A stretch of DNA of 64,000 nucleotides from an uncultured Clostridia bacterium (GTDB taxonomy: Bacteria; Bacillota; Clostridia; Christensenellales; UBA1242), in NCBI GenBank assembly GCA_944381185.1, contig CALWKE010000002.1, positions 217,731 through 281,730 on the forward strand, given 5' to 3'. Of the stretch, positions 1-64,000 are shown piece by piece. Position 1 is the stretch's first letter. Each line of letters starts with the position of its first letter. Below the pieces are notes generated by a model. The model saw only the letters and a program-made list of their open reading frames with translations. It was not told where the DNA came from and searched no databases. The position numbers and the translations under genes were made by a program.

Positions 1-1612
1 TATGTTCATTAAAAGGCATAATTGATTGATTTAAATCGCCAAGAAGAGTCAAATTTGAATTTCTAAAGAGCATTGATAAAATTTTATATTGTGTTATTGA
101 GTAGTCTTGTGCCTCATCTACTAAAACATATTTAATTTTTTTGTTTGCAGTGATTCCAATAATTTTAGATTTAAAGAACATAAAAGGTGTTACGTCTTGA
201 AATTCAATGTTATCATCTGAAAGATTTTTTGCTGTTTCGTCAAAAATAAAATCTAAATTAAAATTAAGAATATCTTCCCTATTAAGTTTTTTTGCAACAT
301 CTTTTACAAGATTGATAAATTCTTCTTTATTTGAATAAAGTTTTTTGAAAAGTGCTGCGATTTTAATTTTGATTTTAACAAGATTTTCAAGAGTTTCTTT
401 TTTAAGTTTTTCAAGAGTAAGTTGTTTTTTTGATTTCATGCTAGCAACAACAAAAATTCGTTCAATAATTTTTTTGCCACGAAGATAAAGGCTTTCACCC
501 TCGTCAGGAATTTTATTTGCAATTTGTTTAATTTCGTCTAGTGAAAGAACAGTTTGTTCTTGAATTTCAATTGGTTCAAGACCCATAAGTTCAATTTCAT
601 TTTGTTTGATAAAGGTTTCTAAAATTTCAGTGTAAAAGTCATCACTTTTAAATTTGACTTCATTGAATTTGTTTAGTGAAAACTCATCTTTTTTTCCGTA
701 AACAATTTCATAAACATCTTCGATTTTTGTTGAGATGTGAAATTCAGTTATATAACTTTTTGCAAATTCATAAAATGTTGCTTGAACAACATTATCTTCG
801 CCAATTTCAGGCAAAACATCAGAAATATAGTTATTAAAAATTTCGTTTGGAGAGAGTATCATAACATTTGTGTTGTTAATTTTATCACGCTCGGCATAAA
901 GCAAGTATGCGATTTTATGCATTGCAATACTGGTTTTTCCACTTCCTGCAGGGCCCTGAACAACCAAAATATCAACATCATTTTTTCGAATAATTTCGTT
1001 TTGTTCTTTTTGAATGGTGTTGACAATATTTTTCATTTTATTTGATGCGTTGGCAGATAAAATATTTTTTAAAATATTATCAATAATTTGAATGTCGGTA
1101 TCAAAAACCTCTTTAATTTCGTCACCTGAAATTTTATATTGCCTTTTAAGAGTAATTTTTCCTGTAATTTTTTCACCAGTTGAAATGGTATAAGATGCAT
1201 CACCAACTTCGCAGTTGTAAAACATACTTGAAATTGGTGCACGCCAGTCATAAACATAAAAATCATCTCCACTTTGAAGTGAAGCTATTCCAATGTAAAC
1301 AGGAATTGTTTCCGTTCCATCATCAAAATCAATTCTGGCAAAATATGCGTTATTTAACATTTTTTTATAACTAGTTAATTTTTTATTTGCATTTTCAGCG
1401 TAAACACTTCTTTTTTGAATGTTGGCAACGGCATAAACGAATTCAGTATCTGAAAGTCTGTTTGTTTTATCCCATGCATAATTCATTTGCTCTTGAATAT
1501 TGTTTGAAAGTGATTTAACCCGAGAACTATATTGTTCTATTTGTTCATTTAAAATATTAATAACTTTTTTTAAATATTTTTTTTCAAGTTCAATTTCTTC
1601 TGGTGTAATCAT
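1..1612 (-). CDS. helD: UvrD/Rep superfamily-1 helicase, HelD/helicase-IV-like. N-terminal part only; the 3' end lies beyond the left window edge.
   Basis: Absent from the ORF track because it runs off the window edge. My translation of the minus strand starts at ATG 1612..1610, with AGGAGA 4 nt upstream, and stays open to nt 1. It contains Walker A VVQGPAGSGKT (about nt 931-963), LVDEAQD (about nt 100-120) and an N-terminal YFARIDF-type motif typical of HelD. Confidence 0.75.
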   Translation of the reverse strand, partial: MITPEEIELEKKYLKKVINILNEQIEQYSSRVKSLSNNIQEQMNYAWDKTNRLSDTEFVYAVANIQKRSVYAENANKKLTSYKKMLNNAYFARIDFDDGTETIPVYIGIASLQSGDDFYVYDWRAPISSMFYNCEVGDASYTISTGEKITGKITLKRQYKISGDEIKEVFDTDIQIIDNILKNILSANASNKMKNIVNTIQKEQNEIIRKNDVDILVVQGPAGSGKTSIAMHKIAYLLYAERDKINNTNVMILSPNEIFNNYISDVLPEIGEDNVVQATFYEFAKSYITEFHISTKIEDVYEIVYGKKDEFSLNKFNEVKFKSDDFYTEILETFIKQNEIELMGLEPIEIQEQTVLSLDEIKQIANKIPDEGESLYLRGKKIIERIFVVASMKSKKQLTLEKLKKETLENLVKIKIKIAALFKKLYSNKEEFINLVKDVAKKLNREDILNFNLDFIFDETAKNLSDDNIEFQDVTPFMFFKSKIIGITANKKIKYVLVDEAQDYSITQYKILSMLFRNSNLTLLGDLNQSIMPFNEH

Positions 1613-1628
1613 AGGTTCTCCTACTCTT

Positions 1629-2924
1629 TTATGGTTTATTTATATTATTTTGTTTGGTTTGAGGAAGTTTTATTGATGCTTCACTTCCATTTTTACTTGG
1701 AATGTAATACACATGGTCTTTTATTTCGTCAGGCAAATATTGTTGGTCAACATAACCGCCATAGTCATGAGGATATTTATATTGTTCTCGTTTTTCATGC
1801 ATGTAATTATAATTTTTTAGATGAGCAGGAACATCACCAGTATAAGTTGCTTCAACATCAATTTTTGCCTTATTCATTGCAACAACGACAGAGTTTGATT
1901 TTGGACTCATACAAACATAAATTATTGCGTGTGTTAGCGGAATAAGACCTTCTGGTGCACCCATTTGAAGATAGGCCTGCAAGGCAGAATTAGCAACAAC
2001 AAGTGCATTAGAATTAGCCAAGCCAACATCTTCACTTGAGTGTGCAAGAAGTCTTCTAAAAATAAGAAGTGGGTCACAACCTGAAGCAATAAGTCTTTGA
2101 GACCAATAAACAGCGGCGTCTGCGTCACTGCCCCGCAAACTTTTGCAAAATGCTGAAAGCATATCAAAATAAAGGTCTTCGTCGATGCTTTTGTTTCCGT
2201 GTGTGCAAACTTCTTTTGCGTCTTTAATTGTAATTTTTATTTTTCCATTTTGCTTTTCAGATGAAAGCACAGCGATTTCAAGATTGTTAAGAGCAATTCT
2301 TGCGTCACCGCCAGATGATGTAATAATATAATCTTTTGCATCATCATCAATATCTATTTCAAGATTGCCAAAACCATTAATTTTATCTTCAAGGGCTCTG
2401 TTAATTGCCTTCTTTATATCATTTTTAGAAAGGGGTTTAAATTCAAAAACTCTGCACCTTGATATTATTGCACGAGTCATTGAAATAAATGGATTTTCAG
2501 TAGTTGCTCCGATAAAAATAATATACCCTTTTTCAATGGCTTCAAGCATAGAATCTGATTGGGCTTTGCTCCACCTATGACATTCATCAAGAAGAAGATA
2601 TGTTTTTTTGCCATATAGTTCAAGATTTGATTTTGCTGTTTGAATAACTTGTTTAACTTCTGCAACTCCAGATGATACTGCATTTAAAATAACAAAATTA
2701 CTTCCAGTAGTTGTTGCAATAATTGAGGCCAGTGTTGTTTTGCCCGTTCCCGGTGGTCCAAAAAAAATAGAGCTTCCAAGTCTGTTTGATGCAATGGCAC
2801 GCCTTAAAAAAGAATTTTTACTAACCAAATGTTCTTGACCAAAAAAATCATCAAAAGATTTTGGTCGCATACGCTCGGCAAGTGGAGCAAGTTTTTTTGT
2901 GTTATCTGAAAATAAATTATCCAT
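1629..2924 (-). CDS. rarA: Replication-associated recombination protein A (RarA/MgsA AAA+ ATPase)
   Basis: 431 aa. N-terminus LAERMRPKSFDDFFGQEHL, Walker A GPPGTGKTT, Walker B LLLDECHRW, and a MgsA-type C-terminal helical domain. RBS AAGAGGG lies upstream of the ATG. Confidence 0.92.
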   Translation of the reverse strand: MDNLFSDNTKKLAPLAERMRPKSFDDFFGQEHLVSKNSFLRRAIASNRLGSSIFFGPPGTGKTTLASIIATTTGSNFVILNAVSSGVAEVKQVIQTAKSNLELYGKKTYLLLDECHRWSKAQSDSMLEAIEKGYIIFIGATTENPFISMTRAIISRCRVFEFKPLSKNDIKKAINRALEDKINGFGNLEIDIDDDAKDYIITSSGGDARIALNNLEIAVLSSEKQNGKIKITIKDAKEVCTHGNKSIDEDLYFDMLSAFCKSLRGSDADAAVYWSQRLIASGCDPLLIFRRLLAHSSEDVGLANSNALVVANSALQAYLQMGAPEGLIPLTHAIIYVCMSPKSNSVVVAMNKAKIDVEATYTGDVPAHLKNYNYMHEKREQYKYPHDYGGYVDQQYLPDEIKDHVYYIPSKNGSEASIKLPQTKQNNINKP

Positions 2925-2989
2925 ATTACCCTCTTAATACTATCAAAAAATTATAGCATAAAAAAGAATAATTTGTAAAGAAAAAGTTA

Positions 2990-3751
2990 CTATGAAAACA
3001 TAGTTACTAAATATGTGATTATTCTTCGTATTTTGTTTTCGGCTTCATAAAGTTCAAGAAAAAAATTATTAATAATATTTTTTTCATTAATATTTTTATT
3101 AAATAAAATTTTTGTTGAATTTGAATTAAAATTTTTAATTGAATAAATTTGTGCCGACCACAATATTTGTTTATTGAATTTTTTTATTTTTTTAACTGAT
3201 TTTGATTTTGTTATGATATATGAAATTTCGTTTAACTCTGAATTAATTTTGTATAATAACAAAATCAATTTTTGAGCAAGAAGTATTTTAAAAATTTTAT
3301 TTTCTTTTTGTCGAAGTGAAAAAACATTTATTAATTCTTTATAATTTTTAAATAAGTTATTTTGATTTGATATTAAAATATTAGTTGCAATTAAAGTTGA
3401 TATTTCATTTATCAGAATTTTGTTTTCTTTGGTTCTATATTTCTGCTTATTTGAATTTATTTTATAATCAATCAATTTGGAAATTGTTAGAATAAATTTT
3501 TTATTATTAAAAATAATTTTTTGGGTCTGAAGCTGTTTTAAATCACAATCATAAATTTCATTAACAAATTTAATTGTGTTGCTTCGTGGCAGTTTTTTAT
3601 ATGAAGTTTTAATTTTATTATGCAAAAAAATATTTTGTAAGTTATATAAATTAACGCAAAAAATATCATTTTTTGATGAAAAAATATATAAAATACAGTA
3701 AATTAACGCAAAAAATATCATTATAAAAAATATAATTAAAAATAAAAACAT
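2990..3751 (-). CDS. Hypothetical N-terminally membrane-anchored Lys/Asn-rich protein
   Basis: 253-aa ORF with a hydrophobic N-terminus (FLFLIIFFIMIFFALIYCILYIF). I recognise no family motif. Confidence 0.45.
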   Translation of the reverse strand: MFLFLIIFFIMIFFALIYCILYIFSSKNDIFCVNLYNLQNIFLHNKIKTSYKKLPRSNTIKFVNEIYDCDLKQLQTQKIIFNNKKFILTISKLIDYKINSNKQKYRTKENKILINEISTLIATNILISNQNNLFKNYKELINVFSLRQKENKIFKILLAQKLILLLYKINSELNEISYIITKSKSVKKIKKFNKQILWSAQIYSIKNFNSNSTKILFNKNINEKNIINNFFLELYEAENKIRRIITYLVTMFS

Positions 3752-3782
3752 ATCATAATTATTGACAATTAATTAATTTTTT

Positions 3783-3813
3783 AAAGAAAAAAACGCATAT
3801 TACTATGCGTTTT
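3783..3813 (-). terminator. Intrinsic terminator of rnpB
   Basis: Minus strand reads AAACGCATA-GTAAT-TATGCGTTT followed by TTTTCTTT, directly after the RNase P RNA P1 3' strand. Confidence 0.8.
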
Positions 3814-4130
3814 AGTTGACCTGTAAGCCGAGTTCTGTCATTTAAGGCAATCATCAATCTAGGCATATCATTGCTGATATGCTCATGCGATTACGGGAAC
3901 GGACGAGCAGCCCATAAGTTCCACATCTTGCACCTCACGGAGTTTACAGCGAATTATTGTCACCAATATTTCGAGTGAGCTCTTACCTCACTATTTCACC
4001 ATTGCCCGAAGGCTGTATATTTCTGTTGCACTTTTCCTCAAATCACTTTGGCTTGATGTTATCAAGCGTGATTGCTCTGTGGTGCTCGGACTTTCCTCAC
4101 CAAAATTTTGGCGTAATTGCCCAGTCAACT
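3814..4130 (-). ncRNA. rnpB: RNase P RNA (bacterial), about 317 nt
   Basis: The minus strand contains the universally conserved GAGGAAAGUCCGAGC (4100..4086), AGUGCAACAGAAA, GGUAAGAGCUCAC and ACAGAACUCGGCUUACAG (3838..3821). The P1 helix pairs AGUUGAC at the 5' end with GUCAACU at the 3' end. GC content is locally higher than in the flanks. Confidence 0.92.
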
Positions 4131-4136
4131 GAAAAT

Positions 4137-4165
4137 ATTATATATTAAATTTTAAATTTTGTCAA
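4137..4165 (-). promoter_or_regulatory. Sigma-A type promoter of rnpB
   Basis: Minus strand has TTGACA (4165..4160), a 17-nt spacer and TATAAT (4142..4137). The RNA 5' end predicted from P1 (4130) is 7 nt downstream of the -10 box. Confidence 0.8.
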
Positions 4166-4199
4166 TAGAATAGTATTTAAAATGGTTATAATATCATAA

Positions 4200-4889
4200 T
4201 TATAATTTGCATTCATTTTTAATTATAGCAAGTGCTTTTTTTTCTAACCTTGAAATATATGATCTTGAAATATTCATTTCAGATGCAAGTTCAATTTGTG
4301 TTTTTGGAATTTCGCCACAAAGTCCGTATCGTTTAATAATAATTTCTTTTTCTCGCTTGTTCAATTTGCTTAATATAATTTTTTCAATTTTTTTATAGAG
4401 AATATTATTTTCAACTTGTGTGTCAATGCTTGTTTCATTATCATTTAAAACTTCATAGAGAGATAAATTATTACCATCTTTATCAACTGAAATCACATCA
4501 TCTAAATAAACTGAATTGACATTTTTTTTGTCAGACCTAAATGTCATTAAAATTTCATTTTCAATACACCTTGATGCATAGGTTGAAAAACTGTTACCTT
4601 TTTCATATGAAAAGGTTTTAATAGATTTCATAAGTCCAATAGAGCCAATTGAAATCAGGTCGTCTAAATCATTATTTTGATTTTTGTATTTTTTTGCAAT
4701 ATGTGCAACTAATCTTAAGTTATGTTTTATAAGCATTTCTTCGGCTTTTATATCTCCGTTTTGCATTTGTATAAAATATTTTTTTTCATCTTCATTTGAA
4801 AGTGGTTTTTCAAATGCATTTTTAGTTTCAAGTTTGCCTGTGAAAAATAATATTTTAGATATAAGTGAAAATAATCCAGAAAAAAACAT
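4200..4889 (-). CDS. sigK: Sporulation-type RNA polymerase sigma factor (SigK/SigE family) with an N-terminal pro-sequence; intact
   Basis: 229 aa. KNAFEKPLSNEDEKKYF..HNLRLVAHIAKKY..DLISIGSIGLMKSI..YASRCIENEILM..ISRSYISRLEKKAL aligns by eye along B. subtilis pro-sigma-K, including the hydrophobic pro-peptide. RBS AGGAGGA. Confidence 0.85.
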   Translation of the reverse strand: MFFSGLFSLISKILFFTGKLETKNAFEKPLSNEDEKKYFIQMQNGDIKAEEMLIKHNLRLVAHIAKKYKNQNNDLDDLISIGSIGLMKSIKTFSYEKGNSFSTYASRCIENEILMTFRSDKKNVNSVYLDDVISVDKDGNNLSLYEVLNDNETSIDTQVENNILYKKIEKIILSKLNKREKEIIIKRYGLCGEIPKTQIELASEMNISRSYISRLEKKALAIIKNECKL

Positions 4890-5009
4890 AAAGTCCTCCT
4901 AAATAACTTTATGTTCTTTTTTGTTAAATTATGTTAAAAATTAAAAATTTATGTTAAAATGCAAAACTTATAGCATATTTTATCAAAAAATACACATTTT
5001 TGCATTTTT

Positions 5010-6242
5010 TTACATTCGCAAAATGTCACCTACTTCAAATGGCAAATCTGTTTTTATCCAAATTTTTTGTTGAACAGCTTTTGCTTCTTGAATAGTATTA
5101 CCTTTTTCGTCTTCCATGTTATCAATTTTTAATGTTTTTCTAAAAAGATTATTTGGTGATAAAATTTCAAGTGTATCACCAATTTTAAATTTATTTCTCT
5201 GTTCAACTAAAATTTTTCCGTTTTCAGTTTTTTGCACGATTGCCATAAATTTGCTGTCTTGTTCTTGAATTGCAGATTCATAGTTTTGAGTTGCATTATT
5301 ATCGTTAAACATAAAACCAGAAGTATATTTTCTGTGACTTGCTTTATTGAGTTCATCTAATAAATCTTTTGGAACTTCATATTTTTTCTTCTCTTTTTCA
5401 CAAGAAAGCATGTAATCAATAGCTCGTCTGTAAGCATTAACAACTGTTGCAACGTAATATGGTGATTTCATTCTTCCTTCTATTTTAAAACTAAAAACTC
5501 CTGCTTCATATATTTTGTCTAAATATTCAATAAGACGCAAATCTTTACTATTAAAAATATATGTGCCACGTGTATCTTCAGTTAAATCTAATTTATCATC
5601 TGGTCGATTTTCTTCAATAACAGAATATTTCCACCTACATGCTTGAACACATTCTCCATGATTTGAATCTCTGCCTGTTAGATAGTTTGAAAGCAAGCAT
5701 CTTCCACTATAACTAATACACATTGCACCATGAACAAATGCTTCAATTTCAAGTTCAGGATTTTCTTTTGTGATATTTTTTATTTCTTCAATAGTCAATT
5801 CCCTTGCAAGAACAACTCGTTCAGCACCAAGTTTATGCCACATTTTGGCAGCTTCACTGTTTGTTGTGTTTGCTTGAGTTGAAATATGAATTGGCAAATT
5901 AGGAAAGTTTTGATGAACAAATGAAAATATTCCGAGGTCTGATATTAAAACAGCATCAACCTTGGCATCAACAAGACTTTTAACATAATCATAAAGTCCA
6001 TCGAAATCATTGTGTCTTGCATAGACATTAAGTGTCACATATCCTTTTTTGCCTGCAGAATGAATGATGTTCATTGCCTCTTTAATTGAAAATTCATCAA
6101 AGTTTGTTCCGTATGCTCGAAGTCCATAATTTTTTCCAGCAAAGTAAACAGCATCTGCACCAAAATGCAATGCTGTTTTTAATTTTTCCATATCGCCTGC
6201 TGGGGCTAATAATTCAATTTTATTTTGAGATTTTTTTTGCAT
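5010..6242 (-). CDS. Peptidase U32 family protein (TrhP/YrrN-YrrO-like, tRNA U34 hydroxylation family)
   Basis: ELLAPAGDMEKLKTALHFGADAVYFAG, a U32-type core and a Cys-rich segment CISYSGRCLLS..HGECVQACRW. The track start at 6266 is a TTG. ATG 6242 (MQKKSQNK) is the more plausible start. Confidence 0.85.
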   Translation of the reverse strand: MQKKSQNKIELLAPAGDMEKLKTALHFGADAVYFAGKNYGLRAYGTNFDEFSIKEAMNIIHSAGKKGYVTLNVYARHNDFDGLYDYVKSLVDAKVDAVLISDLGIFSFVHQNFPNLPIHISTQANTTNSEAAKMWHKLGAERVVLARELTIEEIKNITKENPELEIEAFVHGAMCISYSGRCLLSNYLTGRDSNHGECVQACRWKYSVIEENRPDDKLDLTEDTRGTYIFNSKDLRLIEYLDKIYEAGVFSFKIEGRMKSPYYVATVVNAYRRAIDYMLSCEKEKKKYEVPKDLLDELNKASHRKYTSGFMFNDNNATQNYESAIQEQDSKFMAIVQKTENGKILVEQRNKFKIGDTLEILSPNNLFRKTLKIDNMEDEKGNTIQEAKAVQQKIWIKTDLPFEVGDILRM

Positions 6243-6825
6243 ATAAAATACCATCTTCCGTATCAATTAATTTTATATCATAAAGTTCTTTATGATTTTT
6301 ACACATGTCTATAAAATCATTTAGTCTTTTTATTATAGTTTTAAATCGCTTGGTTGGTGCAATTTGTTCATTTGTTGTATATCCACGAAAAAGAACATTG
6401 TCAACAACCAATGTGCTATTTGGTTTTAGCAAATAAATTAGATTTTCAAGCAGCAATGAGTATTGAGCTTTTGGACCATCAAGAAAAATAAAGTCAAAGT
6501 AATCTTTATATTTATTATCTGCGACCATTTCGGCTATTTTTACATGGCAGTCACCAAACAAAATTTTAACACGCTTATTTACTTTAAATTTTTTAAAATT
6601 GCTTTTTGCAAGTTTAACATAGTTTTTGTTATGTTCAATAGTAACAAGTTTTGCTGATGAAGATTTAAGCATTATTATTCCACTATAACCAATGGCAGTC
6701 CCAATTTCTAAAATACATTTGGGATTATTTTTCTTGATTAAATTTTCTAGAATACTGTGGCTTTTTGTTCTAACAATTGGCACTGCATATTGTTTTGCCA
6801 AAGTTAAAATATCATCATAATTCAT
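6220..6825 (-). CDS. Class I SAM-dependent O-methyltransferase (YrrM/TrmR-like)
   Basis: 201 aa. ILEIGTAIGYSGI SAM-binding motif and FDFIFLDGPK. It sits immediately upstream of a U32 gene, as in the B. subtilis yrrM-yrrN-yrrO cluster. Confidence 0.8.
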   Translation of the reverse strand: MNYDDILTLAKQYAVPIVRTKSHSILENLIKKNNPKCILEIGTAIGYSGIIMLKSSSAKLVTIEHNKNYVKLAKSNFKKFKVNKRVKILFGDCHVKIAEMVADNKYKDYFDFIFLDGPKAQYSLLLENLIYLLKPNSTLVVDNVLFRGYTTNEQIAPTKRFKTIIKRLNDFIDMCKNHKELYDIKLIDTEDGILYAKKISK

Positions 6826-6828
6826 ACT

Positions 6829-8748
6829 TTACACTCTAAAAATAATTGGAAGAATCATAGGTGTTCTCATAGTTTTTTTATAGAAAAAGTTTCGTAGTGG
6901 TTTTCTAATTAAATTTCTAATTTCATTCCAATCATGATTTTCTCTTAAGTTAATTGATTCAATTGTGTCATGCAAAACTTGTTTTGCATCTTCATTAAGT
7001 TTGTTGGCTTCATCATTATAAACAAATCCACGAGTAATAAGATATGGTTCATTAACAAGTTCACCTGTTGCATCTGAAACACCAATAACAACGATAACAA
7101 GTCCGTCTTCAGATAAAAGTTTTCTGTCACGAAGAACAACACTTCCAACATCTCCAATACCAAGTCCGTCAACAAGTTGTTCACCTGCTTGAATATTGCC
7201 TTTAAGAACCATTGAATTTTTGGTTAATTCAATAACATTTCCAATTTCAGGAATAAAACAGTTTGTTTTTGGCATACCAATTTTTTCTGCCAAAAGCACA
7301 TGTTCTTTAAGGTGCCTGTATTCACCATGAACCGGAATAAAGAATTTAGGGTTTAAAAGATTATGAATAATTTTTAATTCTTCTTGACAAGCGTGTCCAG
7401 AAGTATGAACATTTTCAGTAACGACAATAGCACCTTTTTTATATAGATTATTAACGACATCATTTATCATTTTTTCATTGCCGGGAATTGGCGAACTTGA
7501 AAAGATAACAGTGTCGTTTTCACCTATCTCAACTTTGCTAAACTCGCCATTTGCAAGCCTTGAAAGTGCACTTGCTGGCTCGCCTTGACTTCCTGTTGAT
7601 AAAACAAGAACATTTTTGTCTTCAAGCGAAGAAATCTTTTCAATATCAATAAAAACATTTTTGTCAAATTTGAAAAGGCCAATTTTCATTCCAGCATCTA
7701 TGTTGTTAATCATACTTCTGCCAACAACTGCAACTCTTCTTTTATATTTAATTGCAAGGTCAACAATTTGTTCAACACGGTAAATATTACTTGAAAATGT
7801 TGCAACAAAAATTCTTCTGTCTGCATTATCAATGAAGATTCTTTCTAGGTTTTCACCCACCCTTTTTTCAGAAAGTGTATACCCCGGTCTTTCAACATTT
7901 GTGCTTTCGCCAAGCATGAGTGTAACACCTTTTCTTCCAATTTCGGCGATTCTTGCAAGGTCAATAACTTCACCATCAATAGGTTCAAAATCGATTTTAA
8001 AGTCACCTGTATGGAAAATTACACCAGCAGGAGTATTTATTGACAAGGCAAATGCTCCTGGAATTGAGTGATTGACTTTGATAAATTCAACAGTAAAACA
8101 CCCAATTTTCATAACATATCCAGAATTTACACAAATGCCCTTAACGCCTGTTATTTTATGTTCACGAAGTTTATTATCAAGAAGAGTCAAGGTCATTTTG
8201 CTTCCGTAAATTGGGGCTTTTACATCTTTAAGCAAATATGGCAAACTTCCAATATGGTCTTCATGACCATGTGTAATAACAATACCTTTAAGCTTATCAT
8301 AATTTTCTTTAACATAAGAAAAGTCTGGAATAACAAGGTCGACACCGGGCATATCTTCGCCCGGAAATGCAAGACCGCAGTCTATTACAATCATGTCGTT
8401 TCCATATTCAATAGCAGTCATATTTTTGCCAATTTCACCAATACCACCCAAAAATATAACTTTTACTTTATTAGATTTTGAATTTGAGCGATAAGTTATT
8501 CCAGCATTTTTTGTAAAAATTTCTTCTTGTTCAAGTGTGTCTAAATTTAAATTAGGATTAATATTATTTAAGTTTTGTAAAACATTTTGTTTAACTGAAT
8601 TTGAAATTTTTGTTTTAGATTTTTTTATACCAACATTATAACTGCCTGAATTTTGTTCACTTTCTGTGAAAGTTCTTTTTTTCATTGCAGGTTTTTTGTC
8701 TTGATTATTATTAAAATTAGAATTATCTACAATATTATTTTCTTCCAT
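6829..8748 (-). CDS. rnj: Ribonuclease J (metallo-beta-lactamase/beta-CASP) with an N-terminal extension of about 94 aa
   Basis: VIFLGGIGEIGKNMTAIEY, HGHEDHIG, and beta-CASP and C-terminal domains colinear with RNase J1/J2. Confidence 0.93.
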   Translation of the reverse strand: MEENNIVDNSNFNNNQDKKPAMKKRTFTESEQNSGSYNVGIKKSKTKISNSVKQNVLQNLNNINPNLNLDTLEQEEIFTKNAGITYRSNSKSNKVKVIFLGGIGEIGKNMTAIEYGNDMIVIDCGLAFPGEDMPGVDLVIPDFSYVKENYDKLKGIVITHGHEDHIGSLPYLLKDVKAPIYGSKMTLTLLDNKLREHKITGVKGICVNSGYVMKIGCFTVEFIKVNHSIPGAFALSINTPAGVIFHTGDFKIDFEPIDGEVIDLARIAEIGRKGVTLMLGESTNVERPGYTLSEKRVGENLERIFIDNADRRIFVATFSSNIYRVEQIVDLAIKYKRRVAVVGRSMINNIDAGMKIGLFKFDKNVFIDIEKISSLEDKNVLVLSTGSQGEPASALSRLANGEFSKVEIGENDTVIFSSSPIPGNEKMINDVVNNLYKKGAIVVTENVHTSGHACQEELKIIHNLLNPKFFIPVHGEYRHLKEHVLLAEKIGMPKTNCFIPEIGNVIELTKNSMVLKGNIQAGEQLVDGLGIGDVGSVVLRDRKLLSEDGLVIVVIGVSDATGELVNEPYLITRGFVYNDEANKLNEDAKQVLHDTIESINLRENHDWNEIRNLIRKPLRNFFYKKTMRTPMILPIIFRV

Positions 8749-9784
8749 ATTTATTCCTTTTCAATATTTTTTTTAGATTTAGTTTTTTCTTTGATTTATT
8801 TTTGATTTTTTTCATTTTTGTTGTTGTAACTTCTTTTGTTTCTTCTGGAATTGTTGCAAGTGAATAATCTTCTTGTTTCACAACATATTTAGTTGGGTTA
8901 TAAATTAAATTATTGCTTAAATAATATCTCTCACCTTCTATATTTAAGTATACAACCATATAGTAAATGGCTAAAAATACAAAAGTTGCTGGAATTAAAA
9001 CAATAAGTCCGGCAAAAAATGTGAATACACCAATAAAACTATTCACAAAAATTAATGTTAATGAAACAATAACACTCATTGAAAATATTTTTAAAAAGTT
9101 TTTAAAAACATTAACGATACTTTTTCCAAAAGCAACAAATGGACCTGAATTATTATCAACCATATAACCTACATAATAAGTAAAGAGTGATATTTTTACT
9201 GAATTTAATATGATTAAAACAAGCGAAAGAAAGAATAATCCAATAAGTGAAGACGCAATGGTTGTTGCCGCTATTAAATAAACATCAATAAATAAAATAG
9301 TTAAAAATGCAAATGGTAGGTTAAATAACAAATTTGCAAGAGCATATTTTATTGATTGTGATAAATTTTTAACTGCATTTTGAACATAGTTAACATTCAT
9401 ATTCATTGTAATTTTTTGTTGAATAATTGATGCTAAATTATAGAAAGACATTTGAATAAGAATGTATGGCAAAAGTATACCTAAAAAGATAAGCCCTAAA
9501 AGACTAGCCCAAATTGCAGAAAAATTATCAATAATAATTGTTAGAATATGTCTTAAAAATTCACTTAACTTTAGCGCCAATTCACTTGGTGAATGATAAA
9601 CAGTTTGAATAATAACTTCAAATTCATCAACAATAAAATTTTCTCTTAACAAAGAGATTAGTGGCAAAGTTGTTGCGTAAACACAAATTGCGAAGATAGC
9701 TCCGCAAATAAGCAAATAAAGCAATTGTTTCCAAACAAGTGTAAAGTTTGAAATAAAAAGCCTCACTGAATTCTTGTAAGACAT
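8735..9784 (-). CDS. Hypothetical polytopic membrane protein with a Lys-rich C-terminal tail
   Basis: 349 aa with at least 6 hydrophobic segments. RBS AAGGAG. No family recognised. Confidence 0.55.
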   Translation of the reverse strand: MSYKNSVRLFISNFTLVWKQLLYLLICGAIFAICVYATTLPLISLLRENFIVDEFEVIIQTVYHSPSELALKLSEFLRHILTIIIDNFSAIWASLLGLIFLGILLPYILIQMSFYNLASIIQQKITMNMNVNYVQNAVKNLSQSIKYALANLLFNLPFAFLTILFIDVYLIAATTIASSLIGLFFLSLVLIILNSVKISLFTYYVGYMVDNNSGPFVAFGKSIVNVFKNFLKIFSMSVIVSLTLIFVNSFIGVFTFFAGLIVLIPATFVFLAIYYMVVYLNIEGERYYLSNNLIYNPTKYVVKQEDYSLATIPEETKEVTTTKMKKIKNKSKKKLNLKKILKRNKYGRK

Positions 9785-9903
9785 AAAGACTCCTTACCTA
9801 TCAAAGTAAAATTAAAATATTTAAAAAAAACTTTAATCCTGCATTTATTATAATACTATAATAAAACAAAATCAAGTGTTTTAGCAATCATAATAATATA
9901 TGA

Positions 9904-9940
9904 AAAAAAGGAGAAATAAATAAATTATTTCCCCTTTTTT
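9904..9940. terminator. Bidirectional intrinsic terminator
   Basis: AAGGAGAAATAA-ataa-TTATTTCCCCTT hairpin with an A-run on one side and a T-run on the other. It lies just downstream of the holin-like gene on the minus strand. Confidence 0.75.
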
Positions 9941-9958
9941 GGTTATTATTCTTAATAT

Positions 9959-10588
9959 TTAATTTTGATATGTTTGTTCTTGTGCTTGCATTTCTTTTAT
10001 TTCTTCTTGTGAACATTCATTTTGTTGGTTAAGGCAAATATTGTCATTGTTTTGAATTAAAATATTATTATTAAAAGAATTTTCGCAGTTTTCAGTATTA
10101 TTTGTTGATATGTCATCAGTTGTATTTTCTTTTGATGATTCATCAATAATAGTTTTTGCTTCATCGTCAACATTTTCAATATTTTCATCAAGGTTATTAA
10201 TATTTTGTATTTGAATATTGTCTTGCTTTATGTCTTCAGATTTAAAATTATCAAACTCAACATTTTTATTTAATGATGTATCATCATTTTTAGTTTCAGT
10301 ATTGTCAGCATCTACACTATCAGGTTTTAATTCATCTAAACTTGTTTCTGTTGATGCTTCATTTGAGGTTATGTTGTTGTCATTTGTTGTAGTAGTCATT
10401 TTATTAGTTGGCGGAACAATTATGCCTAAAATAACCAGAATACCACAAAGAGTTGTTATTAAATCATTAAACAAACTTTCGTTAACTGAAAATCCAAATT
10501 GATTGCCAAGAAGTTTAATTAAAAGAAATATTGCACTTGATAAACTAACCCAAAAGTTATATGTTTTTATTCTGTCTTTGAGTTTCAT
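9959..10588 (-). CDS. Holin-like protein (phi-LC3/LL-H type two-TM N-terminus) with a long acidic Asn/Asp/Glu/Thr-rich tail
   Basis: The N-terminal 62 aa carry two TM helices (FWVSLSSAIFLLIKLLG and LITTLCGILVILGIIVPPTNK) in the pattern of class II Firmicute phage holins. The remaining roughly 145 aa are low complexity. RBS AGAGGGA. Confidence 0.55.
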   Translation of the reverse strand: MKLKDRIKTYNFWVSLSSAIFLLIKLLGNQFGFSVNESLFNDLITTLCGILVILGIIVPPTNKMTTTTNDNNITSNEASTETSLDELKPDSVDADNTETKNDDTSLNKNVEFDNFKSEDIKQDNIQIQNINNLDENIENVDDEAKTIIDESSKENTTDDISTNNTENCENSFNNNILIQNNDNICLNQQNECSQEEIKEMQAQEQTYQN

Positions 10589-10671
10589 ATTTCCCTCTAT
10601 TAAATAAAATTTTGTTAATTTTATATAGTTTTGATATGTTTTTTATATAAAAAATATATTTTTTTGCGTTT

Positions 10672-10923
10672 TTAATTCGTTTCATTAATCACCGACATGT
10701 TATCATCAAAGCAAACACAAAGTAAGTTATTAGTAATTTTTGAAATATAATTATAAGGATAGTTTTGAATTAAATTTGTTAGTTTTAAGGTGTTTGAAAT
10801 TGTAATTATATTTTTTGATATTGAATTATTAAAGATATAAAAAATCATTTCATTTTCTTTGTTTGCAAAAAGAGAAACATTAGTTCCATTAGATATTTTA
10901 TAGTTTCGGTTTGAAAAAATCAT
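10672..10923 (-). CDS. Hypothetical phage-cluster protein
   Basis: 83-aa ORF whose start overlaps the stop of the upstream gene by 4 nt (operon coupling). Confidence 0.4.
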   Translation of the reverse strand: MIFSNRNYKISNGTNVSLFANKENEMIFYIFNNSISKNIITISNTLKLTNLIQNYPYNYISKITNNLLCVCFDDNMSVINETN

Positions 10924-12914
10924 ATTGATATTTTGATAGCTAAATTTGCTATTACTCCTTCATTATTAGAGCCCAGTAAATCATACTTATTTACAACTAT
11001 TTCATATTGGTCAGTATTAACTGAAACATTTTCAATAAGCATAGAAGTTTCTTTTAAATTATAACCCACAATTGGTTCATCTTTATTATCCATAAAAATT
11101 AAAAGTGTATCTTTTAAAAATTCAAATCCTAAAATTTTAGTTTTATCAATCTCACTAGGAAATCCATTTGAAAATTCTGTTGGTGTGACATATCCAACAA
11201 GATTATAAATTTTATACGTAGAGTTATTATATTTTTGAATTAGGTATATTAAGTTGGTTGAAATATAATCATCTTCTTCACTTCCAAGAATTGATAAATT
11301 ATATTGATAAATCTGTGGATAAAAGTATATCCAGAGATATGGTTCGGTGGTTTTTTCAACAATAATTGCCCTGTTTTTTGTATATATTTCTTTTGTATTT
11401 TTTGTTAATGTTAACGCATAGTTGGTGAAAACATCATACAGAGTTTTATCACTATAGTGGTATACAATTCTGCATGCAACTGAATGTTCACCTTCACGAA
11501 GATATATCATCTGTCCATCAGAAAAATTATTTTTATACATTGCTAAAATATATGAAAATAAATATTCAGAAACAAGATAAGAATCATAAATAAATTTATT
11601 ATTTTCTTGGTCATAAGTGAAGTAAAGGGTGTAACCATAATGCTCTGGTTCAAGTATGAGTCCTAGCATGAATACCCCATTCTTTCCAAGTGTTATATCT
11701 GCATTAAAAATTTTATCAAGACTGTCAAATTTTTCAAAATTTGTTAAATCTAGTTCAGTAAGAACGAGTTCATTATTTGTAATTTTATATGAATATATAT
11801 AGGGTTCAGTTTTAGTGATAACAAAAACATTGTCTTCAAAACTTATTATTTTAAATATATTTTGAATTGTTATGTTACCTGTTTTGATTTGAGTTATTTG
11901 ATATTCGTTGTTTATATAACCATAAATAGTATCTTCAATAACAAAAAATATTTTATCACCATCTTTAGATAAAAACCTAGGAGTTGTGCTGTCAAAAATA
12001 TTATGAAATGGAAGTGTAATTTTATCTCCAAAATCGTTTGCATATTTGCCCGCATAAACATTAGTTTCTTCAAGATTAGTTGATAAATTTTTTATTGATG
12101 AATATGAATTTACATTTTCGCCTAAATCAACAACATAATGTGTTTTTGGAGTATAAGTTTGAGTTGTTGTGGTTAGTGTTTTATATTCTTGCAAGTTGAC
12201 CCTAGCAAAAGGCGAATTTCCAACTAAAAAAACAAGTTCATTGATTTCACCACTGCCTAAATCTGCAGAAAAATTTAAGTTAAGTCCGTCTGATTCAGAA
12301 ATTGTTAGTGAGGTTAAGTATTTTTCAGATGAAGTTGGTTCTTCTCTAAAAATTCGTTTATTAGGAGTTGTATTATTCCCTTTTACCACATAAATATTAT
12401 CATCAAGTCCAAGTCCTAACAAAAAGTTAATAAATTTGTTGTTACCACTAGTAAGCATAATTGAACTATCTTCTATAATAGTAAGATAAATATAAATTGA
12501 AAAAACAATTGCTTCCCCATTCTCTTTTTTTATTCCGTTTGGAAGTTCTTCGCTTATAAGTGAAAAGTAATTATAAATAATTGGATTATCTTCATTATTC
12601 GAAAGTCCTATTTCTTTAATGTATTTATCATTTAAATTTGCATCATCAATAATCACCGATTGTTTTATAAAAAGATTTCCATTTGATATGTCATTTTGTA
12701 AAATTTCTGTTTCAAGTTCATAGGTTTTCAAATAACTCGTTAAATGGTATTCAGTTTGATTTGTTGATGGCTCGCCAGATCCAACACTTGCATATTTATT
12801 AAAAGCTTCAAGATTTTTAAGTTTATCAAACACACTATTTAACATTGTGTTAAAAAATAAATAGTTTTTGTTTTTATATTTAAGCTCAATTTTGTTATGA
12901 AATAAAAACTTCAT
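10920..12914 (-). CDS. Large phage structural protein of unknown type (candidate tail or receptor-binding protein)
   Basis: 664 aa at the distal end of the structural operon. No recognisable motif. Confidence 0.5.
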   Translation of the reverse strand: MKFLFHNKIELKYKNKNYLFFNTMLNSVFDKLKNLEAFNKYASVGSGEPSTNQTEYHLTSYLKTYELETEILQNDISNGNLFIKQSVIIDDANLNDKYIKEIGLSNNEDNPIIYNYFSLISEELPNGIKKENGEAIVFSIYIYLTIIEDSSIMLTSGNNKFINFLLGLGLDDNIYVVKGNNTTPNKRIFREEPTSSEKYLTSLTISESDGLNLNFSADLGSGEINELVFLVGNSPFARVNLQEYKTLTTTTQTYTPKTHYVVDLGENVNSYSSIKNLSTNLEETNVYAGKYANDFGDKITLPFHNIFDSTTPRFLSKDGDKIFFVIEDTIYGYINNEYQITQIKTGNITIQNIFKIISFEDNVFVITKTEPYIYSYKITNNELVLTELDLTNFEKFDSLDKIFNADITLGKNGVFMLGLILEPEHYGYTLYFTYDQENNKFIYDSYLVSEYLFSYILAMYKNNFSDGQMIYLREGEHSVACRIVYHYSDKTLYDVFTNYALTLTKNTKEIYTKNRAIIVEKTTEPYLWIYFYPQIYQYNLSILGSEEDDYISTNLIYLIQKYNNSTYKIYNLVGYVTPTEFSNGFPSEIDKTKILGFEFLKDTLLIFMDNKDEPIVGYNLKETSMLIENVSVNTDQYEIVVNKYDLLGSNNEGVIANLAIKISI

Positions 12915-12916
12915 AT

Positions 12917-13939
12917 TTAATCTCCATAAGTTGAAATTGTAAGGCTTATTTTTGCATTGATGTTTTCTTGCTTATTAAGTGTTTCATTTTGAGATTCAAT
13001 TAAAAAGTTTGCATCATTTTCATCAGTTGTAATAACATAAAATTTTTGATTAAAATTATTAAAATAAGCATAACAAAACTTTAGTTTATAGTTATTATTA
13101 TATAATAATTTTTCATCAGATAAAATTAGATTATTATTTAAAATAACAAAATAACATTTTTGATTTTTAATAAAAGTTATAAGTGTGGAAGAATTATCTG
13201 TGCATGCAGATACATCTTGCACACCTGAAGAAACAAATATTTCATTTTTGTCATTGAAATTTGAATAAAATAAATTGCCTGCTGTGTCAACTCTAAAAAG
13301 TAATAATACTTTGTTTTGTGAATTATAAGCGAAAGAAAATGATTTTGCTGATTTAAATAAATTAAAGTCTTCAGAGTTGAATGACCCAGTGGTTTTATCC
13401 ACTTCTTTGTAAAATAATTGATAGTTATTTAGATATGCCAGCAAAATGTTATTTTCAGTTTCAATGGCTTGATATTTAATATTATTTTTTGTATCAATTA
13501 ATCCCCAAACTGAAAGTGAAACTAAACTCAATGTTACTAATTTATTTTCGGTTGGAGTTATTTCAATGTATATGTCGCTTTGTGTTGAAATTAAAGGATT
13601 ATAAGCCTTCATAATTGAAATTTGATTAAATCCATTTGATAAAGTTTTTGTTGATTTATAAATTGAAATATTATCAACTATAAGTGAAAATGTAACTTTT
13701 TGTGATGTTGTTAAATTGACATCTATTAGCATTTGAAAATATATGCTTGAATTTTTTGTAACTTCAATTTGTGCTATTTGAACTTTTTGTGTCGTTAAAA
13801 TTGAATAGTTAAGAAGATTTTTTGTAAATGTTACATAATTGCTTGTTTCAGTTTTTTCGTTTGAAGTTTCACTTATTTGCTCAATTTCATCTTCAAGTTC
13901 ATTTGTTTTGTTAAGAAGTGTTTTAATTTTATCAATCAT
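12917..13939 (-). CDS. Phage structural protein, unknown function
   Basis: 340 aa, 2-nt gaps to both neighbours, N-terminal coiled-coil-like acidic segment. Confidence 0.45.
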   Translation of the reverse strand: MIDKIKTLLNKTNELEDEIEQISETSNEKTETSNYVTFTKNLLNYSILTTQKVQIAQIEVTKNSSIYFQMLIDVNLTTSQKVTFSLIVDNISIYKSTKTLSNGFNQISIMKAYNPLISTQSDIYIEITPTENKLVTLSLVSLSVWGLIDTKNNIKYQAIETENNILLAYLNNYQLFYKEVDKTTGSFNSEDFNLFKSAKSFSFAYNSQNKVLLLFRVDTAGNLFYSNFNDKNEIFVSSGVQDVSACTDNSSTLITFIKNQKCYFVILNNNLILSDEKLLYNNNYKLKFCYAYFNNFNQKFYVITTDENDANFLIESQNETLNKQENINAKISLTISTYGD

Positions 13940-13941
13940 AA

Positions 13942-15339
13942 TTAATCCTCAATAGTTGAAGTTAAAATATATATTGAATTAATCATAAAACTTTCATCAC
14001 TTTCAATAGTTAATTCAAAAACATGACCAGTAAATCCTAAATTTTCAAAACTTTTACTTCCGTTAATTGACAAATAATATTCATCTAAATCAGATGTTAG
14101 TGTTATGTTATAATTTCCAATTCCAGAAATTTTAAATTTTTTAATAGTTTTCTTTTCATAATCATTAATTATAAATTTGTTAAATCTAATAATTTTATGT
14201 TTATCTATCAGTTTATTTTTGGCAAGTCTTAAAATTTTATATTTATTGTTATTTGAAGTAAGTGCTAGCAATGAGTAGTTATTAATGGTTTTAAGCAGAT
14301 AAATATCATTAACTTGACCAATGTTATAAATATTGCAATTCTCTTTTTCAATATTAAATTCTAGTATAACTGTTTCTAATATGTCATCTATAAGCATTTT
14401 CGTTAGCAAATAATAATTATTGTTATATGATAAAGATTTGAACTCATCGCATTTAATGAGTGTGGTAAATTCATGAAACATTTCTTTTGTATCATTTCCA
14501 TCAAAAATGTAAAGACCTGATGTTGTTAAAAATATTAAATAGTCATCAATTGTTTGAATTGTGTTTTTAATGATTTTAGAATTAATTGCACAAGAATATT
14601 GCAATCTATAAATATTTGAAACTATTGAAAATTTTGCAATACCGTATTGTTGAACAATGTAGATATAATTTTTATAAACAACAATATCAATTATTTCACC
14701 ATACATAGAGTTAATTTTAACTTTTTCATACTCATTATACATGGTTGGTAAATCTTCAATTTCAAAATTATCCGAAGCTATATAAAGATAATTTTTATCA
14801 TTATTAACCAAAAAGAAATATTGATGGTTATAGTCTAAAATTTTTGTTATTTTTGGGAGTGACAAAATAGTTAAAGGAAGTTCGTTGTTTTGTTCAAATA
14901 ACAATAAATTATCATTTGAAGAAAAAATGTAAAGTTTATTATTAAAAGTTAAAAATGTTGGCAATTTATTAAAAGTTATTTGAAGTGATTGAAAATTTTT
15001 AGTTTCAATATTTAGTTCGAATAATGAAAATGTATTATTAACAACAAAAATTCTGCTTTTGTAAGATGAAGTTTCAGAATCAAAATAGTCATAAAAATAA
15101 ATAAATATAATAGTATTAATAAAATTTTCATTATTACATTTAAAATCAATATAATCTTCCCCATTAAAAATTTTTAAGAAAAAATCTTCAAATCCAGATA
15201 GTGGTTCAATAACATTATTTTGGATTGTTAAATTTGATATTGATGAAATTTTTAATTCATTTTTAAAAATTTTATTTATATTTAACTTGTCTTTAAAGTC
15301 AATGAATGTAAAACTTTTACTTGATTGTTTCATTTGCAA
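13942..15339 (-). CDS. Phage structural protein, unknown function (candidate tail hub or adaptor)
   Basis: 465 aa, overlaps the upstream gene by 10 nt. Repetitive beta-strand-like pattern. Confidence 0.45.
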   Translation of the reverse strand: MQMKQSSKSFTFIDFKDKLNINKIFKNELKISSISNLTIQNNVIEPLSGFEDFFLKIFNGEDYIDFKCNNENFINTIIFIYFYDYFDSETSSYKSRIFVVNNTFSLFELNIETKNFQSLQITFNKLPTFLTFNNKLYIFSSNDNLLLFEQNNELPLTILSLPKITKILDYNHQYFFLVNNDKNYLYIASDNFEIEDLPTMYNEYEKVKINSMYGEIIDIVVYKNYIYIVQQYGIAKFSIVSNIYRLQYSCAINSKIIKNTIQTIDDYLIFLTTSGLYIFDGNDTKEMFHEFTTLIKCDEFKSLSYNNNYYLLTKMLIDDILETVILEFNIEKENCNIYNIGQVNDIYLLKTINNYSLLALTSNNNKYKILRLAKNKLIDKHKIIRFNKFIINDYEKKTIKKFKISGIGNYNITLTSDLDEYYLSINGSKSFENLGFTGHVFELTIESDESFMINSIYILTSTIED

Positions 15340-15902
15340 AATGTAGACTTAAATCGTCTTTCCCTTTTATTTCTAACCTTAAAAATTTCATTTAAAAATT
15401 TAGTTTTCCAAAATTCACTTTCATTAAAAAGATTTTTACTTGCTAAAAATTCACTAACAACTCCATAACATAGTATCTTTTTTAAAGTATCAGAAATTTT
15501 CAATTCAGAATCTAAAGTTGAAATTTCTGGTGGAAGATATTTATAATTGACAAAATATGTTTTATTTGATTCAGACAACAAAATATGGTCAGAATATATT
15601 TTAAAATTTACGACATTATTAAATTCGTCATAAATATAAAGAATTTTAAGTGGAGCAAAATCAAATTTATAATAATATATATTTTTATTTGAATCAGAAG
15701 ATATTGGTTGAGTGTGAGTTATTTCTAAATAATTTTCACAGAGTGATGAAAATGTGTAGTTAAAATAATTAATTAATCTTAAAATATCATTTCTAATTTG
15801 TTCATTTTCAATATCAGAAATATCATTTGTGTTTTGAAGTGCAACAATTATATCGTCACGATTTAATAACATTGCACACTTTATTAAAAAGTTTTTTAAC
15901 AT
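15330..15902 (-). CDS. Putative head-tail adaptor or head-completion protein
   Basis: 190 aa, second gene after the capsid gene. Assignment rests on position only. Confidence 0.35.
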   Translation of the reverse strand: MLKNFLIKCAMLLNRDDIIVALQNTNDISDIENEQIRNDILRLINYFNYTFSSLCENYLEITHTQPISSDSNKNIYYYKFDFAPLKILYIYDEFNNVVNFKIYSDHILLSESNKTYFVNYKYLPPEISTLDSELKISDTLKKILCYGVVSEFLASKNLFNESEFWKTKFLNEIFKVRNKRERRFKSTFCK

Positions 15903-15904
15903 TG

Positions 15905-16288
15905 TTAGCCCTCGATTATTTTATTTATATCACCTTTTGAAATATTTGAAGTTCGTTTTGAATAATTAATCAGTTCAACAGATTTCAGGGTAACATTATC
16001 TTTTAATTTTTTTATATTTTTATTTGTTAAATTATAATTATATTTATCAATATTTTTAAATAATAAATTGCTTTGTTCGATTCGTGTTGATTGCAAATAT
16101 TTTATCAAATTCAATGATAATGAATTGGTTTTTAAGCAAATTTGATTGTTTTTTGCAGTATTTATAACAATAAAACATTTTTCTTTATTATTAAATAATA
16201 ACTTATAATTTACATCTATTTTGGTTATTAAATTATAATAATTAAACATATCTTTATATGGAACGCAATATTTAAGTATATTTTTCAT
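15905..16288 (-). CDS. Hypothetical phage head-associated protein
   Basis: 127-aa ORF directly after the capsid gene and its stem-loop. Confidence 0.35.
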   Translation of the reverse strand: MKNILKYCVPYKDMFNYYNLITKIDVNYKLLFNNKEKCFIVINTAKNNQICLKTNSLSLNLIKYLQSTRIEQSNLLFKNIDKYNYNLTNKNIKKLKDNVTLKSVELINYSKRTSNISKGDINKIIEG

Positions 16289-16302
16289 ATATTATCCTTA
16301 AA

Positions 16303-16330
16303 TTAAATCCACACTTATGTGTGGATTTAA
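16303..16330 (-). other. Perfect 12-bp stem-loop immediately after the capsid gene stop
   Basis: Plus strand reads ttaaatccacac-ttat-gtgtggatttaa. On the minus strand it is not followed by a clean U-tract. Confidence 0.6.
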
Positions 16331-17518
16331 TTATGATTCACTAATTCCAGTAATTTTGGCTTGTCCGCTTGGCTTATTGCAAATAATGTCAGCATACTTA
16401 ACAAGTGTAGCTTGGTATGTTGGTTTTCCAAGAGTTTGTTTAATTACCCTGCCATCTTCACCTTCAAGCCAGCTCCAATCACAAAGTTGATGTAAATTAA
16501 ATTCACTTGTGTTAAGCAAAAACATTGTATTTTCAGGTGCAAATCTGTCAGAAACAACAGGAATGCCATTATAAGAAATGGCTTTAAAACCACCTTCAAG
16601 ATTCATTACATCAACATTGCTTCTGTAAGATGAAAGGTATGATTGATAATTTCTTTTTACTCCAGCCGAGCAAACTATAAAGTCTACTTTACTGTCAGCA
16701 GTTTCTTCAAGTTCATCAATTGCTTTTTGCATAACAACTTCAGAAATATTTGTTGTGCTAGTAGATTTGATATCTTTAATATAAGGAACCATCCAAGAAT
16801 AAGAACTTCTGTCAAGTCCATAAAGTGTTCCTGATGATTTAAAAATAGCACCAAGTCCAGTAATTTCATTGTTGTATGAACCTTGAACACAAAGGCTATA
16901 ACCAGTTTTAAAGGCACTAGCACTAAATGACGCTGTTTCAAAAGAAACAATTTTATTTGTTCTATCAATTGATTTAATTCTCAATGATTTTCCATTTGAT
17001 GCTTGTGTTCCATCTTCATCTTCAATAATATCAACGACCATGCCTTCCATTAAATTTTTAACACTATCAACTGTAACAGTTGTTGTTGTGTTTTCTGTTA
17101 TAGAAGCAAGTTTTCCACTTCCGTCGCCATAAAGCATTCTACCAAAATTAAATGCACTGGCCTTAATAAGACCATCCATTTCGGCATTAAGTAAGTTGAC
17201 AAAAGCACCAGCAGAACTTTCAGATGCTCGAATTGCTTTGTCAGAAATTTCAATTCTTCCATAAAGGTTTTTTAAACTTAAAACAAATTGAGCATAATTG
17301 TTGCCCGCAGAAGATGGCAAATTACCATCTTCAGTTCCTGCACCAATACCACCATTTAATCCGTAAGGTGCAAGTTTTCTTATTTCTTTTCCCCAAACAT
17401 CAGCAGTTGTTTGATTAATTTTTGCAAGAAGTGGATTGATAGAAGTGTTAAGTTGATTTGAAAGCACGCCAAGATAAACTTCTTTTAATGCACTATCTGC
17501 AGTAGTTAAAGTTACCAT
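16331..17518 (-). CDS. Major capsid protein (probable HK97 fold)
   Basis: 395 aa, directly downstream of the portal and scaffold genes. Gly/Ser/Ala-rich composition unlike the rest of the window. Size and position fit an MCP. Confidence 0.8.
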   Translation of the reverse strand: MVTLTTADSALKEVYLGVLSNQLNTSINPLLAKINQTTADVWGKEIRKLAPYGLNGGIGAGTEDGNLPSSAGNNYAQFVLSLKNLYGRIEISDKAIRASESSAGAFVNLLNAEMDGLIKASAFNFGRMLYGDGSGKLASITENTTTTVTVDSVKNLMEGMVVDIIEDEDGTQASNGKSLRIKSIDRTNKIVSFETASFSASAFKTGYSLCVQGSYNNEITGLGAIFKSSGTLYGLDRSSYSWMVPYIKDIKSTSTTNISEVVMQKAIDELEETADSKVDFIVCSAGVKRNYQSYLSSYRSNVDVMNLEGGFKAISYNGIPVVSDRFAPENTMFLLNTSEFNLHQLCDWSWLEGEDGRVIKQTLGKPTYQATLVKYADIICNKPSGQAKITGISES

Positions 17519-17526
17519 AAATTCTC

Positions 17527-18132
17527 CTATTTAAGCATTTTTGAAAATATTTCCCCAGCCTCTTTTACTGTTCTTGGCTTATTTTCATTTGGCGAAAAAT
17601 AAATATTTGTTGAATTGCCAGCAATAACTTTTGGGCTTTGTGAAATATTATTTAAATTAGACAAATAGTCAGAAATTATTTTTTCTTTTATTTCATTATT
17701 TGAAAAAATGTATTTGTCTAAATATTCTGGATTGTTTAAAAGATTTGCAGATTTATTAGATGCAGACTTGGCGATTTTTAATGCAATTTGGTATCTATTT
17801 GGCAGATTATTAATTTCATTATCATTAATCAAAATCTCCTCGATATCCTTTTTATATTCATCCATACCAGACTTATTTAAAAACTCGTCAAGTGTTTCAT
17901 TATTTTGAAAAAACGCACTTTCTCCATATTCTTTCTGAAATTCTGCTAATTTTTGGCTTTTTCTCGTAAATTCTGCTTCTAAATTGTTATATGCGTCTAA
18001 CAAACTTTTTACATCTTTAAACTTTCCGTAAATAGAGCCGTCTTGATTTTCTGAATCAAAATTATTTTGAATTTGTTCAGTTTCAAGAACAGGTTGTTCT
18101 ATAATTTTATCTTCCATATATACCTCATTCAT
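17527..18132 (-). CDS. Scaffolding protein
   Basis: 201 aa, acidic and helical, lying between the portal and capsid genes. Confidence 0.6.
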   Translation of the reverse strand: MNEVYMEDKIIEQPVLETEQIQNNFDSENQDGSIYGKFKDVKSLLDAYNNLEAEFTRKSQKLAEFQKEYGESAFFQNNETLDEFLNKSGMDEYKKDIEEILINDNEINNLPNRYQIALKIAKSASNKSANLLNNPEYLDKYIFSNNEIKEKIISDYLSNLNNISQSPKVIAGNSTNIYFSPNENKPRTVKEAGEIFSKMLK

Positions 18133-19984
18133 TTATAAAATTTTTATGTTCTTTGATATGATTTAATAACTTTAATTTAAATTCGCTATCAATATTTTCA
18201 TTGTTAGATATAATATATTTTGTGTGTTCATCTATATGAATTTTGTGATTATCAATTTCAAGTGGACTTTCAAGTTTGATTAATTTTAAATTTTCGTTAT
18301 TTGCACGTTTTGAATGCAAGTCGTCAATGTCTTGAGTTATTTCCCAATTATCTAGTCCTAGCATTTTTAGTAATCTATTTTTATTGCTTGAACTTATTTT
18401 TCCTGATGAATCAAATAATATTCCCTTATCATAAAGTGAAAGGATTAAATCTTTTTTATTATAACTATTTTCTTCTAATTCATTTTTAGAATCTAAAACA
18501 ACATCGTCAGCAGTTATATCACTGTTTTTCCAATAGAACACTTCAATTGAACCATTTTTATCGGTAAATTTATCTAATCTTGTCTGCGTTGCGAATTGTT
18601 TGTATAATCTTAAAATATATTCACCGATTTTCTTTATAGACTCTCTAATGTATTCTGCTGTCAGTGATAGTCTGGTTTCATCTTGTTCAATTAAAAGATT
18701 TAAGGCTGAACCACTATTAATTCCAGTTGGAACATTGGTTGTTGTTGTAACATCGCTAACACAACAAAGATTATTGAGTTCACTTAAAAGCATGGTTTCT
18801 TCATTTTCAAGTTCAGAAGGAATGCTTCCTGCATCTAAAAATTTTGGTGGTGTTGAACCATTTCTATATACTAAAATTTTTCCGGGAGCTAAACCTTCAT
18901 CTTCAAGATTGTCAATATCAACTGAACCATCTTCAACACTCAAAACACCACTTGCAAGTCTTTCAATAAATTCATGTTTTTTATTTTTTATTGCGTTATA
19001 ACTTCGTTGAATTGGGATTGACCTTTCTATGACACTGATACCCCAAAATGATGAAATTTGTTTTGTTGAAACTTGTTTAATAAAAGGATATGTTAATTCA
19101 TTATTTTTTCCGATTTTATATGGCAAATCACCATCGTATAGTAATTTATTTTTACAGATAATAGTTAGTTTTCCATTTGTATTTCTGTTATTTGGTTTTT
19201 CGTATCTTTCAATTACTAAAACGTGATTATGTTTCGTATTATGAGAAATTTTTGTGATGTTGCTTCTGCCAGAAATTCCAGATAAAAAACTAGAGTTATT
19301 TAATTCACAAATATCAATATCTTCACCATCAAGATTTAATCCCCACGATTTATTAATATTTTCAACAGGAACGGCCCTTGCTTCAATTATTGATTCGCAA
19401 TCTTCTATTTCAATTGCTCCATTTGAATCAGGATATATTTCAAATGGTGAACAAACAGAAACTTGAGCATCTCCATTTTTAATTAAGTTTCCGTCGATTT
19501 TTCCAATGACATTTCCAAGAGAATCATTCCATGAAACTTTATAAAAACTCGTTCCTGTAATTTCACTCCAAGCATTAGCTGTAGATATTAATGATTTTAA
19601 AGAGTTTTTTTCGATAAAACTTTGAAGAATAGAGTTTGCTAAATTTGCAGAAAATAAATCATTTTCTGAATTACTTGCGGGTTTAACTGTTAAATTAGGT
19701 TTTATTTTATTCAATTTAGCTAGTCTGGTTTCAATTATTGGTGCAATATGGTTATAAACTTCTCTATTTTCCCAATAATAATGTTTTTCAATGTCAGTAA
19801 GTTCTCCAGAATTAGAAATGTAGGTGTATTGATTACCCACATAAAAATTCATATTTAATTCCCATGCAAGTTCATATGGTCTTCTTTCTTGTTGCCTTCG
19901 TTTGAAATCTTGTGTTATCGAATCAACAATAATTTTATCCTCAATTTCTGAATAGAAGAATTTTTCTTTATTTTTCTGTTTCAT
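18125..19984 (-). CDS. Portal protein
   Basis: 619 aa, between terminase and scaffold. N-terminal RRQQERRPYELAWELNMNFYVGNQY resembles portal N-termini. Confidence 0.8.
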   Translation of the reverse strand: MKQKNKEKFFYSEIEDKIIVDSITQDFKRRQQERRPYELAWELNMNFYVGNQYTYISNSGELTDIEKHYYWENREVYNHIAPIIETRLAKLNKIKPNLTVKPASNSENDLFSANLANSILQSFIEKNSLKSLISTANAWSEITGTSFYKVSWNDSLGNVIGKIDGNLIKNGDAQVSVCSPFEIYPDSNGAIEIEDCESIIEARAVPVENINKSWGLNLDGEDIDICELNNSSFLSGISGRSNITKISHNTKHNHVLVIERYEKPNNRNTNGKLTIICKNKLLYDGDLPYKIGKNNELTYPFIKQVSTKQISSFWGISVIERSIPIQRSYNAIKNKKHEFIERLASGVLSVEDGSVDIDNLEDEGLAPGKILVYRNGSTPPKFLDAGSIPSELENEETMLLSELNNLCCVSDVTTTTNVPTGINSGSALNLLIEQDETRLSLTAEYIRESIKKIGEYILRLYKQFATQTRLDKFTDKNGSIEVFYWKNSDITADDVVLDSKNELEENSYNKKDLILSLYDKGILFDSSGKISSSNKNRLLKMLGLDNWEITQDIDDLHSKRANNENLKLIKLESPLEIDNHKIHIDEHTKYIISNNENIDSEFKLKLLNHIKEHKNFINE

Positions 19985-20147
19985 ACTTATCTTTTATCCT
20001 TTTCATTGAATTAAATAAATTTTTAAAACATGTTTCACATAGATATGAATCACCTTTAAAACTATTTGTTTCTAAACGATATTTTGCTTTTTTATTGCAC
20101 ATTATAGTATCGCATTTAGTAATAAAAATTGGTGTACTAATTTTCAT
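19968..20147 (-). CDS. Small (59 aa) Cys4 zinc-ribbon-like protein, not in the ORF track
   Basis: My translation is MKISTPIFITKCDTIMCNKKAKYRLETNSFKGDSYLCETCFKNLFNSMKRIKDKYETEK. GGAG lies 7 nt upstream of ATG 20147. Cys spacing is C-x4-C-x19-C-x2-C. The ORF overlaps the portal start by 17 nt. Confidence 0.45.
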   Translation of the reverse strand: MKISTPIFITKCDTIMCNKKAKYRLETNSFKGDSYLCETCFKNLFNSMKRIKDKYETEK

Positions 20148-20577
20148 TTGATATCTCCGATATTAGTTTATTTTTTAAATTAATCAATTCTTCATTAGAC
20201 ATGTTTTCTATATCATTAATATCTATCTCCTTCCTAAAAATTTCAAATAGAATTTTAATAGCAAGCATATCAGGCGGAATATAATGCGTGGTAATTTTCT
20301 TTTTAACGAGAGTAAGGTTTTCATTGGTTTGCTTAAAGTTTTCTGGTTTTCCATTTGATACTTCAATGATATCACTAGATTTATAAATATCAGTATTACC
20401 CCTGTCAATTTTATCAAAAAAACTTATATTTTCGCATTTTTGATTATCTTTTTTAGAATTATCTGCTAATTTTTGCGTTTTTTCATATTCTAATAATTCT
20501 TCATTATAGAAGAATCCAGAAGCTTTTTTTATAAGAATTTTAATTAAATCGTTTTCATTAAATTTGCTTTTGCTCAT
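20137..20577 (-). CDS. Hypothetical phage protein
   Basis: 146 aa, start overlaps the TerL stop. No motif recognised. Confidence 0.4.
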   Translation of the reverse strand: MSKSKFNENDLIKILIKKASGFFYNEELLEYEKTQKLADNSKKDNQKCENISFFDKIDRGNTDIYKSSDIIEVSNGKPENFKQTNENLTLVKKKITTHYIPPDMLAIKILFEIFRKEIDINDIENMSNEELINLKNKLISEISNEN

Positions 20578-22007
20578 AACCTCTTTTTTAAAAGTTTAAT
20601 AAACTTTTCTTTATTTTTTAATAAATCAGATTTTTTTGTTGTTTCAAATTTATTGTTAATGCTCATAATGTAATAACGAAGTTCGTCCATTGAATGGTCA
20701 TCATGTTTTGTAGGTGAATCGTTTCCACCCCACCTATAACTTTTAATTTCTCTAATCATATTTGTGCAATTAGAAAAGATAAATAATTTAGATGTTCCAT
20801 TTATATTTTTTAAATATGATTTTACTTTTGATATTCCCGATAACACATCTTTGTTTACATTAGAATTACATAAAATTCCATTTTCATAAAAAAGTTCGAC
20901 TACACTTTTTTGTGATGATAATGTTCTTTGATTTGCTGCACTGTCAATAATGGTTTCAATCATACCATTTGAAGCTGTTTTCCATTTTAAATTGTTTGAT
21001 ATTTCTTTAATTTTGTTAGAATGGTATTCTATTGTTTTATTTGAAGCATAATGCTCTGCAACAACATAAATATTTCCGTCATAATCTTTTGCATACCAAT
21101 GGCATGAAAGTGGGTTTGATAATCCCGGGTCGATTGAAATGTTATCTTGCCAATCAGATGGGATATTGAAGGGTTCAATAACATTAACACTTGGGTCAAA
21201 TTCTGTGTATATTAATCCGCAATCAATTGATGAAAACCTTCCATATTTTCGGCTCTCTATTTCATCTTTAGGCAAAGTGTTTGAAAGTCTTTCAAGTTCC
21301 TTTTTATTTAAGAAAGGATTATCTTCCCACGACATAAATTCGTAGAATACTTCTGGGTCATTTGAATTATTTAGATAAATTTCATTATAGATAAATGTCA
21401 ATCCCTTAAGAGGTGTCATTGTTCCAAAAATTTCACCACATTTGTCAAGAACTCTCATTTTGCATTCGTTATATATATCTTCAGGAGGTTCTTCATCAAA
21501 CCAAACAAAATCTAAACTTGCACCTTGAAATTTTTCTCGTCCTTCTTCGCAAGATTTAAACCAAATTTTACTAGTCAAACCAAATATATTTTTTAAAACT
21601 ATACATTCAATAACACCCTGTTCAGGTGCAGATTTTTTACCTTCAGTCATAATGATGTCTTGAATATAATTCTTGGGTAAATATTTTAAGATTTTCGCCT
21701 GTGCCACTTCTTTTTGAACTCTTGTTGATAGACTAACAACCCAACATTCTGTTTGTTTTTTATTTTGTTTGAAAGGATGAATTCCTAGTGATATCCAAAT
21801 AGTTTCAACAGCACCACATTCTGTTTTTCCTGTTCGATTACCGCCAAAGACCCACCTATTTCGTTTCGTTGATTTATGAAATTGGATTTGTTTTTCGTGG
21901 ACTATTTTTCCAGTATTATATTTCAATAAAGGTAGCAAATTTCTTTTTTCAATTTCTTTTAAAAGTTTAATTAATTTAATAATATTGTTTTTATTCATAA
22001 TATTCAA
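20574..22007 (-). CDS. terL: Terminase large subunit
   Basis: 477 aa. Walker A-like FGGNRTGKTECG, Walker B LDFVWFDEEP, and a C-terminal RNaseH-like nuclease region (IDPGLSNP..DSAANQ..HDDHSMDELRY). Confidence 0.9.
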   Translation of the reverse strand: MNIMNKNNIIKLIKLLKEIEKRNLLPLLKYNTGKIVHEKQIQFHKSTKRNRWVFGGNRTGKTECGAVETIWISLGIHPFKQNKKQTECWVVSLSTRVQKEVAQAKILKYLPKNYIQDIIMTEGKKSAPEQGVIECIVLKNIFGLTSKIWFKSCEEGREKFQGASLDFVWFDEEPPEDIYNECKMRVLDKCGEIFGTMTPLKGLTFIYNEIYLNNSNDPEVFYEFMSWEDNPFLNKKELERLSNTLPKDEIESRKYGRFSSIDCGLIYTEFDPSVNVIEPFNIPSDWQDNISIDPGLSNPLSCHWYAKDYDGNIYVVAEHYASNKTIEYHSNKIKEISNNLKWKTASNGMIETIIDSAANQRTLSSQKSVVELFYENGILCNSNVNKDVLSGISKVKSYLKNINGTSKLFIFSNCTNMIREIKSYRWGGNDSPTKHDDHSMDELRYYIMSINNKFETTKKSDLLKNKEKFIKLLKKRL

Positions 22008-22081
22008 TAAAGTTATTTGAGATGCTAAAATTAGACAAAAATCGCATTTTTTATTAAAAATAATTGAAATATAATATCAAT

Positions 22082-23056
22082 ATGAAAAAAATTTTGATAT
22101 TTTTATCTATTTTAGTTTTGTTTGTAAATGTTAAATTTTGCAATAAAAATGTTTTTGCCACAGCTGAAAATGCTAAATATGCAAAGGCACTTGCAAACTG
22201 CAAATTATATTTGACAGATGATTTAACAGACTCAATTGACAATGTTAAATTTATAATTCCAGAATCATATTTTGTTTTAATTATTGGTCAAATTAATGAT
22301 AATTGCTATTATGTTCAATATGATAAGTTTGTTGGTTATGTTGAATCATCAACAATTACATTAGCAACTTTTATTCCTGAAAATAAAACACTTACAGACA
22401 TTACATGTGAAATTAAATCGTCATCAGGAACGCAAATTTGGTCAAAACCTTCAGTTGCTAGTGGTGAAGTTCTTTCAACAATATCAGCAGGCACAAAAAA
22501 TATTAATTATATTGCATCAATTTATGGTGAAATACCATCAGGTGGTGAAACTAATCTTTGGTATTTTGTTTCATATACTCCGATAACAAATCCAACTGAT
22601 GTTTATGAAGGATATATTTATAGCGAAAATACAATAAATTTATCTAACATACCAATTAATAATGAAAGCAATCCTGAATTAAATAATTCTTCAAATTCAA
22701 ACAATAATAATAAAATAATTATTTCATCGTCATTTCAAACAATTATCATAGCAATAATAGCAATTCCTATTATTTTATTAATTTCAATTATTTTGTATAA
22801 ATTGATAAAAAAATTGCAAGAAAATACAAATAAAAGAAATTTTCAAAATGAAAAATATGAAAAATTAAATTTAAATGCAATTAATTATTATAATCATGAA
22901 GATGAAAGAAAGATAAACTTAAAATCACAAATTGATAATCTTTCACGCAAATCATTTATTCGTAAGAAGCGTCACACATTAACAAATGTTTCACCTATCA
23001 GTCAAAAAAATTATCCTGAATTTCCGAATTATGATTCTGAAGATGATTTATTATGA
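22082..23056 (+). CDS. Membrane protein: signal peptide, two SH3b-like domains, one TM helix, then a Lys/Asn-rich cytoplasmic tail
   Basis: The track start at 22064 is a TTG. ATG 22082 gives MKKILIFLSILVLFVNV. SH3b-like pattern: CKLYLTDDL..FVLIIGQINDNCYYVQYDKFVGYVESSTI plus a second copy ending YEGYIYSENT. TM helix IIIAIIAIPIILLISIILY. Confidence 0.65.
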   Translation: MKKILIFLSILVLFVNVKFCNKNVFATAENAKYAKALANCKLYLTDDLTDSIDNVKFIIPESYFVLIIGQINDNCYYVQYDKFVGYVESSTITLATFIPENKTLTDITCEIKSSSGTQIWSKPSVASGEVLSTISAGTKNINYIASIYGEIPSGGETNLWYFVSYTPITNPTDVYEGYIYSENTINLSNIPINNESNPELNNSSNSNNNNKIIISSSFQTIIIAIIAIPIILLISIILYKLIKKLQENTNKRNFQNEKYEKLNLNAINYYNHEDERKINLKSQIDNLSRKSFIRKKRHTLTNVSPISQKNYPEFPNYDSEDDLL

Positions 23057-23725
23057 AACAGATTTTTGCACTGCTTCATTTTCGGTAACATATGTTTTTG
23101 AATGATTATTATTTTTATATTGATAGTTTGCATTTTTAAAGTAGTCACTTACAATTTTTATAAATTTTTCTTTTAACCAAGTTTCTTGCTTTATTTGGCT
23201 TTCTATAAATCGAAGTGACCAATTTTTTGAAATTGCTCTGCTGTGAATCAAATTTATTATTCTGTCAATTTTTCGATATATTGTTCTAGCAGAAATATTA
23301 AATTCTTTTGAAAGATCTTCAGTTGACCAATTATAAACAAATCTTTTTTCAATAAAATTTAAATCTTCATCTGAAAGGTTTTTAACAAGTTCTTTTGTCA
23401 TAATATAGATGTTTAAAAGAGAGTTTTTTCTCTGTGACAAATCAATCAACGATTCAACTTGATTAATAAGTGAATTACTTCCATTAAAAACATCTGACGA
23501 AAATGAAACAGTTGATGCTTGAAGCTCGATAATTTTATCTACGGTTTTTATAATTTCAGGTATAGTGTTATAAGAAGCAAGAAGTGTTTTAATCCAAAAT
23601 TTAAATTTTGTGTCATCATCCATTTCAGATAAAAAATTTTTTATTAGTTGTTTTTTTGTTTGTTTTGAAATTTTATCTAACTTAAAATTTTTTATGTTAG
23701 ATTTGATTTTAGCCTTTGTATCCAT
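23051..23725 (-). CDS. Sigma-70 region-4-like HTH transcription regulator (candidate Xpf/ArpU/RinA-type late activator)
   Basis: 224 aa. LSDEDLNFIEKRFVYNWSTEDLSKEFNISARTIYRKIDRIINLI resembles a sigma region 4.2 HTH. The gene is co-oriented with the phage operon and divergent from the giant ORF. Confidence 0.55.
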   Translation of the reverse strand: MDTKAKIKSNIKNFKLDKISKQTKKQLIKNFLSEMDDDTKFKFWIKTLLASYNTIPEIIKTVDKIIELQASTVSFSSDVFNGSNSLINQVESLIDLSQRKNSLLNIYIMTKELVKNLSDEDLNFIEKRFVYNWSTEDLSKEFNISARTIYRKIDRIINLIHSRAISKNWSLRFIESQIKQETWLKEKFIKIVSDYFKNANYQYKNNNHSKTYVTENEAVQKSVS

Positions 23726-24059
23726 TTTTACTCTCCTTAAAGTAACATAACATAATGCTTATAACGCATCACAATCACATTTTAATATAAAAATTTTTAA
23801 TAAAATGCTTACCCCTGACAGGATTTTTATAAAAATTTTTAAATATGTGCAAATTGACTAAAAATTTTTTTTATTTAGTTTTATAAAAATTTTGTTATAA
23901 AACTATTACAGCTAAATTTGTGAATGATTTTTATAAAATCAAATAAGTTTTTAAGTTATACGAATAGTTATTTTTTTAGAACATTAAAAATCCGCGTAAA
24001 ATACTATTTTATTTTAATAACAATGGTAAAAATTTGTGCTTTTTTGCATAAATTTTAGT

Positions 24060-24087
24060 TTGCTTATTCGACTAAATATGTTAAAAT
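24060..24087 (+). promoter_or_regulatory. Candidate extended -10 promoter for the giant ORF
   Basis: TTGCTT (24060..24065), 16-nt spacer, TGtTAAAAT (-10 at 24082..24087). The RBS AAAGGTAGGA precedes ATG 24153. Confidence 0.3.
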
Positions 24088-24152
24088 TAGTTAGTAAAGT
24101 ATATAAGTTATTTTATAATAAATGAAACAAACTAATAAAAGGTAGGATTCGT

Positions 24153-27100
24153 ATGAAAAAACTTGCAAAAAGTAACTCAAAAAGAATATTAAGCAAACTT
24201 GCAAAATCTATTTCACTTTGTCTTTTAGCATTTGTGTCAATTTTCTTTGTTGCCTGCGGTCAAACATCATCAGCAAAAGAATCAGGTTTTGATGCTAATG
24301 GAAGGTATAGACTTAATGCACCAAATATAATTCATTATAACCAAACATCTGATGGAACATACAATGAATACACAGGTTCATTTTTGGTTCCTATGGAATT
24401 TTATAATGGTAATGATTATAAAAGTCAAACCAGTGGGCTTGATGCTTTTAATCTGGAAAATTTCTTAAAAAATTATGACCAAGTTGGAAATTGGGCTATA
24501 AGTGAAAATGATGGAACTCGCCTTTCATCAACTGACTTACTTTACCCAGATTATACTTTTTGGGTTGATGGAATAATTTATCAAGTTCATGTTAGTGTTA
24601 ATTTATCACAACTTGAAATTGTTAGAACCGCTGGAGGGTCTGCAAATAGTTACTTTAACGCAACAAACTATGTGTCAGCATTAGATGATTTGTCAAATAT
24701 ATTTAAATTTTCTTACAGAGTTGGAACCTCTGGCGTTTGGCAAGACGCAGATGGTTTTATTTCAGCTGTATATTTAAAAGTTAATGATGCAACAAACACT
24801 ACCGATGTTATTTCTGGAAAATTAGGAAATCAAGACGACTCTTATGACAAAGTTTTTTATATGGCGTTTAATCCTATTCTTCAAAATGGAAATACAACGA
24901 GAAGAATTAGAGTTAAAGCTACTCCTAATGCAAATATATCTTCTGACTTATCAGCAGTTGGAAGTTCTGCTAGTGTTGAATATAAAAATCGTGGAGATTC
25001 AATTTATTCACAAACAATTGTTTACAAAGCATATAAAATGTCATTTGAATCATATTCTCCAAATAGTGCTTATTTAGATTATGGTCAATTGTCTTATGAT
25101 AAAAATAAATTCTTCTTTTATGATGAACAAACAACATTTTCGCTTTCAACAAATAAGTATTACTTAACAAAAATAGATGGATACTTCCCTGAAGGAAGAA
25201 TTGTTGAAGTAAATCGAGAATTTGATAATGATGCAAATGGTGATGATTATGCCCTTCAATCTTGGACAGCAAATAGAAAGGGACAAACAACACTTGTTAC
25301 ACAAGAAACAATTTTAAATGGAATCAATTTTGATTTATTTGAAGACTATGACAGAGGATATCATTCATTATTTGGAACAACTTTAAATGAAAAATACTTT
25401 GCAATAAAGTCATTTATTAATGATAGTGATGTTTATTCAAATGGCTCATCTTACACTACATTTGAAAATATTACTATTTCAAATGACCAATCAACAAGAA
25501 CAGGAACAGTTTATGTTGTTTCAAAAAGCGATTATAACAACTACACATTTTATGCGAATTTTATTAAAATAAATAATTTTGTTCTTAAAGGAACATTATT
25601 TGATGCTGAAAAGATTTTGAATGTTGAAAATGCTAAACTTGAAAATGTTAGTTATCAAATTTATAATAAAGATGGAGTTGCCTACCCTGACAAATCAGGT
25701 ACAACAGCAGACTATACTTTTGAATTTACTGGTCTTGCTTATGGTGACTATGTTGTGTTTACAAAAGAAGATAACACAGATCCAGACAACCCTATTAGTT
25801 ATAAATTTTACGGAAATGATATATCGGGGTTAACTGTAGCTGGAGATTCAGAATTTAATGTTTTAAAGAACTATGTTACTCGTGAAACAAAATTAACAGC
25901 AATTGTTGTTACAGAAATTTACAACAATGTTGTTAGTTATGTTGACCCAGATAGTATGTCTTTTGTTTTTAATAATCGTTCATACTATGTTGATGAAAAC
26001 ACAGTTTATGATAGCAATGGAAACGAATGCACAAACTTTTCTGTTGAATATATCTATAAGGTTTTAGACTTAACAAATGTTTCTGTTCTTGCAACAAAAT
26101 ACGATGATGATACTTCCCTAGTTGTAAATGTTTATGCTCTTAATAATGGAGACCTCATTGACCCTACAGAGCAAGGAATATCTTATGAAGTAATAAAATC
26201 TGTAACCTCTCATGTTGACCAACTTGGTTTTGTTAAAACTACTGTTTATGTATCGGTTGTTCTTCCAAGTAACGCAACGGTTCAAAGTTATAATGTTATA
26301 ACAGATAATAGCATAAATATAAATCTTTTCCAAAACAGCAATAACGAATTTAATAAAATTTTAAAAATAGTAACTTTAAAAAATAAAGAGCAAGTAACCA
26401 ATTATTATTATGTTGATATAACAAGTAATTTGAATTCATCACAAGTCACAGTTAGTTCAAATGGTGGCAACTATTTGATTTATAATGATGAATATTTTGC
26501 CTATGCATTTAAAAATGTATATAACAACACTAATTATTACATTTATCAATCATGTGTTTCTGAAAATATGCTGGTTTCATACACATCAGGTTCAACACAA
26601 TTATATGACTTTTTAGATTTAGAAACAATTAATTATTCAACTAACTCATCAGATGCAAATTATCTTGCAGAAACTGCTGGTGGAACAATTTCAACTGGTT
26701 CAATTTATTCTTACATTCTATTCAATGGTTACACATACTTTTTAGCACCATCGGATATGGATATTTCTATTGAAGGTTTAAAATTAACCTCTAACCTTCC
26801 AAATGAAAAATTCGATGTCAATGTTTCTTATGAAAATGAAATTAATTTTGATGAAGAATCAATAATTCAATCTATATTATCTTCTAACAACAGAACTACA
26901 TACACAAAAGATGAAACATTTAATATTTATAGTGGTCGTTTCTCTATTGTTGGAAATTTAGTTGATAAATATTTCTATAATTTAAAAGTTAGTGCTGAAT
27001 ATAAATTAAATGATGCAACTCACACGATAAAAAGTGAGATGGAATCGTTAGACCCAGTTGTATTATCTATCGAACAAGTAAAATTCGAAAATAGTTCAGA

Positions 27101-30100
27101 ACAAACAACTTATTTCACCTTCTATTATGACGGAGTAAAATACTATTATTTTAGCGGAAAAGTTTATTCACAATATGATCAATATGGCGAAACACATTTC
27201 TATGGTGAAATTTCGCCTGATTCAAATGGTTTTTATGAAGAATTTGATTATGCTAAAGCTGCAATTGATCCATCAACACAAACGGTTGTATTTTCAAAAC
27301 CTGTATTTACCTATTTAAATAGAACTTACTATTTAAAAATAGAAACAACAATTGATGGTAAAACTGTTTACACACTTCATTCTGATTTCTTCTGCACAAG
27401 TGATCCGATTGATTTTGTTAGTGCTTATGGTTATAAAAATTATTCAATAACTGGCAGTAACACAAGCTTTTCTTTAACTCTTGTAAGATATTCAGTTTCA
27501 ATTCAATCATCTTTAATTAGTAACACTTATTATATAAATCCAGAGAGTGAATATATTTTCACTAATTTTGAGTGCACACAAATTTTAGATTCTGGTGATG
27601 ACAAATATGAAATTGATTTAGATAATTCAAAATTCATATTATATAACACCTACAGAACTATGGTGAAATTTAATGTAAGTGGATCAACTAATTATAATGG
27701 AACTTATTATTTTATAGATTCATCATTAGTTTTATTTGAAAAAGTTAACGAAAACTATAATTCAATTAAGAAATTTGTTTATTATGGTGTTTCAATTGAT
27801 GCAACAAATAAAAAACTTTCAGCAAATTTTGGAACAACTTTGATTACAAAAGTAACAACTATCAATAATGGAAGTTTCAATATTAATATATCAAATGGCG
27901 AAATAGAAATTACTAGTGATACTTCTATTGTTGATGCAAAAAATGCTTATCAAACAGTTAATAAGTACTTCGGTTCTTCAAACACATCAATAACTGCAAC
28001 TGCCTACCCAACCGATATGGAATTGAGTGCGTTTTTGATTGGAGATGATTACTATTACATTAATGAAAAATCAAATGAATTAACAATTTATGCAGAAAGC
28101 AATTTCACAGAAGGTAAAATTTTAGCCGATAAAATGTTGTGGACAATTTCTGAAGATTTGCAATCAATTCAAAATATTAGATATTTTTCAACTAAACTTG
28201 GTCGTGTTTTTGAAAGTGACGATGAAACATACACATTATATGACCTTTATAGTGATGCGGTAACCAGTGATAACTATAAGCTTGATGAAATATTTGTAAA
28301 AATTGGCAATAAAAGTGATATTTTAGATAGCAGGGTTGCCTATGCAAACAAAATAACACTTTTTGGCAATTCTTTCTATTATGAATCAAAAACATATTAT
28401 ATTAACCCTGATGAATTCCAAGAAGGAAAAGTTGCAACAATTTATAGTGATGAAGAGTGTACAACTAAAGTTGACGACATTGAACTATTCTATAATGACC
28501 AGTTCACTTTAATTCAGATAACACAAAATGCAGAAACTAATGCAATTTCATTAGCACAAAGTATATATATTCACGACGTTTATTCTATTAAAGAAACTAA
28601 TGTAGACACAAATAGATACGAAATTACTTTGGGCAATCCTACATCTAATTCTCCATTAAATCCAACCATGTCAATTAATGGTTTTAATGTTGACTATAAG
28701 CAAGATTATACTGCTAAATCTAAAGAATCAATTTGCTATGCATATTATGATATTGATTCATACACACATTTAAATGAAGCAACAAATAATCATGAAACAC
28801 AATACTTTTTAACAACTCCAATTGCTAAAAATAGTGTAAAAATTGATGAAAATGGCAATGACATCACTACCCTTTTGTTCTATTATGGCGTTTCAAATTT
28901 TGATGAATTAAGAAATAATGGTTCAATCGTTTTAGGTAACGAAATTTTAAGAAGCACAGGTCACACTGCATTCAAAAACGCTATTGGTGCAAAAATTGAT
29001 AATAGTTGTTATTATTATGTAAATGAACTCGGTGACCCTAGCACTGTTTATGTTTATCAAGAAAAAACAAACCACAGCAATGGTCAAATCGTTTACAGTG
29101 AAACTGAATATTATGATGAACATGGAAACCTTTATGAAGGCGAAGTTTATATAAAACAAAGTGTCTTTTATACAGCATTATTTAAATCTAACAGTGAAAC
29201 TATTTCTGAAATGTCAAATTCAGAAACAAATATTGTAGATAATTATGAATTAAAGTTTAAAAGAACAACATCTACTGGCGATTTAATGTATCAAGTTGAA
29301 TATAACGGAAAAGTTTATTACTTTAGTGAAACAACCTCGCCAACTATTGGTGACAGATATGACCTTTACACAGCGAATGTTAAGACTGAAAACGGAAAAT
29401 CAACTGATTCTGGCTATGATGTAACAATTATTGATAGTTCAACAGCAAGGTTAAATTATCAGTCATTCACTCCGGGTGCAACTTCTGGTTATTTAACAGA
29501 CCAAAATGGAAATGTATATAACTTTAACTCATCTATCACAGCTGGTGACCAAGGTGGAAACTATTCTATTGTTTCAAATCTTGACCAAAAACAAGACCCA
29601 ATTGTTGAACTTCCTGGTGGAGCATATGATAACTTTAACAGTATAATTTATCAAATAAGAGATAATGACACATATTATTATCAAAACAATGTCGTTTACT
29701 CAATGGTTGATGAACCTCTTAACAAAATAAGATTTGTATTAAATTACACACTTTATATTTGTTATGATTCAACAAGTGCAGTTGTTCCAGTAAATCTTTA
29801 TGTAATAAACACTGTTGATAATTCTTCAACAGGTACCTATGACGGATATTGTTACATTGAAGATGGAAAAACCGTAAATGCTGGTCAAACAGTTACAATA
29901 ATAAAGCCATTAAAAGATAGTGCAGGAAAACAAATTAAATTTAGCGATCTTTACACTGCCCTCATCTCTGGTCAAAAATCAATTGACATGCAATTTTTGT
30001 ATGGATCATATCGTGACGATGCACAAATTTATTATTATGACGCTAATTCAACCTATTATTTATTAAATGGTGGAATTTATTATAAGTATGACGAAAAATC

Positions 30101-33100
30101 TTCATCATTTGTTGCTGCAACTGGTGAAGTTAACCCAGGCAGATTAACAAGAGTTAATTCAAAACAAAATGTTGGATTCTCATTCTATTATAACAATAAA
30201 TATTATTATGCTGATGCAGTTGATGGAAATGTTTATGAAGTAGACGCTTTAGATGGTCATAGGTCAAACAAAATTAATTCTACTTACAAATATGACACAT
30301 CTTCACAAACAATATATCTTTCTGACGGAACAACTATTTTTGCAAAATTTAATTATTCAAACAACACCGTAGTAATTGATGGTGTTACTTATCCTGCAGT
30401 AAAATCTGTATATGATTACTTTACAGAAAAAGTTTATTATTTAAACAATAATTCAAAACTTTACAAAGCAACAACTTTTGATAATTCAAATTCTGCATCA
30501 TATAAATTTGAAGATAGTGATTTAGTAACAGAATTTAACTATATTTATATATCAACTGACAACACATTTGAGTTCAGGCCAGCAGCAAGATATTTTGTTT
30601 TTGCTAACTACAAACTAACTGCAATCACAAGAGATAATGCAACTGAAGGTTCTGATAGTTTTGAATTAATTCAAGCAATTAACTCAAATGGTTATGCAAC
30701 ACACATTCCTTCAAACAGAATTATTACTCAAAGCACAGTTCAATATACAAATCAATCTGAATATTATAAAGAGCCAGAATTTGAAAATAAACTTGAAAGA
30801 AAAATTAAAAGTAATGTTGTAGAAGGTGGAAACTCAACCCACTATGTTTCTGGCGGACTTGAAAACTCTGACCTTATTACCCTTCTCGGTAAATTTTCTA
30901 TTTCAGACAGCACTGGTGCCGTTGTGACATATCCTTCATACTCAATTTTAATACCAACCACAACCGGTTCTGCTATTACTGATGAAGATTCTTATTACCC
31001 TGTTGATAACACAATCAGTAGCAATGCAACAGAAGGTTTCCCTGGTGTAACAATGATTGATGGCGTGCCATACATAAATCAAATGTTTGTTTTTGATGTT
31101 TATCACAAACAAGGTATGCCAGCCGAAGTTGACCTTTCTATCTTAATTAACAGTGGTTATTATGTTGAACTTATTTCAAGTATCGTTGAAAAAGAAAATT
31201 CACAAATAATCACAGACTTTTCAACGGTTACATTTAGAGATACTCTTGCTAACTTAAATGGTAATGATTACCTTGACAACATGTATTACATTGTTGATTC
31301 AATCAATTATGGAACAATAGCAGGCTACAGATTAGCAAGAAATGTTTCAGATAATTTAACACATGTTAATTACACAACTTATTACAATGAATATCGTGAT
31401 GATTCATCTCAATATGCATATATCTTTATGTATTTGAATGAATATCTTGAACTTTCTGCTGAAGAAAGAAATTCATATTATGGTTTAATTTATGACCATA
31501 TAAATTACTATCAACTTTACACATCAGCGGTAAGAATAACTGATTGTGCAATGAATAGTGAACTTTCGGATAGTTTTATATATTATAGCGACACAACACA
31601 AATTGGTGATAATGGAAGCACTATTTATGTTGACCATATTTATAGACTTGTTAATGGTGCATTTTCTGAACTTATTGATGAAGAATGTGCAATTTGGGAA
31701 TCTTCTTCATCAAAGTTGACAGATATTCCATATTATGATATTCACACATATTATCAAGATGAAGAAGGTATGATTTACTTAACATCTGATATTGTAAGTG
31801 AAAATCAAAATGCTATTTGTGAAGGTCTTTCAGGTCTTGAACTTGGTGCAACATCTTCATCTTCTGCAGATGTTAATTATGATAATGTTATTGTTGCAGG
31901 TTTAACAACCGCATTTAAGGTTAAAACTGAAGATTTGCAAACTTCACCAACAAACAATTCTTTCCAAGGATATTGGCTTGATAAAGCAATATCTGTTATG
32001 AATGGTTCAGAATCAGCAAACGTTTATCTTGAGTGCTCAACTGAATCAGTCGTTTTGCTTGCCTCTCCTCTTATTACATTTGATGGTGAAATTTATTATA
32101 GATTAAAACAATGGAAAGTTTATTCTCGTGAAAATTCTGAATACTTAATGATTAATAATGATGCTATGGCTATCATTGGCGATGAACTTTATAGTCCAAT
32201 TTTAAGGTTTACATCTAACGCATCAGGTTATTACCTATTCCTTCCTGTTTATGAACGAGTATACTCTATTTCTCTTGCAACTGAAGTTCAAGATGGTTCA
32301 ATAAATGTTGGTGGTTCAGTAAGTATTGAATCTTCTTCTCCATCTGTATCAATTGATGAAGATGATTATCAAGATCAAACATATTTCATTGATTATTTAA
32401 AACCTAGCGATGAAAATTATTATTATTCATCAATAGAAACAAATACATTCTTGTATTTTACTGGTCACTTCAATTCAGAAGGAAGACCTTTGTTCAAACA
32501 ACTTGGTTTAAGTGATGACTATTCAAATTCATCATCTAAATCATATATGTTATTCTATTATAATGAATCAATTACCACAAGATATAAACTTGCAACATTC
32601 GTTGGTCAAAATATGATCAGCTGTGAAGATGTTGATGTTTTGTCAGGTGTTTTAAAAGAAGGAAAATCTGGTTTAATTAGAGTAACAAATAATAACGGTC
32701 AATATAGATTTTCACAAAACTATAGTTATGAACAAACTCTTTCAACTGTTAATGTGTTCTACGATAGTTATAGTTTTAGACCATATGTTTATAATGGTGA
32801 ACAATGTTATATTTACTCATCAAATTCAAATTATAACTATTACACAATAACTGAAATTCTCTCATACTCAATGTCTACTGAAAGAGTTGAAGAAGAAATT
32901 AACACAACTTATAAATTTAGAGTTGTATTGCAAAATAACTCATTCTATATTATTTCTGACGCAACATATAAAAATATAATTGCAAATTCATCAATAACTA
33001 TTGATGGCTTATTGACTTCGCAAAACAAAATTGCAAACCTTGTTGTTCTTAACTTTAATGTTGCAAGACAATCTTCTGATGATAATTACAGACAACCATA

Positions 33101-36100
33101 TTATTCAAATGCAAGCAACAATTTAAATAGTGGCGAACTTTATGCTGATGAAAATGGAAATGTTTACTCTACCCTTCAATATAAGACAAATTATTACGAC
33201 AGAGATTCTGAAATATTGCTCAAAGCCACTGCAAAAACTGGCTACAGGCTTGAAGGTTGGTATCTTGCTACATTTGATGAAACTTATGGTTGGCAAGTTT
33301 CAGAAAATGATATAACAAGTGAAATTTCAACAAACTATTCAGATGAAATTATTAAAACAGAGTTTGCAAATTCATCTTATGTAACAACCTACACTTTGTC
33401 TAAAAAGAGATATTTGCCAAATGGTCAAACAACAAATATGACCTATTCAATTTCATCAAATGTTTATATTGATGTTCTGTTCTCTGATGACATGAGTGAA
33501 GTTCCATCATCTGTTGTTTCAAATTATGCAGGAATTTTTGCTAATTTAGGTTCTTCAAGAACATCTCCATATTTTGTTCAAGTTTATAGCAAAAATGGCA
33601 GCACAACAGATTTGTATTATGATGCAGAATTCACAAAACCTTTAAAATTAACTGACTTTAGTGTTAGAGTTGCATCATTTAATGATTTGTGGACAAATAA
33701 CTATATTGGTTATATGAACTTCTATGATGCAGTTATGACTAACTACACTTATGAAGGCACAACTGTTAAAACAGATTTCCAACAACTTTCTAATGGTGAT
33801 TATATTTCACAAAGCATTAAATACACATTTAATTCTCAAGAAGTATATGCTATTTATAGGTATAATGATAGAACATTCTCTTATGATATTTCTTACTACA
33901 GAAATTATGAAAATGGAAATTATTATGTTGATGAAAATAATGTTTTACATATAACTAATCTTCATTCAAATATAAGAATTGTCGCTAAATTTATTGAAAT
34001 ATATAAAGCGTTTGTATTTAATGAAGCAGAAGAAGAATCTGGCATTTCAGTTGAAGCACTTTATTATTACAACGAAGATGATTCAAAAACAACAATTAGA
34101 ACAAGTGCCAGTGGTTCAAATTTAACGAGTGATGACATTAAACTTGATGGTGCAAATAACTATTTTGGTGCAATGGCACTGGAAAATGGCAACCCATATA
34201 GGTTTAGTTTAATGAATGATGAGAGTGATACATCAAAAACATTGTTTAGTAACACTGAAAGTGACCCATCAAAAACTTATTTTGATACCATTTATAATCA
34301 AACTTCAAAAAATAATTTTAATGCCCTATCACAATTAGCTGGTGGAACAGGTTCATTTGAAAAGAATGCTTATGCAATTTATCGTTCAGATGATTATATG
34401 ATTTCGCTTCGAAATTTCTATTTTGATTCTGGAACAACAATATTCTTATTAATTCGACTTGAAAGTGGTCAACAACTTTCTATTCACTCACTTGGTTTAA
34501 ATCAAAATTATGTTCTTAATTTCTTATTTGAACCAGATATGAATGCAGTTGAATCTTTAAATGAAGATATTGACTATGTTTATTATATTTTAAAAGTAAC
34601 TTTTGATAAAAATATGGAGCAAACAAATGGTTTAACAACAACCATGGGAAATCAAAACCCAGAATATGTTTTGCATCCAGAAAAAGCTATGAATTTAACA
34701 TCTGATGTTTTATCAGGTAACAACATTGATTTTTATGATTCATACTTTGATACCTTCTTAAAATTTAACACAAGCTATTCATCAGATATCAATATGTCAG
34801 AAACAAATTATTTAAAAGTTGTTTCTGGTTCTAATGAATTTGACTTAAAAATAGCATACAATATTGTTTCTACTGCAAAATATGCAAAATCATTCAGTTT
34901 CTCACAAACCATGGCAGAAACACTTTTCTATTGGCTTGTAAAAAACAAAAATCAAGGATTAATAGACCTTGTTAATGATGATACCTTGTATAAGAAAGTT
35001 GTTCAATTTGGAAGTGATGATGTTAAAAATTATACCTTTAATTTTTCAGACTATTTAACTGAACAATCTTCTTATCAAACAAGATATAATGCAATAAAAA
35101 CTTACATTATTGAAGCCTTCAAAATGATTTATTTGACTCAAAAATCAAATAATGCTGGCTATAATTTTGTCAGGGCGGTTCAAACAGTTGTTGATTATTT
35201 AGACGAAGTTGGTATTGAAATTGAAATCAAAACAAAAGCTGGCGAAGAAGTTAACTATAAAACACTTTCAACAATCAATTATTATTTAACCGTATCTGGT
35301 GATTTGTATATTAATCAAGTTTTAATAGATTTAATTCTTGATTCAATTGTTGAAGTAATTTCACCAAATAGTTCATTAAGAGATAATTTAACAATTTATA
35401 CTGCAAATATAGTAGCAGAATTGCAATATAGAACATATTCTCGCCTTTCTGATTTTGTTCGTGATTTAAATCAGATTATTTATGCAGCAACTTATAAAAG
35501 TGAAATATTTAGTATTGACTATGTTCTTTATTCAAAAACATATTATGAAATGTTGTCTGATGTTGAAACAGACCAAGTTTCTTATGAAAACTACATAAGT
35601 TCTGCAACATCAACTCGTGAAAATAATATGTTAAATGGAATAAACAAAATATTCTATAACTCAATTCAAAAATTTGCAAATTATTCAATTTCATCTTCTG
35701 CATCTGATGCTATTACATCTGTTGAAGGCGGATTATCTTTGATTGAACCAAAGAATATCTATACCTATGGTGGACCATTTGCAAATGGAATTATCAACTA
35801 TATAAATCTTTCAAGTATTAAAATTTATACTGTTTCTGTTTCAACATCAATTATTGACACAGTAAACATATCAAGCGATGACTCACTTGATGATCAAGTT
35901 GTTGTAAGCAGTGACACAAACTTTATGCAAAACCCATATTATATTTTGGATGACACCATCTATACGGCTGGTGGAGTTTCATCAAGCCTTGGTGATTTAA
36001 CATATATTGGTGGAGCTTATCAAGAAGATATCACTTCTACCCCAGTAAGATATAATATTGGTTATAAAAAATATCAAACATTCACAAATAAGTTCTATCA

Positions 36101-39100
36101 TAGTAGTGATAGTGAACTTTATATTCGTGAAGGTGATGACATCAATTATAGTTCATATGGCGATGTAACATTTGCGGAATATTCAATTATTCTTTTAGGT
36201 GGATTAAGAATAAAATATGGTCCTAGAGGTGGTTCAGCTAACATTGGTTCAAGCAATCCATATGATGATGTTTTAACCAGAACATCAAATAGCGAAACAT
36301 TTTTTAGTGCATCATATAAAGCTATATATGATGATTATGGCAACTTATATTATGTAATGCAAAATGATGAAACTAGAGAAATATATATTTATTCAAATGA
36401 TTATAGCACAATATATATCTTGCCAACTGGAAGCATTAACTATTCTTCAGTTAACAGTTTTGAAGATGCTCAAGAACATATTTCTAAAGCATATCATTTT
36501 GCTGGTTGGTATTTGCAAACATTCAATGAAGATAATGGCATGTGGTCAAATATGGAATGCGTTTCAACTGACCTTTACAGACCATTTGTAACAACTGCAA
36601 CGTCAAATATTAATATTGCAGCAATTTTTGCAGAAGTTACAAATTTAAAAGTAACCTATGACCCAGAAACTGTTAATGTTTCATTTGAAACAGATGAAGA
36701 CTCATGTGGAAATAAAACTTTAACAACAGTTAATCCAGACGGAACAGAAACTCTTTCTGGTTGGTTCTATTATTCTTCAAATCCAATTTTAATGGTTTCA
36801 CCTCTTGGTGGATTTAGAATTGCTAATTCATTTGACTTTACATATAAAACCATGGATGGTGACACATTCAGTTATAATGTTGACTTAAAAAATAAAGAAC
36901 AAACAGATGGCAATAATGTGGTAACAACTTTTGATGCTGAATTGTTTGGATTCTTGCACTACAATCAAGATACTGCAAAAATTGAAGAAGCAAACTTCAA
37001 TGACATTTCATTAACTGATGTTTCATATTTACAAGTTAATTTTACTGAACTAATGAAAACATTCAACAAAGATGGAGACGAACTTGCTAGTGCATTTGGA
37101 ACATTTGATTTTACGCTAAACACTGAATTCATTGTTCTCACCTACTTTGTTGTTGAAGGTTATGTTGAATCAGATGAAATAACTGGTGACGATGTTGTTA
37201 AATCAAGCATTGCACTTTATTCTTATAACAATGTTAAGAATGAAATTGATGAAGTATTTTTCTTGACAAATAGTGGTAATGATGTTTCTACTCTTGAATT
37301 TAACGAAAGATATCCTGTTGGAAAAGATAGTGCTAATAACACAATAGTTGTTGAATTACAAGGTTCTTCATTAATTTTCTATGGATACTTTGATTATGAA
37401 AAATATAATTCATATATTGATTCATCTAATCCGGGAAATACAAATGAATTTAGTTTAGTTACTGGAATTTACCATGATAATTCAGTAACAACAAGTGAAG
37501 AATATTCTGCTTGGCTCACAAATTTAACAAACATGATTACGGGTGTTAACTTTACAGGAAATTCATTAAATAACTCACCTAACACAATTAAAAACGAAAA
37601 AGTAATTTATTTCTATTATGGAAATAATCAAACTGACGCACAAGATATCAATTCGGGTGCAAATCTTGACCAAAGTTATCACATAATACATTTAAGAGCA
37701 ACAAAGAGTGTTAATTCAATTTTAACAGTTGAAGAAAACTTCTATGAAGTTAAAACTGATGGAACTGTTGATAAAGTTGATGTAAACCCTACTGTTCCAG
37801 TTCCTATTATGCTTATTTATAACACAGATTATTATGGAGAAATTGGTGTTAATGAAGGTGCATTAAAAGGCAATAATGGTCAACTTACATTTGAAAATAA
37901 ATTTAGTGCACAATATAAGTTTGGTAAAAATGCTGGTGATAATAAAAATTCATATTTAACTCTTTCAATTTCAGAAGATTATGAATATTATTATGACAAA
38001 GCAACTGATACCTATTATAAGTTTGTTGGTTACTACACAAATTCTGACCAAATTATCAAAAAAGATAATACTGATTTAATTTATAACTTTTCAGAATTGC
38101 CTGGCGGAACAATTCATGCAGTGTTTATAAAAATAATGCCAATATCAATATATGTAACTTCTGGTGGAAGTTATAGTATTGAAATTAAGAATAACACTTT
38201 ACTAACTTCAGGTTTCTGGAAAGATACAATTGGAAATTCAATTGAAGGAACATCTGGAATTAGCCTTGATATCGGAACCGCTAATAGATATTTTTCAACT
38301 GAAACAAATTCAGTTATAACAGATAAAAGTTTTAATTATGTTATTTATGGAAGCAATGTAACAATTAGCCCACTAGCCACTGATGGTTACGCAATTAGTT
38401 CAGTGACAGTTGATAATAATTTAATTACTGATGAAAATAACTATACAACCAAAATTGAGTATTATGACCAAACACATACTTTCCAATATATCTATTCAAA
38501 TGCTCATATTGTAACAATAAAACAATATCAACTTTCATCTTTAAGTGAATCGGCTATTGCTGAATTATATAACGATAAATCTCTTGCGAAACTTTTTGTT
38601 AAACAAATTGATTTTAATGATGCTGACTTTTTAAATTCACTTATATTTGATAGATACACAAACGCAAATATTGATAAAGTTAATATGAAACTTTCACTTG
38701 CTGATGGTGCAGATTTTTATATTTATTTCTTTGCCCCATCAACAATGCAATTTGTTGGCTTCTATAAAAATGGAGTATTGATTGCAGGTTCAAAAGATAT
38801 AACACCACTTAAGTCAATAACTATTGGTGGCGAAACATACACTGTTTATGAATTAAGATTTAGTGAAGTTAATAATGGCAAAGGTGCGATTAGTGACCTT
38901 TCTCTTGAAGTTAGATTTTCATCTATTGTCACATTTGAAACAATTATTGATGGCTTAACTCCTGATAATTCTGGTGAGTATCCTTATGATAATATTTTAG
39001 ATGACTCACAAATGGAAGTTGTGTTAGATGATGATAAAAACATTATTGAATATGTTATTTCTAAAACTTCTAACGGAAATCAAACATTAGGGTTAAATAC

Positions 39101-42100
39101 TAATAAAACTAATCCAATAAGTATTTCATCTGGTGATGTTATTGACTACAATATCTTCACAGTTCCTAATGCTGAATATTCATTTGTTAACTATTTCTTC
39201 TACAAAAAATATGAAGCTACAAGATTAAGCAGTTCAGCAACCAACAATGTTTGGTATTCAGTTAACTATGAAGGTCAAACATATTTCTTCAGAGAAGATT
39301 TAACAGACCTTTATGAAACAATGGATGAAGAAAACGGAGTTCCAACTGGTGATCGAGTTGGTGTTAATGCAACTCTTGATGAATCTGGCAAATATGTTCT
39401 TGTTGAATCAATAATCAGTTATAATTCAGACACAAATATCACAATTAACTCAATTATGATTGATAATATTTTAGATGGTCAACCTTTAAGAATATATGCA
39501 AAATTCGCTCAGGTTGTTAAATTAACATTTACTAAATCAGTTAACCCACATAATGATGATAAAAACTTCTATGAATCACCTGAAACTAATGAAGAATTTT
39601 TGAACTATTTCAATGCCCTTATTGTTTACACAAACCCTAATGGTAATGAAACAACTGCAACTTTAAGTGATGGTCTTTCAACAACAATCACACTTGCAAA
39701 ATCTTCAACTGTTAGAGTTTATCCATATATTGCACCACAGGTTGAAAATAGATATATCACAACAGACACAATTTATATTTCAACTGAAAACACTTCTCGT
39801 GCAGAATTTAAAGCTGTTGATGGTGTGTTTACAATTTATACAAATGCAAGTTTAAACTCATACACAGACCTTTCAACAACTTTGCAATTCTATAGTGCAT
39901 ACACAATCACTATTAACAAAACAATTAATGGTGAAGGAATGGATGACAATATAACAAATGCAAATAAATCAAATGATATGATACATATGATTAATTTGTC
40001 ATCATTGGCTGAATATTCTGATGGTAGTTTGCCTGTTTCAGATACTCATTATTTAACAAGTTATGATTTGATTTATGAAGACATTAGAAACACCACAAGC
40101 ATAACAAAACTTGCTTATCATAATGCAGATTCATACACACTTACCTACCCAATCAGTAGAAGTTCTTCATCAGGAACTTATTACACAACTCAAACACTAT
40201 CAACCAGTCTTATGTCTGGAACCAACATTTCGAATTTGGTATTCTATGGTTGGTATTTAAATGGATATTTGTATTCAACAAATAGCACCATTACCCTTCC
40301 ATTAAATAATTTCATGCAGTTATCAACTGAAACTGATGGTTATATTATAATTTATAATAACAATTCAAATGAAAATGTTATAAGTTCTGTTGTTCCACTT
40401 TCTTATGATTCTAGTCAAGGAAATTATTCATTCATATTTAATGATACTACTTACAGAATTTCAAAAGGAACAGACCTTGAAAACTTCACAGGTAAAATTG
40501 AAGCTGGTGGAATATCTTTTGAATATGTTTACATGGCTTCAGATAATATCACATTCACCGCTTCTTACGGAACATTTACTAAAGTTTCATACACAACCAA
40601 CCCAATTCAAGAAGATGGAAATATTCTTGTAAATTCAACTCTTTCTGGTAACTTGTTAGGTATTACAACAAGCAATGAAGCAATAACTGGAAGTGTTGGA
40701 AACTATTATATTTACGATGACACAGCTTACTATAATATTTTGGCAAATTCAAAATTGCAAGATAGCATAGCAAATCTTGGTGACTATAAACTTTCTGCAG
40801 CTGTTCAATCATACACACTTAAAGAAGATAGTTTGAATAATCCAAATAATTCAGTTTACGCATTAACTGGGTCTAACCTGTTAATTACGGGTGGACATTT
40901 AATTGGCTATCGAGTTATTCGTTATGAATTTACCGGCAAACGACTTGTTATCAGGTCAACTCTTAATGGCGATGGTCAAATTGTTTATACATATTCAACT
41001 GAAGATATTGGAAATCGAAGTGTATCTGTTCTTTCTGGTGATAACTCAATGGGTTATATCAACCTTGGAACTAATGAAATTTTAACTGAAATTAAAGTAA
41101 CAGTTGTATTTGAAGAGGTTTATCAAGTTTCAACAACCGTTTCAACATTAGATAGTTATGATGACAATAATGTATCAAGTTCAACATCAACTAATGGTGG
41201 TTCAATTGAAGTTTATTCATACAACAGTCAAAGTTCTATTGATGTTAATGATGGAACATTCTATTCAAACACATATGATATGCTTTCAATAACACCAAAA
41301 GCAAATGATGGTTATACATTCGTTGGTTTATTCCTTGATGGACAATACCTTGGAGAAGACCAATTAGGCTATGACACTTATGCAAGAACCGAACCAATAA
41401 TTTTGGATTTAAAGAATTTAGGTTTTGCTGGTGATGATTGCAAGAGTATTTTGCTTGAAGCTAGGTTTGCTAAAAATATTAAATTTACAATTAGGCTTGC
41501 TATTGAAGATACAAACCTTCGTGATACAATTTATAACTTGTATGGAATAAGTGACAGAAATAGTGATTTATTCGATATAAAGATTACCCTTTCATCAATC
41601 TATTCTAACATTGTTTATGGTGCGTCTGGCGATGTTCCTCTTACTGAAGAAGAACTAACAAAGAGTATTTGGGATTATATGCCAGTTAAGGTCAATGTTG
41701 GTGACACCTATGACACAACTGAAAATTATTATTTTGAAGATGGAACGCCATATTCACGTGATGATGACGATGGTTATTGGGACGAATATGGAAAAGCAAC
41801 TCCAACTAACCCACTCTACACTCATGACGATGAATTTTTATATATTGAATTCACAGTTGCTTATGGAACTCATGTAGAATTTGAAGTTGCAAGTGAAGAC
41901 CCACAAATTCAATTTAATAATAATGTTAGAACTTATCACTTTAATGGTTGGTATTTATATAACAGAAATCAAATATCTCTTTCTAACTCTGTTATTGATT
42001 ATTCAACTGTTTTAGACCTTTATGCAACTCAAGACTATTATGGTTCAACAATTGAAATTATTGCTAAATATGATTTAGATGATGTTAGCGAAACAATTTC

Positions 42101-45100
42101 AACAACTAAAGAAATTGAAATCATTGATGAAGCAAATGCAAATTTAGATATTGACATTAATTCTATTAACACATCAAACTATGAAAATGGCATCTTGACC
42201 TTAAACGGAAAAGAATATATGTTTGCTGGTTGGTGGCAAGTTGTTGCGGATTCAACAAGACCATCAACATACATCTTAATTTCTAATGATTTCTTTGATG
42301 AACTTCCAACTGTTAACTATTTAGTTGCAAGATTTGTAAGGTTAATGCCAATAACAATAACATTACCTGAAGAATCTTCTGGATATGTTCAAACAAGATT
42401 AAATTACAGATATTTCTATACATTTAATGATGTTAATGATAACAGAATACAAAACTATATTACTGAAAATAATAACCTAGTTCTTCATTACAATGTTCCA
42501 ATTGACACCTATTTCAATAACACCAATATCTTTGCTTATACCGGACACTACTTCACTATTACAGATTCAATTAAAACAGATAATTATGTTTCTTATATTG
42601 TTTCAAGTAGTGACAGAGTTAATAACACTATTGGTGAAAGACAAGATGTTGAAAGTTTAAATTATATTGAACATAACGGAAATATTTATTATATCAATAA
42701 TAACACTTTATATAATAAGGTTTCAGCTGAAGATGGTTCAATTAGGTTCTATAATGTAGACAGCACTGGTGCTGAAACAAATTTAACAATTGAACAACTT
42801 GACCCAACAATTAATAGTTACACAATTAGAGGAAATCAAGTGACAATTTATTATGGAACAAATAACAGCGTTTCAAGAACAATTGTTGCAGCAAATTATG
42901 TAATTTATAATAACAATGTTTACTTTGTTGTTGGCTCAAACTTATATTCAAGTGTCAAGGCTACTGATGAATCAGTTATCAGTTCAATTGATATTAATGG
43001 TACAACTATTTATTATTTAATATTAAACAATGTTGTTATATTCTCAACAGATAACAATTCAAATATTGGCTTATCTGGAACAAGCATTGAAATTGAAAGC
43101 ATAAATAAAGCTGGATTTAAATATGAAGTTGAAAGTGATTATGATGTTCTTTCAGTTATCGATGGTGGATATACCATTAGCTACATTGTAACAACCATTG
43201 AAGATGATGGCAGTTATGGTGTAACTGATTCGGTTGCAGGTGGAAGATTTGTTTCACAATCAATTAACACTGTTGGTGGAACTGAATCAACAAGCAAATA
43301 TGTTTATTCTTCAAACTTCCCTATTTTGAATTTAAGATTAAGCCCATCAACCGGATACACTTTCATTGGTCTATATATCAATGGTGAATATGTTGAAAAT
43401 TCATATAACACACTTTCACTTTCAATTAATCTTTCAGATTATAGCAGTGATATTGTTGTTGAGGCAAAATTTGCTAAAAATATTTCTATTGAATATAGAC
43501 TTTCAGTTGATAATAGTGATTCTAAATCATTTATTTATCAAGAATTAGGTTTAACTGACCTTGCTATTGAAGGACTTATTAACAATATTTATAGTTCAAT
43601 CAATGCATCATACACACTTGGTGACGAAATTTATTCATCTTCAATCAATATCAACGATATCAATATTGAAGATAATGAAGTTTCACTTATATTTATTGTT
43701 ACTGTTCCTTATGGAACAAGGCTCACCTTTGGTATTAATTCAAACTTACATGAAGTGCAAGCAAGCAATGGAACACCATATTACTTCTATGGTTGGTATC
43801 TTTATGAAAATAATGATATTTCTCAATCAAACTCACTTGTAACTTCTGGTGGTTCATTCACTATTTATGCTATTGATGATGGTGAATCTACCCTTCAATT
43901 TGTTGCAAAATATCTTAAATCTGAAAATACATCTCCAATTTATACAACTGCAAATATTGAAGTATATTCTTATGTTGATGACCAGTTAATGATTCAATCT
44001 GTAAGTTATAATGAATTCATTAACACATATGGTGACCTTCAACTTCGCAAAACAATAAATGGAAAAGAATATTTGTTTGCTGGTTGGTGGCAAGTTATTA
44101 ATGATAGAACAAAAATATTAGTTTCAAATAACCCAACCGACCAAGAACTTATTTCTAATTGTATTGGAAGATATATTGAGCTTAAAACAATAACAATTGA
44201 TTATTCAGAACAATCATCAATTTCAATTTCTGGTAACTTGCATCAATCATTCAGTTATGCTCAATCAACAACAATATCTTCTCCAATTTTAAGTGCAGAT
44301 ATTGATGTTGGAAATTCTGATTTAATTATAACAACGACAATATTTAGTGCCTTTACTAATGTTGTAATCAGGGCACATAATGGTTTCTACTTTAGAAATG
44401 AAAATGATGTTTATGATGCAACTGAAGTCACTGGGCTCGAATTTAAATTGCATGGTGAAAATTATAGTGATTTGTTCACAGTTTCAAATAACACTTCAGA
44501 AATTGCAGATGTTTATATCAGATATTCAAGAGTATATTCTGATGAAAACCAATTCTTAACAAATGTTGAAAATTCAAATCCAAATGATGAAGTTGTTGTT
44601 GCAATTCAAAATAACAATAACACATTCAGAGTTTCAATTGTTGCTGAAAATATTTCAACAACTATAAATGACGCTAACAGAGAAAATGCTTCATCATCAA
44701 TATTTGTTGTTATGAATGGCATTAGTCAAAATAACTTAAATCAAAATCAATTTTTAGATAGCACCATTCAGTCAATTTATATTGAAGATAGAATTATTTA
44801 CATTTACAATAATGCACTATATAAAAATCTTTTATCATTAAAAATTTATAAAGAAAGATTTGATGATGTTTATTACATAACACAAAATAATGTAAATTAT
44901 TATATCGAATTTGACTCATATGGCAATTTCTTAAAATTGACAGATAGCGATGGCAAAGATGTTTCTTTGAATGTTATCACTGGATATTCAACAAATGTTG
45001 CGCTTATAACTCCAGATAAATACACACTTTATATTTACACAAACAAAGCAACAAACGATGAATATAATTTAAAAACAACTGTAACAAGCGATACTGTAAG

Positions 45101-48100
45101 TTGTGATATTGAATATACAAATTCAAACAACATTAAAGCTACTGAAACATTCATGATAGCAAACAATGTTGTTGATAGATATTACACTAGATACACTCAC
45201 CTAGTTGTAACTCTTTCTAAAGAATATTACACTGAAAGTTTCCTTGGATTTAGAATAATTTATGACAGTGGAATAACAACATTCTATAGTGCAAAGGTTT
45301 ATGGTTATTCATTATCATTAATTGTTAATGAATCTGTAACAATTTCAGCTCAATTTGAAGAAGCTATAAATGACCCTAATTCTGCTGCTTCAAACAACGG
45401 CTCTTCAAGTGGTGGAAATCAAGGCACAGAACAAGGTGCTCCATCTGATAAACCTGAATATGGTGATGGTGATGACCAAACTGGTGAAATTGTGACAATT
45501 GAAACAACAAACACATCATCAATTCAATATTTGCATGAAATTCAATTAAATATTTCAGGAACTAGATTAAACTTTGTATATGATTATTCATCAAATAGTT
45601 TCGAAGTTTCTGGTAATAATGAATTTGGAATTTCTGTTGCAGGAATTGCAAACACTTCAGTATCTGATGATTTAGGTCAAATATTCTATAGAAACGCAAC
45701 AATAAGCATTCCTCTATCAGTTTATGAAAGCAACACAATTACTTTTGATATAATCACATATAACATTTACACATTAAATGTTTCTGTTTCTCAAAACGAT
45801 AGTTCAACTGTTTCATCTGGTGGAAATAATGAATATATTGCCGAAATTGATATATTATATCCACATGATTACATGGAAAATCAAAATGCAGGAAATAGAA
45901 CTGAATTTATTAACAACATAAAACTTTATATGTATTTATCAAGTATTATTTCAACCAAAGATTGTGACATAATTTCAGGCATTAAATTAAGTGACACAAT
46001 GACAGAAAATGGTTTTATTGATGGTTTCTATGCCTTTGAAACAAATGTTCAACTGCAAGATGGCGTAACAACTGGTGCAAAACTTACTGGAACTACTGCT
46101 GATGGCGAAGGCAAATATGATGGTAACGTTGTTCTTATTCAAACTGATATTTACAATTATAGTTTAGTTTATAACTTCAGAACACAAGGAACTATTAGAA
46201 TTTATATTCATCCACAATACTTCACAGGTTCTGGTTACGATGCAAATAGAACAAGCAGTTTGATTCTTGGCATAGCTGAAGAAGATCTCATTAAAGACAT
46301 TATTATAGTTGGAAATCCTGATAATCAAGATATCACAGTCGGTGAATTAACATTTGACCCTAACTATAAACGACAGCCAAGTGCGAATAGTGCAACAGGT
46401 TCATGGTATGTTGATATAACCTATTACTTCTCTGAACCAATTTCAATTTACTTTAAATCAACTTATTTGTCGTTCAGCAATTATTATTACTATAATAATG
46501 GTCAAACAACTCCTGAAAATGTGACTCAACTTTCAAAGGACCCATATCCACTTTATTCAAATAACTCTGCCTTATCAATTTCTTATGATGAATATTTGTC
46601 ATTAAGAAAGAGTTCTCAAAATGGTGATATGGTAATATTGAATTGTGTTGCATCTGAATCAATAAAATCAACAACTGTTAAGTTTGAATATGAAAAAGCA
46701 AATCTCAAATTAACAGTTGAGATTAATGGCAAAAATTATATTTACAACTCAAATAATGGAATATTCACCTGTTCTGCAACAACCGGTCAAACAACATATA
46801 ATACTCAACAAGTTGAGTTGGTTAATGAAATTGATAGTAATGATACAATTTCATTAACTGTTCAAAGTTTCTATGATTCATCAAATGCAAAATATCCATT
46901 TAACATAAAGTTTATTTATGGACATGAGTTAGTTTCAAATGGTGCTAGATTTAATGTTGAATTAATAGACTTTGAAGCAAAATATCAATATTCAGGTCTT
47001 GAAGGTCCTAATGACCCAATTGTTAAAGTTAAAGATTTTGGAACCTACCTGCTTGGCTTCAAAAATGCTTATTGTGAAAATGCATCACAATTAATAACAG
47101 TCAGCACAACACCGGGTCTTGTAGAACCAGAATTCACATTCCAATTGGGTGAAAACTTTGCAGATAGCAATGAAATTATAATTGAAACAAATAGATACTA
47201 TTATATTTTATACATGAAAGACTACACCTATATGAATGGTGATTATGGTGTTCCAACAATTGAACTTAATGTAACTGAACCAGGTGTTGGAAGTAACAAA
47301 TATGTTCCACTAGCAACACATGGAACAGATGGTGGCCGTAAACATACATTTGCTTTGTATGCTTATGTTCTTGACGGCAGTGCCGTTGAAGTTATTGCTG
47401 GTGCTCCTGATGAAAGTGATACTGAACATTTAGTGTATGGCATTCTTTACAGAGAAAACTTTAACACTTTAACTGAATCTGTATTAATTGAAACACTTTT
47501 AGATGGTGATATTAACAATTACATTTATTCTCAAAATAATAATGGTGCCATTATGGATGCATCAGTTCCATCTGCAATTATTAAGTCTGAAACTGCTGGA
47601 TTTACAAGCATAAGCAACTTAACATCATCAACAACAAAATATATTTATATTCCTGAAAGTAGCAGAGCGTATATTGCTGATTATTATGGCATTGAAGGCG
47701 TTGCATCTGACATCAAACTTGTTGGTATAATTGCTCCTGGAAATTCATCTGAATATAAATATGGCTCAAATCCTATTTTAAATATTAGTAGTCATACAAA
47801 TGGTTATAACTTTATTATTGAACAATCAACATATGGTTCAGAAGTTATTTTCATTCAAGAAGTAGATGATAAATATAAATATTCACAGAAAGAAATACTT
47901 GAACAAAATGGAAATATTTATATTGACGCAGATGATGATGAAGCTGTAAATTCACTTACCTATACCAGATTTGAAACCACACAAATAACAGTTTATCTAT
48001 TAAATAATTCAGTTAGTCAATATTCATATCTTGTAAGTTCTTCATACAATTCAAATGGACTTACAACAGGCTTTTATAAACAATTAGTTCTTCCTCCAAT

Positions 48101-51100
48101 TAATGAAGGAAAAGAAATGGATTTCATTGTTAAAGATACTATTGAAAGTTATATTGAAGATACAAGTGTAACCGAAAGTACCTTTAATAATTCTGTGTAT
48201 TATACTATTGGTATAAATGGTTCTATGCAGATTGCTGAAAAATATGAAAATGGAAAAGTTTACTTTATTAGAAGTGATAAAGATTTAATTATCCATGGCA
48301 TAACTCTTCATTATGGTGGAAAAGATTATTACATAACAAATACAGGAATTTATGATGACCCATCTTTTGAAAAAGAATATAACCCTGCTGAAAAATCTAT
48401 ATTTATTCAACCAAACTACGACGATTATTCAGTAAAAATTTATCATTTCACCTATACATTTAAATTAAATGGTCAAAACTACACATACGATGGCAAAGAT
48501 GTTAAGGACTCAAATGGTAATATAGTTCAAGGTGCTTCAGTAGACTTCACAGGTATTCCAATTTTAACAATAGGAACTGCTTCAGATATTGCAACATCAA
48601 TATCAATTGACCCTAGTGCAACTGAAACAATAAGTCTTATTGATAAAGAAGAATATAATGAAATTCAAAATGAACTACAAGAAAATGCAAATAATCCTGA
48701 CTATGAAGATACTCATAAGTATGTTTATAAACTAATTAAAGTTAGGATTGTTGAAAGTGAATATATTGAATATACTTTAAACGATGAAGAAAATGCACTT
48801 ATTGAACTTGAAGATGGCAATAGTGTAAGTTCAGATATTGTAATAAGTTATGAAACAAAAGAAAGGCGCGGTGTATACTATGTTGAAATAAACGGAACAA
48901 TTTATTACATCAATAATGTTACCCTTTATAAAGATTTTGAATGCACTATTCCTGTTGAAAATGATGAACTTGATAACTATATTGTTTATTACAAAGAAAT
49001 GTATATAGACAAAAATGCTACCCCACTTGAAGTTAAAGAAGATGCTTCAGGTTATCATTTTGGAACTGGTGATGCAATTTATGACTTTGATATTGTGACT
49101 GGTGATTTAACTGCAGATAGTTTAAAACCTTCAAAACCTGATCCTAATTATCCTGATGACCCAACCAAAGTAATTAACTTAACTTACAGGTTTGATTCAC
49201 CTATTGTTAAAATTGATTCAAATAAATATAATACTGTTAAAGAAGATATTTATGTTGACCAATTTAATGTTGGAGGCGTAAATTATTATATTAACAATCT
49301 AAAACTCTATAGTGATTACCCATTTATTGATGCAAATAAATATGTACCAAATAGTGATAACCCAAACACAATTTCAAGTTATCATATTTTCCCTGAATTT
49401 ATTAGATATGATAGCGTAAGATATACAAAAGTAAATGATAATCCATCGGATTATAATGCTATTCAATATCAATCAGATAGTGGAGAAACAATCACATTAA
49501 ATGAATCAACTGGCGTAGTAACAAAAATAATAGATGGCGTTTCAACTGATATAACTTCTAATGTTAAATTCTCAAATTCAAAGGTTGTTCGATATAAACT
49601 TTATGTTGAAAATGCTGATGGAAGTGTAACTGAAAGTTCAAGCGAACAGATTATAAATTCAGGAAAAGATTATATCATTGATATCATCAATTCAGAAGCA
49701 ACTGGCTCATTCTCTTCAACATATACTGATGTAACCATTACTAAATTGCAAGCAAATGCTTATGATGGATATTATATTAAAGGATTTGTAATCTTTAGTG
49801 ATGCAGAACTTGCAAAAGACCGAAATATGTGGCTTCACTATGAACTTGACACAACAACAGCAAATGGACTAGCTGGTCTTCAAGGATTGGATACATATTC
49901 ATCATTTAAATATATGAACTATATTCCTATTGAGTATCAAACCTATCAAAGTGATGTTAATGATGCATATGAATTAATTAAAGATGAAAATGGAAATATC
50001 GTTAGTGTTGCATTAAATATTAATTTAAAATTAAATGGTTCATTTAAAATTTATGCAGTTTATGCACCAGTAATATATTCAGTTTCATTTAATATTCTAA
50101 ACGTTCAGGAAATCATTTCTAAAGATGGTGTTATCAACTATAATGATATCTATAATAGGTTCTTGATTTCAGATAATTTAGAAGAAACTACTGCTGGATA
50201 CATAAAAGGTCAAATGCTTGCTGAACATGGTGGAAATGCATGGATTAGAGCTTTTGCAAACCAAGGTAGCGAATTTATCGGACTTTCTCTTGCATATAGT
50301 TCAATGACTGAACAAATTCAATCAATATATTCTAATTTAACCATAGATAACAATCTATCAGTTGATGAAGTTATTAATTCTGGAATTCTTGATGCTGGCG
50401 ATGAAGGTTTAGATGATGATAAATTAAATCTTTACAAAGCTCAAGGCGTAAATGCTCCTTATGAAGAAAATGGCACTAAAAAATACTATTTCTTAAGTGA
50501 AAAGAATATGTATTATGACATTTATGGAAATCCAGAAAATCCAGATGATACAAATTATGTTAATAGTGGAAATATCAACGCAACAAGTTCAACAGACAAA
50601 ATTAATAGTTTATTCTTGTTTAATATCACAGACGATGTAACATTGAATTTCTACTTTAAATCAATCGAATATACTCTTGATATTGTTATTGGTGAAAGCA
50701 ATTCTGGATATTATGATTCAGATAACGACGCAGGCACAAACTCAAATGGTGTTGATAATGCTTCTGGTTCAGATTCATTCTTATCATACGGCGAAGATGT
50801 AATCAATGGAACTAACGAAAATGGTGAAAGTTGGAAAAATCCAACAAACAACATGGTTTCAGAAGCCCTTGGTGATTTGCCATACACAGATGTTATTTCA
50901 TCTGAAGGTAGCAAAGTTGATGATGCTAGTGGTTTCTATTCTCTAGATAAAGAAAACCCATATAAATTTATTTCTGATACAGATCCACTTGTTTATACAA
51001 TCTTCGATTATCAAGGCAACTTAATTTCAGCTCAATGGAAAGATGCAAACGGTGCAATAACAGAACGAGTAAATCCAAGTGCAATTTTGTCTTCAACAAT

Positions 51101-54092
51101 CAATTTTGATATATCAACAAAATGTGGTTTCTTGGTATTCAATTCTGTTGATGGTAGTAATGATTACTATGTTCCATCACTCTATGCAACCACTTCAAAA
51201 TCAGGATTTAGTAGTGAATCAAATGAATATTTTGGTGAAATTTACAAAGACGCTGATGGCAACTTATATGTTAAAAAAGAAAAAACTACTTATCATTTAA
51301 ATAAAACTGGAGAGTCAGACCCTACTCTTACAACAGAATCTAAAGAAATTTACTTTAGAGTTATTAAATATTATGAAACTGACACTTATGCAGAATATAG
51401 TGCAGACTATATTAGTGATTATGTAAACAAATCATCTGATTATGATGATGAATCAACTCCACTTGTAATTTTTGATTCTAAAAACATTTCAACTTATGAA
51501 AGTGCTGAAGGATCTAAATTTAACATTAGTCAAAATAAATTCTACAGCAATGAAATTTTAAATGTAACTGGAAATATTGTTGCTGGAAACAGCAAATATA
51601 TCTACTCTATCTTCTATTTTGATAATGAAGGAAACTTTGTTTATGATGGATATGCACACCATGTAACAACAAAAGAAATTTCTGAATCAACAACTGGTTC
51701 TATACCTTATATGGTTTACAACCAAACAGTAACAATTGACGGCGTTGATTACATATTTGCAGTATCTGCATCAACTGCACTGGGAACATATAATCCAGAC
51801 ACAAATAACACAAACTGGTGGGTTCAATACACAACTGCTTATATTGACACGGTTATTTCAAATTACACATTGAATGGTGGTGATTCAAATTCATCTAACC
51901 CATACAAACAAGCTTATGAAAATATTATGAGAACAATAATATTGACATCTGAATATGATTCTAATTTAGCAACAAATCGCACTAATAATATCTCTAGCAC
52001 AAATATTAATAACTACATTGAAAATTATTCAAAATTTGTTGATATTTCTAGAGGTTCAAGTGGTGATGTTGTTAAATTGAAAGAAAATTTATTCACAATT
52101 TCAATTGATGGAAATGAATATGATAGTTCAAGTTTCAGAAGTGACAGAACAACAATAACTTCATCAGATTCTGATAATCCATTTATGCAAGGTGAATTTT
52201 ATGGAACTTTACATTATAAATATGTTACATCAGCAGATGGTGTTCTTCAGATAATTTTATATGCTGAATTACGCATTCCATATAATTCAAATGGTCAACC
52301 ACCTATTGTAACAATTACTGGACATGATAATAAGATTGCTAATGGTGAAGACCCTAATTATAACCTGTCTTATGTCGGTGCAACTGTTAATTATAATAAT
52401 GTATATGAAGACCATAACCTTAACCTATCAGAAACAGATACAAACTATAAGCCACTTTCTGTTACAGAAAGGTTTGCGACAAGATATGATAACTACACCT
52501 CTGGTGTTGGAGTTGACTCATATTACATTAGCCAACCTCAAGATGTAACTGGATTCTTCCAAGAAATCTATACTGGCGGTTATTCAAATTCAAACACAGC
52601 TGAAATTCCTAATCTTAATGTTACTGTTAATTTGGTGTATAGACATCAAATAAAACAAATTTTAGCAAATGTAACAATAGATGAAAACGAATCTATGGTT
52701 GGTGAAGATTATATGACAAATAATAATAATCAAACAACCATAAGTCTTTTGAATAACAGTTCATATAGTTTCTTATCAAACAATTCAAATTGGCAGAAAT
52801 TATATAGCAAAAATCTTTTAAATGAACAAGTTTTAGCAGAATCTCCAGTAAATGATGATTTGATTGATTTATTAGGAAATAAAGGTAAGAAGAATCCTGA
52901 TCCAAATCAAATCAGAATGAATGGTTGGATGATTGAGCAATATAGTGTTTATGTTATTCCAAACGCATATCTAGTTCTTGATATGATTGATTCAATTATT
53001 CATGATAAGAGATATGCAAGTCGTGCATCAGTTAAAAAAGAGGCAACAATGTATCAAGCATACATTTTAACTTATGACCCTGAATGCTACTCTCAAAATC
53101 AATATCTGTTTAGTGAAGATTCTAAATATACTTATAAAGAATTATTTGAATTTTTAACACTCTATTACAGAGATGATGATGGCAATACGAACATTAACTT
53201 GCCAAGTCCAAATCAAGTAAAGAGCTTTATGAAAGTTAGAAAAATTGACTTCTTCACAACAGCAAGGCGTGGTGTTTACTCTAACTTTACCGGCAACTAC
53301 TTCACTCAAAATGACTTGCTTGTGACATCAACAATTTTAAAGCCAAAATATCAAGAAGCACTTGAATACGATACGCGAATTATATGGCTTATTGAAAATT
53401 ATGGTGGTTCTCGTCCTTATAGTTATTATGATAATGCAACAGCATCAATTGACTATTCAGGGCAAAATAATACTGGTAAAATCAATATGTCACCTGCAAC
53501 AATAGGAAACAAATATTTAACTGATAGCATTTCTCAAGGTTTGATATTCCAATTCTATAGGTTGCAATCAGACTTGACTAGTGACAAGTTGGCAACTATT
53601 GGTGCGGTATCACTTCTATCTCCAGATGAATTTTCAACTGGCGGAGGGTCAAGTGGTTCGCAACAAATTAACTATATAACATCAAATGTTGAAATTAATG
53701 CATTCATGTTATATGACGAAAATAACGACTACGATTCTAAAGATAACTATAAAAACAGAGCTGTTATTGAAGAATTTTGTTTCATAAGAACATATGCATC
53801 TGATATTATTGATGTCGGTTCAAAAATTGGTGCAGGACTTGCAATAGCTGTTTCAATACTTGTCTCTGGTGGTACGGCGACAGCAATTTGGGCTACTATC
53901 GGTGGTGTTTTATTAGTCGGTGGTAATGTCGTATCTAATTTAGGACAAGGTCAAGAAGCCATAATTAGTGGATTATTCCAATTACTTCCTGACACTGTGT
54001 TAAATGGTATTTCTGGTGATGATTTTGAAAAACAACTAGAATATCTTTATAACCAAGGTGCGGGCACCGAATGCTTACTGCATCAGACATGA
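24153..54092 (+). CDS. Giant (9,979 aa) predicted cell-surface protein with an N-terminal lipoprotein-type signal peptide, divergent Listeria-Bacteroides (Flg_new)-like beta modules and a C-terminal hydrophobic anchor
   Basis: One open frame of 29,940 nt. The other five frames over the same interval give no ORF above 107 aa in the track. Strong RBS. N-terminus is MKKLAKSNSKRILSKLAKSISLCLLAFVSIFFVAC|GQ. The C-terminus contains IGAGLAIAVSILVSGGTATAIWATIGGVLLVGG. A terminator follows the TGA stop. Confidence 0.9.
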   Translation: MKKLAKSNSKRILSKLAKSISLCLLAFVSIFFVACGQTSSAKESGFDANGRYRLNAPNIIHYNQTSDGTYNEYTGSFLVPMEFYNGNDYKSQTSGLDAFNLENFLKNYDQVGNWAISENDGTRLSSTDLLYPDYTFWVDGIIYQVHVSVNLSQLEIVRTAGGSANSYFNATNYVSALDDLSNIFKFSYRVGTSGVWQDADGFISAVYLKVNDATNTTDVISGKLGNQDDSYDKVFYMAFNPILQNGNTTRRIRVKATPNANISSDLSAVGSSASVEYKNRGDSIYSQTIVYKAYKMSFESYSPNSAYLDYGQLSYDKNKFFFYDEQTTFSLSTNKYYLTKIDGYFPEGRIVEVNREFDNDANGDDYALQSWTANRKGQTTLVTQETILNGINFDLFEDYDRGYHSLFGTTLNEKYFAIKSFINDSDVYSNGSSYTTFENITISNDQSTRTGTVYVVSKSDYNNYTFYANFIKINNFVLKGTLFDAEKILNVENAKLENVSYQIYNKDGVAYPDKSGTTADYTFEFTGLAYGDYVVFTKEDNTDPDNPISYKFYGNDISGLTVAGDSEFNVLKNYVTRETKLTAIVVTEIYNNVVSYVDPDSMSFVFNNRSYYVDENTVYDSNGNECTNFSVEYIYKVLDLTNVSVLATKYDDDTSLVVNVYALNNGDLIDPTEQGISYEVIKSVTSHVDQLGFVKTTVYVSVVLPSNATVQSYNVITDNSININLFQNSNNEFNKILKIVTLKNKEQVTNYYYVDITSNLNSSQVTVSSNGGNYLIYNDEYFAYAFKNVYNNTNYYIYQSCVSENMLVSYTSGSTQLYDFLDLETINYSTNSSDANYLAETAGGTISTGSIYSYILFNGYTYFLAPSDMDISIEGLKLTSNLPNEKFDVNVSYENEINFDEESIIQSILSSNNRTTYTKDETFNIYSGRFSIVGNLVDKYFYNLKVSAEYKLNDATHTIKSEMESLDPVVLSIEQVKFENSSEQTTYFTFYYDGVKYYYFSGKVYSQYDQYGETHFYGEISPDSNGFYEEFDYAKAAIDPSTQTVVFSKPVFTYLNRTYYLKIETTIDGKTVYTLHSDFFCTSDPIDFVSAYGYKNYSITGSNTSFSLTLVRYSVSIQSSLISNTYYINPESEYIFTNFECTQILDSGDDKYEIDLDNSKFILYNTYRTMVKFNVSGSTNYNGTYYFIDSSLVLFEKVNENYNSIKKFVYYGVSIDATNKKLSANFGTTLITKVTTINNGSFNINISNGEIEITSDTSIVDAKNAYQTVNKYFGSSNTSITATAYPTDMELSAFLIGDDYYYINEKSNELTIYAESNFTEGKILADKMLWTISEDLQSIQNIRYFSTKLGRVFESDDETYTLYDLYSDAVTSDNYKLDEIFVKIGNKSDILDSRVAYANKITLFGNSFYYESKTYYINPDEFQEGKVATIYSDEECTTKVDDIELFYNDQFTLIQITQNAETNAISLAQSIYIHDVYSIKETNVDTNRYEITLGNPTSNSPLNPTMSINGFNVDYKQDYTAKSKESICYAYYDIDSYTHLNEATNNHETQYFLTTPIAKNSVKIDENGNDITTLLFYYGVSNFDELRNNGSIVLGNEILRSTGHTAFKNAIGAKIDNSCYYYVNELGDPSTVYVYQEKTNHSNGQIVYSETEYYDEHGNLYEGEVYIKQSVFYTALFKSNSETISEMSNSETNIVDNYELKFKRTTSTGDLMYQVEYNGKVYYFSETTSPTIGDRYDLYTANVKTENGKSTDSGYDVTIIDSSTARLNYQSFTPGATSGYLTDQNGNVYNFNSSITAGDQGGNYSIVSNLDQKQDPIVELPGGAYDNFNSIIYQIRDNDTYYYQNNVVYSMVDEPLNKIRFVLNYTLYICYDSTSAVVPVNLYVINTVDNSSTGTYDGYCYIEDGKTVNAGQTVTIIKPLKDSAGKQIKFSDLYTALISGQKSIDMQFLYGSYRDDAQIYYYDANSTYYLLNGGIYYKYDEKSSSFVAATGEVNPGRLTRVNSKQNVGFSFYYNNKYYYADAVDGNVYEVDALDGHRSNKINSTYKYDTSSQTIYLSDGTTIFAKFNYSNNTVVIDGVTYPAVKSVYDYFTEKVYYLNNNSKLYKATTFDNSNSASYKFEDSDLVTEFNYIYISTDNTFEFRPAARYFVFANYKLTAITRDNATEGSDSFELIQAINSNGYATHIPSNRIITQSTVQYTNQSEYYKEPEFENKLERKIKSNVVEGGNSTHYVSGGLENSDLITLLGKFSISDSTGAVVTYPSYSILIPTTTGSAITDEDSYYPVDNTISSNATEGFPGVTMIDGVPYINQMFVFDVYHKQGMPAEVDLSILINSGYYVELISSIVEKENSQIITDFSTVTFRDTLANLNGNDYLDNMYYIVDSINYGTIAGYRLARNVSDNLTHVNYTTYYNEYRDDSSQYAYIFMYLNEYLELSAEERNSYYGLIYDHINYYQLYTSAVRITDCAMNSELSDSFIYYSDTTQIGDNGSTIYVDHIYRLVNGAFSELIDEECAIWESSSSKLTDIPYYDIHTYYQDEEGMIYLTSDIVSENQNAICEGLSGLELGATSSSSADVNYDNVIVAGLTTAFKVKTEDLQTSPTNNSFQGYWLDKAISVMNGSESANVYLECSTESVVLLASPLITFDGEIYYRLKQWKVYSRENSEYLMINNDAMAIIGDELYSPILRFTSNASGYYLFLPVYERVYSISLATEVQDGSINVGGSVSIESSSPSVSIDEDDYQDQTYFIDYLKPSDENYYYSSIETNTFLYFTGHFNSEGRPLFKQLGLSDDYSNSSSKSYMLFYYNESITTRYKLATFVGQNMISCEDVDVLSGVLKEGKSGLIRVTNNNGQYRFSQNYSYEQTLSTVNVFYDSYSFRPYVYNGEQCYIYSSNSNYNYYTITEILSYSMSTERVEEEINTTYKFRVVLQNNSFYIISDATYKNIIANSSITIDGLLTSQNKIANLVVLNFNVARQSSDDNYRQPYYSNASNNLNSGELYADENGNVYSTLQYKTNYYDRDSEILLKATAKTGYRLEGWYLATFDETYGWQVSENDITSEISTNYSDEIIKTEFANSSYVTTYTLSKKRYLPNGQTTNMTYSISSNVYIDVLFSDDMSEVPSSVVSNYAGIFANLGSSRTSPYFVQVYSKNGSTTDLYYDAEFTKPLKLTDFSVRVASFNDLWTNNYIGYMNFYDAVMTNYTYEGTTVKTDFQQLSNGDYISQSIKYTFNSQEVYAIYRYNDRTFSYDISYYRNYENGNYYVDENNVLHITNLHSNIRIVAKFIEIYKAFVFNEAEEESGISVEALYYYNEDDSKTTIRTSASGSNLTSDDIKLDGANNYFGAMALENGNPYRFSLMNDESDTSKTLFSNTESDPSKTYFDTIYNQTSKNNFNALSQLAGGTGSFEKNAYAIYRSDDYMISLRNFYFDSGTTIFLLIRLESGQQLSIHSLGLNQNYVLNFLFEPDMNAVESLNEDIDYVYYILKVTFDKNMEQTNGLTTTMGNQNPEYVLHPEKAMNLTSDVLSGNNIDFYDSYFDTFLKFNTSYSSDINMSETNYLKVVSGSNEFDLKIAYNIVSTAKYAKSFSFSQTMAETLFYWLVKNKNQGLIDLVNDDTLYKKVVQFGSDDVKNYTFNFSDYLTEQSSYQTRYNAIKTYIIEAFKMIYLTQKSNNAGYNFVRAVQTVVDYLDEVGIEIEIKTKAGEEVNYKTLSTINYYLTVSGDLYINQVLIDLILDSIVEVISPNSSLRDNLTIYTANIVAELQYRTYSRLSDFVRDLNQIIYAATYKSEIFSIDYVLYSKTYYEMLSDVETDQVSYENYISSATSTRENNMLNGINKIFYNSIQKFANYSISSSASDAITSVEGGLSLIEPKNIYTYGGPFANGIINYINLSSIKIYTVSVSTSIIDTVNISSDDSLDDQVVVSSDTNFMQNPYYILDDTIYTAGGVSSSLGDLTYIGGAYQEDITSTPVRYNIGYKKYQTFTNKFYHSSDSELYIREGDDINYSSYGDVTFAEYSIILLGGLRIKYGPRGGSANIGSSNPYDDVLTRTSNSETFFSASYKAIYDDYGNLYYVMQNDETREIYIYSNDYSTIYILPTGSINYSSVNSFEDAQEHISKAYHFAGWYLQTFNEDNGMWSNMECVSTDLYRPFVTTATSNINIAAIFAEVTNLKVTYDPETVNVSFETDEDSCGNKTLTTVNPDGTETLSGWFYYSSNPILMVSPLGGFRIANSFDFTYKTMDGDTFSYNVDLKNKEQTDGNNVVTTFDAELFGFLHYNQDTAKIEEANFNDISLTDVSYLQVNFTELMKTFNKDGDELASAFGTFDFTLNTEFIVLTYFVVEGYVESDEITGDDVVKSSIALYSYNNVKNEIDEVFFLTNSGNDVSTLEFNERYPVGKDSANNTIVVELQGSSLIFYGYFDYEKYNSYIDSSNPGNTNEFSLVTGIYHDNSVTTSEEYSAWLTNLTNMITGVNFTGNSLNNSPNTIKNEKVIYFYYGNNQTDAQDINSGANLDQSYHIIHLRATKSVNSILTVEENFYEVKTDGTVDKVDVNPTVPVPIMLIYNTDYYGEIGVNEGALKGNNGQLTFENKFSAQYKFGKNAGDNKNSYLTLSISEDYEYYYDKATDTYYKFVGYYTNSDQIIKKDNTDLIYNFSELPGGTIHAVFIKIMPISIYVTSGGSYSIEIKNNTLLTSGFWKDTIGNSIEGTSGISLDIGTANRYFSTETNSVITDKSFNYVIYGSNVTISPLATDGYAISSVTVDNNLITDENNYTTKIEYYDQTHTFQYIYSNAHIVTIKQYQLSSLSESAIAELYNDKSLAKLFVKQIDFNDADFLNSLIFDRYTNANIDKVNMKLSLADGADFYIYFFAPSTMQFVGFYKNGVLIAGSKDITPLKSITIGGETYTVYELRFSEVNNGKGAISDLSLEVRFSSIVTFETIIDGLTPDNSGEYPYDNILDDSQMEVVLDDDKNIIEYVISKTSNGNQTLGLNTNKTNPISISSGDVIDYNIFTVPNAEYSFVNYFFYKKYEATRLSSSATNNVWYSVNYEGQTYFFREDLTDLYETMDEENGVPTGDRVGVNATLDESGKYVLVESIISYNSDTNITINSIMIDNILDGQPLRIYAKFAQVVKLTFTKSVNPHNDDKNFYESPETNEEFLNYFNALIVYTNPNGNETTATLSDGLSTTITLAKSSTVRVYPYIAPQVENRYITTDTIYISTENTSRAEFKAVDGVFTIYTNASLNSYTDLSTTLQFYSAYTITINKTINGEGMDDNITNANKSNDMIHMINLSSLAEYSDGSLPVSDTHYLTSYDLIYEDIRNTTSITKLAYHNADSYTLTYPISRSSSSGTYYTTQTLSTSLMSGTNISNLVFYGWYLNGYLYSTNSTITLPLNNFMQLSTETDGYIIIYNNNSNENVISSVVPLSYDSSQGNYSFIFNDTTYRISKGTDLENFTGKIEAGGISFEYVYMASDNITFTASYGTFTKVSYTTNPIQEDGNILVNSTLSGNLLGITTSNEAITGSVGNYYIYDDTAYYNILANSKLQDSIANLGDYKLSAAVQSYTLKEDSLNNPNNSVYALTGSNLLITGGHLIGYRVIRYEFTGKRLVIRSTLNGDGQIVYTYSTEDIGNRSVSVLSGDNSMGYINLGTNEILTEIKVTVVFEEVYQVSTTVSTLDSYDDNNVSSSTSTNGGSIEVYSYNSQSSIDVNDGTFYSNTYDMLSITPKANDGYTFVGLFLDGQYLGEDQLGYDTYARTEPIILDLKNLGFAGDDCKSILLEARFAKNIKFTIRLAIEDTNLRDTIYNLYGISDRNSDLFDIKITLSSIYSNIVYGASGDVPLTEEELTKSIWDYMPVKVNVGDTYDTTENYYFEDGTPYSRDDDDGYWDEYGKATPTNPLYTHDDEFLYIEFTVAYGTHVEFEVASEDPQIQFNNNVRTYHFNGWYLYNRNQISLSNSVIDYSTVLDLYATQDYYGSTIEIIAKYDLDDVSETISTTKEIEIIDEANANLDIDINSINTSNYENGILTLNGKEYMFAGWWQVVADSTRPSTYILISNDFFDELPTVNYLVARFVRLMPITITLPEESSGYVQTRLNYRYFYTFNDVNDNRIQNYITENNNLVLHYNVPIDTYFNNTNIFAYTGHYFTITDSIKTDNYVSYIVSSSDRVNNTIGERQDVESLNYIEHNGNIYYINNNTLYNKVSAEDGSIRFYNVDSTGAETNLTIEQLDPTINSYTIRGNQVTIYYGTNNSVSRTIVAANYVIYNNNVYFVVGSNLYSSVKATDESVISSIDINGTTIYYLILNNVVIFSTDNNSNIGLSGTSIEIESINKAGFKYEVESDYDVLSVIDGGYTISYIVTTIEDDGSYGVTDSVAGGRFVSQSINTVGGTESTSKYVYSSNFPILNLRLSPSTGYTFIGLYINGEYVENSYNTLSLSINLSDYSSDIVVEAKFAKNISIEYRLSVDNSDSKSFIYQELGLTDLAIEGLINNIYSSINASYTLGDEIYSSSININDINIEDNEVSLIFIVTVPYGTRLTFGINSNLHEVQASNGTPYYFYGWYLYENNDISQSNSLVTSGGSFTIYAIDDGESTLQFVAKYLKSENTSPIYTTANIEVYSYVDDQLMIQSVSYNEFINTYGDLQLRKTINGKEYLFAGWWQVINDRTKILVSNNPTDQELISNCIGRYIELKTITIDYSEQSSISISGNLHQSFSYAQSTTISSPILSADIDVGNSDLIITTTIFSAFTNVVIRAHNGFYFRNENDVYDATEVTGLEFKLHGENYSDLFTVSNNTSEIADVYIRYSRVYSDENQFLTNVENSNPNDEVVVAIQNNNNTFRVSIVAENISTTINDANRENASSSIFVVMNGISQNNLNQNQFLDSTIQSIYIEDRIIYIYNNALYKNLLSLKIYKERFDDVYYITQNNVNYYIEFDSYGNFLKLTDSDGKDVSLNVITGYSTNVALITPDKYTLYIYTNKATNDEYNLKTTVTSDTVSCDIEYTNSNNIKATETFMIANNVVDRYYTRYTHLVVTLSKEYYTESFLGFRIIYDSGITTFYSAKVYGYSLSLIVNESVTISAQFEEAINDPNSAASNNGSSSGGNQGTEQGAPSDKPEYGDGDDQTGEIVTIETTNTSSIQYLHEIQLNISGTRLNFVYDYSSNSFEVSGNNEFGISVAGIANTSVSDDLGQIFYRNATISIPLSVYESNTITFDIITYNIYTLNVSVSQNDSSTVSSGGNNEYIAEIDILYPHDYMENQNAGNRTEFINNIKLYMYLSSIISTKDCDIISGIKLSDTMTENGFIDGFYAFETNVQLQDGVTTGAKLTGTTADGEGKYDGNVVLIQTDIYNYSLVYNFRTQGTIRIYIHPQYFTGSGYDANRTSSLILGIAEEDLIKDIIIVGNPDNQDITVGELTFDPNYKRQPSANSATGSWYVDITYYFSEPISIYFKSTYLSFSNYYYYNNGQTTPENVTQLSKDPYPLYSNNSALSISYDEYLSLRKSSQNGDMVILNCVASESIKSTTVKFEYEKANLKLTVEINGKNYIYNSNNGIFTCSATTGQTTYNTQQVELVNEIDSNDTISLTVQSFYDSSNAKYPFNIKFIYGHELVSNGARFNVELIDFEAKYQYSGLEGPNDPIVKVKDFGTYLLGFKNAYCENASQLITVSTTPGLVEPEFTFQLGENFADSNEIIIETNRYYYILYMKDYTYMNGDYGVPTIELNVTEPGVGSNKYVPLATHGTDGGRKHTFALYAYVLDGSAVEVIAGAPDESDTEHLVYGILYRENFNTLTESVLIETLLDGDINNYIYSQNNNGAIMDASVPSAIIKSETAGFTSISNLTSSTTKYIYIPESSRAYIADYYGIEGVASDIKLVGIIAPGNSSEYKYGSNPILNISSHTNGYNFIIEQSTYGSEVIFIQEVDDKYKYSQKEILEQNGNIYIDADDDEAVNSLTYTRFETTQITVYLLNNSVSQYSYLVSSSYNSNGLTTGFYKQLVLPPINEGKEMDFIVKDTIESYIEDTSVTESTFNNSVYYTIGINGSMQIAEKYENGKVYFIRSDKDLIIHGITLHYGGKDYYITNTGIYDDPSFEKEYNPAEKSIFIQPNYDDYSVKIYHFTYTFKLNGQNYTYDGKDVKDSNGNIVQGASVDFTGIPILTIGTASDIATSISIDPSATETISLIDKEEYNEIQNELQENANNPDYEDTHKYVYKLIKVRIVESEYIEYTLNDEENALIELEDGNSVSSDIVISYETKERRGVYYVEINGTIYYINNVTLYKDFECTIPVENDELDNYIVYYKEMYIDKNATPLEVKEDASGYHFGTGDAIYDFDIVTGDLTADSLKPSKPDPNYPDDPTKVINLTYRFDSPIVKIDSNKYNTVKEDIYVDQFNVGGVNYYINNLKLYSDYPFIDANKYVPNSDNPNTISSYHIFPEFIRYDSVRYTKVNDNPSDYNAIQYQSDSGETITLNESTGVVTKIIDGVSTDITSNVKFSNSKVVRYKLYVENADGSVTESSSEQIINSGKDYIIDIINSEATGSFSSTYTDVTITKLQANAYDGYYIKGFVIFSDAELAKDRNMWLHYELDTTTANGLAGLQGLDTYSSFKYMNYIPIEYQTYQSDVNDAYELIKDENGNIVSVALNINLKLNGSFKIYAVYAPVIYSVSFNILNVQEIISKDGVINYNDIYNRFLISDNLEETTAGYIKGQMLAEHGGNAWIRAFANQGSEFIGLSLAYSSMTEQIQSIYSNLTIDNNLSVDEVINSGILDAGDEGLDDDKLNLYKAQGVNAPYEENGTKKYYFLSEKNMYYDIYGNPENPDDTNYVNSGNINATSSTDKINSLFLFNITDDVTLNFYFKSIEYTLDIVIGESNSGYYDSDNDAGTNSNGVDNASGSDSFLSYGEDVINGTNENGESWKNPTNNMVSEALGDLPYTDVISSEGSKVDDASGFYSLDKENPYKFISDTDPLVYTIFDYQGNLISAQWKDANGAITERVNPSAILSSTINFDISTKCGFLVFNSVDGSNDYYVPSLYATTSKSGFSSESNEYFGEIYKDADGNLYVKKEKTTYHLNKTGESDPTLTTESKEIYFRVIKYYETDTYAEYSADYISDYVNKSSDYDDESTPLVIFDSKNISTYESAEGSKFNISQNKFYSNEILNVTGNIVAGNSKYIYSIFYFDNEGNFVYDGYAHHVTTKEISESTTGSIPYMVYNQTVTIDGVDYIFAVSASTALGTYNPDTNNTNWWVQYTTAYIDTVISNYTLNGGDSNSSNPYKQAYENIMRTIILTSEYDSNLATNRTNNISSTNINNYIENYSKFVDISRGSSGDVVKLKENLFTISIDGNEYDSSSFRSDRTTITSSDSDNPFMQGEFYGTLHYKYVTSADGVLQIILYAELRIPYNSNGQPPIVTITGHDNKIANGEDPNYNLSYVGATVNYNNVYEDHNLNLSETDTNYKPLSVTERFATRYDNYTSGVGVDSYYISQPQDVTGFFQEIYTGGYSNSNTAEIPNLNVTVNLVYRHQIKQILANVTIDENESMVGEDYMTNNNNQTTISLLNNSSYSFLSNNSNWQKLYSKNLLNEQVLAESPVNDDLIDLLGNKGKKNPDPNQIRMNGWMIEQYSVYVIPNAYLVLDMIDSIIHDKRYASRASVKKEATMYQAYILTYDPECYSQNQYLFSEDSKYTYKELFEFLTLYYRDDDGNTNINLPSPNQVKSFMKVRKIDFFTTARRGVYSNFTGNYFTQNDLLVTSTILKPKYQEALEYDTRIIWLIENYGGSRPYSYYDNATASIDYSGQNNTGKINMSPATIGNKYLTDSISQGLIFQFYRLQSDLTSDKLATIGAVSLLSPDEFSTGGGSSGSQQINYITSNVEINAFMLYDENNDYDSKDNYKNRAVIEEFCFIRTYASDIIDVGSKIGAGLAIAVSILVSGGTATAIWATIGGVLLVGGNVVSNLGQGQEAIISGLFQLLPDTVLNGISGDDFEKQLEYLYNQGAGTECLLHQT
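41090..42380 (+). repeat. Copy A of a divergent tandem module of about 430 aa inside the giant ORF
   Basis: Colinear with copy B. Shared anchors are GYTFVGLFLDG, EARFAKNI, YHFNGWYLYN, IIAKY and NGKEYMFAGWWQV. A 37-nt stretch from 42207 is identical at 36 of 37 positions to the stretch from 44061. Confidence 0.8.
43130..44220 (+). repeat. Copy B of the divergent tandem module
   Basis: Anchors GYTFIGLYING, EAKFAKNI, YYFYGWYLYEN, FVAKY and NGKEYLFAGWWQV occur in the same order as in copy A. The anchor offsets are in frame (2004 nt and 1854 nt). Confidence 0.8.
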
Positions 54093-54101
54093 TGAAAAAT
54101 A

Positions 54102-54138
54102 AAAAACCAATTTAATATTGGTTTTTTATTTTTTTTAT
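54102..54138 (+). terminator. Intrinsic terminator after the giant ORF
   Basis: AAAAACCAAT-ttaat-ATTGGTTTTT (10 bp) followed by a long T-run, starting 10 nt after the stop codon. Confidence 0.8.
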
Positions 54139-54172
54139 TTGTATTTAAAATTAAATTTGCTATAATAAATAT

Positions 54173-56206
54173 ATGAAGAAATATTGCATTAAATTAACTA
54201 AAATATTCACTTTAGCGTTATTTGCGTTCCTTTTATCATTCAGTTTGATAAATAATTTTACTATAAAATTTGATAAAACTTTAACGAAATCAAACGCATC
54301 ATCAATATCTGCAGATTTTAGCATTTTTATCAGCAATGCCACCTACTCTACTTTTTATAACAATAAAATTTATTTTATTGATAGTTATGATAATTTGCTA
54401 AAAATTTATGACACTAACAATAAAAAATTTTTAAATGAATATCTTGATTTAACAGAATATGAAGAAATTGTTGACGCCACCTATTTAGATGGAAATATAT
54501 TTTTATATTCATCACTAAATCAATTAGTAATAATTAATTTAAATGATTTGTCAATAAAAACTATATCTAATGAATTATTAACAAATAGCTTAAGCAAAAT
54601 ATCTGTTACAAAAATAAATGATGAAGATTTGCAAAAATTTGCTATAACCCTTTCCCCTGATATAATAAATGAACAAGTTTCACCAGTTGTTATGTTGATT
54701 GATGAAACATCTTTAGAGTTATCTGAAATATGTAAAATTAATTTAGTTTCAAATGATTTTGATGATATTAAAACAAGTCTTATAAAAATATTTGTTTTAA
54801 ATTCTCAAACCGTTGATAATGAAATTAATATTATGTTTTTTTACGGAAGTAATGTAGCCTTTGCATCACTTTCAATTAACTCATTAAAAAACAATGAAAC
54901 AATTTCATCGGTAACATTAATTTCGGCGCAACTTGATAACACCAATCATAACATAAATATAAAAAATATCAATTTGATGCAAATATCAAATAATTCATAT
55001 TATCTTATAACCTATTCTGACAACTCAAACAATGCTTATTCAAGGCTTTACAGATACAAACTTACAAATAGCATAGAAACAAGTTTTGAGTATTTATCTC
55101 AAATAGAAACCTCAAACACTAAATATGTTTTAACTTCAAATGAATATGTAATTTTTCCAAATGATAACCAATCAATAACCTATGTAAAAATAGAATATGA
55201 TGATGAAAATGAAATTATTTCTAATATTAACACAACAATAACAAACCCAATTGTTACACCTGAATATTTTGAAGAAGAAAATTTTGTTTATATGCAAACA
55301 AATAAAAACACAAAACTACTTTCTTCTCCTTGGGATTTCGACGAAATAATTATTATAAATGAAAATATTGATATAATAAACATTGGAAAAGGCAAAATTG
55401 AAAGCGAAAATTCAGTCATTGAAGACTTTTTGTATTGTTTATACACATTTGATGGCGTCAATTATAAAGGTTACATTAAAACCGAAGATTTGACTGAAAA
55501 ACAAATAATACCTGTTGAAAATTATCCTTATCCGGTGTTCAAAACAGTTCCAAACTCAAATCTATACTCCCTGCCAACAAAAGTTTTGGGCGACATGATA
55601 ACAAATGATTTATCATCATCTGTAATTATGCAAATTGAAGCAAATTCAAGAGTTGAAGTTTTAGATGTTATTTGTGGCTACACTTCTCTTGATTCAACAA
55701 TGATAAAAGTAAAAGTAAATAATAACCAAATTGGATATATTGAAACAAATAACATAATTCACCCAAGTGATAAAGTTGATTATGTCATAACAAATTCAGC
55801 AATCAAACAAGATAAAACAAATGTTTATATAAATGCTAATTCAAATAGTGCAATTATTTATACATTAGATAAAGGTTATAGAATAAGAATAAATGCAGTT
55901 CGTGACACAAAAACTGGATACACAAGTATAACTTTTAATGACGAATACGGAAATGAATTTTCTGGTTATATTATCACTGATGTAATTTCAGCAGATAGTT
56001 GGACAACATTGCAAATAGTTGGTTGCATTTTAATAGCAATAAATATTGGCCTTTTAATATTAATTCTGTTATTCAAAAAAGAAAAAATCGGAGGACGAGG
56101 TCAAAAATATACTGCTAGTGAAACCACAAATTACGGCAAAACAAATATTACAAATTCTAATATAAAATCAAATGAATCAAACAACAAAAAAGAAGATGAA
56201 AAGTAA
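54173..56206 (+). CDS. Membrane protein: signal peptide, beta-rich ectodomain, three SH3b-like repeats, TM helix, then a Lys/Asn/Glu-rich tail
   Basis: 677 aa. N-terminal signal IFTLALFAFLLSFSLI. SH3b-like repeats end in YKGYIKTEDL, QIGYIETNNI and FSGYIITDVI. TM helix LQIVGCILIAINIGLLILILLF. Confidence 0.65.
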   Translation: MKKYCIKLTKIFTLALFAFLLSFSLINNFTIKFDKTLTKSNASSISADFSIFISNATYSTFYNNKIYFIDSYDNLLKIYDTNNKKFLNEYLDLTEYEEIVDATYLDGNIFLYSSLNQLVIINLNDLSIKTISNELLTNSLSKISVTKINDEDLQKFAITLSPDIINEQVSPVVMLIDETSLELSEICKINLVSNDFDDIKTSLIKIFVLNSQTVDNEINIMFFYGSNVAFASLSINSLKNNETISSVTLISAQLDNTNHNINIKNINLMQISNNSYYLITYSDNSNNAYSRLYRYKLTNSIETSFEYLSQIETSNTKYVLTSNEYVIFPNDNQSITYVKIEYDDENEIISNINTTITNPIVTPEYFEEENFVYMQTNKNTKLLSSPWDFDEIIIINENIDIINIGKGKIESENSVIEDFLYCLYTFDGVNYKGYIKTEDLTEKQIIPVENYPYPVFKTVPNSNLYSLPTKVLGDMITNDLSSSVIMQIEANSRVEVLDVICGYTSLDSTMIKVKVNNNQIGYIETNNIIHPSDKVDYVITNSAIKQDKTNVYINANSNSAIIYTLDKGYRIRINAVRDTKTGYTSITFNDEYGNEFSGYIITDVISADSWTTLQIVGCILIAINIGLLILILLFKKEKIGGRGQKYTASETTNYGKTNITNSNIKSNESNNKKEDEK

Positions 56207-56222
56207 TCATCTTCTTTTTTTA
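56191..56222 (+). terminator. Intrinsic terminator overlapping the stop codon of the 677-aa gene
   Basis: AGAAGATGA-aaagtaa-TCATCTTCT (9 bp) followed by T6. Confidence 0.75.
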
Positions 56223-56251
56223 GATTCATTAGAATTAATATTGTTATCAAA

Positions 56252-56770
56252 TTATTCAATTTGGTCCAACTTATAAAGCAAAAATTCATTAATAGCACGT
56301 TCTATCATAGACTTGTCACGCTTTAATAATCGTGCTTTAATAACATCTTCATAATCAAGGAAAGAAATTTGAACATCACCATCGTCAAATTCGCCTTTTA
56401 ACCCTAAATTATGTTCTTTAAATCCTTTAAATTTACAAAAATAGAAAAATTCAACACGATCTGAATCAAAAGTAATGCCATCATAATTAAAATTTTTTGA
56501 AGTATGATAATATTTGCCAACAATTTTTATTGGAATAATTTCAGCACCAGTTTCTTCAAAAACCTCTCTAATAACCGCATCTTTAATAGTTTCGTTTTCT
56601 TCTATTGTTCCACCGGGAATTGAAAATCCATTATGTTTATTAGAATGCAATAACAAAATTTGACCCATATCATTTAAAATTATACCCCTAACCTTTCGGG
56701 TACATTTATGGTTCAAATAGTTTTCATAGTATAGTCTTGATTTATCTTCATAATATTCTTTAGATGCCAT
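56252..56770 (-). CDS. NUDIX hydrolase
   Basis: 172 aa with a complete Nudix box, GTIEENETIKDAVIREVFEETGA (G-x5-E-x7-REUxEExGU). Confidence 0.9.
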   Translation of the reverse strand: MASKEYYEDKSRLYYENYLNHKCTRKVRGIILNDMGQILLLHSNKHNGFSIPGGTIEENETIKDAVIREVFEETGAEIIPIKIVGKYYHTSKNFNYDGITFDSDRVEFFYFCKFKGFKEHNLGLKGEFDDGDVQISFLDYEDVIKARLLKRDKSMIERAINEFLLYKLDQIE

Positions 56771-56784
56771 AATATCTTACTGCA

Positions 56785-56813
56785 ATTTTATACCTATATT
56801 TAAAATTTGTCAA
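56785..56813 (-). promoter_or_regulatory. Sigma-A type promoter of the NUDIX gene, giving a very short leader
   Basis: Minus strand has TTGACA (56813..56808), 17-nt spacer and TAAAAT (56790..56785). The ATG at 56770 is 14 nt downstream of the -10 box, and no SD is visible. Confidence 0.5.
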
Positions 56814-56828
56814 ATATGAAATTATTAA

Positions 56829-58634
56829 TTAAATTTTATCTTCACTATTGTTTTTAATTAAACTGATATGAATTTCTTCAATTTGTTTATCGGTTACAAA
56901 ATCAGGTGCTTCCATAACAAGGTCTGCACTTGTTTGAATTTTAGGAAATGCAATAACTGACTTAATATCAGATGAACCTGAAAGTAACATAACAAGCCTG
57001 TCAAGTCCAAAGGCTAACCCACCATGTGGTGGTGCACCATATTTAAATGCTTCAATGAAAAATCCAAAAAGTTCGTTAATTTTCTTATCATCCATACCAA
57101 GTGCTTCAAACATTTTAGCCTGAAGTTCAGGGTCATGAATTCTAATACTTCCACCACCAACTTCATATCCGTTGATAACAATATCATATGCTTTTGCATA
57201 TACTTTTTCAGGACTGGTTAACAAATATTTAATACAGTCATCTTTAGGAGCAGTAAACGGATGATGAAGTGCAACAAATCTTTCTTCTTCATCACTATAT
57301 TCAAATTCAGGAAAATCAACAACCCAGAGTGCATTAAATTTTGATTTATCAATTAAATCAAACTTTTCAGCAAGATGAAGTCGAAGTTTGCCAAGAGCAG
57401 TTAAAACAATTTTATTTTTTGCATCAGCCACAAAGAATATAACATCGCCTTTTGTTGCATTAGTTCTCTTAATAATTTCATCAATTTGTTCTTTTGTAAA
57501 GAATTTTAATAAAGGACTCTTTGGAGTATCTTCTTCAAAAGTAATATAACTCATGCCCGGAGCACCAGTTCCCTTGACAAAAGTAACAAGTTTTTCAAGT
57601 TCAGTTCTAGATAATTTTTCAAACATTCCCTTTCCGTTAATAACACGAACACTGCCACCTTGAAGCACTGCATTTTTAAATGGAACAAGTGTGCAATCTT
57701 TTGCTAGGTCAGAAATATCAACAAGTTCAAGTCCAAATCTTGTATCTGGCTTATCAGAACCATATTTTGACATGGCTTCATCATAAGTAATTCGTGGTAA
57801 TGTCCCTAGATCATAGCCAATTGTGTCTTTGAAAATTTTAACAAAAAGTTTTTCAGTTATTTGCATAACTTGTTCTTCTTTATCAACAAAAGACATTTCC
57901 ATATCGACTTGAGTAAATTCTGGTTGCCTGTCAGCTCTTAAATCTTCATCTCTAAAACATTTTGCAATTTGATAATATCTATCAATACCAGAAATCATTA
58001 AAAGTTGTTTATAAAGTTGTGGACTTTGTGGAAGAGCAAAAAACTTGTTTGGAAAAACTCGGCTAGGAACTAAATAATCTCTAGCACCCTCTGGAGTAGA
58101 TTTTCCAAGAATTGGGGTTTCAACTTCAATAAATGAATTGTTATCAAAAAAATCACGAACAATTTTACATATCTCGTTTCGCAAAAGAAGTTTTTGCATA
58201 ACAACATCTCTTCTAATATCAAGATACCTGTATTTTAATCTAACAGAATCTGAAGGACTGTCGTCTTCGTTAATTTGAAAAGGTATTGGCAAACTTTTCG
58301 CTAATACTTTCATTTTAACAGCACGGATTTCAATATATCCAGTTTTGCTTTTTGGATCAATAGTATCTTCTTCTCTTTTTACAAGTTTTCCACAAACTGA
58401 AATAACAAATTCATTTCTTAATTTGTCAACTTTATCATAATCATCTAAAAATTTTGACCTATCAAAAACAACTTGAAGTTTACCAGTTCTGTCACGAAGG
58501 TCAACAAACACAAGGTCACCAAAATCCCTTCTGTTAGCAACCCAACCATGTGCAACAACTTCACTATCCAAATCATCAGTAGTAAATTCTCCACAAAATT
58601 TTGTTCGTTCTAATCCATCTAAAATATCTAACAT
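56829..58634 (-). CDS. aspS: Aspartate--tRNA ligase
   Basis: Colinear with bacterial AspRS, including the OB-fold N-terminus HGWVANRRDFGDLVFVDLRDRTG and class II motifs (FRDEDLRADRQPEFTQ, GGGSIRIH, GLAFGLDR). I moved the start to ATG 58634 (MLDILDG), which has AAGGAGA 6 nt upstream. The track start at 58673 lies inside the terminator/leader. Confidence 0.93.
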   Translation of the reverse strand: MLDILDGLERTKFCGEFTTDDLDSEVVAHGWVANRRDFGDLVFVDLRDRTGKLQVVFDRSKFLDDYDKVDKLRNEFVISVCGKLVKREEDTIDPKSKTGYIEIRAVKMKVLAKSLPIPFQINEDDSPSDSVRLKYRYLDIRRDVVMQKLLLRNEICKIVRDFFDNNSFIEVETPILGKSTPEGARDYLVPSRVFPNKFFALPQSPQLYKQLLMISGIDRYYQIAKCFRDEDLRADRQPEFTQVDMEMSFVDKEEQVMQITEKLFVKIFKDTIGYDLGTLPRITYDEAMSKYGSDKPDTRFGLELVDISDLAKDCTLVPFKNAVLQGGSVRVINGKGMFEKLSRTELEKLVTFVKGTGAPGMSYITFEEDTPKSPLLKFFTKEQIDEIIKRTNATKGDVIFFVADAKNKIVLTALGKLRLHLAEKFDLIDKSKFNALWVVDFPEFEYSDEEERFVALHHPFTAPKDDCIKYLLTSPEKVYAKAYDIVINGYEVGGGSIRIHDPELQAKMFEALGMDDKKINELFGFFIEAFKYGAPPHGGLAFGLDRLVMLLSGSSDIKSVIAFPKIQTSADLVMEAPDFVTDKQIEEIHISLIKNNSEDKI

Positions 58635-58663
58635 AATATTTCTCCTTTTTATTACTTTAAATG

Positions 58664-58695
58664 AAAAAAGCACATCCGAGTTATTTCGAATGTGC
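58664..58695 (-). terminator. Attenuator terminator in the aspS leader
   Basis: Minus strand reads GCACATTCGA-AATAAC-TCGGATGTGC (10 bp, one G-U) followed by TTTTTT. It ends 16 nt before the aspS RBS. Confidence 0.75.
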
Positions 58696-58746
58696 CAAAC
58701 ATTAAAATTTTAACAATTAACAAAATAACCCATTTAATAATGTGCT

Positions 58747-58788
58747 TTAGTCGTTATTATTGTTATTATTGTTAATAAATCTTTTCAT
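58747..58788 (-). CDS. Leader peptide MKRFINNNNNNND (seven Asn codons then one Asp codon) upstream of aspS
   Basis: Minus strand reads GAGGT-aact-ATG AAA AGA TTT ATT AAC AAT AAT AAC AAT AAT AAC GAC TAA. It lies between a near-consensus promoter and the attenuator terminator. Confidence 0.6.
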   Translation of the reverse strand: MKRFINNNNNNND

Positions 58789-58810
58789 AGTTACCTCAAT
58801 AAACAATAAA

Positions 58811-58839
58811 ATATTATCATAATTATTCACTAATGTCAA
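58811..58839 (-). promoter_or_regulatory. Sigma-A type promoter of the aspS leader
   Basis: Minus strand has TTGACA (58839..58834), 17-nt spacer and TAATAT (58816..58811). Confidence 0.7.
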
Positions 58840-58966
58840 TAACTTTTAAATAATTTACAAAAAGTTATATTTATATAATTGATAATATAATTTAATAAAT
58901 AAAATTTTACAACAAATATGCAATTTTATATCAATATTTCATTTAAAATAAATAAATTTTGCGTTT

Positions 58967-59560
58967 TTATAAATTAATAATATAATTATAAATATCTTTC
59001 CAATTGCTAAAATAAACAATGTTTTTATTAACAAATGATTTTTTTATTTCATTTGTTATTCTAATTGTTTTTATACCTAAAAGAGCAGAAGCTGTGCAAT
59101 TTGTTAAACTATCATCAATAAATAAATCTATTTTTTGATTTTGAATTTCAATAGACTTATTTTTAGCATTAACAACAATTTTATCATACATTATGTTATT
59201 TTTATCAAGCCAATCTTTGCTTAATTTATATGGGTCTTCATGAAAAACAGTATCTCTTGCTGTTATTATAATAATTTTATTGCCCATTGCTTTTAATTTA
59301 TTAATTGCTTGAACTGCAAAATCTCTTGGCTTTGCGTTGTTCATAATTTCTTCCTGAATATCTCGCATAAAAAACATGAATTCATCATCATTAAAATTAA
59401 AATATTTTTGATAACATGAACCATCATTTTTTACATCTTCAATAATTTTATTTGTTTTTGGCAAAGGTTTCCCCAACTCTTTTAAATAATTAAATCCACT
59501 ATTATAAAATTCTTTTTTTATATCAGTTATTGTATCGTCTATATCAACCCCAATATTCAT
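58967..59560 (-). CDS. HAD-superfamily hydrolase, 5'(3')-nucleotidase-like
   Basis: 197 aa. HAD motif I DIDDT at residues 6-10, motif II IIIITARD, motif III/IV K..DLFIDDS. RBS GAAGGTG. Confidence 0.6.
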   Translation of the reverse strand: MNIGVDIDDTITDIKKEFYNSGFNYLKELGKPLPKTNKIIEDVKNDGSCYQKYFNFNDDEFMFFMRDIQEEIMNNAKPRDFAVQAINKLKAMGNKIIIITARDTVFHEDPYKLSKDWLDKNNIMYDKIVVNAKNKSIEIQNQKIDLFIDDSLTNCTASALLGIKTIRITNEIKKSFVNKNIVYFSNWKDIYNYIINL

Positions 59561-59583
59561 TTATCACCTTCTAAATTAATTTT

Positions 59584-59645
59584 AAATAAAAATGCGAACT
59601 TTAGATTTGAGTTAAAACTATTAAAACTCGCATTCAAGTTCGCAT
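59584..59645 (-). terminator. Long hairpin terminator downstream of tRNA-Leu
   Basis: Minus strand has ATGCGAACTT...AAGTTCGCAT (10-bp outer stem with an inner GAGTT/AACTC helix) followed by TTTTATTT. Confidence 0.6.
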
Positions 59646-59655
59646 TATTAAAATT

Positions 59656-59741
59656 TGGTGCCGAAGGCGGGACTTGAACCCGCACGAAGTTACCCTCAAC
59701 AGATTTTGAGTCTGTCGTGTCTGCCATTTCACCACTTCGGC
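59656..59741 (-). tRNA. tRNA-Leu (anticodon CAA), class II long variable arm, CCA encoded
   Basis: Minus strand reads GCCGAAGTGGTGAAATGGCAGACACGACAGACTCAAAATCTGTTGAGGGTAACTTCGTGCGGGTTCAAGTCCCGCCTTCGGCACCA. Acceptor stem GCCGAAG/CTTCGGC, anticodon stem ACAGA/TCTGT with loop CU-CAA-AA, T-arm GCGGG-TTCAAGT-CCCGC. Confidence 0.93.
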
Positions 59742-59825
59742 AAATTATTTATATGTCACTTAACGAGAACTATAATAACATATAAACAATTTTTTTGCAA
59801 TAAAAATTAATAAATTTAATTTATT

Positions 59826-60557
59826 TTACCAAATCTCATCGCCTTCATTATCATCAGCATGCGACATAAAAGTTTCTTCATTGTCATTTTGTTTTTCAAT
59901 AAGTTTTTTCATCTTTTTGTTCTCACGCTGTTCTTTATTAAATTTATGTGCAATTTTTGATATTGTGTTAACAACAAAGTTGTATTTCATATAAGTATCT
60001 TCATTTGGTTCTTCATAAATATCTTCAATTTTAATTAAATGTTTCTCATCACCTGATGTGTTTAATGAAACATTATAGCCTAAAACTTCACCCGTTCTTG
60101 TGTTTATCATGCTAAGTAAACCTTTTGCATTAATTTTAACAAGACCCGCTGTGTCGTTATTAAAAATAAAGAAATTTGAACTTTTATCAAATTCACCAAC
60201 ATAATCACATAAAAAATAATTATCACGAAGTTCTGAATTATCTGAATAAACTTTGTGAATTTTTACTTTTCTAATGCTTGCCTGTTCAAAATTTGAAGTA
60301 GCCGGAAAGTGTATTCCAAGTTTATCAAACATTGCCCTATCAAAACAACTTGAAATACTTTCTTGAGATTGCAGATGCATTTGGTTTATGCAGTCAAGTT
60401 TATTATCTTGTTTTCTTACTCTTAAATATATATTGCCTTCATTATCATAAAGCCAAACTCTAACAACCTTATGCCATAAACCTTTATAATGAACATCAAA
60501 TTCATCTTCAGATGATTGAAAAACACCATTTTCATCAAATGTATCGTAATATTCCAT
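59826..60557 (-). CDS. Nudix-fold-like protein with a degenerate Nudix box
   Basis: 243 aa. The N-terminus, YYDTFDENG..HYKGLWHKVVRVWLYDNEGNIYLRVRKQDNK, matches the Idi/YfcD-like Nudix pattern. The box region reads QESISSCFDRAMFDKLGI, with REx2EE replaced by RAx2DK. The gene starts 9 nt after the cysS stop. Confidence 0.5.
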   Translation of the reverse strand: MEYYDTFDENGVFQSSEDEFDVHYKGLWHKVVRVWLYDNEGNIYLRVRKQDNKLDCINQMHLQSQESISSCFDRAMFDKLGIHFPATSNFEQASIRKVKIHKVYSDNSELRDNYFLCDYVGEFDKSSNFFIFNNDTAGLVKINAKGLLSMINTRTGEVLGYNVSLNTSGDEKHLIKIEDIYEEPNEDTYMKYNFVVNTISKIAHKFNKEQRENKKMKKLIEKQNDNEETFMSHADDNEGDEIW

Positions 60558-60566
60558 AATACCTCT

Positions 60567-61994
60567 TTATATTTTTTTATCTAAAACATCAACACCTAAT
60601 TCTATTAATTTGTCACGAATATAATCAGATAGTTGATAATTTTTTTCAGAACGCAATTTTGTTCTAATATCAGAAATCAAATTTAAAAGTTCAGAATCTT
60701 TAGTTTTATTTTCTGATTTTATTTTATCACAAACAAACTCTAATCCCAAAACATCTTCAACAACTTTTATAATAGAATTTATAATTATTAAGGTTTCTGA
60801 CTCATTATTTTTTAATGCATTACTTGCAAGTTTAGAAAGTTTTAAAACTTCTGCCATTGCAAGAGGTGTATTAAAATCATCACTCATAGCTGAAATAAAA
60901 TTATTATAAATTTCAGAAAGTTCATCATTATTTATTTTATTACTTTTTAAATTAATAATTTTGTTTAAAGATTTTTCTTTTACTTGTGAAAAATTTTCAA
61001 CAAGCTTGTCATACTGCTCTTTAACTTTGCTTATTGCATTAAAACTAAAATCAACTGGTTTTCTATAATGAAATTGCAAAATATAATATCTTATTAAAAG
61101 TGGGTCAAATTTTTCAAATAAATCATTAAGTGTGATGAAGTTACCTAAACTTTTACCCATTTTTGTTCCATTAACAGTAACAAGATTATTATGCATAAAA
61201 TAATTAACAAAAGGTTTTCCGTTAGCAACTTCACTTTGAGCAATTTCACTATCATGATGAGGAAATATATTATCAATTCCACCACCATGAATATCAAATG
61301 TTTCACCTAAAAATTTGCGGCTTAATGTTGAACATTCAATATGCCAGCCCGGATATCCAACTCCCCAAGGTGAATTCCATTTCATTATGTGTCCACCGAC
61401 TGCTGATTTCCATAAGGCAAAATCTTCCGGATATTCTTTATCATCTGCAACAGAGATTCGCTCTCCTGAAAGATTATTTTCAATTTTTCTATTTGAAAGT
61501 TTTCCATAATCAGAAAATTTATGAACTGAAAAGTAAACATTGCCCTGTTTTGTCACATAAGCATATCCTTTTTCAATTATTTTTTGGATAAATTCAATAA
61601 TATCAGGAATAAAGCCTGTTGCTCTTGCACTAATGGTTGGTCTTTTAATATTAAGCTTATCCATAAAATAAAAATATTCTGTTTCATATTTATATGCAAG
61701 TGCATATGGGTCAACATTCTCTTTTTGGGCTTGAACCAAAATTTTATCTTGACCATCATCACTATCACCAACCAAATGGCCAACATCAGTTATATTTTGA
61801 ACATATTTAACATTATAGCCAGCATATTCAAAAAATCTTCTAACAACATCAAAATTAACATAAGATTTTGCATGACCTAAATGTGGTGGACCGTAAACAG
61901 TTGGACCACAAACATACATTCCAACCCTTCCTTCTTGAATTGGTTTAAAAATTTCTTTTTTTCTTGACAATGAATTATAAATAAATATTTGCAT
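60567..61994 (-). CDS. cysS: Cysteine--tRNA ligase
   Basis: HIGH motif PPHLGHAKSY and KMSKS motif TKMGKSLGN, colinear with CysRS. I moved the start to ATG 61994 (MQIFIYNS), 6 nt downstream of GGAGG (62005..62001). The track start at 62000 abuts the RBS. Confidence 0.93.
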   Translation of the reverse strand: MQIFIYNSLSRKKEIFKPIQEGRVGMYVCGPTVYGPPHLGHAKSYVNFDVVRRFFEYAGYNVKYVQNITDVGHLVGDSDDGQDKILVQAQKENVDPYALAYKYETEYFYFMDKLNIKRPTISARATGFIPDIIEFIQKIIEKGYAYVTKQGNVYFSVHKFSDYGKLSNRKIENNLSGERISVADDKEYPEDFALWKSAVGGHIMKWNSPWGVGYPGWHIECSTLSRKFLGETFDIHGGGIDNIFPHHDSEIAQSEVANGKPFVNYFMHNNLVTVNGTKMGKSLGNFITLNDLFEKFDPLLIRYYILQFHYRKPVDFSFNAISKVKEQYDKLVENFSQVKEKSLNKIINLKSNKINNDELSEIYNNFISAMSDDFNTPLAMAEVLKLSKLASNALKNNESETLIIINSIIKVVEDVLGLEFVCDKIKSENKTKDSELLNLISDIRTKLRSEKNYQLSDYIRDKLIELGVDVLDKKI

Positions 61995-62007
61995 AAACAT
62001 CCTCCAA

Positions 62008-62039
62008 ACAAAAAAGATGAGCAGTTATCTACTCATCTT
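62008..62039 (-). terminator. Attenuator terminator in the cysS leader
   Basis: Minus strand reads AAGATGAG-TAGATAACTG-CTCATCTT followed by TTTTG, ending 2 nt before the cysS RBS. Confidence 0.7.
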
Positions 62040-62088
62040 AATATATTAGACAACTGAAAAAAACCTTATAAAAAGGTTAAAATTTTAT

Positions 62089-62115
62089 TCAGTTACAACA
62101 ACACATTTTTTTCAT
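62089..62115 (-). CDS. Leader peptide MKKMCCCN (three consecutive Cys codons) upstream of cysS
   Basis: Minus strand reads GAGGG-aaat-ATG AAA AAA ATG TGT TGT TGT AAC TGA, about 15 nt downstream of the predicted transcription start of a consensus promoter. Confidence 0.65.
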   Translation of the reverse strand: MKKMCCCN

Positions 62116-62136
62116 ATTTCCCTCAAATATACAAAA

Positions 62137-62165
62137 ATTATATACTAGCATTAAATTTATGTCAA
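62137..62165 (-). promoter_or_regulatory. Consensus sigma-A promoter of the cysS leader
   Basis: Minus strand has TTGACA (62165..62160), 17-nt spacer and TATAAT (62142..62137). Confidence 0.75.
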
Positions 62166-62175
62166 GCATATTAAA

Positions 62176-64000
62176 TTACAAATTCTTCCCCACAAAATAA
62201 CCAGACTGAATTATTGTTGCCATGTCACAAATTTCTAATGCGTTACCTATTAAAAAAAGTTGACCATTATATCCACTTTTTACCAACTCATAATATATTT
62301 TATTGTTTGGATATATATCTGGCTCATAAATAAATAGATCACAGTCAATTGTTTTTGCCTTTGCCTCAAAAGAATAATTTGATCCAGAAATATAATTTAA
62401 AATAAGTGATTGAAAATTTTTATTTTTCAATTTATTATTAACAAAAATCTCAATAAAATCCTCTTGAATATATTTAACTTTTGAAAAAGGATAAACTTTC
62501 GCTTTAAGTTTTTTAAAAGCAAACAAATAATAAGTAAGCCTATCATTTGGTATGTTTTTTAAAAAATCCATAGACTCAATTATTATTGATATTTTTTTAT
62601 TTTGATTCAAAAGATATAGAGCAAGTTTAAAAGATAATTCTGATTTTGCATTAATAACAATATGTTCTTTTTTTTCAAAAATTTTATATGAATCTAAACA
62701 ATCAAATATACTTTTAACATTTTTTAAAATAGCACCTGTAATGTTTAAAAATTTTTCGTGAAAACCAGATGCAACAACAATTGAACAATATTTTTTTAAA
62801 TCATAACTATTAACATCAAAATTTTTATTTAACAATAATGTAATATTTTCATGAAAATTATGAACTTCATTTTCGAGATAGTCGTTATAATCATTAAGCA
62901 ACTTATCATATCCAAAAATTTCGCACCTTCTTGAACTACTATTAATTTTATTATTTCTATCATAAATATCAACGCAAAAACCTCTTCTTGCAAGTGTTAT
63001 TGCACAAATAATTCCTGATAAACCTGCACCAATAATTGCAACTTTTTTTGTTTTATTATAGCTTGAAAATAATAGTGTTTTGTTTATTAGTTCTGGATTG
63101 ATTGCACACTCAATTTTACCATTTTTTTTCGATATTTGGTCACAAAATGAACATTTTATACAATTTTTAGATATTTTTTGCGTTTTTTCATTTAATAAAA
63201 ACCTGCTATCACTATAAATATTTTTAGTGACATCAAAAATATCAATTAAGTTATTATTTAATAATTGTTCACATAGTCTTAAATCATTATAATAATCTTT
63301 AATTAATATTTTAACTGGCAAATCAAACTTTGTTTTTAATGAAGTATTTTCAAAAAACTGTTTTATTTCTTTAACGAAATTTTCAAATAGATTTTCTTTT
63401 TGAAACTGATTAAAAGTTTTAAAAAATTCAGTTTCATATGTTCCAAATTCAAATATAAATGCGTCAACACCAAAGTTAACAAGTTGTGTTAAAAATTTAA
63501 ACAAATTAAAACCATTTTTGTTTATTTTAATATTTTTTATTGTGTTTATTTCTTTAATATTTTTTTCATAAACAATTTCAATAAATGAAGAAAGAGTTAT
63601 ATTATACACCAAATTAATGTTTTTGATTTCTGTAACAATTGATGAAATTATTTTAGATGGAAAATCAATTAATTCTGAAAAATAACCAAATTTTCTTCTA
63701 TTAAATTCATAGCTAGAAAACTCACCAACAATGCCGAATAAATTTCCATCAATAAGCACACCATCAAATCCTAAATTAATTGCCATTTTAGAAGCATTTT
63801 TATATTCTTCGACAATTTGATAACATTTGTTATCAGACAGCCTTACACATGGCAAATTTGCCTCATTATAAGATTTGTTATTTGATGCTGAATATGAAAA
63901 TATATTTAAAAACTTATTTTCATTGTCCGCTCTTCCATATATTGATTTTATTGTTAAAAATATTTTAGTTCCATATCTATGAATATTTGAAATCGTTTTA
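62176..64000 (-). CDS. Old-Yellow-Enzyme/2,4-dienoyl-CoA-reductase-like flavoprotein (TIM-barrel domain, Fe-S Cys motif, FAD/NAD(P) Rossmann domain). The 5' end lies beyond the right window edge.
   Basis: The track M at 63855 is an internal TTG. My translation stays open to nt 64000 (..IHRYGTKIFLTIKSIYGRA.., OYE-like). It contains CIKCSFCDQ..ECAINP (FadH-type Fe-S motif) and VAIIGAGLSGIICAITLARRG (a GxGxxG dinucleotide fold). Confidence 0.7.
   Translation of the reverse strand, partial: KTISNIHRYGTKIFLTIKSIYGRADNENKFLNIFSYSASNNKSYNEANLPCVRLSDNKCYQIVEEYKNASKMAINLGFDGVLIDGNLFGIVGEFSSYEFNRRKFGYFSELIDFPSKIISSIVTEIKNINLVYNITLSSFIEIVYEKNIKEINTIKNIKINKNGFNLFKFLTQLVNFGVDAFIFEFGTYETEFFKTFNQFQKENLFENFVKEIKQFFENTSLKTKFDLPVKILIKDYYNDLRLCEQLLNNNLIDIFDVTKNIYSDSRFLLNEKTQKISKNCIKCSFCDQISKKNGKIECAINPELINKTLLFSSYNKTKKVAIIGAGLSGIICAITLARRGFCVDIYDRNNKINSSSRRCEIFGYDKLLNDYNDYLENEVHNFHENITLLLNKNFDVNSYDLKKYCSIVVASGFHEKFLNITGAILKNVKSIFDCLDSYKIFEKKEHIVINAKSELSFKLALYLLNQNKKISIIIESMDFLKNIPNDRLTYYLFAFKKLKAKVYPFSKVKYIQEDFIEIFVNNKLKNKNFQSLILNYISGSNYSFEAKAKTIDCDLFIYEPDIYPNNKIYYELVKSGYNGQLFLIGNALEICDMATIIQSGYFVGKNL

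Follow-up and report, generated by a model that had tools for sequence, protein, structure and literature searches.

Ribosome-mediated transcription attenuation is classically illustrated by the leaders of the E. coli trp, his, pheA and pheST (pheM) genes (Yanofsky 1981, cited in PMC4007540); in the last of these, a leader peptide already controls an aminoacyl-tRNA synthetase. In the Bacillota, the genes encoding these enzymes are usually controlled by the T-box riboswitch (RF00230). At hisS paralogs of the Bacilli, however, His leader peptides replace T-boxes (Naville and Gautheret 2010, PMC2965389). Leaders that carry Cys codons have also been described. The uORFC-8-2 motif, with 145 examples all located 5' of cysS in Rhodobacterales, combines two tandem Cys codons with a terminator (Brewer et al., RNA Biol 2021, PMC8632094). 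For Deinococcus deserti, a leaderless peptide of 10 amino acids containing two Cys has been reported in the cysS mRNA leader, with a proposed role in transcription attenuation (de Groot et al., Genome Biol Evol 2014, PMC4007540). Poly-Cys small ORFs (sORFs) were predicted at cysteine-metabolism operons of Mycobacterium (PMC1262725) and, in a later preprint, such leaderless sORFs are experimentally shown to sense cysteine (Canestrari et al., bioRxiv 10.1101/834739).

We analysed a 64,000-nucleotide stretch of DNA of an uncultured, low-GC gut bacterium (hereafter the window) whose minus strand carries a cysS gene (60567..62005, including its Shine-Dalgarno (SD) sequence GGAGG at 62005..62001; start ATG at 61994) that scores 491.6 bits against TIGR00435 cysS, for a cut-off of 340. 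The features of its leader lie on the same strand, and the promoter, the SD, the mini-ORF, the small hairpin, segment 2, the terminator and the cysS ATG were all found at the positions given by an earlier sequence-only reading. The promoter predicted to give rise to the leader-cysS transcript is of the sigma-70 type (TTGACA-17-TATAAT, 62137..62165); it matches the consensus at 12 of 12 positions and is the only such match in the interval 59500..64000. Downstream lies an SD sequence, GAGGG (62120..62124), spaced from the start codon as GAGGG-N4-ATG, where related leaders have a purine-rich AGAGG or AAGGA. The mini-ORF (ATG AAA AAA ATG TGT TGT TGT AAC TGA, 62089..62115) is predicted to be translated into MKKMCCCN; three of its eight codons are tandem Cys codons (62103..62095), and its UGA can be taken as a genuine stop because an uninterrupted ORF of 9,979 codons is present in the window under table 11. 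Segment 1, GUAACUGAA (62088..62096), covers the last Cys codon, the Asn and stop codons, and one base more.

Segment 1 pairs in the MFE structure with segment 2, UUCAGUUGUCUA (DNA letters TTCAGTTGTCTA, 62047..62058), and this 1:2 helix encloses a small hairpin, AACCUU/AAGGUU, with a U run after it (62057..62078). It is plausible that this hairpin and its U run serve as a pause site for RNA polymerase, which would give the ribosome time to load. The intrinsic terminator (62006..62039), recognized both by folding and by terminator calling, consists of an 11-bp stem (62039..62014), an AUAA loop and the tail UUUUGUUU (DNA TTTTGTTT), and no other terminator-like site was called in 59500..64000. Its apex, that is the AUAA loop with the top three pairs, forms segment 3, UAGAUAACUG (62022..62031), to which segment 2 is also complementary over a 10-bp helix and which would thus be its antiterminator partner. 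The sequence-only reading had described segment 3 as a 10-nt terminator loop; its role as a partner of segment 2 stands, but it is not all loop, since UAG and CUG pair and extend the stem to 11 bp below an AUAA tetraloop, so that segment 2 competes with the loop and the top three pairs. The MFE structure of the whole leader is composed of helix 1:2 around the small hairpin, plus the terminator, and was more stable than 200 of 200 shuffles (z = -3.55). When up to 3 mismatches were allowed, no further copy of the cysS motif was found in the window.

Beginning 9 nt past the cysS stop codon is an ORF of 243 amino acids (59826..60557, minus strand), without any assigned family or significant match in Pfam or NCBIfam searches. 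A gene encoding 241-244 amino acids follows cysS in every relative whose downstream region was fetched; the ORF is probably co-transcribed with cysS and would therefore be under the same attenuator.

We then looked for known RNA families. At the Rfam gathering score, no T-box, other leader or riboswitch family was found in the whole window, and at E<=10 neither a T-box nor any other family was found in 58000..64000. When the isolated 196-nt cysS leader was searched at E<=10, sub-threshold terminator-like matches were the only ones obtained and none was to a T-box. Across all the Rfam scans, which covered the window, each isolated leader and the loci of relatives, nothing beyond sub-threshold terminator-like matches was obtained. 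No Stem I, specifier loop or T-box bulge is present in this leader, and the 141 kb of related loci that were scanned contained no T-box (RF00230). The earlier claim that cysS is not preceded by a T-box is thus borne out, with zero Rfam family matches even for the isolated leader.

Since the pattern TGYTGYTGY is not rare in the window (16 occurrences), the real evidence beyond chance is cross-species conservation. We compared 21 non-redundant cysS upstream regions, found by CysS-based searches, from relatives whose CysS is 66-83% identical to that of the window; these searches gave more than 100 CysS homologues in this identity range. The leader-bearing relatives are uncultured gut MAGs labelled Clostridia, Eubacteriales or Lachnospiraceae, with 27-31% GC. 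Across 24 loci, the motif made of segment 2 followed by segment 3 occurs once per locus, always immediately 5' of cysS, and in all 24 the leader unit is located about 15-27 nt from the cysS start. A promoter TTGAC[A/T]-17/18-TATA[A/C]T is found at the equivalent position in 21/21 leaders. The mini-ORF and its Cys codons, which had been proposed from the window alone, are kept as M-x-K-(x)-C-C-(C/N)-N-UGA in 18 of these non-redundant leaders, to which the leader of locus L170 adds one more ORF with a Cys run (19/21). The relatives' mini-ORFs have 7-8 codons, with Cys at positions 4-7. At the first and second Cys codons TGT is used 17 times and TGC twice, and at the third one TGC 11 times and TGT 7 times, which means that all the differences between leaders are synonymous and confined to the third position. 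In contrast, the residues that precede the Cys run differ (MKK, MKKM, MLKI, MQKL, MKKI, MKL, MKKL, MTL). Third-position-only changes at Cys together with a variable N-terminus are the signature of regulatory codons rather than of a functional peptide.

The downstream part of the leader is conserved in another manner. CAGUURUC in segment 2 and UAGAURACUG in segment 3 are kept in all 21 leaders, while the spacer between them ranges from 10 to 24 nt and is variable in sequence. The distance from the stop codon to segment 2 is 32-41 nt in the 18 canonical leaders and 22 nt in L170. The small hairpin keeps its ACCUU...AAGGU core in nearly all the relatives, two of them having GCCUU, and its loop and stem are of variable length. 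As a candidate SD/anti-SD pair (AAGG/CCUU) it was rejected, no start codon being found at a conserved distance after the hairpin. A second small ORF starting from a UUG in segment 2 was also discarded: the L007 and L161 leaders have UUA, and the frame is not conserved. The stop codon of this ORF is uninformative because TGAGTAGATAA has a stop in every frame.

The distribution of the leader was also delimited. In a group of more distant loci (L010-L015, CysS 61-64% identical) there was no mini-ORF, no motif and no T-box. A DNA-pattern scan of metagenome contigs for the segment 2-segment 3 motif gave 0 matches, and a CysS-based metagenome scan returned no additional leader-bearing loci (L081 was cut at its 5' end, and L082-L086 correspond to the leaderless group). 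Separately, a few CC-containing mini-ORFs were seen far upstream of cysS in other phyla.

Pairing was then counted on an alignment of the leaders (A1), the control being the same counts with the partners slid. Helix 1:2 is 94% paired across relatives, one of its pairs being C-G in 11 leaders, U-G in 8 and U-A in 2. The terminator stem contains two compensatory pairs (for example AUGAG/CUCAU versus GUGAG/CUCAC). Taken together, helix 1:2 and the terminator are 96% paired, compared with 35-49% when the partners were slid. Helix 2:3, in which CAGUUGUCUA pairs with UAGAUAACUG over 10 bp, is 98.6% paired in the 21 leaders, compared with 19-51% for the slid control. Its variation amounts to two one-sided changes that preserve pairing (G-U to A-U and U-A to U-G), and no double compensatory change was found in the 21 leaders; 7 of its 10 pairs are invariant, and covariation therefore neither proves nor disproves this helix. 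The alternative pairings put forward from the window alone are thus maintained in the relatives, the support for helix 2:3 coming from conservation and one-sided changes only.

Folding of the leaders gave a complementary view. In unmasked, full-length leaders, helix 1:2 and the terminator fold in nearly all species. We then masked the ORF in the way that a ribosome halted at its last Cys codon would, and set the transcript end at segment 3, a length that corresponds to the moment preceding synthesis of the terminator 3' arm. Under these constraints helix 2:3 formed in 19/19 leaders with a Cys-run ORF, which reproduces the proposed switch between masked and unmasked states. When the masked leaders were folded at full length, the terminator was still present in the MFE structure of all of them except L009. 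The terminator is thermodynamically stronger than helix 2:3, meaning that antitermination must be kinetic.

Looking at the rest of the window, we found that the combination of promoter, mini-ORF and terminator immediately 5' of a gene occurs at two places and no others, and these precede its two synthetase genes, cysS and aspS. Upstream of aspS, whose true start as assigned is the ATG at 58634, a promoter TTGACA-17-TG-TAATAT (58839..58811) is followed by a mini-ORF encoding MKRFINNNNNNND and then a stop (58787..58746), itself preceded by an SD, and by an 11-bp terminator (58696..58669) with a U6 tail. A seven-codon Asn run such as that of the mini-ORF occurs once in the window (chance expectation, 0), and a G/U-rich segment of the leader is complementary to it. 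In a relative with an AspS 76% identical to that of the window, the mini-ORF encodes MFMIINNNNNNNNSNTF before its stop, the segment GGGUUAUUU is identical, and the terminator is present with compensatory changes in its stem about a conserved AAAUAAC loop. When the ORF of the aspS leader was masked, constrained folding paired GGGUUAUUU with the terminator apex GAAAUAACUC, as at cysS. Of the indirect evidence for helix 2:3 in the cysS leader, this second and independent instance of apex capture is the strongest. Both apices contain AUAACU, which mimics the Asn codon of segment 1, and the two attenuators may have been derived from each other by duplication. We would suggest, tentatively, that this clade of gut 'Clostridia' with small, low-GC genomes might have swapped T-boxes for ultra-compact leader-peptide attenuators sharing this apex-capture design at several aminoacyl-tRNA synthetase genes. 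The aspS version would read 7-8 Asn codons and, if true, would imply a non-discriminating AspRS supplying Asn-tRNA via GatCAB.

Given the elements of the leader, their conservation, their capacity to pair and the lack of a T-box, we consider it likely that the cysS leader attenuates transcription by a ribosome-mediated (leader-peptide) mechanism, adjusting cysS to the amount of Cys-tRNA(Cys) available; what we infer is that the ribosome stalls, that polymerase pauses, that the structures compete kinetically and that the leader responds to cysteine. Conservation, pairing counts and constrained folding all lend computational support to the trp/phe-style logic initially proposed. According to this model, transcription would start about 7 nt past the -10 box and the 8-codon mini-ORF would be translated while RNA polymerase moves on, probably pausing at the small hairpin and its U run. 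When charged tRNA(Cys) is plentiful, the ribosome would complete the mini-ORF and depart, leaving segment 1 (GUAACUGAA) to pair with segment 2 (UUCAGUUGU); if no ribosome were loaded, the outcome would be the same 1:2 pairing. The 11-bp terminator would then form and transcription would end about 15 nt short of cysS. When charged tRNA(Cys) is scarce, the ribosome would stall at UGU-UGU-UGU and cover segment 1, and the free segment 2 could capture the emerging apex UAGAUAACUG ahead of synthesis of the terminator 3' arm. As there are no linker nucleotides between segment 3 and the lower arms of the stem, an apex engaged in a 10-bp helix should, on steric grounds, be unable to loop back; the terminator would fail to nucleate, and polymerase would enter cysS and probably the next gene too.

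As segment 1 contains the stop codon, the ribosome would never reach segment 2, and termination would require its release rather than a given position. It also follows that a ribosome waiting on UGA would free segment 2, so that discrimination would depend on fast release. This geometry raises the question of whether the leader senses the general translation status (ribosome availability, slow initiation or slow RF2 release at UGA) rather than cysteine specifically. The stop is always UGA and always lies within segment 1, where a terminating ribosome is expected to mask segment 1 as a stalled one would; this UGA is, however, also fixed by base-pairing (AACUGAA with UUCAGUU), and the stop of the aspS leader is UAA both in the window and in locus L174. 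Moreover, the tandem Cys codons are strictly conserved whereas the adjacent codons vary, and the regulated gene is cysS itself. We therefore regard general sensing of translation as unlikely.

Attenuation by a ribosome stalled on the Cys codons must also be weighed against the three leaders that depart from the canonical organization. L004 has a degenerated ORF (MIRHCYLY followed by a stop) in which the Cys run is lost, and a new stretch, AUUAGACA, at the ORF start that is complementary to segment 2 in the 3' part of the latter. In L017 there is no ORF, and L170 has retained CCC and lost the AACUGAA of segment 1. All three have kept segments 2 and 3, which agrees with the notion that, with a terminator present, expression of cysS needs the antiterminator. 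These exceptions leave some room for another reading, in which segment 2 and the apex would be the binding site of a trans factor (CysRS, another protein or, in a T-box-like manner, tRNA(Cys)) and the mini-ORF would be secondary. Such a site would account for the persistence of segments 2 and 3 without a Cys-run ORF in L004 and L017, and for their conservation in sequence as well as in pairing. Nevertheless, their near-invariance is also accounted for by interlocked constraints, since segment 2 pairs with the coding segment 1 as well as with segment 3, and the ends of segment 3 also pair together atop the terminator. A trans factor does not explain the coding signature of the mini-ORF, with its Cys codons changing at the third position only, and it is not favoured by the aspS leader, which shares the design and differs in sequence, nor by the lack of any T-box or other family match and of Stem I, specifier loop and T-box bulge. 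Altogether, we consider this reading quite unlikely.

Could the segment running from promoter to terminator be an independent small gene, encoding either a micropeptide (MKKCCCN, for example binding thiols or metals) or an sRNA? The unit is indeed complete, with a promoter, an SD, an ORF and a terminator, and its CCCN motif is conserved; but it lies directly 5' of cysS in 24/24 loci, and no separate cysS promoter was called between it and cysS in the window. In addition, a segment located further downstream shows complementarity both to the 3' end of the ORF and to the terminator apex, and the peptide would have only 7-8 residues and a variable N-terminus, all of which makes an independent gene very unlikely. 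That the hairpin merely terminates or insulates the upstream oxidoreductase gene, whose stop codon lies about 140 nt before the cysS-leader terminator, the ORF and the complementarities arising by chance, is scarcely credible, as it is contradicted by the consensus promoter located between that stop and the terminator and conserved in 21/21 leaders, by the conservation of the ORF and segments among species whose CysS is 66-83% identical, and by the fold z-score of -3.55.

If the cysS leader works as a leader-peptide attenuator, a third bacterial group would have evolved, apparently independently, amino-acid sensing by a translating ribosome at cysS. The MAG labels place this group in the Bacillota, where T-boxes are the textbook control of synthetases. 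An 8-codon ORF within about 120 nt would be convenient for dissecting attenuation kinetics and as a cysteine-responsive part. The cysS and aspS leaders together would provide an entry point to the gene regulation and the tRNA-charging pathways of a gut lineage that is abundant but uncultured, and they mark small ORFs overlooked by annotation pipelines.

In a full-text literature search, no description was found of this element, nor of a Clostridia cysS or aspS gene controlled by a leader peptide. Attenuators with a Cys-codon uORF before cysS have nevertheless already been published for Rhodobacterales and Deinococcus, and the novelty that the sequence-only reading had attached to a Cys-codon cysS leader was overstated in view of these precedents in other phyla (PMC8632094, PMC4007540); what is new here is the lineage and the unusually compact form. 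The closest counterpart is uORFC-8-2, which likewise has a tandem-Cys uORF before cysS, followed by an intrinsic terminator, and for which stalling was proposed to allow read-through and yield more CysRS (PMC8632094). It belongs to Alphaproteobacteria, whereas the present leaders come from low-GC gut Clostridia-like MAGs, and its uORF is longer, with the two Cys codons usually at positions 14-15, compared with 7-8 codons and Cys at 4-7 here. Judged from the published description of uORFC-8-2, the two are set apart, with no sequence relationship evident; a further distinction of the present leader is that its segment 1 contains the stop codon and that its antiterminator would capture the apex of the terminator.

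The Deinococcus deserti leader shows a similar arrangement, with a short Cys peptide in the cysS leader and a proposed transcription attenuation. That mini-ORF, in a phylum different from that of the window's host, is leaderless, its transcript starting at the AUG, whereas the promoter position here predicts about 12-18 nt of 5' UTR that include an SD. The mycobacterial sORFs are alike in being very short and in sensing cysteine by the stalling of ribosomes on runs of Cys codons; they differ in being leaderless and in their output, which is the unmasking of a downstream ribosome-binding site and hence translational control. In the related leaders studied here, the -10 box ends 18-25 nt ahead of the mini-ORF ATG with an SD in between, so these are not leaderless, and the terminator hairpin excludes the cysS SD, the output being an intrinsic terminator.

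The T-box shares with the proposed mechanism its regulatory outcome, namely that the synthetase is induced, through antitermination at a leader terminator, when its cognate tRNA is poorly charged. The cysS leader has neither T-box structure nor T-box sequence, and sensing would be performed by the translating ribosome rather than by direct binding of the tRNA; the hisS case of the Bacilli provides a precedent in the Firmicutes for a leader peptide in place of a T-box. With the leaders of the E. coli type, finally, the cysS leader has in common the cognate codons, the alternation of helix 1:2 plus terminator with a 2:3 antiterminator, and a predicted termination when translation does not take place. 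It is far more compact, with its 8-codon ORF and a total of about 120 nt; its ribosome would never get to segment 2, as the stop lies inside segment 1, and its antiterminator would pair with the loop and the top three pairs of the terminator instead of the whole 5' arm.

The aspS gene (56829..58634, minus strand) is preceded by a leader (58663..58839, minus strand) that is a predicted attenuator of its own, also built on a leader peptide. On the minus strand of the window, a promoter reading TTGACA-17-TG-TAATAT is found together with the mini-ORF MKRFINNNNNNND-stop (58787..58746) and an 11-bp terminator followed by U6 (58696..58669). The segment GGGUUAUUUUGUUAAUUGUU of this leader is complementary to the Asn-codon run and also to the terminator apex. 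The same leader design is present in a relative (locus L174), whose AspS is 76% identical and whose mini-ORF reads MFMIINNNNNNNNSNTF-stop. Since Asn codons precede aspS, the leader suggests that the AspRS of the window is non-discriminating and feeds Asn-tRNA synthesis.

In the cysS leader, the 5' arm and apex of the terminator (window 62022..62036, minus strand) read TGA-G-TAG-A-TAA, a sequence conserved in all relatives that closes every one of the three reading frames with a stop. The need to preserve pairing may have produced these stops incidentally; alternatively, the stops may act as a safeguard that halts any ribosome arriving from upstream.

Starting 9 nt past the cysS stop codon, a 243-aa ORF (59826..60557, minus strand) is probably co-regulated with cysS through the cysS attenuator. 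Every relative for which sequence downstream of cysS was retrieved keeps this ORF there, at 241-244 aa, and searches of Pfam and NCBIfam gave no significant match. Upstream of the leader lies an oxidoreductase gene (62176..63855, minus strand) that is listed at only 559 aa and begins at a TTG located 3' of an in-frame stop; homologues in the relatives are 705-739 aa long and carry Oxidored_FMN and Pyr_redox_2. The 5' end of the window gene may be disrupted.

Elsewhere in the window, positions 24153..54092 (plus strand) form a single unbroken ORF of 9,979 aa. Called genes of 10,675 and 12,312 aa occur in relatives, with no Pfam match on record, and regions 1..7496 and 17354..21413 of a relative's locus (L165) are listed with this observation. 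The size of one relative's contig, 1.17 Mb, points to a small genome with a large share given over to giant proteins. Among the ORFs of a minus-strand block with nearly no family matches (about 9900..23700) are one for a P22-like portal (18125..19984) and one for a large terminase (20574..22007); the block is likely a prophage or prophage remnant. A bacterial class A RNase P RNA maps to 3808..4132 (minus strand, 249.8 bits).

Short ORFs beginning with MCC (MCCHLLK, MCCPARPSRCR, MCCLNKRNV) were also seen upstream of cysS in unrelated phyla, at about -335 relative to cysS in three loci from other genomes (L113, L115 and L116), at about -245 in three more (L060, from a MAG labelled Chloroflexota, L118 and L119) and at -94 in L114. 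These ORFs may represent independent Cys leaders, or they may occur by chance.
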